Shown here: piece after piece, positions 1 through 46,927 of the stretch | Numbering within the stretch: the first letter of the stretch is position 1 | Layout: every line of letters begins with the position of its first letter | Origin: a virus | Lineage: Duplodnaviria > Caudoviricetes | Direction: 5' to 3' (one strand) | Virus record (IMG/VR): IMGVR_UViG_3300012664_000274 | Span: 1 to 46,927 of that record | DNA: 46,927 nt | Position numbers and translations under genes: made by a program | The notes under the pieces: generated by a model | Seen by the model: only the letters and a program-made list of their open reading frames with translations | Told to the model about the DNA's origin: nothing | The model's database searches: none

Positions 1-301
1 TACCAGCAATATATGCTGAAGTTCCATTAATCACCGAACTAACACCTAAATAACCGCCGTTTGTGCTCCACCATAACGCACCAACAAATAAGTTAACTTC
101 AACTAAAAATTTACTAGTCGCAGATGCTGGTGTAAGTGTTAGTGACATGCCATCAATAACTACATAATTTGTAGATGATGTACTCCATGTGTCTGTTTTT
201 CGAGCCTGTTGAACTTGTAAAACAGCACCAGCATATCCAACTTTTGGTCTAGTGATTGCACCGTCTTTAATGATGTTTGTTGTAACTTTAGTTAGTGCCA
301 T
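1..301 (-). CDS. Partial small tail-fibre/adhesin-like protein (runs off the left edge; not in ORF track)
   Basis: ATG at 301 overlaps the TAA of the upstream gene (TAATG). It reads MALTKVTTNIIKDGAITRPKVGYAGAVLQVQQARKTDTWSTSS...LTPASATSKFLV and shares the G.VLQV and TP....SK.L motifs with neighbouring paralogues. Confidence 0.8.
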   Translation of the reverse strand, partial: MALTKVTTNIIKDGAITRPKVGYAGAVLQVQQARKTDTWSTSSTNYVVIDGMSLTLTPASATSKFLVEVNLFVGALWWSTNGGYLGVSSVINGTSAYIAG

Positions 302-810
302 TATTGTGCAATCTCCCAAACTGTAAATGAACTTCTAACTGTAGGTGAATTACCAGGCGCATTGTTGTTAAGCCACACACCTTGACCATTAGGATAAACA
401 TCAATCGATGTAGTAATTTGTGATGTAGTGTTTGCTATAAAATTTGCAGTCAATGGAATTGGCACTGTTATAGAAGCACCAGAATTAATATACAGGTCAG
501 AATATACTAATGGCGTTAATGTGTTTCCACCACTATTTGTAAATCTCACTGAGACATATGATCCACCTGTAGATTGCCAATACGCACCAATGAATTGGAT
601 TAATATTCTACTAGTTGCAAGTTTAGGAGTATATGACACACTTAAGCCAGTGCTTACCCATGCTCCGGAAACACTTGAAGTAAACGTAGAAGTAGATGTT
701 GTTGTAACAACTTGAATAACATTACCAGGACTTACAATAGTGTTTGGTGATGTAATAACACCTATACCACTTGGTGTTTGCAGTGTGTCTAATTTAAGAA
801 TTGAAGCCAT
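301..810 (-). CDS. Small putative tail-fibre/receptor-binding protein (paralogous family)
   Basis: N-terminal SILKLDTLQ, GNVIQV, TPKLATSRILI, C-terminal WEIAQ; Ser/Thr-rich beta-type sequence; translationally coupled to neighbours. Confidence 0.65.
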   Translation of the reverse strand: MASILKLDTLQTPSGIGVITSPNTIVSPGNVIQVVTTTSTSTFTSSVSGAWVSTGLSVSYTPKLATSRILIQFIGAYWQSTGGSYVSVRFTNSGGNTLTPLVYSDLYINSGASITVPIPLTANFIANTTSQITTSIDVYPNGQGVWLNNNAPGNSPTVRSSFTVWEIAQ

Positions 811-1355
811 TATGGCATTACCTCGTATACATTAATAGATGAAGTCATCTGTTGGTTACGAGAGTCATCTGATGCATTTGGATTAAAAATACTAAATGGT
901 TTTTCTCCTGAACCACCATTTACAGGATTCCAGCCAAATCCCATTGTATGAGACCCAGCTGAAACACCAGTCCATTGACATTGCCCAGTAACCATTGTGA
1001 CTTGTAAAGTAGCTGACCACGCTCCATCATATTGATATGCAACGCCATAATCCCAGGTATTGTCTAATTTTAGACCAACGGCGCAATTGCCTGAGGCATA
1101 TTGCGCACCAAAAACTGTACACGTTGCAATAATTATTGTATCTGCGCGTTGTTTAGTGAATGTACCACTAAACAAAATATAACCTGCTGCAACCGAACCA
1201 ATTGAAGTTCTTGTACTATTTCGAATAGACTTCATGCCAATGACTGAACCGCTAGGCATAATTGAATAATCGACTTGAGTACCGACTAATCTATTTCCAA
1301 GAGTAATGTCAGTTCCTACACGAGATTGCAATTGATCTAATTTTAAAATACTCAT
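810..1355 (-). CDS. Small putative tail-fibre/receptor-binding protein (paralogous family)
   Basis: N-terminal SILKLDQLQ, GSVIG, C-terminal YEVMP; TAATG coupling. Confidence 0.65.
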   Translation of the reverse strand: MSILKLDQLQSRVGTDITLGNRLVGTQVDYSIMPSGSVIGMKSIRNSTRTSIGSVAAGYILFSGTFTKQRADTIIIATCTVFGAQYASGNCAVGLKLDNTWDYGVAYQYDGAWSATLQVTMVTGQCQWTGVSAGSHTMGFGWNPVNGGSGEKPFSIFNPNASDDSRNQQMTSSINVYEVMP

Positions 1356-1933
1356 CCGCCAATCTCCATCAAAATTAAAGTAGATGTACCAAGTTCATAT
1401 GAGCCAACTTGGTTGGCCCAACCTGCCACTCTATTTGTGTATAAAGTAGAAGCACCATAATACATTGCCCAAACATTATATGTTATTGTGCTTGTCGTTG
1501 AAGGTGAATCCATATAAAATAAATTCATAGTTTCAGGTGTACTATTAGCGTCAGCAGATTCATATGATCGTGCATTACCAGTAATACCAGTACACACCGT
1601 GGCACCAGGATCTGGTTGTTCACCAATTCTTATACCTGAACGTTTAATACCCCACACTGAATTATATACAGCATCAGCTGCACTCCATTCGCCAAACCAT
1701 CTAGCAAAAATTAAAATCTTACTAGATGTAGACTTAGGAGTAATTGTTGCTGAAAAATCTGTAATGTCATTTGTTACAGAAGAAGTTAATCCTTGGCTGT
1801 ATCTACCAGTTAAGTGTTTTTGTACAACTTGCAATGTATGACCAGGCGCAATAAGATCATGTCCTGAAGGAACTGTGATCTTATTACCAGTTGCTGCATT
1901 ACCTTGTAATCTATCTACGACTAATCGACTCAT
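1352..1933 (-). CDS. Small putative tail-fibre/receptor-binding protein (paralogous family)
   Basis: Start moved to ATG 1933 (MSRLVVDRLQ), which overlaps the upstream stop as ATGA. Contains GHTLQV, TPKSTSSKILI, DSPSTTSTITY and C-terminal MEIGG. Confidence 0.65.
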   Translation of the reverse strand: MSRLVVDRLQGNAATGNKITVPSGHDLIAPGHTLQVVQKHLTGRYSQGLTSSVTNDITDFSATITPKSTSSKILIFARWFGEWSAADAVYNSVWGIKRSGIRIGEQPDPGATVCTGITGNARSYESADANSTPETMNLFYMDSPSTTSTITYNVWAMYYGASTLYTNRVAGWANQVGSYELGTSTLILMEIGG

Positions 1934-2397
1934 ACGATACTCCATTCTGCGCCATCTTGAATTACAACAGTAACTCCATCAGCAATTGTAATTGGACCAG
2001 CAGAAACACCATTAACACCAGAAGGGATACTTTGATTTGAACTGATTGTGTTCGGATTTAAACGAATAAGATACTGAGAACCACCAATGTGGTTATTTGC
2101 ATCCATCTTAGCTGCAGTGATTGTACCATCTGCAACTGTTTGAACTGTGCCTTGTGTACCAAGGTGAACTACTTCAATCTGTGCGCCAAGATAAGGCGCT
2201 TCTGAGAATACAATTTGTGAACCTGATGCAGCGTATGTATTTGAATGTTGACGAACACCATCAATTGTCACAATAATCGCAGATGGAGAAACTACGTTTC
2301 GACCTAATGTGAATGTGGTTGTAGTTCCATCTCCGACAGTAATGTCAGATGGATATTGTGAAAATCGCGGTGTATTTGAACCTGAAAGTAAACCCAT
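1930..2397 (-). CDS. Tail-fibre-associated structural protein
   Basis: One copy of the GDG.TT.FTL...IV.IDGV.Q...Y......I.FSEAP module, the DGTITAAK linker, and a C-terminal N.vsAGPITI.DGVTV.I..G..W.IV segment typical of phage fibre adaptor proteins. Confidence 0.7.
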   Translation of the reverse strand: MGLLSGSNTPRFSQYPSDITVGDGTTTTFTLGRNVVSPSAIIVTIDGVRQHSNTYAASGSQIVFSEAPYLGAQIEVVHLGTQGTVQTVADGTITAAKMDANNHIGGSQYLIRLNPNTISSNQSIPSGVNGVSAGPITIADGVTVVIQDGAEWSIV

Positions 2398-2408
2398 ATT
2401 TTATCCTA

Positions 2409-3044
2409 TTAACCAACTAGATGACCGCTAAACCACGATTCTGCACCAGAATAAACACCAGTACCACCAGAGAATGCACCAGAAATTGTTAAATAATCTC
2501 CTGCATTTAAATTTAAAATACCGCTCCATTGCGGAGTAGAATATGTAGCTCCAGTTACGGTTGCATTAGCATACAAACCACTAGGTGCATTTACGCCATT
2601 AATGGCAAGAGTTGATTGAGTATATGCAGATCCATTTGCGTTAAATCGAATACCATGACTTATAAAATATTTCCCAGTCACTGGTGCAGTAAATCTACCA
2701 GTTGATGATGAATAATGATTGCCAGTATTATGACTAATCAAGTCCCATAATAATGTTGTACCATTAGTAGTAGTTGGACTACCATTCATACCAACTCTAA
2801 ATGATGGTTGATATTGATTAGTCATGCGACCATAACCATCAATTTCAAGTGTTTTAATTTCACTAGAACCGGCAGTTGATGTAGTATAAATGCGTAACGA
2901 TTGATTATAACCACCATTATTATACGTACGAATGCTGCCAAGCGAGTTTGAACCATCGCTCATTTGTAGAATTGTAGTTTCTACTGCAGTTGTAGAACTA
3001 ACAATTTTTATTTTATCGTTAGCTACGCTTCTTGCTCTTGACAT
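2409..3044 (-). CDS. Tail-fibre protein with C-terminal C1q-like domain
   Basis: QPSF...YSSSTGRFTAPVTGKYFIS...LNLNAGDYL...FSGHLVG matches the C1q/TNF-like head signature. Confidence 0.7.
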   Translation of the reverse strand: MSRARSVANDKIKIVSSTTAVETTILQMSDGSNSLGSIRTYNNGGYNQSLRIYTTSTAGSSEIKTLEIDGYGRMTNQYQPSFRVGMNGSPTTTNGTTLLWDLISHNTGNHYSSSTGRFTAPVTGKYFISHGIRFNANGSAYTQSTLAINGVNAPSGLYANATVTGATYSTPQWSGILNLNAGDYLTISGAFSGGTGVYSGAESWFSGHLVG

Positions 3045-3319
3045 TATTGACCTTGTTTTGCTGCTAATTCAGCTTCAAAGAGTGCTTGACGTTCTGCAGC
3101 TGTAAGAACTGGTGCAGCAAGAACGATATCATCTTTAGTGCCTGTGATTGCTTCACCTAATGCAAGTTTACGTTGCACTTCTGATGCAATAATTTCTTCC
3201 ATTGCAATACGGCATCGTTCATGTACTGCGTTGTCAATCCATTCTTGTTGTGAAAATGCTACTGCGCCAAGAGCTTTATCTTCGGCGTCTGAAAGTGTGA
3301 TTGTGTATGTTTTTGTCAT
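3044..3319 (-). CDS. Conserved phage protein between the C1q fibre genes (possible fibre chaperone/partner)
   Basis: 91 aa, MTKTYTITLSDAEDKAL...WIDNAVHERCRIA; AAGG element upstream; coupled to the downstream gene. Confidence 0.6.
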   Translation of the reverse strand: MTKTYTITLSDAEDKALGAVAFSQQEWIDNAVHERCRIAMEEIIASEVQRKLALGEAITGTKDDIVLAAPVLTAAERQALFEAELAAKQGQ

Positions 3320-3336
3320 TTTAAAATTTCCTTTGT

Positions 3337-4296
3337 TTAACCAATTAAGTGACCACTAACGTGACTATAATTGCCACCATAACACATTATACCAGAACTT
3401 GTTGTACTGCTATACGCAATAGGTTCAGCATAATCATTTGCAGCTAAGTACATCACACATGAAACTGTAGTTTGACGAGGTGTTCCACTAGTTGTGTTAT
3501 TTGATCCAACATATGTAGAACCATTTTTATTCCAACGCCATTGTGCATCACCGGTAGTACTATATGACATTGCGTTTAAATGAAGTGCGTAATATCCAGA
3601 TACAGGAGCAGTAAATCTACCAGTTGAAGCGTTAAAACAACCGCCTGGAGTGCCATTATCATGATACTCAGACCAACTTGTAATCACAGTTGCTCCAGAT
3701 GCTTCAGTAAAATTACCAGACTTTACTGCGCAAAATGAAGGTTGATACGGCATTAACACTGCGCCACCATAAGGATTCAAACGTAAATTATATGAACCTG
3801 TGCCAGGACCATTTGAACGTTGAATGTAACCATCACCACCAGAAATAACACCAAATGTTGTTAATGTACTATCTGTCGCGTGTGTGCGTAATTGTAATGC
3901 AGATGTAGTAACAGAATCTGCAAGATTTGTGCTATATGCTGATTGTGTTGAATTCCAAATCTGCATTGGACCAGTTAACGTATCACCAGCAGCATTCACA
4001 TATCGTGTATCTTGTTCAGACTTAGTGTAAAAGTCTGCAACTTGAAATGGTCTAAAACATACGACTACAACTGAATCGCCTACTGCTGCACCACTATTTA
4101 ATACGACTGTTGTACCATTATTAGCAATATAATCTTCAGTGTCAACTAAGCGTACACCATTCAAGAATACATCAATATCACCAGGTTGATAACCTTGAGA
4201 AATTGTGAATGTAGTCTGGCTTGCAGTAGCAGTAAAGATATTACGCTCTGCAGTTTTAATTGCTGCGGGATTATTGCCAGAAACTAGATAACTCAT
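3337..4296 (-). CDS. Tail-fibre protein with C-terminal C1q-like domain
   Basis: N-terminal FTATASQTTF...VFLNGVRL...DY module, a YVN..GDTLTG fibre motif, and a C-terminal FNASTGRFTAPVSGYY...YLAANDY...SGHLIG head. Confidence 0.72.
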   Translation of the reverse strand: MSYLVSGNNPAAIKTAERNIFTATASQTTFTISQGYQPGDIDVFLNGVRLVDTEDYIANNGTTVVLNSGAAVGDSVVVVCFRPFQVADFYTKSEQDTRYVNAAGDTLTGPMQIWNSTQSAYSTNLADSVTTSALQLRTHATDSTLTTFGVISGGDGYIQRSNGPGTGSYNLRLNPYGGAVLMPYQPSFCAVKSGNFTEASGATVITSWSEYHDNGTPGGCFNASTGRFTAPVSGYYALHLNAMSYSTTGDAQWRWNKNGSTYVGSNNTTSGTPRQTTVSCVMYLAANDYAEPIAYSSTTSSGIMCYGGNYSHVSGHLIG

Positions 4297-4613
4297 TATG
4301 CAATCTCTAGTAATGAAGCGATTACGTCAACGTTCTGATCGCTCTGAACTTTAAGCTGATCACCAACTTGAAGAACTAACTTCTGATCACCACCGAATAA
4401 AATCAATGAGTCGCCTAATGGAACTTGCGCATTCTTAACAACATAAACAGTTGTGCTAGAACGAAGAATAACAACACTAACGGTTGCTAGTGAAGTTCCT
4501 GTATTTGCAAGTGATAAACCGATAACTGTTGTTTGTGTTGCAGACGGCGTTGTATAAATTGTTGTCTGCGCAGTTACGTTTGCATTGATGTATGATTTAA
4601 ATGTATTAGCCAT
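4296..4613 (-). CDS. Small virion structural protein
   Basis: MANTFK...TVIGLSLAN...QKLVLQ.GD.LKVQS...LEIA, a phage family that commonly follows fibres ending in AMAIALG. Confidence 0.65.
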   Translation of the reverse strand: MANTFKSYINANVTAQTTIYTTPSATQTTVIGLSLANTGTSLATVSVVILRSSTTVYVVKNAQVPLGDSLILFGGDQKLVLQVGDQLKVQSDQNVDVIASLLEIA

Positions 4614-4620
4614 GTTCTAT

Positions 4621-7113
4621 TTATCCTAGTGCAATAGCCATTGCGACGGCTGCCGCTTCAGCTTCGATAATTCTGTTTGTGATAGTTACACCAAAGCTTG
4701 CGTCATTATTGACAGCTGTTGCTAATTCGCTCAATGTATCTAATACTAATGGTGCGCTGTTTACTAAACCAGCGATCGCTGTGCTTACGTCAGTTGTTGT
4801 AGCATATGTTCTATCTAGTTTTGCAGGTGTTACTGAGCCATCAACTAATTTTGCAGTTGATACTGTATTGTCTGATGGTGTACCAATTGATGATGGAGTA
4901 CCATAGAAACGTACAACGATCTTTGCACCATTTGCAGGAGCTTCAGAGAATGTAAGCGTTGTATTGCTTACTGTGTATGTAGTTCCATCTGGTGATTGAG
5001 GAACACCAGCAACTGTAACAATTAAATGCTGTGGAAGAACTGCATTTTGTGTTAGCGTGAAACTTGTTTGTGCACCATTGCCAGTGAATGTATTATATAA
5101 GAAGTTGCTTGGAGCAAGTTTCGCAAATGTAATCGATTGATCTGATGGAATACCTGTTACACTAACTGGTCCATAGACAACGGTAATTTCAACACCACTT
5201 GCAATATTCTCAGTGAATGTAATTGTCTGTGGGTTTGTTAGAACGTTGATGTTGTAATGTGTTACTGGATCTTGTAAGATACCACCAACGAATACAAATG
5301 CTGCTAATGGAGAACCAACATCACCGCTCAAATTGTATGTTGCATTAGAACCATTGCCTGTGAAAATATCACGTGTATATGCACTAGCTGCAAGTTTCTT
5401 AGCAGTAACTGTACCATCACCTGGTGTAATTTCATTAGTGATCGGTGTTAAACCATAAACAAGTACTTGTGAACCTGTGTCAGGTGCAGATGTGAATGTT
5501 AGTGTTGTTCCGCTTAATGTGAAGTTATCACCAGGGAATTGAGGTACACCGTTGACAAACACAAGAATAGAGTTTTGTGAACCATATGTATTTGCAAGTG
5601 TGAAGACTGTTTGACCAGATGTAGATGTGAATAGTTCACGCGCTTGTGAACCAATACCTAAGTCACCAAACTCAAGACCAGATTCATCTGATTTTACAAC
5701 AACTGTTTTACCTTGATGTCCAGTGTATGAACTAGGTGTATCTGTTAAACCAAGGAAGTTTGCAGTTACATCACCAGGTACAAAGTTTGTACCGTTCCAA
5801 ATCAATGCTTGACCATTAGATGGTGCAAGTGTAGCAATATCAACATCCTTCAGTTTGTTGATTGATGTACCTGAAAGATTTAGATCACCAGTGAAGTTAT
5901 GATCTGCTGTGATCGTGCGCGGTTGATTAATGTGAACATATTGTACGTGATCATCATCACCTAGACCTGACAATGCTCCATGATCAGATGCAATATATGC
6001 AGAAGTTGTAACTGATGAAATTGAACGCAAGTCCCAGATAGAAACTAACGTTGCAGATGGAGTATTAGTTAATGCGCCTGTGCACTTATAAACTAATTTG
6101 TAAAGCGGACGGAATTCTACAACTGGGAATCCGGTTAGAATCAAGTCTGCAAATGAAAGTGATTCAGCATCACCTTGAGTATCTCTAGCATTTTGACCAA
6201 TGATACCAATAATTGGATAATTGACATTATTAGTTGCAAGTATGAATGTTACACCATACTTGTTATTACCAACATCCTCAGTTGACCATGTACCTGAAGT
6301 GTTTAAATTATATTGTGGGCAGTTTGTGCCTTGTTTAACTGGGAAGTTTGTTGGAGGATCGATCTTCCATTCTGCATTACCATTAAGATAAAACATTGGA
6401 ATCTTAGCAGGGCCTTGAAGATCTTGTTCCCAAATATTTGAAGGTGTATTACTATGAGTAATTTGAACTTTCAAATCTTCATCATAAAATATACCACCAT
6501 CCAAATCAAGTTGCATGTGTGAATCTAATGATCCATTACCACCTGTGATATAATTGGACGCAGTAAATCCTGATGCAATAACAGCACCACGAGTTCTATG
6601 CAAGTATTCGTGTGTTTGCCAATCTAATACAACGCCATGACGTTCATCAGCAAATAAAGGTGCATAACCTTCAGTTTGATTCCAATAGACATATGCTACT
6701 GGTGTCTGAGTTTGAAGATTGAAGAATGAAGTTTGATATGCAAGAGTGCCATCTTCTTGATATGAAATATAGTACAATCCAGTTCCTGGAGGAATTTGTA
6801 CTTCATTAGTTGCAGTGATTGTACGCTTTACACCTTTAGTCCATACTTCATATGAAGTTGAAACTGGTGCAATACTAAACGTTCTATTTACATCATTAAA
6901 AGAAATAGACGAGTCGGTGCGATTGACGAAACCCATTGGTTCGCCAGTTGCTGCACTGATTGGGTTTAATTGGAATGTTAGGTTACCTGCGCCATCCGTT
7001 GTTAGGATGTGACCCGCTGATCCATCTGTTGTTGGATATGATAACCCTGCAATAACGGCGCCTTCTTCAACGACAAGGCCGTTCTTGACTCTAAAGTCTT
7101 TATTGATTGCCAC
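4621..7113 (-). CDS. Long mosaic tail-fibre protein
   Basis: N-terminal MAINKDFRVKNGL, a YPT.DGS.G..L.TDG.GNL fibre motif, three copies of the FT..G..T.F.L...V.GV.Q module, APxxLDTLxELAxAxxND, and C-terminal AMAIALG; late promoter upstream. Confidence 0.78.
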   Translation of the reverse strand: MAINKDFRVKNGLVVEEGAVIAGLSYPTTDGSAGHILTTDGAGNLTFQLNPISAATGEPMGFVNRTDSSISFNDVNRTFSIAPVSTSYEVWTKGVKRTITATNEVQIPPGTGLYYISYQEDGTLAYQTSFFNLQTQTPVAYVYWNQTEGYAPLFADERHGVVLDWQTHEYLHRTRGAVIASGFTASNYITGGNGSLDSHMQLDLDGGIFYDEDLKVQITHSNTPSNIWEQDLQGPAKIPMFYLNGNAEWKIDPPTNFPVKQGTNCPQYNLNTSGTWSTEDVGNNKYGVTFILATNNVNYPIIGIIGQNARDTQGDAESLSFADLILTGFPVVEFRPLYKLVYKCTGALTNTPSATLVSIWDLRSISSVTTSAYIASDHGALSGLGDDDHVQYVHINQPRTITADHNFTGDLNLSGTSINKLKDVDIATLAPSNGQALIWNGTNFVPGDVTANFLGLTDTPSSYTGHQGKTVVVKSDESGLEFGDLGIGSQARELFTSTSGQTVFTLANTYGSQNSILVFVNGVPQFPGDNFTLSGTTLTFTSAPDTGSQVLVYGLTPITNEITPGDGTVTAKKLAASAYTRDIFTGNGSNATYNLSGDVGSPLAAFVFVGGILQDPVTHYNINVLTNPQTITFTENIASGVEITVVYGPVSVTGIPSDQSITFAKLAPSNFLYNTFTGNGAQTSFTLTQNAVLPQHLIVTVAGVPQSPDGTTYTVSNTTLTFSEAPANGAKIVVRFYGTPSSIGTPSDNTVSTAKLVDGSVTPAKLDRTYATTTDVSTAIAGLVNSAPLVLDTLSELATAVNNDASFGVTITNRIIEAEAAAVAMAIALG

Positions 7114-7156
7114 TCTGTTTCACTTTCCACTAAAGGGCTGATTGAATTGTTTTATT

Positions 7157-7164
7157 TATTTATA
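7157..7164 (-). promoter_or_regulatory. T4-type late promoter TATAAATA
   Basis: Exact TATAAATA on the minus strand in the gap upstream of the 830-aa fibre gene. Confidence 0.75.
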
Positions 7165-8526
7165 TTAAATTGGGAATGTGTTTTCTGGAGTAAACGTTGT
7201 ACCACCAGTATAACGGCATGCATTGCTAACCCTAAATTTTCTATAAGTTGCATTAATATATTGTCCACTCGTATGATTTGATCTACCAATGCTTAATACA
7301 TCAGGTACTGCGCTAAAAGATGACGATGTTGTCCAAGCATTTCGTTGTACACCATTTTCATAATGGCGCAATACACCATTATCACCTACCCATGCAACAT
7401 GAACCCATTGATTTAATGTTCTCGCAGCAAACGGACTAGGAGTTGAATTAGCTTTAAAATAAAAGTTAGTTAAACGAGCTAATAAACCAGATGTATATGC
7501 ATTAGTGCCTGCACCAAGTTCAACCTCAGTTTGCAAGGTTGCATCACCATTACCGCCAGTCTTATACAACCAATATTCTACAGTCCAATTCGAATTACCA
7601 TTCAATGATGATAAACCTGTACCGTTATATAATAATCTACTATCAGCAGAAACATAATATCCAGCGTATCCACCAACTGTTTGCAAAGTACCTGCTCCAG
7701 AAGTTTCTGTTGAACCAGCAACTATATCTGTTTTATTAGTAGTTAATGGTGCATACCAAATAGCACCAGAATCAGCGTAAACGTTCACTGTAATACTAAA
7801 TGCTCTTGAGCTAGTGTTGCCAGCATTATCAGTTGCTGTTATTGTGAATGAGTATGTAGTTGTTCCAGATGGAGCAGGTGCAGTACCAGTGATAGCTCCA
7901 GTGCTACTATTCAAAGAACAACCACTAGGTAAACTACCAGATGTTACCGCATATGATATAGTAGCGCTTGAATCTGGATCTGACGCTGACACTGAATATG
8001 AAATAGTTTTATCTTGAAAAACAGTTCCAAGAGAACCTGCAGTTGTGTTCCATACAGGAGTACCACCACAATCAATTACACTCGATAATGTCGCATTTAA
8101 TCCAGATCCATTAATAACCTTGATACTAAGCGGTTCATTAGCAATTGTAAAATCTTGAGGTGTTGTAGCGCTTAATTGACCGGCATTAATATATGTAACA
8201 GCACCTGCATTATATTCTGTGCCTTGGCTTGTGACAAATTTTACAACAGCTAAACTATCAAAGAATGAACCATTGATAGTAAATGATGTACCTTGTTCAC
8301 CATTATATGTTGTAGGTGATACAGTTGTAATCGATGGAGGAGTAGCAATTGAACCCCAACCTGATGCGCTATAGGTTTCAAAGTATCCTGTATCAGTATT
8401 ATAGCGCATCATACCTAGTGCTGGTGATGATGGTCTTTGCGCTGTTGAACCAGATGGAACCTTAATACTATCACCTGGAAATACTTGATTAGGTTGTAAA
8501 GCTGTTGATTTTAATTTACGTGGCAT
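7165..8526 (-). CDS. Virion adhesin: IPT/Ig-like domain, putative Ig (He_PIG-like) domain and LamG/concanavalin-like domain
   Basis: VPSGSTAQRP..GMMRYNT anchor motif; PSITTVSP...TINGS.F (IPT-like); GSLPSGCSLNSSTGAITGT (He_PIG-like); WTVEYW...NQWVHVAWV...YENGV...IGR (LamG-like). Confidence 0.75.
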   Translation of the reverse strand: MPRKLKSTALQPNQVFPGDSIKVPSGSTAQRPSSPALGMMRYNTDTGYFETYSASGWGSIATPPSITTVSPTTYNGEQGTSFTINGSFFDSLAVVKFVTSQGTEYNAGAVTYINAGQLSATTPQDFTIANEPLSIKVINGSGLNATLSSVIDCGGTPVWNTTAGSLGTVFQDKTISYSVSASDPDSSATISYAVTSGSLPSGCSLNSSTGAITGTAPAPSGTTTYSFTITATDNAGNTSSRAFSITVNVYADSGAIWYAPLTTNKTDIVAGSTETSGAGTLQTVGGYAGYYVSADSRLLYNGTGLSSLNGNSNWTVEYWLYKTGGNGDATLQTEVELGAGTNAYTSGLLARLTNFYFKANSTPSPFAARTLNQWVHVAWVGDNGVLRHYENGVQRNAWTTSSSFSAVPDVLSIGRSNHTSGQYINATYRKFRVSNACRYTGGTTFTPENTFPI

Positions 8527-8531
8527 AACTG

Positions 8532-8539
8532 TATTTATA
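8532..8539 (-). promoter_or_regulatory. T4-type late promoter TATAAATA
   Basis: Exact motif 5 nt upstream of the ATG at 8526. Confidence 0.75.
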
Positions 8540-8545
8540 TTGCTA

Positions 8546-9217
8546 TTACATTAGATAAATGGATTTTTCAAATGACTTATTATCATTAATGACATCAACA
8601 ACCGATTGTATTTCTTCTTCTGAAAAATTATATCCGCCATCATATTTTAATGTTATAGTTTGCAATGAAAAATATAATTCTGGGTTATTGTTATAAAGTT
8701 GTTCTAAACCGTCTACTGTTATTTTTTGCCCGACATACGTTAAAACTTCATTTTGTAAGTTTAAATTGTTTTTATTGACAAAAGATGATAAGATCGCAAA
8801 ACTAGCGTTATAACGTTTTAATGTACAAAATAATTCATGCTTTGGTTTACCAATAAATGGATTATACAAACCTTTTAACTTATACTTATTAATGATCTCA
8901 TAGTATAATGCAATTTCACCATAGTGATCTATTTCCCCAGTACATAAGTAGTATTCTGTTGCATTTACTTCTTGAAATAGACTATCTAAGATGTCACTAA
9001 AATCTTTATCATTACCATAGATCACTTTAGTACCAATAGATTGCGTAAGTTTTTTTAAGTGATTACTTACAGAAGTATCTCTATCTTTATTACCTTTATA
9101 AAAATAACTTAGCGAAATTGGTATTACATTAGATCTTCCGTGGTCTTCAACTAATTTAAAATAACACGCAAGACTATCTTTACCTCCAGATAGCATGACA
9201 ATAAATTTATTGCTCAT
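8546..9217 (-). CDS. PP-loop (adenine nucleotide alpha-hydrolase) ATPase, diphthine-ammonia ligase-like
   Basis: N-terminal IVMLSGGKDS PP-loop; later TGEI, NPF and LQTI segments resemble the Dph6/ATP_bind_4 family; no QueC Cys cluster. Confidence 0.6.
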   Translation of the reverse strand: MSNKFIVMLSGGKDSLACYFKLVEDHGRSNVIPISLSYFYKGNKDRDTSVSNHLKKLTQSIGTKVIYGNDKDFSDILDSLFQEVNATEYYLCTGEIDHYGEIALYYEIINKYKLKGLYNPFIGKPKHELFCTLKRYNASFAILSSFVNKNNLNLQNEVLTYVGQKITVDGLEQLYNNNPELYFSLQTITLKYDGGYNFSEEEIQSVVDVINDNKSFEKSIYLM

Positions 9218-10040
9218 TTACATTTCTCACAAAGTTGTATCTTGTTGACATTCTTTTAAATGTATTTTGCACAGTGTCAATTTTTAGAATAGATTCAGTA
9301 ATATGATTTTTTGTTAAACCAGTTTTAAATGAATAGACTTGTATTTTATTAACGCTTTCATAATATTCTATTGTAAATGCACCTACAAATCTTGTAAAAA
9401 TCAAATATAATAACGGTTTTACTCTATCATCAAGTTCTATGTCACATGCAATTTCAATTTTACCACGATCATCAGTACATAAAAACCCGTGAACCTTTTT
9501 ATAACCAAACAACAAAGCTGGATTATGCAATCTAACAAAATACTTTTTATCTTTTGAAAATATTACATTTGAAATAGTTTTTAAAAAATATTCATTATGA
9601 CTATCAATCAATTCATCTAATGTACCAACTGAAAGTACTGTTTCATACGGGCCATCTAATTCCAATAGTTCGAATTGCTGATTAAAGTTTATTTGCTTAA
9701 ACATTTCAAATTCATTATTATTAACGAATTGATGACAAGGAGAAACAGTAGCATTATCGTAACGCACCATTCTTCCCTTAATAAATGTCATAATAGTTTC
9801 TTGGTCAAACCTAGAACATTTATTTGGTATAGCCCAAAAAATATGACCATCATTCCAAAAATCTTTTAAAGAAACTGAATTATAATCTAGTTCATATTTG
9901 TTGTCTGAAATAATAACATCTGCTAATTCTGGTGTATATACAAACTCAGTATTGGGTACATTCTTAAGAATTGTTCTAGTTAAATTCAAATTATCAGTAA
10001 AAACTTTTAATCTTTGATCAATAAGCATGACATCAGACAT
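9207..10040 (-). CDS. Hypothetical protein, possibly a degenerate ATP-grasp fold
   Basis: Probable start MSDVML at 10040. C-terminal FVGAFTIEYYE...IQVYSFKTG resembles the ATP-grasp G.f.iE....i.v.E.N.R strand pair but lacks the ExN catalytic residues. Confidence 0.35.
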   Translation of the reverse strand: MSDVMLIDQRLKVFTDNLNLTRTILKNVPNTEFVYTPELADVIISDNKYELDYNSVSLKDFWNDGHIFWAIPNKCSRFDQETIMTFIKGRMVRYDNATVSPCHQFVNNNEFEMFKQINFNQQFELLELDGPYETVLSVGTLDELIDSHNEYFLKTISNVIFSKDKKYFVRLHNPALLFGYKKVHGFLCTDDRGKIEIACDIELDDRVKPLLYLIFTRFVGAFTIEYYESVNKIQVYSFKTGLTKNHITESILKIDTVQNTFKRMSTRYNFVRNVNEQ

Positions 10041-10914
10041 ATGGATATTCCATTCCACTTTTAAACATATGAATCGATTCAAAATATAAATCAATTCTTT
10101 GTTTCCAGTCAGTTTGCCAAGGAAATATAAATCCACTTCTTTTACTAGAAATAACTTTAGAAACTACTTCTTTATTATGTTGAATGTTTTTATACTTTAA
10201 ATTTCTATAAACTGGTGAATATATCATTGAAAAAACATCACCCCATTTACTTAATACAGAAAATGGTTTTTCTTTTAATGATGCTATCAATCCAAACTCA
10301 CTATTATAAGATGTCCATAAAGATTTAGAACTATTTAATAATTGAAAACCACTTACAGTTTGATCAATAACTCGACCTGGCCATTTTTCTTTAATATCAT
10401 TAGCAGACTTATCAGTTATTACTGGATGTAATTTAATCATAGCTAAAGGATTATCAACTAATGCTTCATCTAACTTTTCCCAATCTATAGAATGAAATAA
10501 GTTTGATCCTGGTAAAAATACAATATGATCGTATTTAGAACTCGGCGTTTCTAAAATATATTTGTCATTCAATTTTTCTAAAAGAGTGTCGCTGATATCA
10601 CCTTCTTTATCTTGTGATAAAATTGCATCAACATTTCTACAATTTATTTCAGCATTTCTAGTACTAATTAATATTCCACCCATAGAATCGTGATATGAAA
10701 TTGCATTTACGACATCATTAACGACTTTAGTATTATCGTTACGTGGCGGAACTCCACCAATTAATGGACCAACATTATACTTGCATGTCAATTCATACTC
10801 AGCACACTTTTTTATAATATACGTTTCTATTTCTAAAAATGTAGACTTATCATACAGCGGAATATTACTTCCTATTCTAGATTCATTTGTCCATTCACTG
10901 TCAATTGTGTTCAT
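10033..10914 (-). CDS. GT-B fold glycosyltransferase-like protein (KpsS/KpsC capsule-synthesis-like)
   Basis: VFLPGS...MIKLHP...LLNSSKSLWTSYNSEFGLIASLKEKP matches the KxHP and ll..s..v.T.nS..GleA...gKP pattern of CMP/CDP-donor GT-B enzymes. Confidence 0.55.
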   Translation of the reverse strand: MNTIDSEWTNESRIGSNIPLYDKSTFLEIETYIIKKCAEYELTCKYNVGPLIGGVPPRNDNTKVVNDVVNAISYHDSMGGILISTRNAEINCRNVDAILSQDKEGDISDTLLEKLNDKYILETPSSKYDHIVFLPGSNLFHSIDWEKLDEALVDNPLAMIKLHPVITDKSANDIKEKWPGRVIDQTVSGFQLLNSSKSLWTSYNSEFGLIASLKEKPFSVLSKWGDVFSMIYSPVYRNLKYKNIQHNKEVVSKVISSKRSGFIFPWQTDWKQRIDLYFESIHMFKSGMEYPYV

Positions 10915-11510
10915 TATATTTTACCTACGTATGTTATTAACCATGTACTATAATTTATAGTAGTTGTGTGCGATGTAGTTTTTGTACCGATATTGTTCGT
11001 TGTATCTTGATAGTTTGTAATAAACGAAGTTGTTGCACTTGTAGTTTGTGCAGTTGACCAACTTGTATTTTGAGAAGTAGTTTGACTATATATCGTAGAG
11101 TAACTAGTTGTGCCTGACCAAGCAGTTGTATAATAAGTCAAGTATGAAGTAGTTCCATAAACGTAACCACCTTTAGTTTGACCAATTATCGTAGAGTTAG
11201 ATGTAGTATGACTTGTAGACCGACTATAAGAAGTAGTATTACTTGTAGTTTGATTATACGACGTAGTAAAACTTGTTGGTGCTGATGTAGTAAGATTAGT
11301 ACTCCAACTTGTTAAATTACTAGTTGTATTGCTTTTTGCTGTTGTAGCAGATGTAGAGAAATTAGTGCTATATGATGTAGTAAACGTAGTTGTACCACTA
11401 TGCAACCACTTTTTCCATAGAACTTGGTTATTTAACTTTAACTCAAATAATTCATTACCATTAAGATAAATGTTTTGTATTTGCGATAAATCTACCTGTT
11501 GTTGTGCCAT
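10914..11510 (-). CDS. Thr/Ser-rich low-complexity repeat protein, probably virion-associated
   Basis: Short N-terminal IYLNG.EL..LKLNNQVLW domain, then ~160 aa of T-S-x-x repeats around a central GQTKGGYVYG turn. Confidence 0.7.
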   Translation of the reverse strand: MAQQQVDLSQIQNIYLNGNELFELKLNNQVLWKKWLHSGTTTFTTSYSTNFSTSATTAKSNTTSNLTSWSTNLTTSAPTSFTTSYNQTTSNTTSYSRSTSHTTSNSTIIGQTKGGYVYGTTSYLTYYTTAWSGTTSYSTIYSQTTSQNTSWSTAQTTSATTSFITNYQDTTNNIGTKTTSHTTTINYSTWLITYVGKI

Positions 11511-11518
11511 GTATATCC

Positions 11519-11761
11519 TTATGTGGTAATATACAGACTAGTTCCAGACACAGTGAACGTAGGAATAGATGGTTTATTAGTAATGTTCGCCCAATCAACA
11601 GGTGAACTAGATCCACTATTAGATCCACCACCGCTTGCAACAGTTTGCACGGCTTCAGCAACAGCTTCTTGTTTTACAACAACTTTATCATTATTTAACT
11701 TAGTTTTAAATGTTGCAATTGCTGCGGTTAGTCGTTGTAATTTACTAGTTTTTAAACCCAT
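11519..11761 (-). CDS. Small fibre-like protein
   Basis: VDWANITNKP fibre motif, C-terminal FTVSGTSLYITT; AGAGG Shine-Dalgarno upstream. Confidence 0.6.
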   Translation of the reverse strand: MGLKTSKLQRLTAAIATFKTKLNNDKVVVKQEAVAEAVQTVASGGGSNSGSSSPVDWANITNKPSIPTFTVSGTSLYITT

Positions 11762-11773
11762 AATAGTACCTCT

Positions 11774-12145
11774 TTAAGGTGTAGATAACGCTTCAATTTG
11801 TGCGATAATATCATCTATCATTGCATCAACTTCAGTCTTAGTATAATAACTTGATAAGTCTACAGACTCGCTTCCGCCGCCAGAAACATAGCCAGTTGGA
11901 CGTGCTAAAATGCGCACTATAACTTCATCATTTAATGATAACGCAGATGTAAATGTTAATGTGTTATCAGAAATTGTATAATCTGTAGTAGGTGCTTGCA
12001 TAACATCATTAACTAATACTATACAAGCATTTACTGTTGTAGATGTACTAAGTACTACTGCAGTTTGACCACTAGTAGCAGTGAATGTATCTACTAGTAA
12101 ATCTACAGTAGTAAACGCACTAGTTGGAATTTTATTAATTGCCAT
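11774..12145 (-). CDS. Small tail-fibre-associated protein
   Basis: FTATSGQT...VLVNDVMQAPTTDYT...TLTF module and a DLSSYYTKTEVD fibre motif. Confidence 0.65.
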   Translation of the reverse strand: MAINKIPTSAFTTVDLLVDTFTATSGQTAVVLSTSTTVNACIVLVNDVMQAPTTDYTISDNTLTFTSALSLNDEVIVRILARPTGYVSGGGSESVDLSSYYTKTEVDAMIDDIIAQIEALSTP

Positions 12146-12147
12146 AT

Positions 12148-12609
12148 TTATACCAATGTGTCAAAACGAGCTGTGCGAATCACTGTATTATTTGATGCAG
12201 GTGTAGCAAGTAATCTCACATTACCACCATTAATGTCTGCATCTAATGTAATCAGTGCACTAGCGCCAGTGTAAACTGTGGAATATTCTGTCATATAAAC
12301 GTCAGTGCCATCATGGATAACCATAACCTCTGTCATATGATATTGTGAACCACGTGTTGCTTGTACAATATACTTTGCACTTCTAATTTTAGTAACGCTG
12401 AATGTGTCTACAATCTGATTAGCATCTGTAGTTGATGCTGTATAAATTGCACGAGTCCAATCTGAAACTGGAACAACAGTGTTATCAGATTTTTTAAGAA
12501 AGACTTTGCCATCAACTGTGTTAATTGCCAATTCGCCATCGACTAATGCACCAGACGAAGGTATTGCACCTTCGACGACTGATCTTTTAAACTGAAGCAC
12601 TGTTGCCAT
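12148..12609 (-). CDS. Virion structural protein
   Basis: N-terminal QFKRS......P....L.DGELAINT.DGK.F motif and a C-terminal RSAKY.VQ...E...IHDGT...TEY domain common in T4-like fibre proteins. Confidence 0.7.
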   Translation of the reverse strand: MATVLQFKRSVVEGAIPSSGALVDGELAINTVDGKVFLKKSDNTVVPVSDWTRAIYTASTTDANQIVDTFSVTKIRSAKYIVQATRGSQYHMTEVMVIHDGTDVYMTEYSTVYTGASALITLDADINGGNVRLLATPASNNTVIRTARFDTLV

Positions 12610-12613
12610 CTAA

Positions 12614-12823
12614 TTACTCTTCTGGTTTATTCTCTACTGAAGAACTTGTAAAACCATCAGCAGGTTTATCTTGTTCTGCTACTTGTTTTTCTAATTCTTC
12701 GATTTGTGTTTTTGCAATTTGCAATTGCGTCTCTAACATAACGATTTTATTTGTCAAGTCAGAAATTGCGCGTTGTTGGCGCTCGATGTATACGTTAACA
12801 AATTGTTGTTGATCAACTTTCAT
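12614..12823 (-). CDS. Small coiled-coil protein
   Basis: Heptad-rich ISDLTNKIVMLETQLQIAKTQIEELEKQV; GGAG Shine-Dalgarno upstream. Confidence 0.65.
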   Translation of the reverse strand: MKVDQQQFVNVYIERQQRAISDLTNKIVMLETQLQIAKTQIEELEKQVAEQDKPADGFTSSSVENKPEE

Positions 12824-12835
12824 AATATCTCCAAT

Positions 12836-12869
12836 AAAATAATAGACCTGTCACTATTTATGACAGGTC
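12836..12869 (-). terminator. Hairpin/terminator with an embedded late-promoter-like CATAAATA
   Basis: Perfect 9-bp stem GACCTGTCA (12845-12853) / TGACAGGTC (12861-12869) with a 7-nt loop, followed on the minus strand by TATTATTTT. Confidence 0.6.
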
Positions 12870-12882
12870 CCAAAAGCAATTT

Positions 12883-14676
12883 TTAGTATGTACCGCAGTC
12901 GATGTGACCGAATGATGGAACACCAGAACCATTCATCTGTAACACTTGACCAGTTACACCATAAACACTTGTTGAATCTTCGTTATAGAATACAACATTA
13001 CCAGAACCATTAACACCCATCACTGATGTGTTTAGATAGTTGCCTGATGTAAATGTCATGCTATCAATTAAAGCGTTACTGAACTTAACGTTTGCTGCAG
13101 CACCAGAAATAACTTCAGAAGCATTTGTCGCATCTTCAATAAATGTGAAGCGAGCTGCAGATGCATCGTAACCGAAGAAACCTTGTTTAGCGTCAGTACC
13201 ATCATGCCATTGGAACAAGATGCCCTTATCCATGCCATCAGGAGCAGATAAAGCAGTATCACCACCAAGGATGAAGATCGGATCATCAACCGTCACAACT
13301 GTAGAGTTAACGGTTGTAGTTGTACCGTTGATTGTCAAGTTACCTTCGATAACAACTGAACCAGCAGAACCTGTTGGGTTTGGATCCAAGTACATAACAC
13401 CACCAGTAGTTGTACTGATTGTGTCACCGAGAATCTTGATCTTACCAACTTGCAATGGAATAGATGTGTCTGTGAAGACCATTCCATTTTCATCAAGGTT
13501 TACACGCTTGATACCATCAGTGTAGAATTCTAAGTCGTTATTGTTTGCACCTGGAGATGTTTCTGCACGAATGAATGTATTTTGGTCAACGTCGATAACA
13601 CCACCAAGACCTGTCCAATTAGAACCATCATACGCTTCATATCGTAGATCTGTTGTGTTATAACGAATCATACCGGCAACCGGTGTGCCTGGGCGTGATG
13701 CTGTATTACCAACTGGAATCTTAACAGCTGTTGCTGAGTTGATGTTTGTTACACCAAGAGCATTAGGTTCAAAGTTAATATCACCATTGCTATTTGTAGC
13801 AGCGATAGTGTTACCATTGATGTTTAAGTTATCAATGTCTGCAGAACCAACTACGTCTAAATCACCAACAAGCACTAAGGTGTTTGTATTCGTGTTGAAT
13901 TGGAAATTGCCTGAGTCAACTAATTCACCGTTTGTACCAGCGAATGTAACACGACCTGCAGTTAGATCTTCAACGTTTACTGAAGCCAATGTAGATTGAC
14001 CATCAACATTTAATGTACCAACGATTTGTGTGTTACCTGTTGCATGAGCAACGGTAAACTTGTTAGTACCTAAGATGAATGATGTACCATCAAACGTCAT
14101 GTTTGCTGAGTCAACCAATTCACCATTTGCACCAACGTAAACTAAACGTGTTGCAGTTAGGTCTTCTACATTTAATGATGCAAGAGTTGATTGGCCATCA
14201 ACATTTAGTGTACCAGTTGCATGAATATCACCAGTATGTTCTAATAGACCAGACAATGTAAGATTCGTAGCAGTGAAAGTGATATCACCTAATGTATTTA
14301 GGTTAATATCACCTGTACCATTTGCAGTTACATTGATATCACCATTCGCATTAGTAGATGTAAGACTGTTACCATCTAAACGTAGATTGTCTACGTTGAA
14401 GATGTCAATCTTGCTATTCGAATCGACGATTAAAGCTGATGACGCAGTTAGTGTACCTGGCGTATGGTCTAACTTACTTGTGAAGTATGTACCACCGATA
14501 ACTTCGATATTTGCAGCTGCACCAGTTTGTGAATCTTCTGTACCTGTACCAATATATAGACGTTCACCACCATTTGATAGTGTGCCCGTTAGGTAAGAAT
14601 ATGCTAACTCACCAGTGGCAAGCGCGGATGGTGAACCGCTTACGCCCGAGTTCTTGATTTTAATAATTGTACTCAT
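12883..14676 (-). CDS. Tail-fibre/virion structural protein
   Basis: N-terminal IKIK.S......P..L..GELAY, repeated DNL.I.GN.I..TN.NGDI motifs, IPVGNTASRP..GMIRYNT, GNLTINGTTTTVNST...VDDP, C-terminal IDCGTY. Confidence 0.78.
   Translation of the reverse strand: MSTIIKIKNSGVSGSPSALATGELAYSYLTGTLSNGGERLYIGTGTEDSQTGAAANIEVIGGTYFTSKLDHTPGTLTASSALIVDSNSKIDIFNVDNLRLDGNSLTSTNANGDINVTANGTGDINLNTLGDITFTATNLTLSGLLEHTGDIHATGTLNVDGQSTLASLNVEDLTATRLVYVGANGELVDSANMTFDGTSFILGTNKFTVAHATGNTQIVGTLNVDGQSTLASVNVEDLTAGRVTFAGTNGELVDSGNFQFNTNTNTLVLVGDLDVVGSADIDNLNINGNTIAATNSNGDINFEPNALGVTNINSATAVKIPVGNTASRPGTPVAGMIRYNTTDLRYEAYDGSNWTGLGGVIDVDQNTFIRAETSPGANNNDLEFYTDGIKRVNLDENGMVFTDTSIPLQVGKIKILGDTISTTTGGVMYLDPNPTGSAGSVVIEGNLTINGTTTTVNSTVVTVDDPIFILGGDTALSAPDGMDKGILFQWHDGTDAKQGFFGYDASAARFTFIEDATNASEVISGAAANVKFSNALIDSMTFTSGNYLNTSVMGVNGSGNVVFYNEDSTSVYGVTGQVLQMNGSGVPSFGHIDCGTY
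13900..14215 (-). repeat. Internal duplication (~41 aa x2) in the 597-aa fibre
   Basis: GTLNVDGQSTLASLNVEDLTATRLVYVGANGELVDSANMTF versus GTLNVDGQSTLASVNVEDLTAGRVTFAGTNGELVDSGNFQF; coordinates approximate. Confidence 0.8.
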
Positions 14677-14678
14677 GC

Positions 14679-14903
14679 TTAGTACTTGCCTCCGATGATT
14701 TTTGTTTTGCTACGTGGATGATCGACTTCTGATTTAAGAACAAACTTTGCAGTTTGCTCATCATATACCATCATCGCACCGTCTTCTAGTTGTGTTGCAT
14801 CAATATCAGTAAGATCCAGTAAGCTCATGGATTGAATACCAAGAGCCATTGTTTTTACCTTGATTGACTTGTTTGTATTAAGTCTTACCTTTAAATCAGC
14901 CAT
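14679..14903 (-). CDS. Small virion-associated protein
   Basis: L.DLTDID...L.DGAMMVYD....KF fibre motif; C-terminal IIGGKY echoes the IDCGTY end of the next gene. Confidence 0.6.
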   Translation of the reverse strand: MADLKVRLNTNKSIKVKTMALGIQSMSLLDLTDIDATQLEDGAMMVYDEQTAKFVLKSEVDHPRSKTKIIGGKY

Positions 14904-14908
14904 GTGAT

Positions 14909-15247
14909 TTACCTCGTTACTCTAGCAGTTACTGTAACCTGTCCTTCAACCACTCGAATAACAGGAACGCCTGACGTGTGTACAATTTCAACGTCATAAA
15001 CATAACGACCTGGTTTCATTGACGCCGTTTGTGTTGGTGTCAACTCAATCTTGATTTTGCCTTGACCTTGAGAAGTCAATTTTGTACATGCAAAAGCATA
15101 TGACGTAGAGGATGTATAAGTTCTACGAACTTGTCCTCGTACGGTATAATTTGTAAGATCTAAAGCGTTTCCGACTGTATCTTCTACGGTAATCGTAGAA
15201 CTAAAATCAGATCCTTGATCCATGATTAAATTTGCAACAATTGCCAT
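14909..15247 (-). CDS. Conserved T4-like virion structural protein (BppU N-terminal-like Ig fold)
   Basis: NL..DQG.DF...DLT.YT...QVR...G.I...LT..QT.....GRYVYDVEI......RVVEG...V...VT. Confidence 0.7.
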   Translation of the reverse strand: MAIVANLIMDQGSDFSSTITVEDTVGNALDLTNYTVRGQVRRTYTSSTSYAFACTKLTSQGQGKIKIELTPTQTASMKPGRYVYDVEIVHTSGVPVIRVVEGQVTVTARVTR

Positions 15248-15280
15248 TGAAAATTCTTTATAAAAAGGTTGTTCTGGCTT

Positions 15281-15288
15281 TATTTATA
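15281..15288 (-). promoter_or_regulatory. T4-type late promoter TATAAATA
   Basis: Exact motif overlapping the DUF3050 stop codon, upstream of the structural genes that resume at 15247. Confidence 0.7.
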
Positions 15289-16036
15289 TAACTTGCTGTT
15301 CAATGGCATCAAATAGTTGAATTCTGGCATCAATAGCTTTAATTGCTGCTTGCTCAGCCTCATGGATTAAAAATGGATCGTTTTTACAGAAATATTCTAC
15401 CAGTTTCTCTGACATTGGTCCATGATCTTCTCCATCAACCTCAATGTGACGTTCTAGATAGTAATAAAACTTTGGAGCATTTAATCGTGACATCTGGGTT
15501 TGCTTAAGTACTCGCTTAAACATTGCAGGGATTGCAGTCTCACGTCCATAGCAAAATGAAGCGGCCGCGCAATGAGGACCTTTGTAGATCGCGTCAAATG
15601 TGGTATTCACAAATGGCTCAACAACTTCAGGGGCAAACCAATGAACACCATGCTTTTCAACCTTGGCGAGATATTCTCTAATCAAAGATGTATCTGCACC
15701 AACCTCCATCATGGCTTGGAGGTACAAGTCAAAGTGGCTAATTGGACTTCCATCTTGGCCAATATCAGATTCTTCACACAACACAATTTCATTGATGGTT
15801 CTAGCAATTTCAGATCTAGTGCCAGAGGTAGGCAACCACAATCTACCAGATGGAACCACCTCATGTTGTATGGATTTTAATAAACTCATGAAGTCCCATA
15901 CTGCAAATACATGGTACTTCATAAATGTTCTTAGATCATCCATGTTCTGAATAACAGTTGTATTCAATAATGGATGTGCATTTAATGCATCTTGGCGTTC
16001 TTTAATTTTACTTAGGTTTAATTTCATCGATGCCAA
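15284..16036 (-). CDS. DUF3050 family heme-oxygenase-like (putative diiron) oxidase
   Basis: FM..HVFAVWDFMSLLK, INEIVL.EESD, SHFDLYL.AM..GADT, GRE..IP.MF, YYLERHIEVDG..HGP. Confidence 0.85.
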   Translation of the reverse strand: MASMKLNLSKIKERQDALNAHPLLNTTVIQNMDDLRTFMKYHVFAVWDFMSLLKSIQHEVVPSGRLWLPTSGTRSEIARTINEIVLCEESDIGQDGSPISHFDLYLQAMMEVGADTSLIREYLAKVEKHGVHWFAPEVVEPFVNTTFDAIYKGPHCAAASFCYGRETAIPAMFKRVLKQTQMSRLNAPKFYYYLERHIEVDGEDHGPMSEKLVEYFCKNDPFLIHEAEQAAIKAIDARIQLFDAIEQQVI

Positions 16037-17321
16037 TTTCCAATAATTCTACAGGACTTCCAAATAATAATGCAAATGATTGCTGTTGGATTGCAGAGAA
16101 CCAAATCTTTTCAACTCTACAATTATGCATGAATACTTCATCTGGGAATTTAATTGGACAACTAGACTTACATAGTCTACGCACAGGACATGTATAGCAA
16201 TGCTCATTCTTTCTGTCCAAGTCTAATCCAATAATCTTAATCCCTTTAATATCATTGATATGACCGCCATTAAACTTCTCAGACGTATGCGGACACAATC
16301 TAATATTACCACGAATGTCGATCGATAGAATATCAGCAGAGTCTGCACCACAACTTGATACCATTGTAATAGGGATTTGATGACGTGTCAAACCCGCATA
16401 TTTTAGAACACCAGTATCATTATCAATAATATTGGTATTTAGAATTCTATCACCAGTGGTTTTGATCTGTTCAATTCCAGCAACAATAAAGTCATTGACG
16501 ATCTTCTTAAACTTAGGTAAATCATCACCTTTAATTACATGTTCTGCAGAGTTTTTACTATCGCTGTCATCATATACACGTGCAGGAATATAACTCATAC
16601 GCACATGTTTCAATTCGAATGTATCTGCAACATCTTTAAAGTAATCATTGATTGCAAATAAGTCATAGTTTGTGGCAGATACAACGCAGTTGAAACTATA
16701 TTGCACCTTAGGATGCATATCATCTAATTGTTTTAATGTATTAACAACTGATGCTTTGTCAAAGATATTCTCACCTCTGAGTGTTTCATGACCTGGTCCA
16801 TCGTGAGATATACCCATCATCACAGAGGCTTCTAATGTTTTAAAGAAGTCGACGTGCTTTTGACGTAATGGAGAACCATTAGTCGAAATATAGAAATGTC
16901 TATTAGGTGCATCTAAAAATTTCATGATTGGGACGATATCATTCCAATATAAGAATGGTTCACCACCCCAAAGTTCGATGCGCTCTAAATCAGATAAGTC
17001 CAAATTATTTTTAACAGATTCGATAAATGATTCTAGCCAGAAGTTTTCTGGTCTTTCATCTGGATTACCAATATCTTTTTGCATGCAATACGTGCATGAA
17101 TAATTGCATGCATGACCTAATAGAATACGCATAGCGACAGGTCTATTGGTTTTATGTGTTACACCAAATAAGTTTTGCGAATTAGCATTCTCGAAATATT
17201 CCTGACCTTCCTTTGGAGGAAGTGACATTAATTCACCGCTCTCATTATAGATGCTATTGTCTTCAGTTTTATAATAAAAAACTGTGTTACTATTTGTGAC
17301 TTTAAATTTACTGTATGGCAT
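16008..17321 (-). CDS. Radical SAM/SPASM-domain protein
   Basis: CNYSCTYC, WGGEP, STNGS, ISHDG; C-terminal CGA...IDIRGNIRLC and CYTC.....CKSSC...C; probable start MPYSKF at 17321. Confidence 0.9.
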   Translation of the reverse strand: MPYSKFKVTNSNTVFYYKTEDNSIYNESGELMSLPPKEGQEYFENANSQNLFGVTHKTNRPVAMRILLGHACNYSCTYCMQKDIGNPDERPENFWLESFIESVKNNLDLSDLERIELWGGEPFLYWNDIVPIMKFLDAPNRHFYISTNGSPLRQKHVDFFKTLEASVMMGISHDGPGHETLRGENIFDKASVVNTLKQLDDMHPKVQYSFNCVVSATNYDLFAINDYFKDVADTFELKHVRMSYIPARVYDDSDSKNSAEHVIKGDDLPKFKKIVNDFIVAGIEQIKTTGDRILNTNIIDNDTGVLKYAGLTRHQIPITMVSSCGADSADILSIDIRGNIRLCPHTSEKFNGGHINDIKGIKIIGLDLDRKNEHCYTCPVRRLCKSSCPIKFPDEVFMHNCRVEKIWFSAIQQQSFALLFGSPVELLEIGIDEIKPK

Positions 17322-18375
17322 TATTAGACTCAATCAAGGGGATTACATTATCACTGACATTAAACAAACCATATTTAGTTTGTGTCCAACCGTCTTCTAC
17401 TAATTTATAAAAGAACCTGGACTTAGGTGGGATCATCACTGCTGGGATAAAATTAAAATTTGGATTCACAATATAGTTTTGTGTTTCCTCGTAATAATCT
17501 TTGAAATGTGCATGTTCTGCTTGATCTTTCCATAGACCATATTTAACTTGCTTACGTCTAACTAAACTGTATAAAAACGCTTGCATATTAATTTCATTGC
17601 AAAACGTAAAGAATGGTTCAGCTTCAATATTTGCAGAATCGTCACATGAATAATAGAAACGATCATAGTGCAATTGAATAGATTCACGATAAATCTGTTT
17701 AATTCCAGTGTCTGAGTTTTCAACCCATGTATTCTGATATTCTGTCCAATCGTGGTTTAATATCTTTCTATCAGGACTTCTGAAGTCATGGATAACACAA
17801 TTATTTAAACCAAGTTGATTGACCCATTTAATAATCTCTTCGAATACTTCTGGGTGGCCACAGTCAACATACTTTACTTTCTTAACACCATATCGTTCGT
17901 GCAGTTCTTTCACTGCAGATAATACTTTTTCTGCACCTGTATGCTTGATAAAATCAGTGCTAATACCAATATCTGCTACACCAGCAAGATTCAATTCTTT
18001 TAATCGTAGCAATCTAAAGATAGCATTATCAGTTACACAGATATGGAAACGATGTGCATTTTCTTTATACCATGCATATTGTTTAGGGTGATTATATTTT
18101 AAGAAGTAGAGGTCTTCATTAGTTCTAAGTTCCATGAAATAATCAAAGAACTTATTCCAGATTGGTTCCATCTTTTCAATATTATCATCGAAGATGGATA
18201 ACGGTTTTACTTGTTCAAGTTTGTCTTTAATATAACAAACCTTGCACCCAGCATCACAGTAATATCTTCGACCCAAACTAAAATAAATGTCATATTGCAA
18301 TGAATGCAATGCATCTTCTTTAAGCCAATATTCGCCTAAATTTTCATATGTGTCAAAGTTATTACCGTCGTTCAT
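17308..18375 (-). CDS. Divergent radical SAM-like protein
   Basis: CDAGCKVCY fits CxxxCxxC near the N-terminus, but no GGE motif or SPASM Cys set is recognisable. Confidence 0.6.
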   Translation of the reverse strand: MNDGNNFDTYENLGEYWLKEDALHSLQYDIYFSLGRRYYCDAGCKVCYIKDKLEQVKPLSIFDDNIEKMEPIWNKFFDYFMELRTNEDLYFLKYNHPKQYAWYKENAHRFHICVTDNAIFRLLRLKELNLAGVADIGISTDFIKHTGAEKVLSAVKELHERYGVKKVKYVDCGHPEVFEEIIKWVNQLGLNNCVIHDFRSPDRKILNHDWTEYQNTWVENSDTGIKQIYRESIQLHYDRFYYSCDDSANIEAEPFFTFCNEINMQAFLYSLVRRKQVKYGLWKDQAEHAHFKDYYEETQNYIVNPNFNFIPAVMIPPKSRFFYKLVEDGWTQTKYGLFNVSDNVIPLIESNNAIQ

Positions 18376-19493
18376 TGTTCAATCTCAAAATCAGGATTAA
18401 TTCCAACCCATTCTAAAATGCTTTTCTTTTCGTGCAGTTTATCTAAGTGCATCATAATATAATCCATGGCAGTATAGAATTCTGCGCAGTGACCTTCTGG
18501 TTCTCTATCAAATAGATGGTACATGTATTTTAGACCACAACTACTTTCTTTATGGCAACTTAGGCAATCATCTCTGATTCTAGATTTATTGCCAAGGTTT
18601 TTCCATATCTGACGAGTTTTCCAATTACCAATTCTGCCAGCATCAATCTTATATTCTAAGAATTCAAATTCTGGATACATGTATCCATCTGGACCTAAGA
18701 TTAATTTATGATGTTCACCAAAATATGCTTTATCAATCTTGGTATAACAACCATCGACAAACACATTCAAACGCTTGATATAAAGAATCTGGATGAGTTG
18801 AATAAAAGCATCCATAAATTGTGGAATATTAATTCGATCAATAATAACATCGAATTTATCTTTACCACGCTTATGTCTAAGCGGAATAATGTTAATTGTT
18901 CTGCAGTTTGTCTTATAACATGTATTGACAATCGTCTTAATATTGTCAAAAGAGAATGCAGTCTTATTATCTATTGGCATTACAAACTGCCATTGCCAAG
19001 TGTCACAGTACTTGTTTAAGACTTCTGCCATTTCATAAACATCAAAACCTTCACGGTTTTCTTCTTGATACATGAAGTCATAGCTTACAGTTGCACGCAA
19101 AATCTTGTTGTATTTTGCGAAGAACCATTCATTCTCTTTGACCAAAGAACCATTTGTGGTTAACGTAATTTTCCAATCATGTTCAAGCGCCATTGGATAT
19201 AACCATTGCATGATTTGTTCCATACGCTTGATGAATAATAATGGTTCACCGCCATGGAATGAAACTAACTTCAAATCATTTGGTTGTGATACAACCCATT
19301 CGAAGAACTCTTTCATTTCATCGACATTGGTCCTATTCACATTTTGACCACCAATAGATTCGATATAACCTCTATCACAATACACACAATCAAAGTTGCA
19401 TGTATTGCCAAGATATAAAGTTATCAAGTAAACCTTATTCAGCGGTTTACTTGGAATCACATTAATTATAGAGTCTTTCACTGAATGTTCCAT
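18372..19493 (-). CDS. Radical SAM protein with partial SPASM/twitch domain
   Basis: CNFDCVYC, FHGGEPLL, TTNGSL, VSYD; C-terminal GPDGYMYP, CLSC.....C and C. Confidence 0.9.
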   Translation of the reverse strand: MEHSVKDSIINVIPSKPLNKVYLITLYLGNTCNFDCVYCDRGYIESIGGQNVNRTNVDEMKEFFEWVVSQPNDLKLVSFHGGEPLLFIKRMEQIMQWLYPMALEHDWKITLTTNGSLVKENEWFFAKYNKILRATVSYDFMYQEENREGFDVYEMAEVLNKYCDTWQWQFVMPIDNKTAFSFDNIKTIVNTCYKTNCRTINIIPLRHKRGKDKFDVIIDRINIPQFMDAFIQLIQILYIKRLNVFVDGCYTKIDKAYFGEHHKLILGPDGYMYPEFEFLEYKIDAGRIGNWKTRQIWKNLGNKSRIRDDCLSCHKESSCGLKYMYHLFDREPEGHCAEFYTAMDYIMMHLDKLHEKKSILEWVGINPDFEIEQ

Positions 19494-21180
19494 GGAATGT
19501 TTTAGAATTTTGTAATACAGTAATATGTAGCAATGTTAAGTAGAAGCATCTTTCTAACATAGAAGTTGCTTTACGTTTTTCAGGATTATGCAACATACCA
19601 CTCTTTTGCATCACATAATAATAAAATTCGTCAATTTCCATAGAATCATCAGTCATTAGATTCTTAACTTGGTCTACGTAAGTATCTGCTTTAAATTCTG
19701 GATCAATTTCTTTATCAATTATCTTTTTCCAAAGCGCCAATAGATGCTTATAATCTGCATTATCAATTCCAGTATGAACTAATTCATTCTTAGGATGATA
19801 ATTAAAATAATTGAAGAACATTAGATAACTTAGACCACGAACAAATGCAACTTCTTCGCCCATATCATTACATGCTTTTGCAATTGATTCATACTTATTT
19901 CTAGTTTGTTGCTTAATAATATCTTCTTGCAAGTCGACATATAGTTTAACAATCTTTTGGCACATATCATCAGGACTAAACATTTTAGCACCGATATCCA
20001 AATTACCAGCTGGACATTGATAACATGCATTCTTATAATCACAAGTTTGGCACTGTTCCTCAGTTTCAAACATTTTATTATATTCTTGCTTGAATAGATT
20101 ATAACGATCAGTATAAATTACGTCTTGATAAACATTGCCCAAAATGGCTGAATTACCTGCACCAGCTTTTTGGTTTGTGAAGAAATAACAACCGGAAAAA
20201 TCTCCAGATGCATCGATCGCAATCATCTCTGAACCAATCATGCAATTTTCTTCACCTTTTTGACCAACACCTTCAGAGAAGTGGATTTCTAAATTCTCAT
20301 ATTCAGATAATACGAATAGAATATCTTTGTGCAATTGATCCCATTCATTATCTGCCCATTTAATGAAGCCTTTAGATGAGTCTAAGATTAATGGATGTAC
20401 GACAAGTTTTCTAATTCCACGATCATGCAAGTTCTTAACAAACTGCTTGAAATGTGGTGCATTTTCACGAGCAAGTGTGCAACGAATTAATACTCGTTTT
20501 GCAAGTTTAATATCTAATGGCATATCAGCAATTTGTGCCATCAGTTTATCAATTTTATCTTGGCCAATTTCTCTGTGATCGACCTCTGCAATATCAGTGT
20601 CTAACGAGATAAGCATACTAGTAAAATCGTATTTGAAATACTTTTCAACTAGATCTTTTGTGACCAATAATCCATTAGTAACGATACCAATGTTGGTGTT
20701 AATATCACCTTTAGAATTGCGTGACAATTCATCCTGATTCTTTTCTAAGAAGTCAAGAATAATATCTTTATGGATTAGAGGTTCACCGCCGAAGAATTGG
20801 AATACTTTTCTTTGACGATTATTAGAGTTCACTAGGAATCTATATGCAGATAATAGCGACTCATTGGTGAATCGACCAAAATCTTTATTGTGTTGCTCGT
20901 AGCAATATGTACATGACAAATTACATGCATTTGTCAAGATTAAATTCATCTGTTTTAATTCCTGGAACAAATACGACGAATCAGATAGTTTATCTACCTT
21001 TTCAGTATCTGACGGAATAACAGAGATTAATTTATTTTCTTTTACCAACCCTTTAGGCGTGACAATGGTTTGGGATTCAAACTTTAATGTGCCATCACCC
21101 ATTTGAATAACAGAAGCTTTATGTTGTTCTTGCTTTTTAGTTTGTTTTTCTTCGTTTAGCCATATTATATGTTTTTTCAT
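19462..21180 (-). CDS. Radical SAM/SPASM-domain protein (peptide-maturase-like) with C-terminal extension
   Basis: CNLSCTYC, FFGGEPL, VTNGLL, ISLD; CMIG.....IDASGDFSGC and CQTC.....CYQCP...C. Confidence 0.92.
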   Translation of the reverse strand: MKKHIIWLNEEKQTKKQEQHKASVIQMGDGTLKFESQTIVTPKGLVKENKLISVIPSDTEKVDKLSDSSYLFQELKQMNLILTNACNLSCTYCYEQHNKDFGRFTNESLLSAYRFLVNSNNRQRKVFQFFGGEPLIHKDIILDFLEKNQDELSRNSKGDINTNIGIVTNGLLVTKDLVEKYFKYDFTSMLISLDTDIAEVDHREIGQDKIDKLMAQIADMPLDIKLAKRVLIRCTLARENAPHFKQFVKNLHDRGIRKLVVHPLILDSSKGFIKWADNEWDQLHKDILFVLSEYENLEIHFSEGVGQKGEENCMIGSEMIAIDASGDFSGCYFFTNQKAGAGNSAILGNVYQDVIYTDRYNLFKQEYNKMFETEEQCQTCDYKNACYQCPAGNLDIGAKMFSPDDMCQKIVKLYVDLQEDIIKQQTRNKYESIAKACNDMGEEVAFVRGLSYLMFFNYFNYHPKNELVHTGIDNADYKHLLALWKKIIDKEIDPEFKADTYVDQVKNLMTDDSMEIDEFYYYVMQKSGMLHNPEKRKATSMLERCFYLTLLHITVLQNSKTFHGTFSERLYN

Positions 21181-21200
21181 TTCACGCCTATTAGTTTATT

Positions 21201-21413
21201 TTAGAATGTTCCTCTAGAACATTGGCACTGACATTGACATTCACAAACAGTTGTATAATCATCATAGAAAATATGATTATGTGATTGCAAACTTTCAAGC
21301 ACATCTAACATCTGTCTAAATGTGTCTGCAGTAATTAAATCACCTGCACTTTTATTAGGAGGAGTTGAACCACCACCTGTGCCTGATACGTCTGATACGT
21401 TTTCTACGCCCAT
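21201..21413 (-). CDS. 70-aa Cys-rich peptide, putative radical SAM substrate
   Basis: AGGAG Shine-Dalgarno; ends HNHIFYDDYTTVCECQCQCQCSRGTF with five alternating Cys; immediately upstream of four rSAM genes. Confidence 0.75.
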   Translation of the reverse strand: MGVENVSDVSGTGGGSTPPNKSAGDLITADTFRQMLDVLESLQSHNHIFYDDYTTVCECQCQCQCSRGTF

Positions 21414-21421
21414 AATTGCTC

Positions 21422-22330
21422 CTATCGAATAATGTCCACTACGTATTCTTTAAAGAATCTGTTTTTACTTGCATGGAATGTCATATCCATTACAGTTCCA
21501 GTATTCCATCGTAATGAAATATATCCTTTGTCTTTATTTATTGTACTTACACGGATCGTATTTCCATCGAGAACGTAATCAAAATTAGTATCAATCTTGA
21601 TTTTCGCATCTTTGAAAAAATCTCCAAGATGTTCTTTAACGAACCATGAACCAAATGGCTGAATAGTAAATTCATCACCACGGACAAATACATTATTCTC
21701 ACCAATCACTCTAGCATTTTTACTAAACTTAGGTTTAAACACAACATCATTCATATTCTTTAAATGATTTGATATCGTATAAACTTCATTCTCATCATAG
21801 ACTCCATCAATATTATTAATGGTTTGAATAGCATGAGGATTCATAACCATATAATATAATGGCACATCACGAGTTTTAAAACAGAAAAACCATGGAATTA
21901 ATGTAGGGTTTACAACTGTTTTGCCACTAATTAAATCTATTACATCGTTACCATTTCTCATATAGAACGATGCATTTGCAATAACCTCTTGTTGTGAAAG
22001 AGCTTTATTCTCCATGATAGACGCATATAATACAATTTGATCAACTGTATCATCAACTATGCTTGCAATCTTTGAAAAGTTTAATCTAATTTCAGTAGAT
22101 AACAAATCAGGACTATATGGCTTTTTCAAAATCAAACATGACTCATCTTGTGATTTTGTAATAGCAAATCTGTTATCGACTCTTTCGAAAAACGAAATTC
22201 TACTATTATAACCTTCAGCATTATTATTACCATTCAATCCAGGTTTGATACTAACATTCGACATATTGATTGCATCATCCCATGGATCTGGATGCCCAAT
22301 ATTAGTTTGGATTAAAAATACTCTTTTCAT
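21422..22330 (-). CDS. Hypothetical protein within the rSAM cluster
   Basis: 302-aa ORF, ATGA-coupled to the ferritin-like gene; no motif recognised. Confidence 0.65.
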   Translation of the reverse strand: MKRVFLIQTNIGHPDPWDDAINMSNVSIKPGLNGNNNAEGYNSRISFFERVDNRFAITKSQDESCLILKKPYSPDLLSTEIRLNFSKIASIVDDTVDQIVLYASIMENKALSQQEVIANASFYMRNGNDVIDLISGKTVVNPTLIPWFFCFKTRDVPLYYMVMNPHAIQTINNIDGVYDENEVYTISNHLKNMNDVVFKPKFSKNARVIGENNVFVRGDEFTIQPFGSWFVKEHLGDFFKDAKIKIDTNFDYVLDGNTIRVSTINKDKGYISLRWNTGTVMDMTFHASKNRFFKEYVVDIIR

Positions 22331-23118
22331 AATGATTTCCTATATTGCTTCAATTCATTTGGCGTAGTCATTTTATGACCAGTTAAATTAGATGCAATTC
22401 TCAAAATACTTGCTTGCAATCTTTTCTGATCATGCTCATCAAACTTGAGTACATCTTGCAAGAAATGATCAAATAATTCAGGATTTGGCAAGCGTGAATG
22501 CACCGACTTCTTATTTATGTCCAAGGTCGATGCAGCCTTAATGGAAATGAAATATCGATTAGTCATGAATAACTGAAAGACTGCCAAAATACCTTTTGCA
22601 TTGTCTTTAGTATAATACTTTCGCATGAATGCTTTAAATGCACCTGCATGATTTGCTTCATCTAATACTAAAGAACGATATATTTCTTTAATTAATGGCT
22701 CTTCATGCCAATCTGCCATTTTTCTATACCATCTAATGACAGATAATTCAGTGCACATATGCAACGCCATCGTTTCAGCAACTGTCATTGGAGAATCACT
22801 AAACTTAATAGCAACTTCTTCAAATTCGTGCAATGTTGCTTCATGATCAGGAATAAATCGTTTAGAATATTCTTTTAAAATAAATGCATGCTTATGTTCA
22901 TCATGAACCCATTTAGCAATGAATGAATGTAAGTCTAAATCGGTTTCAGGAATTTCTTTCAGCATTGATAATGCCGCAGGCAACGATGCATACTCAATAA
23001 CAGTATTCATCTTAATAACTTCAGCATGAAACGAAGAAAGCTTATCGTCCTGATAAGCTTCCCAATTAATGCTTGATGCATCGAATGATTTGTTCAAATA
23101 TATTTTTTGTGATAACAT
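22327..23118 (-). CDS. Ferritin-like diiron protein (acyl-ACP-desaturase/oxygenase-like)
   Basis: Two E...DExxH units: IEY...WVHDEHKH and TEL...DEANH. Probable ATG at 23118 (the ORF track starts at GTG 23130). Confidence 0.8.
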   Translation of the reverse strand: MLSQKIYLNKSFDASSINWEAYQDDKLSSFHAEVIKMNTVIEYASLPAALSMLKEIPETDLDLHSFIAKWVHDEHKHAFILKEYSKRFIPDHEATLHEFEEVAIKFSDSPMTVAETMALHMCTELSVIRWYRKMADWHEEPLIKEIYRSLVLDEANHAGAFKAFMRKYYTKDNAKGILAVFQLFMTNRYFISIKAASTLDINKKSVHSRLPNPELFDHFLQDVLKFDEHDQKRLQASILRIASNLTGHKMTTPNELKQYRKSL

Positions 23119-23135
23119 AATATAGTCCACGTTTA

Positions 23136-23522
23136 TTATCCAGTTCTATCATCTATTGCGTGATTATGATAACCATATGCACGCATTGCTCCAGCCATTT
23201 CGTTGTGTTTACCAGCAGTGATAGTAGTTGTAGTGCTAACACCACCTAAAGCTCCAGGATTATTACTATAACCACCAGTGCTACTATCACGTATATATGT
23301 ATTTCTATCCCCATTATTACCATACGTTGCAGTTTGGTATAAATCGTCATACGTATGATAGTGACCAATAGCATTGTTGATCAAATTAATCAAGGTTTGA
23401 ATATCACCTTGATACACTATAGCACCAGAAGTAATTTTAGAACGAAGCGTAGAAATATAACCACCTAGATTTCCTAGATCATTGTAATACCAACTTTTGT
23501 GATATCTAGTTACTTGTGCCAT
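23136..23522 (-). CDS. 128-aa protein with two HxHxxDD repeats, homologous to the 70-aa peptide
   Basis: GHYHTYDD and YHNHAIDD are each preceded by a helical segment that aligns without gaps to the 70-aa peptide. Confidence 0.7.
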   Translation of the reverse strand: MAQVTRYHKSWYYNDLGNLGGYISTLRSKITSGAIVYQGDIQTLINLINNAIGHYHTYDDLYQTATYGNNGDRNTYIRDSSTGGYSNNPGALGGVSTTTTITAGKHNEMAGAMRAYGYHNHAIDDRTG

Positions 23523-23523
23523 A

Positions 23524-23955
23524 TTAGTCTAACCTTAAAACTTCATTGAAGAGATATGCGTTTGTGCCATCATGAATTCTAATATAAACATTCTCTGCGT
23601 CTATATTCTTCATGCTTAATAACGGATTAATGATAGCATTGTTAATTATGTCGATAATTTCTGCAGTATTTTGCTTATCGACATAATATTTAATATAGTT
23701 TCTTGATTCTTCGCTAACCATTGAATGTGTCAAGAAGTCAGTGTATATGTTATTGTAACTTGGATCAATGAAAATATCATTTTCTCCAAGCGATTCAGGG
23801 AACATTTCGTTTACTGCTTCATCACTTCCGATGACAGCAATATATTTTTGTACTACATCATGATCAGCGAACACCAAGACATCTTGCAATTCAGGATGTT
23901 GAAATGCATAATCTCTTAGTGCTGCAGCATGTTGTGGATTTACTTGATAAGGCAT
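23524..23955 (-). CDS. Hypothetical protein
   Basis: 143-aa acidic ORF overlapping the upstream fibre stop; no motif recognised. Confidence 0.6.
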   Translation of the reverse strand: MPYQVNPQHAAALRDYAFQHPELQDVLVFADHDVVQKYIAVIGSDEAVNEMFPESLGENDIFIDPSYNNIYTDFLTHSMVSEESRNYIKYYVDKQNTAEIIDIINNAIINPLLSMKNIDAENVYIRIHDGTNAYLFNEVLRLD

Positions 23956-25046
23956 TCTACAATCACTTCACCGAATGTTGCATTAGATTCTAGCGCAAAA
24001 CCAATTGGATTTACTTCACCATAGACTGCGCGCCCATCAAAACCTGCCATGATGCGTTGTCCTTTAATGATTGGACCCATGACACGAACAGGCACACGAC
24101 CAACTAAAGCAATTGCTTGTCCTTCGCTTTCGCTATTCATTAGGTACGCTGGATCTGTTGATACAACACCAATTGCTGGTTGACCAATTGAATATGACGC
24201 AGTACATTCTGAACTTGAACCTGGACCAGCAATAACAACTACTGTTCCTGGCAAATACTCTTGGTCAGTTGTATATTTTTCGGCTAAGTCAGCATATCGA
24301 GCAGCTGTTGCTGTACCATTGAAAACGTTGGCTGTTAAGTTACCAGAGCTATCGCGTGCAGCAACTGTATTACCTGTTGCAGTAACAGTTTGTGTTTGAC
24401 CATTCAACAAGAATGAATCCGCAGCTTTACCAGTTGTGCTTAATGGTGTATAACCAAGTGATGAACTAATATCACCTGCAGCAATTGTACTACCTGCTGT
24501 TGCGCGACCTTTAGAATCAAATGTGATTTTTGTATATGTGCCTGCAGTAATACCGCTATTAGCAAGTGTCAATGCGCTTGTGACATTACCAGAACCATCA
24601 AATGATGTAGTCCAAGTTGCATCACCTGTGATACTAATTGAACGTGCAGTTGCTAATCTAGAAGCTGTACCACTTGCATTACCTGTTAAGTCACCTGTTA
24701 CATTACCTGTGACGTTACCTGTTAAGTTACCAGTTACATTACCAACTAATGGACCGTTGAATTGAGTGGCAGTCATTTGTCCAGTAACTTGTAAGTTACC
24801 AACTGCATCTAGTGTCAATTCAAATGTATCAGAAGTGTCAACACTAATTTTGAATGTAGTATTTGGTGTCGCTTCGATCATATCGCTAATTGGTTTTAGC
24901 GTAGATCTAATTTCATTCATGCCATCGACTACAGTTTGTGCTGTAGTTTCAAGTAAAGACGTATCACCAATGAAAGCACCGATTTCGTTGGTCTTAGTTC
25001 TCCATGTTTCAAACGTGTCTTGGATATTTACGTTAATAGCTGACAT
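23940..25046 (-). CDS. Baseplate-attached fibre/spike protein with a C-terminal peptidase-G2/intramolecular-chaperone-like domain
   Basis: N-terminal DTFETWRTKTNEI anchor, GNVT repeats, AGTYTKIT.D.KGR.T fibre motif, C-terminal YADLAEKY...GTVV...IGVVST.PAYLMN...ALVGRVPV.V.G.I.KG. Confidence 0.68.
   Translation of the reverse strand: MSAINVNIQDTFETWRTKTNEIGAFIGDTSLLETTAQTVVDGMNEIRSTLKPISDMIEATPNTTFKISVDTSDTFELTLDAVGNLQVTGQMTATQFNGPLVGNVTGNLTGNVTGNVTGDLTGNASGTASRLATARSISITGDATWTTSFDGSGNVTSALTLANSGITAGTYTKITFDSKGRATAGSTIAAGDISSSLGYTPLSTTGKAADSFLLNGQTQTVTATGNTVAARDSSGNLTANVFNGTATAARYADLAEKYTTDQEYLPGTVVVIAGPGSSSECTASYSIGQPAIGVVSTDPAYLMNSESEGQAIALVGRVPVRVMGPIIKGQRIMAGFDGRAVYGEVNPIGFALESNATFGEVIVECLIK
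24670..24750 (-). repeat. 12-bp tandem repeat encoding (G-N/D-V/L-T)n
   Basis: GNVTGNLTGNVTGNVTGDLTGNASG; recurring ttacctgt-like units on the + strand; coordinates approximate. Confidence 0.8.
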
Positions 25047-25298
25047 TTAATTCTCTCTATTTTGAATATTTGCTACTAGAATTGAAAGCATCTGTTTAAT
25101 ATCACCCAATTCTTGTTTGATGTTGTTAATATCATCGTCGTGTTTAGCTAAAGCGTTTTCCATAGCTCTTCGTTTTTCACGACGATTGATATATGCATTA
25201 TAGCCTTCGTCATCTGTATTTATGATTGCACGTGAAACAGGGTCTCGTAAGAGCCTTGTTTCACTTTCAACCTTTAGCATATCATTATGCACAAGCAA
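25047..25298 (-). CDS. Conserved T4-like phage protein
   Basis: KVE....L.RD..S.AIINTD...Y..Y followed by a coiled coil; typically follows the large virion protein. Confidence 0.7.
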   Translation of the reverse strand: MLVHNDMLKVESETRLLRDPVSRAIINTDDEGYNAYINRREKRRAMENALAKHDDDINNIKQELGDIKQMLSILVANIQNREN

Positions 25299-28200
25299 TG
25301 ATCCTTAGATCTTTAACACGTGGTACACGCGCTGAGTTACTTGACTTGAATACTAGCTTAACTGCTAATGCATCGAACGCTGTCAAATCTTTCAAATCAA
25401 ATTCAATATCATAGAATGTATTTGGATTTGAAGTCTTTGTAATTGCCTTAACTGGAGAAGTTGCTTGTGTATAGTTGAACTGAGAAATATCAGTTGTAGA
25501 ACCAGATGGAAGCAACTTGTACCATACTTCAACATCAGCACCAGAAACTGCTGGAACGTTTGCTGAGAACATGATCTTCAAGAATGTTGAAGGCTTAGCA
25601 AGTGTAATAGTACTTGTTACATACTTAGATTCTGATGAACTTCCGACTGGAGCGATATCAGAAACATAGTTGTCAAGCATGTTGATAACAGCAGTTGTAC
25701 CAGATTGTGTTGTGAATGTATGGTCAGTTGTGATACTTGAACCATCAGTTGCAACACCAGTCACTAAGATTGGATCAACAGTATTGTTAGTTCCAGAACC
25801 AGTTCCGCTCAACTCAATATACTTACCAACATTGACACTCTTAACACGTGAACGATAATCACTTACGTTCGCGATACTGATAGTTTTACCAGCAAATGAA
25901 ATTGCTGTACCGCTAGTAGCAGAGATAATTGTTCTATCATCGACTGCATCAACGTTCTTGCTAACTGCAGTGTATGTGTCAATCTTGTTCTTGATAGTAA
26001 TCAATGACATGCGTGATGTATCGATAACTGGAGAAACGTTAGCGTTATCTGTTGTCATACGTGCAGTAACTTTTACCGACTTATCAACTGTATTAACTTC
26101 AGAAGCTACCACGTGTGGAGCATCAAAGTATGTAGTGATGTTTGGAACAATAGATGTTGGAGATGTCTCCATTTGGTATGTTTCATTCATTGGTGTCATA
26201 TCAAACGCCAATGTTGTATCAGCAAATGTTTGTGATGAAACAATCAAGTTTGCAGCATCATAACCAACGTTAACCGTTGCAACAACTGTACTTCCACCAA
26301 CAAAACCTGATGCAGTTGCATTTGTACCAACATCGATAACGAATGAATCACGTTCAGCGCTTACGATTTGGAATTCACCGTTCAAACCAGTTGTTGAAGT
26401 TGTAACAATGCCGTTATATGTTGCACTTGGCACACCAACGATTGTAACAGTAGAATCGATTGGCATTGCATGGTTAGGTGCAAATACACGAACCTTAGGT
26501 GAACCGCTTGTAGTCTTAAATGGATCTGTTTCTAACACAATTGCTGGCAATGGTTCGTTATTGAACTCAATCGCTGGATTTGCAGTTGTATTGAACACTG
26601 CTGAGTGGATTCTAAACTTCAAATCTTGCTCTTGGTTAGCAGTCCATGTAGATGCGTTTTGTGATTTAAACAATACACCTGCGTATGGTTGTTCAGAGAT
26701 GAAACGGTTTGTACCGATATTTTGTTCACCTAGTTGAGCAATCCAAACACGATAGTTGTTAGAATCTGATAACAACACTACGCAATATTCTACATTATCT
26801 TGCAAATACACTGGAGATTCGAATGTGAATGTTGTTGCAACGTTTGCAATTCCAGTTTGGTCAACATTTACTCGATCAGGTGTTAATGTAACACGAGAGA
26901 ATGGAAGAATCTTTTGACCTGGGTAACCGTTAACAACTTCGCGAATCTGCAAGTTGACTGGAACACCAATATCCTTAGTGGCGAAATATACATCTACTTT
27001 AGTGATGAAAGCACCACCAGTAGATTGCACTAAGAATGTTTGTGCCAATGGATCATACCAACCAGTGTCACGAGTCAATGCTTCGTCACCATAAACTGTC
27101 CATGGACGTGTTTCGCTAGCAGGTTGTACTGCAACGTCAGCGTTACGAACCGCGTTAATAGTCTTCTGTTTAGTTTCTAAAACACCTTGAGCACGATATT
27201 GTGTACGACCTTGAGTTGTGTAATCTAAACCACCAGTTGAACTGTCGCTCAACTTGAATTCACGAATACCTGTACGGAAGCGAATTGACTCTGTGTTAGG
27301 GATAGAGAACACACCAGCAACAGAACCGTTGAAGTTAGTAACTAAATCATCACCAACATCAAGAGGTGTAACTGCCTCAGTGATTGTATATTCAGCACCA
27401 GAGATAGAACCTTTGATGATATCACCAACTTGGAATGTACCTTTACGAATATTCAATACGTAAACCGCTTCAGCAGCAGATTCAACTGATTTTTCTGTCA
27501 ACACTGCAACTGCAGTTACAGGACTATCGCTCTGTGAGTTGTAAGCTACGCTACCACGTTGCTTGACATAAACGACGTCACCTTTGTTATACGCAGCTTC
27601 AGCTTTAGTGCTTACTTGACGTGCAACTTCCTCAGCATCACCACCAACGTTTACATCAGTGTTGAATGATTTACCATTTCCAGAACCGATGCTAATTTTT
27701 GTAGAAGGTGTAATGAATGCCTTGATGTCAGTGTCATCGAAGAATGGATTTACTTTAGCACCAGGTTTCATACCCTTACATACGAATAGCAATTCACGTG
27801 AACGGATATATGGAATTAACGCTGTCTGTAATACACGATCTTCAACGACTTGATAGTCAATGCGTGGAGTAACAGTCGTTGTAACACCAACACGACCTTG
27901 AATAACTGATGTAGCTGGAGTTGAGAATGTTAATACACGAGCACCAGCAGCACCATTACCAAATGATGTTGCGTCACCACCAATAGCTTCTAATTCAGCT
28001 TGAGTGAATGTACGACGATCCATCCAACGACCAGCACCTAGACCATAGTCTCTGCTATCGAAACCACGTGTAACGACTAGACGATCGATGTTTTGTGTTT
28101 GGCCAACCCATTGAGTTTCCCAAGCACCCCAAACTGTACCCAATACACCTTTAGCTTGTAATTGAGATTGAACTGCGTTAAAGTTACCTTCAACGTTATT

Positions 28201-31200
28201 CACAATGTCTGGACGACGGTTAACTTCGAACCATTCATCTGATGGTGGATTCAATGATACACTACCTAAGAATGTAAAGATCGCAAATGGGTTTACGTTC
28301 TCTACACGAGACGCAAACGGTTGATTAATCAATACTTTTTCTGTATATGGTAAAGTGATGATGTCACCAGTTAATGCATAACCTGCAGCATCACGTGTAC
28401 CTGATAGCTTAGTTTCTAACAAGTTAACGTTGTTCATTGTATAGAATGGGCGCAATTCTTTTGCACTCATATCAATAGAACATGAATAATCAATAGATGC
28501 TACGTCACCAAGATCTTGACCTTTGAAACTGTCAACGATGAAACCGTTCTTGAAACGATCTAGACCTTCTTCGTCTGGGATCGCCATAGATTTAGTTTCT
28601 TGTTCAAGCAATGACAATGCAGTGTAGTATTCTAGAGTCTCAATACGACGATCTAGTTTACCAATGTCACGCATTGTGTAACGACGATTGTCGATTGTTT
28701 CAATAGCAACAGAACCTGCGCTTGGGAACAATGTGTATGCAGATACACGTAGTTTAGCAAGCAACATGCCAATAGATGGATCTTTTGGTTCTTCTGGTGA
28801 TAAGCTTGACACACCTTCAATTGTGAAGAACTGTCCATCTGGACTTAATGCCAACTTGTCTGAACGTGGCAAGAAGTATGAATAACTTGTTGACGTTTCG
28901 AAACCGATTTTTGGCAATTCAGTACGTGATGCACCAGTACCATTGAAAGTTGTATTAGCATCATCGATACGTGGACGGAAGTCCATAACGTCAGCCAAGG
29001 CAACTAAACCTGTGGATGCGTAATAGTATGGAATTCTGTTGTATGGAATATCTTTGTATGAGTTAACAGTGAAATAGTCACCAGCAGTACTTGTGCTGTG
29101 TGAGAAATAATCAAAGATAACACGAACTGCACCAGTTGGAACTGGGTAACCATCTTTACGGATGATCTTTGATACACCGTAGTGAGTATCACGTTGACCA
29201 TTGTCGAATGTGAACCAATCAGTAATATCAGTTGTCACTGATGGATTAGAAGATGCTGTCCATGTACCAACTTCAGCCATGAGAATAGAAACAACACGAA
29301 GAGCGTCAGCTTTTCCAAGTGACAATGTATTGCTATTAACATCAGTTTGACCAAAGTCAACGATTGCATTTGACTTTAACGTCTTTGTCTTTTCGTATGC
29401 AGCAGTGCCACGTTTACGAACTGGAGCAAATACACTATATGACTTGCTAGCTGTTAAACCACCAATTGTCACTTGCGTTTCATTTAGACCAGTAAATGTT
29501 ACACTTGATGGAGTAACAATAACACCATCAGTCTTGTTAACAACGATCCAATCATTTAATGATGTTGCCGCTGGGTTGAATTCTGAACCAAGTGTTGTAG
29601 CACCGATAGCATCAGTGATATTGATTTGCAATTCTGTGTTACCAGAAGCAACAGTACCATCAAATCGTTGAGTTGTTGTGTAGTTTGTACTATTATCTAA
29701 ATCGTTTTGCAAGCGTACATTACGAATAAACGAATATGCTAATGGGAATAATAGAGGCAAATCACCAGGATTTACAATAGCTGTTTCAACACGAGCGTAT
29801 GGTGCAGCACCAGAGAAAGTGCCAGTAAATGCAGCATCGATAGTGACTGATATAACACCACTAATATTGTTAATGCTTACAACACGACGTTGTTCTGCAC
29901 CAATAGATGTTGTTGTACGAATGTAATCGCCAGCTTTTAATTGTGCAGTAAAATCAGCACCTGCAGAACCATTGATCTTTGTTGGTGTACCTGATTCTGG
30001 TAAAATCAAACCGCTCAATGTTGTGTAAACACCAGTAACGTCTGCAGCGATATTTAGAATTGTTGTACCGCTATCAAAGAATACTTGCTTAACGTCACGT
30101 TCTATTGTGTAACCATTGATCATTTCAACATCAAACAAGTATGCACGATACACACCAGTTGATGTACCTGGAGTTCCAGAATCAAATTCGAATGCACGAA
30201 TGCGAGCAGTACCAACTTGTGTACCTGAACCAGCAGTTTGTGGGTTTGTTGAAGGTGTTAATCGATTGAACAAACTAACTTTAGGAAATTGTGAGCAATC
30301 AACTAAACCACGAACGTTAGTAACCAAAATGTAGTTACCATAGTTGATTGGAATAGCGTCATCACCGATATACGCGAATTCACGAGCCTTAGGTGCTTTT
30401 ACATATTCAGTAGAGATTTTTTCTACTTCATAACCTTGAACATAAGCTTTGCCTGGTTCAACAGCTACAGCGATATGATCATCGCTACCACCTTTTTCAG
30501 GTGTTAAGTAACCACGATTGAAAGATGGAGTCTTTGTATATGACCACTTTAATACACCATCACTAATAGCGTTTTCTGGATATGGATTAGTTGCATCAAA
30601 ATTAACTGCTGGAGTGTCAGAACCTGATACGCCACCAGTCAATGCAGTGAAATAGTTTCCACCAGATGTAACGATATCACCCATCAAATAACTAGTAGCA
30701 GTTGTCCATTCACCGCGATTGTTATTGCGGTGTTCACGAACAGAAACTTTAAATGGAGAAACTGTGTAATGACCAGATTCGTCATATGTACGACGAGCCA
30801 AAGTCTTTGTCAATAGAGAGTAATCAGTTTCTGTAACACGTAATTGAATTACACCATTATCAACACGAATTAATTCGATGAAGTTAGAATCAGATACAGA
30901 ATCTAATGCTAATTGTGTAAATGTCAATGTGATCTGATAACGATGTGCACCTGGAGCATTAGCGTTAGGCGCACCATTTGCGTTATCGTTCAATGTTGAA
31001 TCGCTACCAGAATCAACGATATTTTCTTGAACTAACAAACCGATACGACGACTTGGCTTGTTATTGTATTTGTCAATAATAATAGTTTGTGAATCTGCAA
31101 GTGTGAATTGACCTTTAACAAAGTAAATACCACGCTCAATAGATGCAATAGAACCTACGCCAATTGTGCCAGTTCCTGTTTTAATTTGCACAGTACGCTC

Positions 31201-31671
31201 TACACCTGAAACAGTTGTATCAGCACTCGCAATTAACAATTCGCCTGGTGCAAATTGTTTAGTAGTTGTATCAGTACCAGAAGATGTATAACGAACAAAC
31301 AACGTAATTGGATCAGTGCTTGTTTCTTGTGTAACAGTAGTAACGCGTGCAGTCACACCTGTTGTTTGACCAACAAGTGTTGCACCAACTAAATCAGTTA
31401 CAATTGTGTTTACGTTAACAGAGTCAGTTTCAGATTCAACTTTTAAATATGTGATTTCCATGTCAAGCGATGATTGACCTGGGATAACCATTGCACCATC
31501 TTTAAATAGGTGCAAACCTAAACGTTCAATTTGTGTTTGAAGGTATGTTTGTAGTTGGTTTAATTCACGTACTTGTAAAGACACACCTGGTCTAAATAGT
31601 ACGCGAAGGTAATTCTTATCCTCGTCATAATCGTCATGATATGGCGTTTGAGAAAAGATTTTTAATGACAT
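25285..31671 (-). CDS. Large virion structural protein (DUF4815/VrlC-like)
   Basis: PYHDDYD..KNY.RVLFRPG..LQVRELNQLQ, APGAHRY, LARRTYDESG.Y, RYTMRDIG.L..RI..LEYYT.LSLLE, DPLAQTF, LFKSQN.STW, P.VKDLR.IA. Confidence 0.85.
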   Translation of the reverse strand: MSLKIFSQTPYHDDYDEDKNYLRVLFRPGVSLQVRELNQLQTYLQTQIERLGLHLFKDGAMVIPGQSSLDMEITYLKVESETDSVNVNTIVTDLVGATLVGQTTGVTARVTTVTQETSTDPITLFVRYTSSGTDTTTKQFAPGELLIASADTTVSGVERTVQIKTGTGTIGVGSIASIERGIYFVKGQFTLADSQTIIIDKYNNKPSRRIGLLVQENIVDSGSDSTLNDNANGAPNANAPGAHRYQITLTFTQLALDSVSDSNFIELIRVDNGVIQLRVTETDYSLLTKTLARRTYDESGHYTVSPFKVSVREHRNNNRGEWTTATSYLMGDIVTSGGNYFTALTGGVSGSDTPAVNFDATNPYPENAISDGVLKWSYTKTPSFNRGYLTPEKGGSDDHIAVAVEPGKAYVQGYEVEKISTEYVKAPKAREFAYIGDDAIPINYGNYILVTNVRGLVDCSQFPKVSLFNRLTPSTNPQTAGSGTQVGTARIRAFEFDSGTPGTSTGVYRAYLFDVEMINGYTIERDVKQVFFDSGTTILNIAADVTGVYTTLSGLILPESGTPTKINGSAGADFTAQLKAGDYIRTTTSIGAEQRRVVSINNISGVISVTIDAAFTGTFSGAAPYARVETAIVNPGDLPLLFPLAYSFIRNVRLQNDLDNSTNYTTTQRFDGTVASGNTELQINITDAIGATTLGSEFNPAATSLNDWIVVNKTDGVIVTPSSVTFTGLNETQVTIGGLTASKSYSVFAPVRKRGTAAYEKTKTLKSNAIVDFGQTDVNSNTLSLGKADALRVVSILMAEVGTWTASSNPSVTTDITDWFTFDNGQRDTHYGVSKIIRKDGYPVPTGAVRVIFDYFSHSTSTAGDYFTVNSYKDIPYNRIPYYYASTGLVALADVMDFRPRIDDANTTFNGTGASRTELPKIGFETSTSYSYFLPRSDKLALSPDGQFFTIEGVSSLSPEEPKDPSIGMLLAKLRVSAYTLFPSAGSVAIETIDNRRYTMRDIGKLDRRIETLEYYTALSLLEQETKSMAIPDEEGLDRFKNGFIVDSFKGQDLGDVASIDYSCSIDMSAKELRPFYTMNNVNLLETKLSGTRDAAGYALTGDIITLPYTEKVLINQPFASRVENVNPFAIFTFLGSVSLNPPSDEWFEVNRRPDIVNNVEGNFNAVQSQLQAKGVLGTVWGAWETQWVGQTQNIDRLVVTRGFDSRDYGLGAGRWMDRRTFTQAELEAIGGDATSFGNGAAGARVLTFSTPATSVIQGRVGVTTTVTPRIDYQVVEDRVLQTALIPYIRSRELLFVCKGMKPGAKVNPFFDDTDIKAFITPSTKISIGSGNGKSFNTDVNVGGDAEEVARQVSTKAEAAYNKGDVVYVKQRGSVAYNSQSDSPVTAVAVLTEKSVESAAEAVYVLNIRKGTFQVGDIIKGSISGAEYTITEAVTPLDVGDDLVTNFNGSVAGVFSIPNTESIRFRTGIREFKLSDSSTGGLDYTTQGRTQYRAQGVLETKQKTINAVRNADVAVQPASETRPWTVYGDEALTRDTGWYDPLAQTFLVQSTGGAFITKVDVYFATKDIGVPVNLQIREVVNGYPGQKILPFSRVTLTPDRVNVDQTGIANVATTFTFESPVYLQDNVEYCVVLLSDSNNYRVWIAQLGEQNIGTNRFISEQPYAGVLFKSQNASTWTANQEQDLKFRIHSAVFNTTANPAIEFNNEPLPAIVLETDPFKTTSGSPKVRVFAPNHAMPIDSTVTIVGVPSATYNGIVTTSTTGLNGEFQIVSAERDSFVIDVGTNATASGFVGGSTVVATVNVGYDAANLIVSSQTFADTTLAFDMTPMNETYQMETSPTSIVPNITTYFDAPHVVASEVNTVDKSVKVTARMTTDNANVSPVIDTSRMSLITIKNKIDTYTAVSKNVDAVDDRTIISATSGTAISFAGKTISIANVSDYRSRVKSVNVGKYIELSGTGSGTNNTVDPILVTGVATDGSSITTDHTFTTQSGTTAVINMLDNYVSDIAPVGSSSESKYVTSTITLAKPSTFLKIMFSANVPAVSGADVEVWYKLLPSGSTTDISQFNYTQATSPVKAITKTSNPNTFYDIEFDLKDLTAFDALAVKLVFKSSNSARVPRVKDLRIIACA

Positions 31672-31691
31672 ATTTTAAAAGCCTTAATTTA

Positions 31692-33161
31692 TTATAATTC
31701 TAACACTAGTTTTACGTCTTCGGTCTGACTAGTATTTCTAGTAACTAGAGATAAGTTTTCGATATACACTACGTTACCAGTTAATGGTTCATATTCTGGA
31801 CTTAGTACAGCATCGACAACAGCTGAAGCGCTACCAATTGTTACTGTTTCACCAACTGCAAAAGTTTTAAAACCTGTTGAAGCATTTTGGTGGAATTTGA
31901 TTTCGCTATCTGTTGTATTTACACTATCCACCCAAGCGATTGCGCCAGATGTTTGACCAGTTAGAACAGTATCTTTTACAACTGTACCACTTGTTAATGT
32001 GTATTGAATAGTTGTTAATGCACTTAATGTTACTGAAGATGAAACTGCTGAAGCTGTCCAATATGAAATATCATCAGCGAATACATCAGAAGTATGATTA
32101 GTGTCACAAACATATGATGTATCTTGGTATCGTACGACATCACCAACAACATAATTTGTCGCTGTTACCCATTGACCTTTTAATTCATCGCGTGCATTAT
32201 TAATTTCTCTAGGATTTGCAACTAGCATGATTTGACGGAAGTCGTTATCAACGATGAAGTCGCCAGCACCGTCAGCTCCAACTAGTTCAGTGTCAATCAT
32301 AACATAATATGCACCTAATTCGTCAGCTGGATTTGCACCATGACCACCTTTTGGTGAAATTACTGCACGTGCTGTTGCACCGTTACCACTACCACCGCTA
32401 ATAGTTACTGTTGCGATATCATAACCAACACCAGGAGTATTAATTAGAATTTCAGAGATAGAACCGTCTTGTGCAACAGTAATACCTGATGCGATAACAG
32501 TTGCACCTGTACCATTACCTGTAATTGTTACAGTTGGTTTAGTAGTTGAATAACCAGAACCACCAGCAACTACTTTAATGCGATGGATACCGCCTTTAAT
32601 AGCACTTTGTTGAACATCCCATTGAGATGTTGTGTCATCAGTTAACAATGTAACTACTGGCATGAATGTAGAAGTTAAGAATTTAACAACGTTAATGTTA
32701 GTGATAGTATACATGAATTTCCATGCATAACCATCATTATATGATACGATCGTTAAATCACTACCAGTTGGTTTATTGATAGAACCAGATGGACCAGCTT
32801 TAATACACTTATAAACGTTCAATTCATCAGTGATGACATAATATTGTTTTGTTGAAAGTGTGCTGTCGCGATCATCATACTCCGCGTATGTTTGACCCGA
32901 AATCCAGTTGTAACGAGGAATTGCACGACTAATACCAGCACCCGCGATTTTCTTGAAAGCGATTGCATTAGACAATGCATCAACTTCAGATAAACCTGTG
33001 TCTAATGGTAATGGAGGTGCTGATTCTGAACCGCCGCCTGTGACCCAAGTTTCAGTTCTGCCGATGCCCAAATAGTATGTGTTTGGACCGTTACCTGCCA
33101 AGTCGTCGATTAGACTATCTGCGTTCTTGTAACGGAATTTAGTTGTAATAATTGCTGCCAT
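31692..33161 (-). CDS. gp8: Baseplate wedge subunit gp8-like
   Basis: MAAIIT.KFR..NA, PRYNW.SG, YYV.T....VYKCI, DGY.WKFMYTI, NDFRQI, G...YIEN.....R...QTEDVKLVLE. Confidence 0.85.
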   Translation of the reverse strand: MAAIITTKFRYKNADSLIDDLAGNGPNTYYLGIGRTETWVTGGGSESAPPLPLDTGLSEVDALSNAIAFKKIAGAGISRAIPRYNWISGQTYAEYDDRDSTLSTKQYYVITDELNVYKCIKAGPSGSINKPTGSDLTIVSYNDGYAWKFMYTITNINVVKFLTSTFMPVVTLLTDDTTSQWDVQQSAIKGGIHRIKVVAGGSGYSTTKPTVTITGNGTGATVIASGITVAQDGSISEILINTPGVGYDIATVTISGGSGNGATARAVISPKGGHGANPADELGAYYVMIDTELVGADGAGDFIVDNDFRQIMLVANPREINNARDELKGQWVTATNYVVGDVVRYQDTSYVCDTNHTSDVFADDISYWTASAVSSSVTLSALTTIQYTLTSGTVVKDTVLTGQTSGAIAWVDSVNTTDSEIKFHQNASTGFKTFAVGETVTIGSASAVVDAVLSPEYEPLTGNVVYIENLSLVTRNTSQTEDVKLVLEL

Positions 33162-33185
33162 TTAAAAGTCCTTAGGGATATGTTG

Positions 33186-33193
33186 TATTTATA
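33186..33193 (-). promoter_or_regulatory. T4-type late promoter TATAAATA
   Basis: Exact motif in the gp7-gp8 intergenic gap. Confidence 0.75.
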
Positions 33194-33196
33194 TCA

Positions 33197-34180
33197 TCAT
33201 TCGTAATCGAAATCACGATCGTTTGCCATTGAGCGTTGTCCTGGCATAATATTAGATTTAACACTATATGTAGGAGCACCTTCAGCATTAGCCACCACTA
33301 CTTGGCCATAATCATCGATAATATCTAATGATTCAAACTTGTATTCATCTAAGTGTTTATATGTTGCACCGAGTGGAGTGAACGCCTTAGATAATAAACC
33401 GCTGTTTTCAGTATATGTGATACCAATACCAAATGTACGAAGAGAAACACCACCAACATTTTGCATTTTCATTGCGACAGGTTGAGCCAAAATAGGGATA
33501 AGCGGTTTTTGACCTTCAAGCGAACCTGGTTGAGTTAACGGTGATTTGAGTTTTTGTATTGAAGCAAAACTATTAATTTTTACTTGACCAAAGAAAGCAA
33601 AACCAGCTGGATGCAAGATTTTAGCTACAATATCTTTCCATGTTTCAACTGTTTTCGATGTCTTAATAACATATGAATAGTCTTGATAATAATAACTATC
33701 TTGAATGTATTTACGATCAGATAAAAAGCCATTATTGTCCAAATATCGTTGCTCTGTATTGTCCCAAGCTCCTTCAGATGGTTTAAGCATATCCACACGT
33801 GGGAAATATAACTCAATTTCATCTTGGAATAGCAAGTTGAACAATGCTTCGTATGAAGGCAATGATCCTTTAGACAAATATAGATCGCTTAGATGCTTAT
33901 ATAGCTTTCTACGATCAATGCCCTGAATATTTGGAATTGATGCTGCTAATTCACGTTGAATAAACTGCAAAAACTCATCTGGAATTTCGTCAATATTACG
34001 TGCATCAACTAATCTGTTGATAATGTTAGCTGGTGAAATAGCATCTTGTTGCTGCCACTCAAAATATGCTTCAATGAATTCAATAAAGCGTGTATTATCA
34101 CGCAAGTGCTCAGGCAATGCAGCTTGTATTGAATACAAGTCTGGAAGATTAGTTGAAAGCTTACTTCCGTGTAACTTCAT
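33197..34180 (-). CDS. gp7: Baseplate wedge initiator gp7-like (compact)
   Basis: F.EF.EAYFEW, Y.SKG...SY..LF.LLF, IQDSYYYQDYSYVIK, HPAGF.FFG; located between gp6 and gp8. Confidence 0.75.
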   Translation of the reverse strand: MKLHGSKLSTNLPDLYSIQAALPEHLRDNTRFIEFIEAYFEWQQQDAISPANIINRLVDARNIDEIPDEFLQFIQRELAASIPNIQGIDRRKLYKHLSDLYLSKGSLPSYEALFNLLFQDEIELYFPRVDMLKPSEGAWDNTEQRYLDNNGFLSDRKYIQDSYYYQDYSYVIKTSKTVETWKDIVAKILHPAGFAFFGQVKINSFASIQKLKSPLTQPGSLEGQKPLIPILAQPVAMKMQNVGGVSLRTFGIGITYTENSGLLSKAFTPLGATYKHLDEYKFESLDIIDDYGQVVVANAEGAPTYSVKSNIMPGQRSMANDRDFDYE

Positions 34181-34181
34181 A

Positions 34182-36083
34182 TTATTCTTCTTCTGAGTGA
34201 CGTGAAATAGTTGTATAACCTACACCAGCAGGAGCTCCACCAGTTGCAATAGTATCAACTTGACCGTTAACAGTAACTTGAGACATATCAATGCGTAATA
34301 ATTGATTACGCTTTGGCGCAATATCTAAACTGTTTGGTAATGCTGTAAATCTTACATAATCGATACCTGTAGGAAGTGCAGTTGGATTAAATGCGTTGAC
34401 AATAACTGTACCATCAGTTGCAATAATATAACCAGTGTCACTTTTTGTAACAATCTTGGTGTTATTAAGAACTTTATACATTTGTAGTGTATGTGTTCCG
34501 CCTTCATCAGAATGTTCTTCGCTAACACCTAATTCTTGTGGCTTATCTTGGATAAACGTTTCAACACCATTTATATAGAATGCAGATGTTTTAATAACAC
34601 TTTCATTAGAACGTGATGTGTACAATGGTGATGAGAATGTAATCTGATATCTAAGTGGAGTTCCAACAGTTGGATAAATGTATTTTTCCATATAAACACG
34701 AATAGACGAGTTCAAAATAGATGGATCACACGTATCAATTAAACGTGATAACTTAGAATGACGGAATACACCATCAAATTGCTTTAAATCACTATCATTA
34801 TATGCACTAATAACATCTGAAACAAGTTTTTGCAATTCACCGCTTGTGCGTGATGTCAATGCCGGATTGTATTTGAAGAAAACTTCTAAACGTAGATATG
34901 TGTATTCTGGATCAATAATTTCTGGTGTGATAGACACAATATTACGTGGTTTTAGAATTTGGTCTTTAATTAATTGCTTTTCAGCTGGTGAAAGAAAGTC
35001 ACCAGTCTTAGGTTTGACAGAGATATACGCTTTACCGTATTGTGGAGGATCATTTTGTTCTCCACCCCAAACTGCAATTGATTCAACGTTTGAATAGTTT
35101 TCTAGAATAGCAGCTTTATAATCATCTGGAGTAACAACACGGTTTTGTGCAACGTATGTCAATGGCGCATTAAATTTAATTGATTGGTTTGATTCTTTTT
35201 CAGCACCACCAGCACCTTTTGCAATAGTTGCAATATCAAGTTCATCGCTTCCAGCAATATCACCATTAGATGTGAATAAAGAAGCACCATTTGCATCTGG
35301 TCCATCAGTTGATAACCATTCGAAAATTACAACATTACCTGCTGTTAATTTTTTAGATGTAATGCCATCACCGAAATAAATTTCAAACTTACCATCTAAA
35401 CCTTCTTGAATATAATATGCTTTAGACTTGTAATTAGATGATGTGAAGTTTTTAGTTAATGTGTAAACATCATATGCAGTCTCTGACATATTTTCTTTTA
35501 CTTTAACAACTAGCGTTTCACGATCGATGTTAGTATCTGGAATTTCAAAGTATTGCGTAGAATCAAATGAATCAACAATATACGAAATGTTCTTTAATGT
35601 ACCTTGTTTTAAGGCAACGTTTGTAAACTTATAAACTCCAGCAACTGGAACAGTATTAATTGTCTCTAAGTTCGTAAAGAAAAACTGTTTATCATTAATA
35701 ATTGTTGAAAATTGTGCGCCGCGATTTAATGTAATCGATGTTGGAGCAACTGATGGATTCAAACTATCAATTGGGTTTGTAACAGCGATATCAACGATTG
35801 CTGTTGCTGCAGCACGTGAACGTGGAACATATCCAAGCATTTTTGCATGTGATACAATGTTATTACGACGATCTGCTGAGTCAAGGAATACTTCATTCAA
35901 TGACATATTAGCATTCATAGCATTATAATGTGTATTATATGCTAACAAGTCTAATAACATGTTCATGCCTGAACCATCAAAATCATAATCGGTAAATTTA
36001 CCTTGTCCTTGTAAGGACTTCATATGAGCTTTAAGGTTTTCCTTGATTTGGAAAAAATCTAATTCTGTGACTTTGATAGCCAT
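34182..36083 (-). CDS. gp6: Baseplate wedge subunit gp6
   Basis: ELDF.QIK.NLK, FTDYDF.GSG...LLDLLAYNTHY, VSHAK.LGY.PRS, FGDG, QNR.VT..DY, WGGE.N.PP.YGK. Confidence 0.92.
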   Translation of the reverse strand: MAIKVTELDFFQIKENLKAHMKSLQGQGKFTDYDFDGSGMNMLLDLLAYNTHYNAMNANMSLNEVFLDSADRRNNIVSHAKMLGYVPRSRAAATAIVDIAVTNPIDSLNPSVAPTSITLNRGAQFSTIINDKQFFFTNLETINTVPVAGVYKFTNVALKQGTLKNISYIVDSFDSTQYFEIPDTNIDRETLVVKVKENMSETAYDVYTLTKNFTSSNYKSKAYYIQEGLDGKFEIYFGDGITSKKLTAGNVVIFEWLSTDGPDANGASLFTSNGDIAGSDELDIATIAKGAGGAEKESNQSIKFNAPLTYVAQNRVVTPDDYKAAILENYSNVESIAVWGGEQNDPPQYGKAYISVKPKTGDFLSPAEKQLIKDQILKPRNIVSITPEIIDPEYTYLRLEVFFKYNPALTSRTSGELQKLVSDVISAYNDSDLKQFDGVFRHSKLSRLIDTCDPSILNSSIRVYMEKYIYPTVGTPLRYQITFSSPLYTSRSNESVIKTSAFYINGVETFIQDKPQELGVSEEHSDEGGTHTLQMYKVLNNTKIVTKSDTGYIIATDGTVIVNAFNPTALPTGIDYVRFTALPNSLDIAPKRNQLLRIDMSQVTVNGQVDTIATGGAPAGVGYTTISRHSEEE

Positions 36084-36532
36084 TATCTTAATCTCTCTAA
36101 TACGATATCTGTTGTTACGACTTGTTGTGAAGATAAAATTTGGAATTCCAAAGTCAATCGATATGAATTGTCATCTTCTTGAAAATCAGATGTAATATCT
36201 AACACACGAACTCTAGGTTCAAAGTTTTCAATTGTTCTATTTACTGCTTCTTCAATACTATGCATTGTGATTGGATCTGCAGGTTCAAATAATAATCCAC
36301 GTACGCCTGAACCAATTTCAGGTTGAAATGGTCTTTCGAAAAAACTAGTCAAAACTAGATTAATAACTGAACGCTTGATTGCTTCAGTGTCTCGAATTGG
36401 ATTAATATCACCAGTTACTGGATTTGGTCTAAATGCTAAATCCAAATCTGCGTATGGTGTTTGTCTAGCAATGAATTTAGACTTATTATTTGATATATCA
36501 AGCGAAATATCTGATAGTGTTTGTGTACGCAT
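36083..36532 (-). CDS. gp25: Baseplate wedge subunit gp25
   Basis: YADLDL.F..NPVT.DI....D.EAIKRSV.NLV.T...ERPF.P.IG, FEPRV. Confidence 0.9.
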   Translation of the reverse strand: MRTQTLSDISLDISNNKSKFIARQTPYADLDLAFRPNPVTGDINPIRDTEAIKRSVINLVLTSFFERPFQPEIGSGVRGLLFEPADPITMHSIEEAVNRTIENFEPRVRVLDITSDFQEDDNSYRLTLEFQILSSQQVVTTDIVLERLR

Positions 36533-36537
36533 ACTAC

Positions 36538-36545
36538 TATTTATT
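36538..36545 (-). promoter_or_regulatory. Late-promoter variant AATAAATA
   Basis: One mismatch to TATAAATA, 5 nt upstream of the gp25 ATG. Confidence 0.55.
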
Positions 36546-37887
36546 AACCCTTCAACGCATTATATGCTTGTTCTTGACTTTTTACTGCTTGCGCATAGCC
36601 ATGAATTTTAGATGGGTCTTTTCCTGGAGAACCAGCATTGACGATACTACGACAGTTGCCCCAATCTAATTTGTCAGCCCATGCATTGACGTTTGTACGC
36701 TTAAAATAATAGCAAGCAGTTTCAATGGCAATATTTTTGTCTTTTGCAACTTGATCTGGACTTGTTACTAGTCTATCGTCACCATAAATTGACTTTGACG
36801 CACGAAGATAGTTTTCTTTAAACGTCAATTGGATTAAACCACGTCCACGATATTTCCAACCATCACCTGGCTGTGGATCTAATAATTTACGACCAACCAT
36901 GTAGATAATATTTGCGATTTTCTCAGGTTGACGTTGAACTTTTACAGCATCTTCATATGTTGGGAAACGAATACGACCTGGATTTAAATTATTAAACAAG
37001 TAGTCAGCATTATAATTTAAGTTTTCTTCTAATGTGGTCCAATTTGTCTCAGTTTTACAGTTACCAATGAATGCAGCCACACGTTCAGGTGTAGTAATAT
37101 TGTATTTAGGTAACATTTCATACATTGCATCAAACCAAGTACCAGCAGCTTGTCCACCAGCAGCAATTAATTTTGCTTTAGTAAAGTTGAATGTGAAACC
37201 ACGCGTTGGAGCCTCGCTTGGAGCTTTTTCAGCCGCAGGATTTGATGAAGGCGCGACTGGTGCAGTAGGTTTTTCAACTGGGATCTGATATGTGCCATCT
37301 GGATTTGGAACACTCTCAACGTTAGGTACTGTTTTACACAAATCGCTCACTAAATTTTCTAGTGTTGCGGCTTGAATAAGTTCTTGCGTCTTTTGGAATG
37401 TTGTACTAACATTACCTAACAATTGATCCATTTGTGCGAAGATGTCTTTACCACCTTGTACTGTTGTACCTTTTGGTTTTGGAATCTTGTCAATCGTCTT
37501 ATCAAGATCTGGTACAGTTGGCCCAAATTGTTCTTTTAACTGTTTTACCTTTGCAGCGTATTGTTCAGGTGTCAAATTTGGAAGATTAGCTAATTCTTGT
37601 TGCAAATTTGTAGCAATTGGTGCTTTTTCATTCACCTCTGCCAATTTTGCTTTTACTGTGGCCGCAATAGAGCTAACATCGCCAAGAGATTCTAATCCAC
37701 CCTTTAGTTTGTCTTTTAAACTATCAATTCCTGCCATAGCTTCTTCTAATGCAGCGTTCACACCACATGGAGAAATGCCAGGCACAGTTGGTAATTCAAC
37801 TGTTGGAAGTGTTGGCGTCAAATCGTCGAGATTTGGTAATTTAGGAGGAATATTTTGTAAATCTGGTACTGTAACTTCGAAAGCCAT
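36544..37887 (-). CDS. Putative tail-associated lysin: N-terminal Pro-rich/helical region plus C-terminal GH19 domain
   Basis: AAFIGNCKTET...LEENLNY...IANIIY...GDGWKYRGRGLIQLT.K.NY is the phage GH19 signature; located between gp5 and gp25. Confidence 0.82.
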   Translation of the reverse strand: MAFEVTVPDLQNIPPKLPNLDDLTPTLPTVELPTVPGISPCGVNAALEEAMAGIDSLKDKLKGGLESLGDVSSIAATVKAKLAEVNEKAPIATNLQQELANLPNLTPEQYAAKVKQLKEQFGPTVPDLDKTIDKIPKPKGTTVQGGKDIFAQMDQLLGNVSTTFQKTQELIQAATLENLVSDLCKTVPNVESVPNPDGTYQIPVEKPTAPVAPSSNPAAEKAPSEAPTRGFTFNFTKAKLIAAGGQAAGTWFDAMYEMLPKYNITTPERVAAFIGNCKTETNWTTLEENLNYNADYLFNNLNPGRIRFPTYEDAVKVQRQPEKIANIIYMVGRKLLDPQPGDGWKYRGRGLIQLTFKENYLRASKSIYGDDRLVTSPDQVAKDKNIAIETACYYFKRTNVNAWADKLDWGNCRSIVNAGSPGKDPSKIHGYAQAVKSQEQAYNALKG

Positions 37888-37890
37888 ATA

Positions 37891-39177
37891 TTAATCCAAT
37901 GCAATTGAACCAGCAGTGACTTGGAATTTAGATCCTGAAGTCATTGTAGTAGATGTTGATTCTGTTGTTAATGCTGCACCAGTTTTAACAGCGATTGCAC
38001 CACTAACATCCATAGAAAGCGTTGCATTACACTTCAATTTCCAATCAGCTTGTGAATTAAATTCTAATCCCGACGTTGAAGTTAATGTTTGTGATGCATT
38101 TGTAGAAATAGTTTGATCACCAGTTGAGAAAATTGATAATGTGTCCATATGAATCATATCAGTTGCACCTGTTACAGACAGTGATGACTTACCACCAATC
38201 GATTCAGTCTTATCTACGCCAATCAATAATTGTTGATTTTTACCAACACGTGTTAGGAAGTCTTCTTTAACGTTTAAGTTAAAGTTACCAACGACTTCAA
38301 ACGCATCATTCTTTGTGACTTTTGTATTTCTATTTCCATGAACTTTAAGATTATAATCACCACCAACTTCCATAGTATAGTCACCTTTGATTAGATGACG
38401 CATATTACCTTCTACAGTGATGGTTTGATTACCACGAATCAGAATACTTTCATCATGAATGACAATTTCATAATTATCACCTGAAATTTTAGTTAATTTA
38501 TCACCATCTGGGAAAATTTCATAGAATGTGCCGCCTGGGTGATATTCTACAATGCGAGGATTGCCATTTGTATCATCATATTCGCGAACAATTCCAGATT
38601 CAGTCTCATATACGTGTACAAATGGATATGAACCTGCAACTCCGCGACGTGGTTCTGGTTCATCCCAAGTTTCACGAGTTTCTTCTTTAGCAGTTGCAGA
38701 AACAGTTGCTAAGTTAGGCGCTGTAGCTTTTTCAATGCCTTTTACCATTTCACCATATCTTGAAAAATATGATTGGTGCGCTTTCCATTCTCCACGAGCA
38801 ACTTTGCTCACATCAGTTTCATTGTACCAACGTGGATATCGACCTTCATAGTCTTTAAATGCTGTACGTTCACTTGATTGTTGTGTTGGTTTACCATGAA
38901 TTGATCCCATAACAATAGGATCTTGGCAATTATCACCATCAGCAAAGAAACCAACAACCCATGAACCTTCAACTAAACCAGTTGGAGAATGACCAACACC
39001 TGAAATAGATGCTGATGTTGGAGGCATCATTACATGTGCCCATGGTAAATCACCGACAGTGATCTTGTTTAAATCATCAGTATGTAAACCAAAAATGCGT
39101 ACACGCACACGACCCAACTCTTGTGGATCATCTCTGGCCTCAACTACGCCAGTAAACCAATTCATATAATTTTTCAT
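37891..39177 (-). CDS. gp5: Baseplate hub/central spike gp5 (no internal lysozyme domain)
   Basis: WFTGVVE.R.DP..LGRVRVR..GLH, LPWA, G.WV.GFF.DG OB-fold; YP..HV.ETESG...EYDDT; C-terminal VxGN beta-helix repeats. Confidence 0.9.
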   Translation of the reverse strand: MKNYMNWFTGVVEARDDPQELGRVRVRIFGLHTDDLNKITVGDLPWAHVMMPPTSASISGVGHSPTGLVEGSWVVGFFADGDNCQDPIVMGSIHGKPTQQSSERTAFKDYEGRYPRWYNETDVSKVARGEWKAHQSYFSRYGEMVKGIEKATAPNLATVSATAKEETRETWDEPEPRRGVAGSYPFVHVYETESGIVREYDDTNGNPRIVEYHPGGTFYEIFPDGDKLTKISGDNYEIVIHDESILIRGNQTITVEGNMRHLIKGDYTMEVGGDYNLKVHGNRNTKVTKNDAFEVVGNFNLNVKEDFLTRVGKNQQLLIGVDKTESIGGKSSLSVTGATDMIHMDTLSIFSTGDQTISTNASQTLTSTSGLEFNSQADWKLKCNATLSMDVSGAIAVKTGAALTTESTSTTMTSGSKFQVTAGSIALD

Positions 39178-40433
39178 CTACGTACCTTAGGCTTTTTACC
39201 AATAGAATCGCGAACGCAATCCATAATAATACTATACTTACCATCAATCAACTTGTGATGCACATTCATTACTAGATATTTTCCAGAAATGTACTCGTTT
39301 GCATCCTTAGTATTACCACGAATAGATGGACGATCACGATCAACTTCAAATTCAATAATTTTACCTGGCGTTAAATCGATTCTACCACGAACAACCATAT
39401 TCATCTTAGTCATTGATAGACCATAAATGAATGGATCAGTTTCTAGTTTAGTAAATTCAACTTCATTATTGTAGTTATTAACTCCATCAATTGCAAATGC
39501 ATTTGAATTTTTATTTGCAAGATGGTGGATCGCATCATACTTGTTCAATGATTTTTCATGCACTTTAAAATTATCATTGATGAATGGTTGCTTATCTAGG
39601 TGTGGCTTTTTATCAAAATTATCAAGGCAGTCATACTTAATAAATTTGTATGAGCGTGATCCAATATCAACTGTGTGCATTGCGGAACCAAATGTGCCGC
39701 GTAACGCATTCTTGTATGTGTTTGAATAATCTTTTAAATCATATTCGATCGCAACATTAAATGATGCTTCTAATTGTTCGCTATCATTCTTCGCTGCAGT
39801 TCCACCTTTATGCACAAATTTATTATACACTGGTTTATTAAACATCGTTGTGTATGATTCTAAAATAAAACCATCATTGAATGTTTCATAAAATGCAAAT
39901 GGAGTTTGTCTTGTGTCCATTGATCTGCGAGTTAACCAATCGATTGCCTGGAATGGATTCCAGTTTGGAATGATTACACGATAATTGCCATTAGTTTCTT
40001 CAAGGGTTTTAACTTTACCCTTTAGGTAATCACGTACGATACCATCAATAGCTTTAGAGAATTTACCGCTATATGCTTGGGAAACCAATGTCAAACTATT
40101 CATTAATTGCTCAGGTGTAATTAACTTAAGCGTGTACATTGCTGCTTGGTTATTTGCACGAATGTAGTTTTCAACTGCACCAACATAAAATACTTTAGTA
40201 AGTTTCTTCCCACCTTCAACCAATTTGATAGTGATCTTCTCTTGACCTAAAATTGGTGCTGATTCTAGAAAGTTGGCAGCATCCATAATACCAAGTTCAA
40301 CCTTAATATATGGTGACATTAGTGATTCATAAATGTCAATAGAAATGACAAGATCCTTCATTTCTAAGGATTCACCTGTAGACGACTCTAACATAATAGA
40401 GTCGATTGAATAATCAAATTTACCTAATGACAT
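39174..40433 (-). CDS. Putative baseplate hub protein (gp27-like)
   Basis: IDIYESL.SP, P..GQEKI.I, IPNW.P..AI.WL, FYET..GF, SGKYLV..V.H; located between gp53 and gp5. Confidence 0.6.
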   Translation of the reverse strand: MSLGKFDYSIDSIMLESSTGESLEMKDLVISIDIYESLMSPYIKVELGIMDAANFLESAPILGQEKITIKLVEGGKKLTKVFYVGAVENYIRANNQAAMYTLKLITPEQLMNSLTLVSQAYSGKFSKAIDGIVRDYLKGKVKTLEETNGNYRVIIPNWNPFQAIDWLTRRSMDTRQTPFAFYETFNDGFILESYTTMFNKPVYNKFVHKGGTAAKNDSEQLEASFNVAIEYDLKDYSNTYKNALRGTFGSAMHTVDIGSRSYKFIKYDCLDNFDKKPHLDKQPFINDNFKVHEKSLNKYDAIHHLANKNSNAFAIDGVNNYNNEVEFTKLETDPFIYGLSMTKMNMVVRGRIDLTPGKIIEFEVDRDRPSIRGNTKDANEYISGKYLVMNVHHKLIDGKYSIIMDCVRDSIGKKPKVRR

Positions 40434-41188
40434 TATGCTTGTTCTGGATTAATTTGGTTGAAAAATTCTGCTGCAACTTTGGCAATATATTGTGGCTTGA
40501 TGACTTGAATAATTGCTTTGTCATCGTTTAACGTACGTTCATATTCTTCATTAGATACTGGCAATGCACCGCTATCATAACGACCAACTACATTACCGCT
40601 TACATCTTCAAAATGATGGACGACATCTTTATATGGACGTTGACCACTAATCGTGATAGTAGAACCTGAAGTTAAACCAATAACAAGTTCATCATCTCTG
40701 AATTGACCTGTAATGTTGTCGATGCGAATAACACCAGTGTTGCTATCCTTTTCAATTAATCGTGCACGAGCACCAGATTGTGTACCACTAATAATTTCAT
40801 TTTGCACAAATGATGTTGAAAAATCATTAATGATAGTTGTATTACCAATCACAGCAGTTTTGTTTGTTGTTAATGCATAACCTTCATACTTAACACTGAT
40901 CATATTTTCAAATTCTAGTGTCGATAAAGGCCAGTCAGCAAATGCATTAACTAGATTCTCGTTGACCATGAAAAATGTCCAATAATAATCTACTGTGTTA
41001 TACAGTTTCATTGACACGTGATCTGGTCTTTCGCCATCTTGAATTGTATATGATGTGTATAAAATTATGTTATCGCGTGTCTCAGGTTTTAATCTGACTG
41101 CTCTAAAGATATTAGTGACTTCAATAGGTTTACCATTGGCATTAATATCATAGAGGATTGTTGGGAATCCTTGGAAGTAATATGACAT
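40433..41188 (-). CDS. gp53: Baseplate wedge subunit gp53
   Basis: YF..FP.I.Y, Y.IQDGERPD.VS.KLY....YYW, WPLS, SN.EYE...ND.K..I; probable start at 41188. Confidence 0.85.
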   Translation of the reverse strand: MSYYFQGFPTILYDINANGKPIEVTNIFRAVRLKPETRDNIILYTSYTIQDGERPDHVSMKLYNTVDYYWTFFMVNENLVNAFADWPLSTLEFENMISVKYEGYALTTNKTAVIGNTTIINDFSTSFVQNEIISGTQSGARARLIEKDSNTGVIRIDNITGQFRDDELVIGLTSGSTITISGQRPYKDVVHHFEDVSGNVVGRYDSGALPVSNEEYERTLNDDKAIIQVIKPQYIAKVAAEFFNQINPEQA

Positions 41189-41189
41189 A

Positions 41190-42074
41190 TTAAACTTTCT
41201 TTTCCACAATCAAGTTTCTGTTGATTGCTTTTGATTCTTGGAATGTTAATGCCAAATCGATTTCAGATGGCATACCATCATCAAAGAATGATGGCGATGT
41301 TGAATTGTAATTGACAGTAACTGCTGTTAAGTATGATTCCATAATACGAATCAAATGTTTGTTCTCACGACCATTTGTCATGTATGTAATCTTGAAAAGA
41401 TCAGGGAACAAGAACGTTGACATATTAACAGTCTCTGTGCCAGTACTTGGAGTTGCAAGTTCAGGATATGCACATACACGGAAGAACTTAACAATCGCAA
41501 TACATTCCTCAGCTTCTTTTCTAGAACGAGGGAACATCTTGAAGTTAAACTGGAACTGACGTAATGCAGGTGCCTTGAATAACATTTGTGTATGTGGGTT
41601 TACAACTTCACCACGTTCAATAGTTGCTTGAGCTGCTGCACCACCTAACATGCCTTTAGATTGTGATGCATTAGCAACAGCAGATGCAACAGCTGTTTGC
41701 ATAATGCCTTTAGATTGATCTTTAAGAGTACCTGCAGCTTCACCAAATGAACCAGCAGAACCACCTGCTTTCATGAGTTCACCGCCAGCACCAGTGTCAG
41801 CATTATCATATGATAGTGTATCTGCCACAGTTAAGTTCGCTGGCATATATAAAGTTACAGATCCAAGTGCTTGCGATGCATATTTAGCAACACGAAAATC
41901 TAATACACTACTCTTTTTCATGCGACCAATAGCTTCGAACTTAATTACGTTCTGGTGATTTGCACCATCTGGCAAATAACGCAGATGATTCTTTGCACCA
42001 AGCGCATTGATCGGCAACATGCTTGATATTGACTTTGTAGCAAAGTCTTTGATTGATGATAGGTTGAATGGCAT
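41190..42074 (-). CDS. gp48: Baseplate tail-tube cap gp48-like
   Basis: LYMP, NP....LF..P.LR.F.F.FK..PRS..EA.....IVK.FR, P..F.I.Y, L.FQE; probable start MPFNLSS at 42074. Confidence 0.8.
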   Translation of the reverse strand: MPFNLSSIKDFATKSISSMLPINALGAKNHLRYLPDGANHQNVIKFEAIGRMKKSSVLDFRVAKYASQALGSVTLYMPANLTVADTLSYDNADTGAGGELMKAGGSAGSFGEAAGTLKDQSKGIMQTAVASAVANASQSKGMLGGAAAQATIERGEVVNPHTQMLFKAPALRQFQFNFKMFPRSRKEAEECIAIVKFFRVCAYPELATPSTGTETVNMSTFLFPDLFKITYMTNGRENKHLIRIMESYLTAVTVNYNSTSPSFFDDGMPSEIDLALTFQESKAINRNLIVEKKV

Positions 42075-42088
42075 GAAAAATCTCTTTT

Positions 42089-42114
42089 TATAGATACTGA
42101 CTCTCTTATTTATA
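42089..42114. promoter_or_regulatory. Late promoters at the divergence point: TATAAATA (minus, 42107-42114) and variant TATAGATA (plus, 42089-42096)
   Basis: Both motifs lie in the short gap between the divergently transcribed gp48 and gp4. Confidence 0.65.
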
Positions 42115-42557
42115 TGGCAACTTATCAAGGTTTTTTCCGTCCAAAAAATCCAGCGAAGTATGACGGCGACTTCAAAAACATAGTTTATAGATCACATTGG
42201 GAATTGCAATGTATGCGATGGTGTGATGCAAATGATCAGGTATTAAAATGGTCTAGCGAGGAAGTGGTAGTCCCGTACTATTATCCTCTTGACAAGAAAT
42301 ATCATCGTTATTTCATTGACTTGAAATTTACCACTGCACAAGGCACATTCCTTGTTGAAATTAAACCTAAAAAGCAAACGATGCCTCCAAAGAAACCAAG
42401 TAGACAAACTAAAAAGTACTTGGAAGAATCCCGCACATACGTTAAAAATCAATGTAAGTGGCAAGCAGCAGATGTGTATGCTAAGGATAGAGGATGGAAG
42501 TTTGTTATATGGACTGAGGACACCATTAAATCCATGGGTATTAAATTATTGACATAA
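42114..42557 (+). CDS. gp4: Head completion protein gp4
   Basis: Y.G.F.PKNP.KY.GD...IVYRS.WE, W.SEE...PY, HRYF.D, EIKP..QT..P, N..KW.AA, TE. Confidence 0.92.
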   Translation: MATYQGFFRPKNPAKYDGDFKNIVYRSHWELQCMRWCDANDQVLKWSSEEVVVPYYYPLDKKYHRYFIDLKFTTAQGTFLVEIKPKKQTMPPKKPSRQTKKYLEESRTYVKNQCKWQAADVYAKDRGWKFVIWTEDTIKSMGIKLLT

Positions 42558-42560
42558 ATA
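42553..42560 (+). promoter_or_regulatory. Late-promoter variant CATAAATA
   Basis: One mismatch to consensus, 5 nt upstream of the gp2 ATG. Confidence 0.55.
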
Positions 42561-42565
42561 GAAGT

Positions 42566-43156
42566 ATGGCTACTACTTCATATTTCGACAAAGTGCGTTT
42601 AGATAATAATATTGCTGCGCGCACTAATGCATCTCATAGATGGTTCGCTCAAAAGGTTAAATCCTTAGGCGGAAACATTAAAGCTATGGACATGCTAAAG
42701 GATCCACACTTCTTAAAGAAGACATCCTTTAAACCAGGTTTCATGTACCATTTCATCTACGATGCTAAAAACAAAGAAACTCTGCCACATTGGGACAAAT
42801 TCCCATTAATGTTGGCAGTTGGTCCAGCACCTGGTGGTTTCTATGGTCTCAATCTGCATTATCTTTATCCACAAGCTCGTGCTAAATTCTTGGACAAACT
42901 AATCGAGAATACAAACAACGACAAGTGGGACGAAACTACACGCATTCGTTTGAACTATAATATGTTGTCGTCGGTCAGTAAATTAAAAGCCTTCGCGCCA
43001 TGCTTTAAACATTACTTGTTTGAGCATGTCAAATCACGTATTATGTTAGTACCATCATCAGATTGGGAATTGGCATTATTCTTGCCAACTGAGAATTTTG
43101 TCGGTGATAAGAAGCGTAATGTTTGGAAGCAATCCAAAAATAGTATCACAGGATAA
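42566..43156 (+). CDS. gp2: DNA end protector protein gp2
   Basis: G.MY.F.YDAK.K.TLP.WD.FPL, GF.GLNLHYL....R, K.YL..HV.S, W..A..LP.E.F. Confidence 0.92.
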   Translation: MATTSYFDKVRLDNNIAARTNASHRWFAQKVKSLGGNIKAMDMLKDPHFLKKTSFKPGFMYHFIYDAKNKETLPHWDKFPLMLAVGPAPGGFYGLNLHYLYPQARAKFLDKLIENTNNDKWDETTRIRLNYNMLSSVSKLKAFAPCFKHYLFEHVKSRIMLVPSSDWELALFLPTENFVGDKKRNVWKQSKNSITG

Positions 43157-43159
43157 TAC

Positions 43160-43798
43160 ATGGAAATCGACAAGTTTAAATCTGTACTAAGCAAACGAGG
43201 AGGTCTTGCACCTAGCAATCGTTTTGCTGTATACATGGCACTACCTTTAATTAGCTTTGACCCGCAAAATTTAATTGCAAGGGCTTTAGGTCAAGGTACC
43301 AAGCAGCCATTCGTAAATGACCCACGAGATGTCTCTATCCTATGCGATAGCGTATCTTTACCAGGTCGTCAAATATCAACTAATGACTTTATGACATCTC
43401 TTACACCAAAGAAGATGCCATACAATTACATCAATGATGATGTGACTATGTCATTCCACATTACAAATGACCATTTCATGAAGAAGTACTTCGAGAACTG
43501 GTTTAATCGTATGTTTGATCGCCGTAATGGTGTCATGAAATATAAGTCTGATTACACAACTGATGTAATCATTCAGCAACTAGATCAACGAGATGTGCCT
43601 GTTTATACATGTACATTGAGAAACGCATTCCCAACAACAATCACTGGGTATGAATTGTCTAATGCTTCTGAGAACACAACTCAGAAAATGTCTATTACCT
43701 TATCTTATGACGATTGGTCAGAAGAAGGTTTCGTAGAATCTGTACTATCGAAAGGCAAGGTCCTTCTTGGTTCTGTCGGTCGTACATTTGGTTTTTAA
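43160..43798 (+). CDS. gp54: Baseplate tail-tube initiator gp54-like (gp19 fold)
   Basis: GGLA..NRF.V, C.SV.LPGR, YFE.W, Y..DY...V.I.QLD, L.NAFP, L.Y..W. Confidence 0.72.
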   Translation: MEIDKFKSVLSKRGGLAPSNRFAVYMALPLISFDPQNLIARALGQGTKQPFVNDPRDVSILCDSVSLPGRQISTNDFMTSLTPKKMPYNYINDDVTMSFHITNDHFMKKYFENWFNRMFDRRNGVMKYKSDYTTDVIIQQLDQRDVPVYTCTLRNAFPTTITGYELSNASENTTQKMSITLSYDDWSEEGFVESVLSKGKVLLGSVGRTFGF

Positions 43799-43814
43799 TT
43801 TATAGGAGTATATT

Positions 43815-44528
43815 ATGTCTTTACCAATTATTATTAACACAGCGAAGTTTGAAGTGGAGCTTCCATTAAGTAAGCGTACAGTTGAGTACCGTCCTTACTT
43901 AGTCAAGGAAGAAAAGATTCTTATGATGGCCATGGAGTCACGCGATGAAAAGCAGATTCTAAAGGCCACGCAAGATATTATCGAGGCATGTACCTTTAAT
44001 AAGGTTGATGCCCGTAAACTCCCAACTGCTGAACTAGAATTGCTTTTCCTTAAGCTACGTTCTAAGTCAGTTGGTGAATCAACAACAGTTGGTTATAAGT
44101 GCAAGTCATGTGAAGTAGAACATGAGATTACAGTTAATCTGGACGAGGTAACAATTGACACAAGCAAGGTTGCCAATCCAAAGGTTATGCTTACAGATGA
44201 TGTTGGTGTTATGCTTAAGTACCCAACGACGGCAGACATTAACAAGATCATTGCAACTAAAACTGACTCAGAGGTAACAGCAACATTTGGCATTATTGTA
44301 TCATGTATTGATGCAATATTTGATGCTGATAATGTCTATGAAGCCTCTACATTAGAGCGTAAGGATATCGATCAGTTTGTTGAATCTTTGAATTCACAAC
44401 AGTTCGATAAAATTAAGAATTTCTTTGAAGGTATCCCTAAGTTGAAGAAGGATGTATCTTTCGATTGTACAGCATGTGGCACACACAATGATGTTATTCT
44501 CGAGGGTTTGCAGAATTTTTTCGTCTAA
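43815..44528 (+). CDS. gp26: Baseplate hub subunit/assembly chaperone gp26
   Basis: LP, YRPYLVKEEKIL.MA.ES, FL.LRSKSVGE, CxxC twice, QF.KI..FF...PKL, LEGLQNFF; AGGAG Shine-Dalgarno. Confidence 0.88.
   Translation: MSLPIIINTAKFEVELPLSKRTVEYRPYLVKEEKILMMAMESRDEKQILKATQDIIEACTFNKVDARKLPTAELELLFLKLRSKSVGESTTVGYKCKSCEVEHEITVNLDEVTIDTSKVANPKVMLTDDVGVMLKYPTTADINKIIATKTDSEVTATFGIIVSCIDAIFDADNVYEASTLERKDIDQFVESLNSQQFDKIKNFFEGIPKLKKDVSFDCTACGTHNDVILEGLQNFFV
44516..44522 (+). other. Candidate -1 programmed ribosomal frameshift site T TTT TTC
   Basis: In-frame X XXY YYZ heptamer one sense codon before the gp26 stop; the -1 frame is open to 44719. Confidence 0.6.
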
Positions 44529-44719
44529 GTCTCTCTCACGATAATTTGGCCAATCATTATACGGCCAATTTTATCATGATGCAACATCACAAGTATAGTC
44601 TAACTGAGCTTGATCATATGTTGCCGTGGGAGAGAGAAATTTATGTTGCGTTGTTGATTGAACACATCAAAGAAGAAAACGAGCGAATCAAAGCTCTTAA
44701 CAATAAGTACAAAAGATAG
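44522..44719 (+). CDS. Small baseplate hub assembly protein (gp51-like; not in ORF track), possibly expressed as a gp26 frameshift fusion
   Basis: The -1 frame reads RLSLSHDNLANHYTANFIMMQHHKYSLTELDHMLPWEREIYVALLIEHIKEENERIKALNNKYKR*. First ATG at 44576, TTG at 44546, neither with a clear Shine-Dalgarno. Confidence 0.78.
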   Translation, partial: RLSLSHDNLANHYTANFIMMQHHKYSLTELDHMLPWEREIYVALLIEHIKEENERIKALNNKYKR

Positions 44720-44727
44720 GTACATAA

Positions 44728-46365
44728 ATGGCTAAAGCTAAGTATGTAACCTCTGGATCAAACATTCAAGAATTGATCGCAGCGGTTCAACAATCATCTA
44801 AGATTCAAGAGGAAATGAGACAGGATAGTGTTTCCTCTGAGTTCATCCTGCGCAATATTGCAAACAACATAAATGATGCAGCTGAGGGTATTATTGCCAT
44901 CAAGGAACTTATGGTTGGTAACAATCTAAAGAACCTTGAAACTCAGAAAGAACAGAACAAGATGCAAGACGATATTCTCGAGGCATTGAAAGGGATTAAA
45001 CCAAAGGCAGAGGCGAAAGCCGAGGCCAAGGGTGATTTTTCCTGGCTTGGTCTTGCAGGTTCATTGATTGCTGGTTTAGTTGCTGGTGGTGTTGGTTTTA
45101 TTACTGAGTATGTTGCATCATTCGCCAAGCTATGGTCAGTCCTAGGTGATAAAGCATTAGGCATGATCAGCAAGGTTTTAAAGTGGGTTGATACCAAGAC
45201 TGGTGGACTAGTCACGAAGGTCGCAGAGGTCTTCACAAAGGTCGGCGAATTTTTCGGTAATATCTGGGCCAAGACAGCGGAGAGTTTCAAGGCAGTTAAG
45301 ACTTTCATCTCTGAGGGTTTTGCCAAGTCATTGTCTTTCATTGGTGACTTCTTTAAATCAGGCATAGGCGAGCAGATCGCGAAATTTTTTACCTCTATGA
45401 AGGACGGTATTAAGAACGTCTTCAGGTTTGAGGAATTAGGCAAGGATATTGCTAATCTATGGACGGACATCAAGGGCATTTTTGGTATGATGTTCGGACC
45501 AGATTCATTTATTGGTAAGATCTTCTCAGGCGGCGGGGGAGGCATGATCGATGATGTGCTTAAGTCATTGAAGAGTGTATTCACCTTCTTCGACCCGCTT
45601 ATCTCATTCTTCAAGAACTTCGGAAAAATTCTAGGTAAGCTAGCTGTCCCGCTCCAGGTTATCATGTCTATCTTTGATACTGTATCAGGTGCCTTAGATG
45701 GTTGGAATAATACTCAGGGCGGTTTCATGGACAAACTCTTCGGGGCAATCTCTGGTGGTTTGACTGGTCTTCTTAATGGTCTAATCGGTGGTCTACTAGA
45801 TCTTCTAAAGGACGGTATGTCCTGGATCCTAAACCTTCTAGGTTTCGAGAACGCCTCTAAATTCCTTGACTCCTTCTCGTTCGAAAAGTTAATTGAAGAG
45901 GGCGTCGGCGGATTTTTCAACTTCGTCAAGGGCATGATCGACTGGGTTGTGGGTGTATTTAATTCAGGCATCGACCTCGCGAAATCCATAGGCCAGAAAG
46001 TATTAGCCATCGGAGATATGGCCAAGGACTTCATTAAATCTATCCTTCAGGCTGTATTACCTAAGCCATCCTCTGATATGGCATCTGTATCATATTGGGC
46101 GGGTAAGGCGATCCCAGATGCTGTATACGAATTTGCTGGTATGAATCCGAAGACAGGCGAGGCACTAGCTAAATCAACTGCTGAAAATTCTCAGGCAAAA
46201 ACTGAGAACGCCGCAGCACAGGCTGATGCATCTCAGAAGCCGGTAGTAGTTGCAGGCGGAGGAGGCAATAGCAGCTCAAGCAAGACAAGCCATACTGCTG
46301 TTGTATCTGCTAAATCAACGAAGTTTGACAATGAAGATATGTGGGCTAGAGGCGTCATCATATGA
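44728..46365 (+). CDS. Putative tail tape-measure protein (gp29-like)
   Basis: 545 aa; N-terminal coiled coil, a long amphipathic Gly/Phe/Trp-periodic helical region and hydrophobic segments; follows gp26/gp51-like genes. Confidence 0.65.
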   Translation: MAKAKYVTSGSNIQELIAAVQQSSKIQEEMRQDSVSSEFILRNIANNINDAAEGIIAIKELMVGNNLKNLETQKEQNKMQDDILEALKGIKPKAEAKAEAKGDFSWLGLAGSLIAGLVAGGVGFITEYVASFAKLWSVLGDKALGMISKVLKWVDTKTGGLVTKVAEVFTKVGEFFGNIWAKTAESFKAVKTFISEGFAKSLSFIGDFFKSGIGEQIAKFFTSMKDGIKNVFRFEELGKDIANLWTDIKGIFGMMFGPDSFIGKIFSGGGGGMIDDVLKSLKSVFTFFDPLISFFKNFGKILGKLAVPLQVIMSIFDTVSGALDGWNNTQGGFMDKLFGAISGGLTGLLNGLIGGLLDLLKDGMSWILNLLGFENASKFLDSFSFEKLIEEGVGGFFNFVKGMIDWVVGVFNSGIDLAKSIGQKVLAIGDMAKDFIKSILQAVLPKPSSDMASVSYWAGKAIPDAVYEFAGMNPKTGEALAKSTAENSQAKTENAAAQADASQKPVVVAGGGGNSSSSKTSHTAVVSAKSTKFDNEDMWARGVII

Positions 46366-46415
46366 TGCATCCGCGAGGCGCAACAATAATGTAACCAACT
46401 GTAGTTACACTGCTC

Positions 46416-46451
46416 ATCCCCTGGGAGGATTTTCCCCCAGGGGATTTTTTT
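46416..46451 (+). terminator. Rho-independent terminator
   Basis: ATCCCCTGGG (46416-46425) / CCCAGGGGAT (46436-46445) stem followed by a T run. Confidence 0.85.
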
Positions 46452-46640
46452 CGTCTGTACAACTGGGGAATAAAACTGAGAAGGTACTGATCGTACTGGG
46501 GAAGGCTGTATTTCCCTGGGGAAATTAGAAATTTCTGAGGTCTCGCTGAATCAAAAAGAGTACTGTTAGGGGGATACCCAACGCAAAAGGGAACCTTAGC
46601 TGTCCCTGGCCTAATCGCTGCTGTCTGCTGCTGTTATTCT

Positions 46641-46692
46641 AAAAAAAGAGCAGCTGCTCCATTACTGTATCTCTACTGATAGGCAGCTGCTC
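46641..46692 (-). terminator. Terminator-like inverted repeat for the convergent gene
   Basis: GAGCAGCTGC (46648-46657) / GCAGCTGCTC (46683-46692) followed on the minus strand by T7; the loop is long. Confidence 0.6.
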
Positions 46693-46700
46693 AAACCCTA

Positions 46701-46927
46701 TTAGTTGGTCAGCACATAGGTTGCCAGATCCTTCCACTCCTTGTTAGATGCACGAATCTTACACACACTGATCAATGTACGGAGACTGATCTCTTTGGCT
46801 TCATCCTTAATCTCACGGATCAGGCTGAGTGCATCTGTCTTGATCTTACCTTCGTACTCAGGAAGGAATTCATCTGATTGAGCAATGTGTTCCATACGGT
46901 CAATCTTCTGATCATCTGTCATTGTCA
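46701..46927 (-). CDS. C-terminal end of a gene entering from the right edge, possibly an AAA+ ATPase lid domain
   Basis: The frame stays open to the window edge; MT.DQKI.RM and ISLRTLI resemble the sensor-2 helix of phage AAA proteins. Confidence 0.45.
   Translation of the reverse strand, partial: TMTDDQKIDRMEHIAQSDEFLPEYEGKIKTDALSLIREIKDEAKEISLRTLISVCKIRASNKEWKDLATYVLTN

Follow-up and report, generated by a model that had tools for sequence, protein, structure and literature searches.

A gapless cassette of ten minus-strand ORFs (positions 15284-23955), flanked on both sides by fibre genes, was found in the window, that is, the whole analysed stretch of 46,927 nucleotides from a freshwater T4-like phage. 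The seven core genes of this cassette probably constitute a late phage module in which radical SAM (rSAM) enzymes would cross-link the alternating-cysteine tail of a short peptide, PEP70, by thioethers, giving a rigid tip of the fibre apparatus; the probability of this reading was estimated at about 0.55.

Organization, transcription and conservation of the cassette

The ten co-oriented, overlapping or abutting genes listed by the initial annotation were all present as ORFs on the minus strand, with intergenic gaps of -32 to +20 nt. Their placement between fibre genes was also confirmed. The gene directly upstream (23940..25046, minus strand) encodes a 368-aa fibre-type protein that matched the tail fibre family phrog_7389 (E 3e-18), and fibre-assembly and fibre genes are located downstream. 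A weak Peptidase_G2-like C-terminal domain was detected in three homologues of the 368-aa protein (E 0.001-0.02, below the cut-off), and no match to this domain was found in the window copy.

The late, structural context proposed earlier was supported by late promoter motifs and by the neighbours of related cassettes. Upstream of the gapless run, the nearest T4-type late promoter motif, TATAAATA, was located at 33186..33193 on the minus strand, and the genes behind it followed in the order gp8-like, 2128-aa protein, 83-aa protein, fibre and cassette. From this motif down to 15284, no gap exceeded 20 nt, and there was no break ahead of the cassette genes. A second late promoter motif (15281..15288, minus strand) overlaps the stop codon of the DUF3050 gene and precedes the next fibre genes; an equivalent placement was found in 5 of the 16 relatives examined. 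In two relatives, TATAAATA was situated 24-31 nt before the peptide gene. All six TATAAATA motifs lay immediately before genes, in the coding orientation; only this strand and position were informative, as the count itself was that expected by chance (6 versus 5.5). From motif placement, the cassette is predicted to be a T4-type late transcription unit. Scans for sigma-70 promoters and terminators gave chance-level results only, and one metatranscriptome, in which short contigs were scattered across the region but did not reach the peptide gene, was uninformative on expression and timing.

Contigs from three public DNA runs covered 30 of 30 bins of the region 12000-31700, and no indel was listed inside the cassette; the window itself may derive from one of these runs. 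Considering that the peptide was encoded by 35 viral loci and that the region was covered by contigs from these runs, it was concluded that the cassette is neither a chance feature nor an artefact.

Conservation was counted in the 24 related loci with full flanks. P128, U302, the Cys-rich peptide and the four rSAM genes were found together in all 24 loci and thus form the core, which was also present in the cultured phiKZ-like phages RP12 and RP31. Fibre genes adjoined the cassette in 21 of the 24 loci. In loci L023 and L024, the cassette was near a DNA ligase gene, outside the tail genes, and in L026, a NifU-like gene followed the cassette at a distance of 0.8 kb. A scan of 185,579 species genomes revealed no cellular copy of the cassette (there was one spurious 15-residue match). 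Literature searches returned no description of this system, and rSAM finishing of a host-attachment apparatus was found in no paper searched.

The rSAM enzymes and their predicted substrate

Four rSAM genes, three of them of the SPASM type, had been claimed. rSAM1 (19462..21180), rSAM2 (18372..19493) and rSAM4 (16008..17333), all on the minus strand, indeed matched PF04055 above the Pfam cut-off, and the three Cys of CxxxCxxC were invariant in each. However, full SPASM sets, in which two clusters are bound through seven or eight auxiliary Cys, were present only in rSAM1 and rSAM4, with seven conserved auxiliary Cys each, while rSAM2 has only four. The remaining protein, rSAM3 (17308..18375, minus strand; phrog_36229), is divergent and rSAM-like, with a conserved CxxxCxxC, no auxiliary Cys and no GGE motif. 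It had no NCBIfam match and no Pfam match even at E 1, and it was tied to rSAM2 and rSAM1 by profile comparison only (hhalign probability of 65-75%). In a quick tree, each paralogue formed its own group, and rSAM4 joined, as a sister, a clade of enzymes from single-enzyme loci (SH-aLRT 98).

The models closest to rSAM1 were PapB, SCIFF and QhpD, all far under their cut-offs (bits/cut-off of 113/340 for PapB, 76/425 for CteB and 73/453 for QhpD), and the enzyme did not classify as a ranthipeptide synthase; all four enzymes scored far below the cut-offs of thioether families. The single PDB match of rSAM1 was 5WGG (E 2e-15). In sequence comparisons, rSAM1 and rSAM4 were closest to SPASM enzymes that modify peptides, and the rSAMs grouped with such enzymes rather than with QueE or NrdG, as the earlier interpretation requires. 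Identities as PqqE/PqqC, QueE, NrdG or viperin were rejected, since scores were far below cut-offs and Cys patterns differed. Matches of rSAM1 to gut 'phage' sequences were dropped because these look like cellular SCIFF-type loci. A search for an RRE gave no PqqD match among the window genes or in 58 members of the rSAM4 family.

PEP70 (21201..21413, minus strand) consists of a variable N-terminus, a helix-HxH module, a Cys ladder (C57-C65) and an RGT tail. It had been described as ending in CECQCQCQC; this ladder is present, but it is followed by five more residues (SRGTF). The RG(T/S/I) tail was kept in 30 of 30 distinct PEP70 homologues, and the unit [NDQE]CxC was found in all 30 peptides and in 111 of 111 ladder ORFs. 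Ladder spacer residues were N, Q, A, D and E, with Gly and Pro almost absent. The pN/pS ratio was 0.25-0.29 over residues 28-70 versus 0.76 over residues 1-27. PEP70 is therefore an adjacent short Cys-rich peptide with acceptor residues, like the precursors of ranthipeptide and sactipeptide systems, and it is predicted to be the substrate of the enzymes.

In ranthipeptide maturation systems (NxxcB/NxxcA, PapB/PapA and CteB/CteA SCIFF), a SPASM rSAM enzyme is likewise encoded beside a short Cys-rich peptide, and the NxxC-type spacing and the acceptor set match those of the cassette ladder. Unlike these systems, the cassette has four paralogues, Cys at every second residue, scores far below cut-offs (113 versus 340), no detected RRE, no transporter, a phage late context and a ladder that also occurs fused to fibres. 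The residue used by NxxcB is Asn, with Ala, Gln and Asp also accepted (PMC9389541). Because the ladder spacers include all four of these residues, thioethers from Cys sulfur to carbon are, by analogy, the best guess for the ladder chemistry.

Thioethers formed by an rSAM enzyme on a substrate other than a released peptide have been described for CrpC/CrpA/CrpB of Methanococcus voltae, an archaeal system with one enzyme (PMC13692751). CrpC has a seven-Cys SPASM domain plus an RRE, CrpA contains 17-residue repeats with C-X-X-Q/D, and CrpB is a paralogue with the N-terminus of the substrate and a proposed chaperone (PMC13692751); the main text of that paper does not mention phages. rSAM1 and rSAM4 equal CrpC in their number of auxiliary Cys, and, as with CrpA and CrpB, the predicted substrate of the cassette is accompanied by a protein that shares part of its sequence. 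QhpD/QhpC, grouped with the Crp system, also forms rSAM thioethers on a non-released protein. A CXXX-repeat system (TIGR04114/TIGR04115) was considered too: rSAM1 scored 72 bits against TIGR04115 (cut-off 350), and in the Atlas, P128 was linked to PF27846 with a lead score of 0.80. This lead was rejected since the precursors in the fetched loci were long Cxxx repeats with no match to the PEP70 or P128 profiles.

P128, U302 and the accessory genes

P128 (23136..23522, minus strand), a core gene product free of Cys, contains two tandem helix-HxH-xxD modules with invariant H54/H56/D60 and H119/H121/D125. Its reported homology to the peptide (hhalign 92%) was found to be limited to this module, which is doubled in P128, whereas the ladder was missing from 31 of 31 P128 homologues. 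The P128 model (pLDDT 75; best structural match Z 4.7) matched no fibre and no solved fold. Searches found no longer proteins bearing the PEP70 or P128 module, which is weak evidence. P128 is likely a scaffold or partner of PEP70. In a shallow LC-MS/MS list of 32 RP31 virion proteins, the P128 homologue ORF70 was not included, and neither were the adjacent fibres ORF68 and ORF69; the RP31 peptide, a 65-aa ORF, is unannotated.

The other core protein, U302 (21422..22330, minus strand), has an N-terminal domain without an assigned fold and a C-terminal Ig-like domain (residues 192-302, best Z 6.5; model pLDDT 86). It matched a 295-aa RP12 protein structurally (TM 0.71) and showed no conserved catalytic-type residues; an ESM Atlas look-up was uninformative. 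No profile match was obtained between U302 and the ~280-aa protein of single-enzyme loci, and the comparison suggests that only the Ig-like end is common to the two.

The DUF3050 and ferritin-like diiron genes had been recognized correctly. The DUF3050 protein (15284..16036, minus strand; PF11251, 246 bits) is a heme-oxygenase-like oxidase of the HamA/MgoB type: the six residues named as essential in HamA, covering metal and 2OG binding (H42, E88, H101, R165, H197 and R238), were intact and invariant in 18 homologues. It matched PDB 9VWB (E 7e-48), and its RP31 homologue is annotated as MgoB. Because the protein is HamA/MgoB-like and its gene, present in 17 of the 24 loci, is missing from 7, the analogy with PqqE/PqqC drawn in the initial annotation is weak. 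The ferritin-like protein (22327..23130, minus strand; 267 aa) carries E46, E78xxH81, E128 and E158xxH161. A Rubrerythrin match and a sub-cut-off FA_desaturase_2 match were found in 4 of 4 copies, with no AurF match; the protein weakly resembles acyl-ACP-desaturase. Its gene was present in 3 of the 24 loci and is a variable passenger. U143 (23524..23955, minus strand), without a significant family match, was also accessory (9 of 24 loci). Elsewhere, the accessory slot contained desaturases (L024, L027 and L028), FabF (L027) or a class III aminotransferase (L011-type loci).

The presence of a HamA-type oxidase and a ferritin-like diiron gene in one operon resembles HamA/HamC (fragin) and MgoB/MgoC (mangotoxin), in which HamC and MgoC are presumably of the AurF type. 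However, the cassette has no NRPS carrier, and its ferritin-like protein is rare and AurF-unmatched. No transporter, protease or immunity gene was found among the ten window genes or 45 neighbours scanned, and the earlier claim that a transporter and a protease are lacking holds for these genes.

Ladder-ended tail fibres and the proposed function

The rSAM4 family comprises at least 560 proteins encoded on viral contigs and 174 from cellular assemblies. For the single-enzyme loci, an ORF ending in a CxCxC ladder was located upstream of the rSAM gene in 105 of 111 cases, compared with 0 of 94 downstream and 4 of 158 on the other strand; of 29 such ORFs compared with PHROG, 19 matched tail families. 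Through these ladder-ended fibres beside the sister clade of rSAM4, sequence comparison makes the link to a fibre tip stronger than it is from the window alone. Because the sister enzyme adjoins the same ladder at the ends of many tail fibres, the cassette probably yields a chemically finished component of the host-attachment apparatus. The helix-HxH module was found in none of the ladder-ended fibres checked, and comparison of PEP70 and P128 with phage fibres by sequence and fold gave no match. Since the module was found in no ladder fibre and the P128 model matched no fibre, the fibre role of stand-alone PEP70 is argued from context and analogy. Fibre needles bind iron through HxH motifs, and the T4-type gp37/gp38 tip combines such a needle with a separate adhesin cap. 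HxH motifs likewise occur in the cassette, where a small protein is encoded separately behind a fibre; no sequence or fold match was found between that tip and PEP70 or P128, and to our knowledge, comparable maturation by enzymes has not been described for it.

According to the proposed scheme, PEP70, P128 and U302 would be made late in infection together with the fibre, and the helix-HxH module of PEP70 would pair with both modules of P128; conjecturally, the three HxH motifs could offer six His to one metal. rSAM4 with rSAM1 would then take hydrogen from an N, Q, E, D or A spacer three residues before a Cys, giving a beta- or gamma-thioether in the manner of NxxcB, while rSAM2 and rSAM3 may make other changes or act as partners. 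The oxidase of the HamA type might, together with the variable enzymes, contribute optional oxidative tailoring. The product would cap the fibre, as an in trans equivalent of the ladder fused in simpler phages.

PEP70 could instead be a true RiPP precursor, its ladder and RG tail being modified and excised as a small, diffusible product that is freed at lysis and acts as a metal chelator, a cofactor or a toxin directed at competitors, with P128 as a leader-like chaperone, as proposed for CrpB. Lysis would make a transporter unnecessary, the PEP70 layout resembles leader, core and follower, and four rSAMs with oxidases and, optionally, an aminotransferase are more than a single type of cross-link calls for; moreover, two loci lie outside the tail genes and the P128 homologue is missing from the proteins listed for RP31 virions. 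This is nevertheless considered unlikely, because long fibres next to the sister enzyme carry this ladder as a fusion, 21 of 24 loci adjoin fibre genes, no protease was found among the scanned genes, and the 'leader' holds an invariant HxH and a conserved helix.

Less probable still, the ladder Cys would serve as thiolate ligands for metal ions or an Fe-S cluster, and the rSAMs would assemble a metallocofactor, insert one, or modify spacer residues only. That rSAM1 and rSAM4 are closest to peptide-modifying SPASM enzymes and that spacers are limited to residues with an abstractable beta-H, with Gly and Pro nearly excluded, argue against this, even though CxC periodicity lines up the Cys along a single strand face, HxH motifs adjoin the ladder, the NifU-like gene follows the cassette in L026, rSAM2 and rSAM3 lack full SPASM sets, and fitting five cross-links into nine residues would leave very little room. 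An auxiliary metabolic operon for host lipid or envelope remodelling, parked in the late region and with the peptide not as its main substrate, is highly improbable: the desaturases, FabF and aminotransferase of the accessory slot and the desaturase-like ferritin suggest lipid or small-molecule chemistry, but these genes come and go while the peptide, P128, U302 and the four rSAMs stay together in all 24 loci, and the genomes scanned held no cellular copy.

Beyond the thioether-capped fibre tip proposed for this cassette, a broader generalization is offered tentatively, at slightly less than even odds. Tailed phages of several unrelated lineages may finish fibre tips by rSAM chemistry on a CxCxC ladder, small phages using a fused ladder, sometimes unmasked by Hint autocleavage, and large phages using a separate metal-bound cap with four rSAMs and oxidases; this would be a RiPP-type pathway to a virion adhesin tip. 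If so, enzymatic RiPP-type maturation would be added to phage assembly, a new chemical basis for receptor binding would be suggested, and the dense i/i+2 Cys ladder would represent a new substrate chemistry for rSAM enzymes. The simplest form of the system was found in the cultured Achromobacter phage JWF, with gp28 as the virion fibre, which makes direct testing possible.

The gene cassette and its conservation

The ten co-oriented genes of the initial annotation were confirmed, all on the minus strand of the window (15284-23955), in the reading order U143, P128, a 267-aa ferritin-like protein, U302, PEP70 (the cysteine peptide, 70 aa), the radical-SAM-type enzymes rSAM1 (572 aa), rSAM2 (373 aa), rSAM3 (355 aa) and rSAM4 (441 aa), and a DUF3050 protein (250 aa). 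The structural setting was likewise borne out: baseplate wedge, hub, tube and fibre families lay on both sides of the cassette, as in a T4-like tail region. Between 33161 and 15284, intergenic gaps were -32 to +20 nt throughout. Three public freshwater DNA runs, one of which could be the window's own source sample, yielded contigs that covered 30/30 bins of 12000-31700, and no indel was listed within the cassette. Therefore, the cassette was not considered an assembly artefact.

The PEP70 profile retrieved 35 viral loci, of which 24 had full flanks (3 kb or more on the upstream side, 7.5 kb or more on the downstream side) and 11 shorter ones were dropped. The core set of P128, U302, PEP70 and rSAM1-4 was present in all 24 loci, which were not independent, as several formed near-identical pairs; the DUF3050 gene was found in 17/24, U143 in 9/24 and the ferritin-like gene in 3/24. 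In a manual tally, with one member per near-identical pair scanned, a fibre-type gene flanked the cassette in 21/24 loci. In L026 a virion gene lay approximately 3.5 kb away, and a NifU-like Fe-S assembly gene lay shortly beyond the cassette (L026:17008-17391); in L023 and L024 the cassette was near a DNA ligase gene. The core was also found in the cultured phiKZ-like jumbo phages RP12 and RP31, downstream of two fibre-like genes, and RP12 proteins matched the U302 and P128 models at TM 0.71 and 0.70, respectively. An unannotated 65-aa ORF of RP31 (AP017925, L043:12748-12945) encodes the ladder peptide, and the same holds for RP12. The only match in the cellular genomes scanned was spurious.

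The cysteine ladder and its candidate enzyme

The alternating-cysteine (CxCxC) ladder with which PEP70 was said to end was present, although not at the very end, since SRGTF comes after it. Residues 28-70 were constrained (pN/pS 0.25-0.29 vs 0.76 for residues 1-27; uncorrected values with saturated synonymous sites). The proposed homology of P128 to PEP70 held for a common helix-HxH-xxD module (92% by profile comparison), which occurs twice in P128, but not for the ladder, which was absent from 31/31 P128 homologues. The helix-HxH module was found neither in ladder-ended fibres nor in the longer proteins searched, and structure comparison of the P128 model gave no fold match to any fibre. The U302 model had a confident fold, comprising an N-domain that matched no assigned fold and an Ig-like C-domain. 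Some P128 homologues carry a C-terminal extension (L036:8596-9954, L038:9066-9950); in L036 and L037 it terminates in a Hint domain resembling that behind the ladder of fibres of the type found in Achromobacter phage JWF.

The search with rSAM4 revealed single enzymes downstream of fibre genes in phages JWF and RSP15. The JWF-headed alignment had at least 560 relatives in viral contigs and at least 174 in cellular assemblies; the best 80 of each were retained. A total of 163 loci were examined, 158 of them with a callable enzyme. An upstream ORF with a terminal ladder was found in 105/111 adequately flanked loci, in 92 of them with the ladder at the C-terminus and in 13 with the ladder ahead of a Hint start; a ladder ORF lay downstream of the enzyme in 0/94 and on the opposite strand in 4/158. 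Among 29 ladder ORFs scanned, chosen for diversity from 112 distinct ones, 19 matched PHROG tail families. The T4 gp37/gp38 fibre tip is a possible comparison for the cassette product. In 13 single-enzyme loci (L047-L058, L045, L136) a Hint-type CFP start directly followed the ladder, so autocleavage would leave the ladder at the fibre C-terminus. The RSP15 side fibre (ORF048, L044:5416-6288) terminates in two alternating cysteines only, a minimal ladder missed by the strict count.

SPASM-type cysteine sets, ascribed initially to three of the enzymes, were found in rSAM1 and rSAM4 (seven conserved auxiliary cysteines each) and not in rSAM2 (four) or rSAM3 (none). The latter kept CxxxCxxC, had no Pfam match and was related to rSAM1 (75%) and rSAM2 (65%) by profile comparison only. 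The models nearest to rSAM1 were PapB, SCIFF and QhpD, all well below cut-off, and its nearest PDB entry was 5WGG; the rSAM4 profile matched 8VPO, anSME and 5WGG. No RRE was detected in a PqqD search of 58 rSAM4-family members and the window genes. In a quick, midpoint-rooted tree of 50 proteins, rSAM3 left out, each paralogue formed its own group and rSAM4 joined the single-enzyme group (SH-aLRT 98). Because that clade is coupled to ladder-ended fibres, rSAM4 is likely, judging from sequence, to be the enzyme acting on the ladder.

The spacers of 30 distinct PEP70-family ladders were Q (31%), A (24%), N (23%), E (18%) and D (5%), and those of 111 fibre ladders were mainly N (61%), D (14%) and A (12%). 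The N-C-x-C unit of the ladder is an NxxC motif. According to the accessible part of PMC9389541, NxxcB joins Cys to the Asn beta-carbon, with Ala, Gln and Asp also tolerated; that of PMC13692751 describes CrpC, a seven-Cys SPASM enzyme that puts ranthionines on a protein with the assistance of a substrate paralogue. The cassette would resemble a ranthipeptide or CrpC pathway in its way of working, but its enzymes score below the family cut-offs. It is a real and conserved cassette, likely for late maturation of a Cys-ladder fibre-tip element; the full mechanism is given a probability of about 0.55, and greater confidence is placed in the ladder being the substrate of the enzymes.

The literature search, which covered few subscription papers, returned no description of such a system, and the apparent target class, phage fibre tips, was undescribed in this mostly open literature. 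The word "radical" was absent from the jumbo-phage survey PMC7824862, and the available parts of PMC12801897, PMC7159879 and PMC10288494 deal with other systems.

Oxidases and accessory genes

The DUF3050 protein matched PDB 9VWB (E 7e-48). Along this alignment, the HamA numbering H40, E84, H96, R167, H199 and R240, residues named for HamA in the accessible part of PMC12522199, was recovered; from these matching numbers we infer that 9VWB is HamA. The DUF3050 counterparts (H42, E88, H101, R165, H197 and R238) were invariant in 18 homologues. 2OG-Fe(II) oxygenases, frequent in single-enzyme loci (e.g., L059, L061), where their genes separate the ladder fibre gene from that of the rSAM, parallel the 2OG-binding HamA-type oxidase of the cassette.

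The ferritin-like protein had intact diiron ligands and a weak likeness to acyl-ACP desaturases. HamC/MgoC are assigned to AurF. In other loci this accessory slot is filled by an aminotransferase, by FabF and a desaturase (L027:5448-8969), two desaturases (L028:7502-9102), one desaturase (L024:7903-8700) or a B12-dependent rSAM (L031:6309-8360); the desaturases are membrane desaturases. The ferritin-like protein was therefore taken as a passenger.

A second low-GC block (27-32%) lies in the fibre region at 8546-11510 (minus strand). Its first gene encodes a Ser/Thr-repeat protein of 198 aa, and three genes of enzyme size come next (phrog_26179, one without assignment and a weak QueC/PP-loop match). 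This block is possibly a further cassette that modifies a fibre-like protein.

Virion proteome and predicted late timing

In the accessible part of the RP31 virion MS study (PMC5468394), 32 proteins were reported, none of them from ORF68-76. Since the smallest match was 12.8 kDa and the ladder peptide is not annotated, this result is weak, but negative for P128.

The window contained six copies of the T4-type late promoter motif TATAAATA, a number at chance level. All six copies were on the coding strand; five were at most 60 nt from a listed gene start, a zone that makes up 7% of the region. The remaining copy stood before an in-frame ATG. One motif copy at 33186 and another at 15281 bracketed the cassette. 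Of 16 relatives inspected, L027 and L023 had the motif 24 nt and 31 nt, respectively, upstream of the PEP70 homologue, and L028 had it 48 nt upstream of U302. Late expression of the cassette is predicted, on motif grounds. In the single metatranscriptome covered, contigs in this region were short and scattered, with none on PEP70, and this run was uninformative on expression. In L011 and its relatives, an opposite-strand class III aminotransferase gene (L011:7801-8988, minus strand) breaks up the cassette, and the motif lies approximately 145 nt upstream of U302 in L011, L013, L015 and L018, as if late transcription were restarted there.

Follow-up and report, generated by a model that had tools for sequence, protein, structure and literature searches.

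What does a tailed phage do with a gene for a 70-residue protein that ends in alternating cysteines and stands in front of four radical SAM genes? The window (the whole 46,927-nt stretch of DNA analysed here) covers tail and baseplate genes of a T4-like phage; the gene is among them, and baseplate and fibre genes flank the cassette to which it belongs. It is read on the minus strand (21201..21413, −), which the initial annotation had left unstated, with its ATG at 21413 and its stop ending at 21201, the plus-strand reading being full of stops, and its product consists of a variable N-terminus, a helix+HxH module, the cysteine ladder and an RG-x-hydrophobic end. As the initial annotation had stated, translation gives 70 residues with alternating Cys at 57, 59, 61, 63 and 65 (C-E-C-Q-C-Q-C-Q-C, residues 57-65, the predicted modification site; 21219..21245, −), encoded by mixed codons (TGT GAA TGT CAA TGT CAG TGC CAA TGT); an AGGAG Shine-Dalgarno (21419..21423, −) precedes the ATG by 5 nt and overlaps the stop codon of the 302-aa gene before it; the first radical SAM gene comes directly after the peptide gene, across a gap of 20 nt. 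From the comparisons set out below, we think it probable that the 70-aa protein is a small structural subunit of the tail-fibre tip, whose ladder would be cross-linked by the radical SAM enzymes of its own cassette.

By chance, 0.02 occurrences of the alternating codon pattern with five Cys would be expected in the window; one is present, and 2 of 100 shuffles also reached this count. Conservation is a stronger test of the ladder than these shuffling statistics. A protein search returned 206 homologs, and residues were counted on the best-scoring 120, a set that leans towards similarity because it was chosen by score. Among these best 120 of 206, all five Cys are kept in 118 (C57 and C63 each in 119), and H45, H47, F49-Y53, T55, V56, C59, Q60, C61, C65, R67 and G68 are invariant, FYDDY and RG included; the proposal had been said to fall if the Cys run were not conserved in orthologous clusters, and the run is intact. 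Among the 41 distinct peptide genes from fetched loci (a set partly chosen by a motif requiring four Cys), each Cys position is encoded by TGT in some and by TGC in others. A microsatellite origin of the ladder was rejected on these two grounds, conservation of the Cys run among homologs and use of both codons at each Cys, which bears out the earlier remark that this is no pure microsatellite. Its description of a Gly/Ser-rich N-terminus holds for the window peptide and does not generalise, the first ~20 residues varying freely among homologs. No model in Pfam, PHROG or NCBIfam covers the peptide, and an Atlas search returned unnamed viral clusters alone (0.87, a lead only), the nearest named cluster being the TIGR04114/TIGR04115 CXXX-repeat family (0.79, below the lead threshold). 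Metallothioneins are Cys-rich throughout, at about a third of residues; here 5 of 70 residues are Cys and there is no Pfam match.

Along the minus strand, the genes run from gp8 through a VrlC-like gene (2128 aa) and an 83-aa gene to a 368-aa tail-fibre-like gene (fib368; 23940..25046, −), which has no Cys tail and is the candidate fibre for the cap proposed below. A 143-aa gene of the T4-like lineage (23524..23955, −) separates it from HxH128 (23136..23522, −), which encodes 128 aa with two helix+HxH modules and is the predicted partner of the peptide. A ferritin-like, probably diiron, protein (22327..23130, −) and the beta-rich 302-aa accessory protein o302 (21422..22330, −) come next, then the peptide, rSAM1 (19462..21180, −), rSAM2 (18372..19493, −), rSAM3 (17308..18375, −), rSAM4 (16008..17333, −), a DUF3050 heme-oxygenase-like protein (15284..16036, −) and an LtfC-like tail gene. 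From gp8 through DUF3050 the genes are nearly contiguous, with intergenic gaps of at most 20 nt. T4-late-promoter-like octamers, TATAAATA, stand before gp8 (33186..33193, −, the nearest upstream, with the gp8-to-cassette genes downstream) and at the end of DUF3050; their number is not above chance (6 vs 5.5), and only strand and position are suggestive. From the contiguity and these positions, we infer that the cassette may be transcribed late together with the structural genes. The model of o302 (pLDDT 87) matched only generic Ig-like sandwiches over its C-terminal residues 193-302 (best Z 6.3), with a Foldseek TM of at most 0.21 and nothing usable from the Atlas search. The window also holds a second small cassette among its tail genes (8546-11510, −), composed of a 223-aa PP-loop-like ATPase with weak diphthamide synthase/QueC matches, unknowns of 309 and 293 aa, and a 198-aa Thr/Ser-repeat protein, and this is possibly another modifying enzyme with a repeat substrate.

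The cassette recurs well beyond this phage. The 20 viral loci found with the peptide carry the same cassette genes as far as their contigs extend, and a motif scan yielded 63 loci, 14 of them chance matches and 49 with a peptide homolog (cut at 8 kb, near-duplicate phages included; 41 distinct genes). The initial annotation had suggested a pattern search for such peptides beside phage radical SAM genes, and the linkage was found in every case: all 49 peptide loci carry HxH128 and at least one radical SAM gene, so that a ribosomally made, Cys-rich candidate substrate is clustered with a radical SAM gene in each, as in ranthipeptide and other radical-SAM RiPP systems. Individually, rSAM1 is present in 48 of the 49, o302 in 45, rSAM2 in 43, rSAM4 in 41 and rSAM3 in 40; the 143-aa gene (20 of 49), DUF3050 (20, some loci ending early) and the ferritin-like gene (4) are less frequent, the last two being optional. 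The carriers span unrelated large phages, both T4-like and phiKZ-like. In the phiKZ-related phage RP12 (NC_041911.1), the full cassette stands behind two virion-annotated fibre-like genes and its DUF3050 homolog is annotated as MgoB-like; the peptide gene, unannotated, lies between gp074 and gp075 (L027:13941-14138) and encodes 65 aa with helix+HxH and four alternating Cys, and an unannotated stretch of RP31 matches it by tblastn. Among the 120 GTDB motif loci listed, one carries the cassette (L145) and the rest are mostly chance matches, so that within this list, and as far as it shows, the cassette does not appear to be a general bacterial system. L145 itself is a scaffold in a Bdellovibrio-labelled MAG with the full cassette, and is either a phage contig or a prophage.

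The N-terminal half of the peptide offers the first indication of its role. Its helix+HxH module (about residues 24-53; 21255..21344, −) is homologous to each repeat of HxH128 (peptide residues 5-52 match the repeat with an hhalign probability of 93%, E 2.8e-7), and the HxH is kept in both HxH128 repeats in 17 of 17 sequences and as invariant H45/H47 of the peptide in 120 of 120 (best 120 of 206). A disposable leader, which the leader-core architecture originally proposed would imply, is therefore not upheld, the supposed leader being a module that is common to HxH128 and is also found fused to tail-fibre C-termini. A profile search gave 77 representatives of distant relatives, among which natural single chains with three modules occur: P0155 has three HxH sites plus a ladder and resembles HxH128 only weakly (10%), and P0172 combines a part similar to HxH128 (hhalign 93%) with a peptide-like module, giving three modules and no ladder. 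A strict rule of one peptide module to two of HxH128 (2+1) has exceptions: single chains that pair a ladder with two HxH sites (12 of the 77), L068, which carries two HxH128 genes, and P0172 itself, which lacks a ladder; a metagenome scan aimed at two-module-plus-ladder loci returned none of them. The HxH128 homolog of L057 has a Gly-rich domain (PF21722) inserted between its two modules, and the insertion of a whole domain at this point suggests that the modules lie side by side; in L046 and L070, beta-rich or Hint cargo domains follow the modules.

Structure prediction gave a fairly confident HxH128 monomer (pLDDT 74, pTM 0.61). With this model, a fold search of the viral library found only the RP12 homolog (TM 0.72) and comparison with solved structures found nothing above Z 4.5, and sequence searches of solved structures with the peptide and HxH128 alignments returned nothing significant. 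A predicted complex of the peptide homotrimer with Zn scored 0.05 against a mark of 0.42, which speaks neither for nor against such an assembly. The gene that precedes HxH128 is not always a fibre, several loci having something else there. In L027, L039, L046, L057, L070 and L083, from unrelated phages, it is fibre-like and ends in a common W-x-Q-x-aromatic-P-x-x-aromatic motif, to which the cap might dock; the window fibre lacks this motif. Two further peptide-module proteins, P0163 and P0197, have C-terminal beta-rich cargo, in one case after the ladder and a Pro linker and in the other without a ladder.

A more direct tie to tail fibres comes from proteins in which the ladder is part of the fibre. 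Searching homologs for longer proteins gave no fusion, but profile and motif searches did. One, a 438-aa protein in L232, matches tail-fibre PHROGs and has in common with fib368 a 67-aa repeat (52% identity), and its C-terminal end, a helix, HxH and an alternating run of three Cys, matches the peptide family (hhalign 82%); its gene is followed by a radical SAM gene and then by holin and amidase genes, and L293 encodes a 618-aa relative of this module-plus-ladder fibre. Two Cys-Asn ladder scans made independently of the peptide returned at least 120 loci each, from which 238 new loci were examined (158 longer than 2.5 kb, 125 distinct motif ORFs). Among ORFs of 60 aa or longer that carry the motif close to their C-terminal end, with 2 kb of room or more, 39 of 43 had a radical SAM gene in the locus, compared with 6 of 23 other motif matches; both fractions are inflated by near-identical phages, 59 ORFs with too little room were excluded, and the enzyme profiles were built from the window-type cassette. 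The six comprise three Hint-tailed proteins, one protein with a 56-aa extension, one 28-aa fragment and one radical SAM protein's own motif. A PHROG scan of 31 ladder proteins (30 of the 46 listed, plus that of L232) assigned 15 to tail fibres and one to an unknown family, and left 15 without a match.

Five T4-like loci (L363, L370, L384, L408 and L413) allow the two arrangements to be compared in place. In each, VrlC-like and 83-aa genes like those that precede fib368 in the window are followed by a ladder-tailed fibre, a 270-aa gene and one radical SAM gene, and in three of the five an LtfC-like gene comes after. By this comparison, one genomic slot holds either a ladder-bearing fibre or a plain fibre plus a separate ladder subunit. 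The HxH that precedes the ladder in the peptide is absent from most fused ladders; together with the 15 of 31 proteins that have no PHROG match, this means that the two ladder types may be only loosely related. The fused form is also present in a cultured phage, Achromobacter phage JWF, in which gp28 carries ladder and Hint domain and gp30 is the radical SAM protein. RSP15 has the enzyme and the accessory gene, yet its fibre ends in only two alternating Cys.

Several features of these loci deserve record in their own right. A C-terminal Hint domain follows the ladder in the tailed fibres of L472:3688-5139 (JWF gp28), L293, L288 and L277, where it would leave the ladder at the mature end, and in L232:2307-2530 a Hint-like stretch is broken by a stop and a frame change. 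Between ladder-tailed fibres and radical SAM genes lies a ~270-aa family with no Pfam match (L236, L242, L363 and others, 21 loci; also RSP15 gp047), which does not match o302 in profile comparison (probability 0.2%). L042:7869-8492 encodes a 207-aa homolog of the peptide with a mini-intein inside its Cys ladder (TIGR01445 above cut-off), the insert beginning at a Cys and ending at an Asn that a Cys follows. Conserved and essential sites are where inteins tend to insert. Also in this locus are a PAS-GGDEF-EAL gene and a gene for a 758-aa protein that contains two radical SAM domains.

Which of the four enzymes would act on the ladder? All four keep CX3CX2C, and they differ in auxiliary Cys, of which rSAM1 and rSAM4 have seven, the full SPASM complement seen in ranthipeptide maturases, rSAM2 has four, conserved and C-terminal, and rSAM3 none. 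The Pfam SPASM match of rSAM1 falls just under the cut-off, and rSAM3 is divergent, without an NCBIfam or Pfam match, so that its assignment as a radical SAM protein rests on motif and context. In a FastTree phylogeny (55 rows, rSAM3 left out; long branches and local supports only), the rSAM4 proteins form a clade (support 99) whose sister group (95) comprises 19 of the 26 fibre-linked radical SAM proteins, whereas rSAM1 and rSAM2 form separate clades. This position, and the fact that L068 retains rSAM4 alone of the four within 8 kb, point to rSAM4 as the core ladder enzyme, making it a more likely partner of the ladder than the adjacent rSAM1 and the best candidate maturase. Of 13 gut "phage" matches of rSAM1, the four inspected (L028-L031) look like bacterial SCIFF loci and served as an outgroup only. 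Further large radical SAM genes also occur near the cassette in some phages (L058:617-2509 and L068:4884-6992), one with a B12-binding domain.

As to chemistry, the spacers between ladder Cys can be set beside known acceptor residues. Distant homologs have 3 to 6 Cys, and the 221 spacers counted in them are Asn (113), Gln (54), Asp (16), Ala (14), Glu (9) and others (15). The first five account for 206 of the 221 and correspond to the acceptor set reported for NxxcB (PMC9389541), which makes thioether cross-linking of the ladder, from Cys to Asx/Glx, plausible; each ladder Cys has an Asx/Glx-type residue at i+3 or i−3, so overlapping rings would be possible. The fibre-tip subunit could instead be modified otherwise, for example by alpha-carbon thioethers, epimerisation or a metal/Fe-S cofactor on the ladder. 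Four different radical SAM proteins plus optional diiron-type enzymes imply several reactions, none of the enzymes reaches the cut-off of a characterised family, some ladders have Ala and Thr between the Cys, and other ladder cassettes encode proteins that by eye resemble 2OG-Fe(II) oxygenases. We nevertheless consider such chemistry unlikely, given that rSAM1 and rSAM4 keep full seven-Cys SPASM sets, that the best NCBIfam match of rSAM1 is the PapB ranthipeptide maturase model and that Asn, Gln, Asp and Glu dominate the spacers.

Comparison with described maturases places the Asx/Glx thioether in context. One close system is CrpC, a SPASM radical SAM enzyme that introduces ranthionine cross-links into the Cys-rich protein CrpA of Methanococcus voltae (PMC13692751): here too the maturase lies beside its Cys-rich protein and the C-X-X-Q/D motif of CrpA matches the ladder spacing, but CrpA is a 29-kDa cellular protein of an archaeon, with a repeat of 17 residues and a single enzyme that has a predicted RRE, and the main text of that paper contains neither "phage" nor "tail". 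In the streptococcal RaS-RiPP system NxxcB/NxxcA, NxxcB joins Cys to the Asn beta-carbon by a thioether and also accepts Ala, Gln and Asp (PMC9389541); the NxxC spacing and the acceptor residues recur in the ladder, whereas NxxcA is a peptide natural product with one enzyme, and the window has four radical SAM proteins, motifs that overlap, and a structural module where a leader would be. The top NCBIfam matches of rSAM1 are PapB (NF047865) and SCIFF maturases (TIGR03974), which have seven-Cys SPASM domains as well, but its scores are far below their cut-offs (113 vs 340 and 76 vs 425 bits, the former being the best for any radical SAM protein of the cassette). PapB uses CX3D spacing, which cannot occur in the ladder, where i+4 is a Cys. 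The TIGR04114/TIGR04115 CXXX-repeat family likewise pairs a Cys-repeat target with a radical SAM/SPASM protein, but its Cys fall on every fourth residue rather than every second, and rSAM1 scores 72 against a cut-off of 350 bits. A Pfam scan of the cassette found no RRE/PqqD match. In the light of these comparisons, the peptide and its enzymes would work like a ranthipeptide-type substrate and maturase set, one that is not placed in any described family.

On the structural side, the T4 gp37 needle provides a precedent, in which each of three chains contributes a His-x-His pair (H929/H931) to an iron site on the fibre axis (PMC6957217). T4 gp37 is a homotrimer, whereas window-type modules are split 2+1 over two genes or joined as three in one chain. 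Analogy may also be drawn, though no further, with T2/S16-type gp38, a monomer that caps the trimeric fibre via its N-terminus and displays a Gly-rich domain (PMC12892980, PMC12032242), as does, by its insert, the HxH128 homolog of L057; gp38 is not known to have an HxH module, a Cys ladder or a maturase. Homology and the natural fusions suggest that one peptide module and two HxH128 modules would form a pseudo-three-fold unit, in which six His would surround one metal ion; three-module chains are observed, and the convergence of three HxH pairs on a single metal is predicted. The unit would cap the trimeric fibre, and the "leader" would stay on as an assembly handle. Co-occurrence and the tree suggest that rSAM4 would act on the ladder, most probably forming thioethers from Cys sulfur to the beta or gamma carbon of an Asn, Asp, Gln or Glu three residues away (NxxC/CxxQ), while rSAM1-3 and the optional diiron-type enzymes might add further tailoring, and the product might be a rigid, protease-resistant tip for host contact. 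The virion location, assembly and chemistry of peptide and partner are inferred. A published mass-spectrometric list of 32 RP31 virion proteins (PMC5468394 Table S3) does not include the HxH128 homolog ORF70, a weak test because fibres ORF68/69, which lie upstream, are missing from the list too and the peptide had no annotation.

Three other accounts would change the role or the assembly rather than the bond. Alternating Cys and HxH can bind metals without enzymes. The tip protein might accordingly be an unmodified metal-binding or disulfide protein, with the radical SAM enzymes acting on another virion protein or on a small molecule, which could involve the heme-oxygenase-like enzyme; DUF3050/MgoB relatives act in small-molecule pathways (PMC3298696, PMC12522199). 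We hold this improbable: none of the 49 peptide loci has the ladder without a radical SAM gene, and 39 of 43 unrelated ladder-ended proteins are likewise accompanied by one, whereas the heme-oxygenase-like gene is optional (20 of 49). Less probable still is that role and chemistry are as we propose but the peptide forms a homotrimer, HxH128 being a separate trimer with two stacked metal sites. T4 gp37, a homotrimer with seven iron sites along it (PMC6957217), the one-module fibres of L232 and L293, which are presumably homotrimers, and the two-module-plus-ladder proteins (12 of 77) would fit such an arrangement, but HxH128 accompanies the peptide in 49 of 49 loci, three-module single chains exist, the HxH128 model is fairly confident as a monomer and the L057 insert suggests modules side by side. 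Least probable of all is a conventional RiPP, in which cleavage of the leader would free a small cyclic core that acts inside the infected cell, either as an antimicrobial or as a counter-defence effector: an ORF this short, with an N-terminus that varies and a Cys-rich C-terminus that is invariant, standing immediately ahead of radical SAM/SPASM genes, would suit it, as would the RP31 virion table without any cassette protein (PMC5468394), but the 48 window ORFs scanned near the cassette include no protease or transporter/exporter (host or distant phage genes could serve), the cassette lies among structural genes, and the "leader" module is common to HxH128 and, with the ladder, fused to tail fibres, so that the free peptide product implied by the initial annotation finds no support either.

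Returning to the cross-linked tip subunit, the bond type is probably a known one (ranthionine), and what is new is a virion-subunit substrate whose "leader" is a structural module. New here are the three-module single chains, the fusion of module plus ladder to a fibre and the same-slot comparison in T4-like phages, together with the assignment of rSAM4, the intein inside a ladder and the cultured examples; among titles and the beginnings of abstracts, with few subscription journals covered, no paper turned up that deals with a phage structural protein modified by radical SAM enzymes or with this peptide family. The free 70-aa substrate gene can be co-expressed in E. coli, which makes this variant unusually testable. 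A bolder reading, which we regard as rather unlikely for the present, is that large phages mount a RiPP-like polycyclic thioether "warhead" on a symmetry-breaking, metal-clamped 2+1 fibre-tip cap as a receptor-binding ligand that is not genetically encoded; it would be made by four radical SAM enzymes plus optional diiron enzymes, and might mimic a peptide or metal chelate imported by a host outer-membrane transporter.

The receptor-binding parts of phages are commonly regarded as plain gene products. If the warhead reading is true, host range would be set by post-translational chemistry and not by protein sequence alone. The tip-subunit reading, if it holds, would mean that natural-product enzymes mature the fibre tips of widespread phages (T4-like, phiKZ-like, other jumbo phages and prophages). 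There would then be an untapped radical SAM clade for a dense Cys ladder, as well as an extra layer of host recognition that is missed both by sequence-based host prediction and by standard virion proteomics, in which a 7-kDa cross-linked chain would not be identified.
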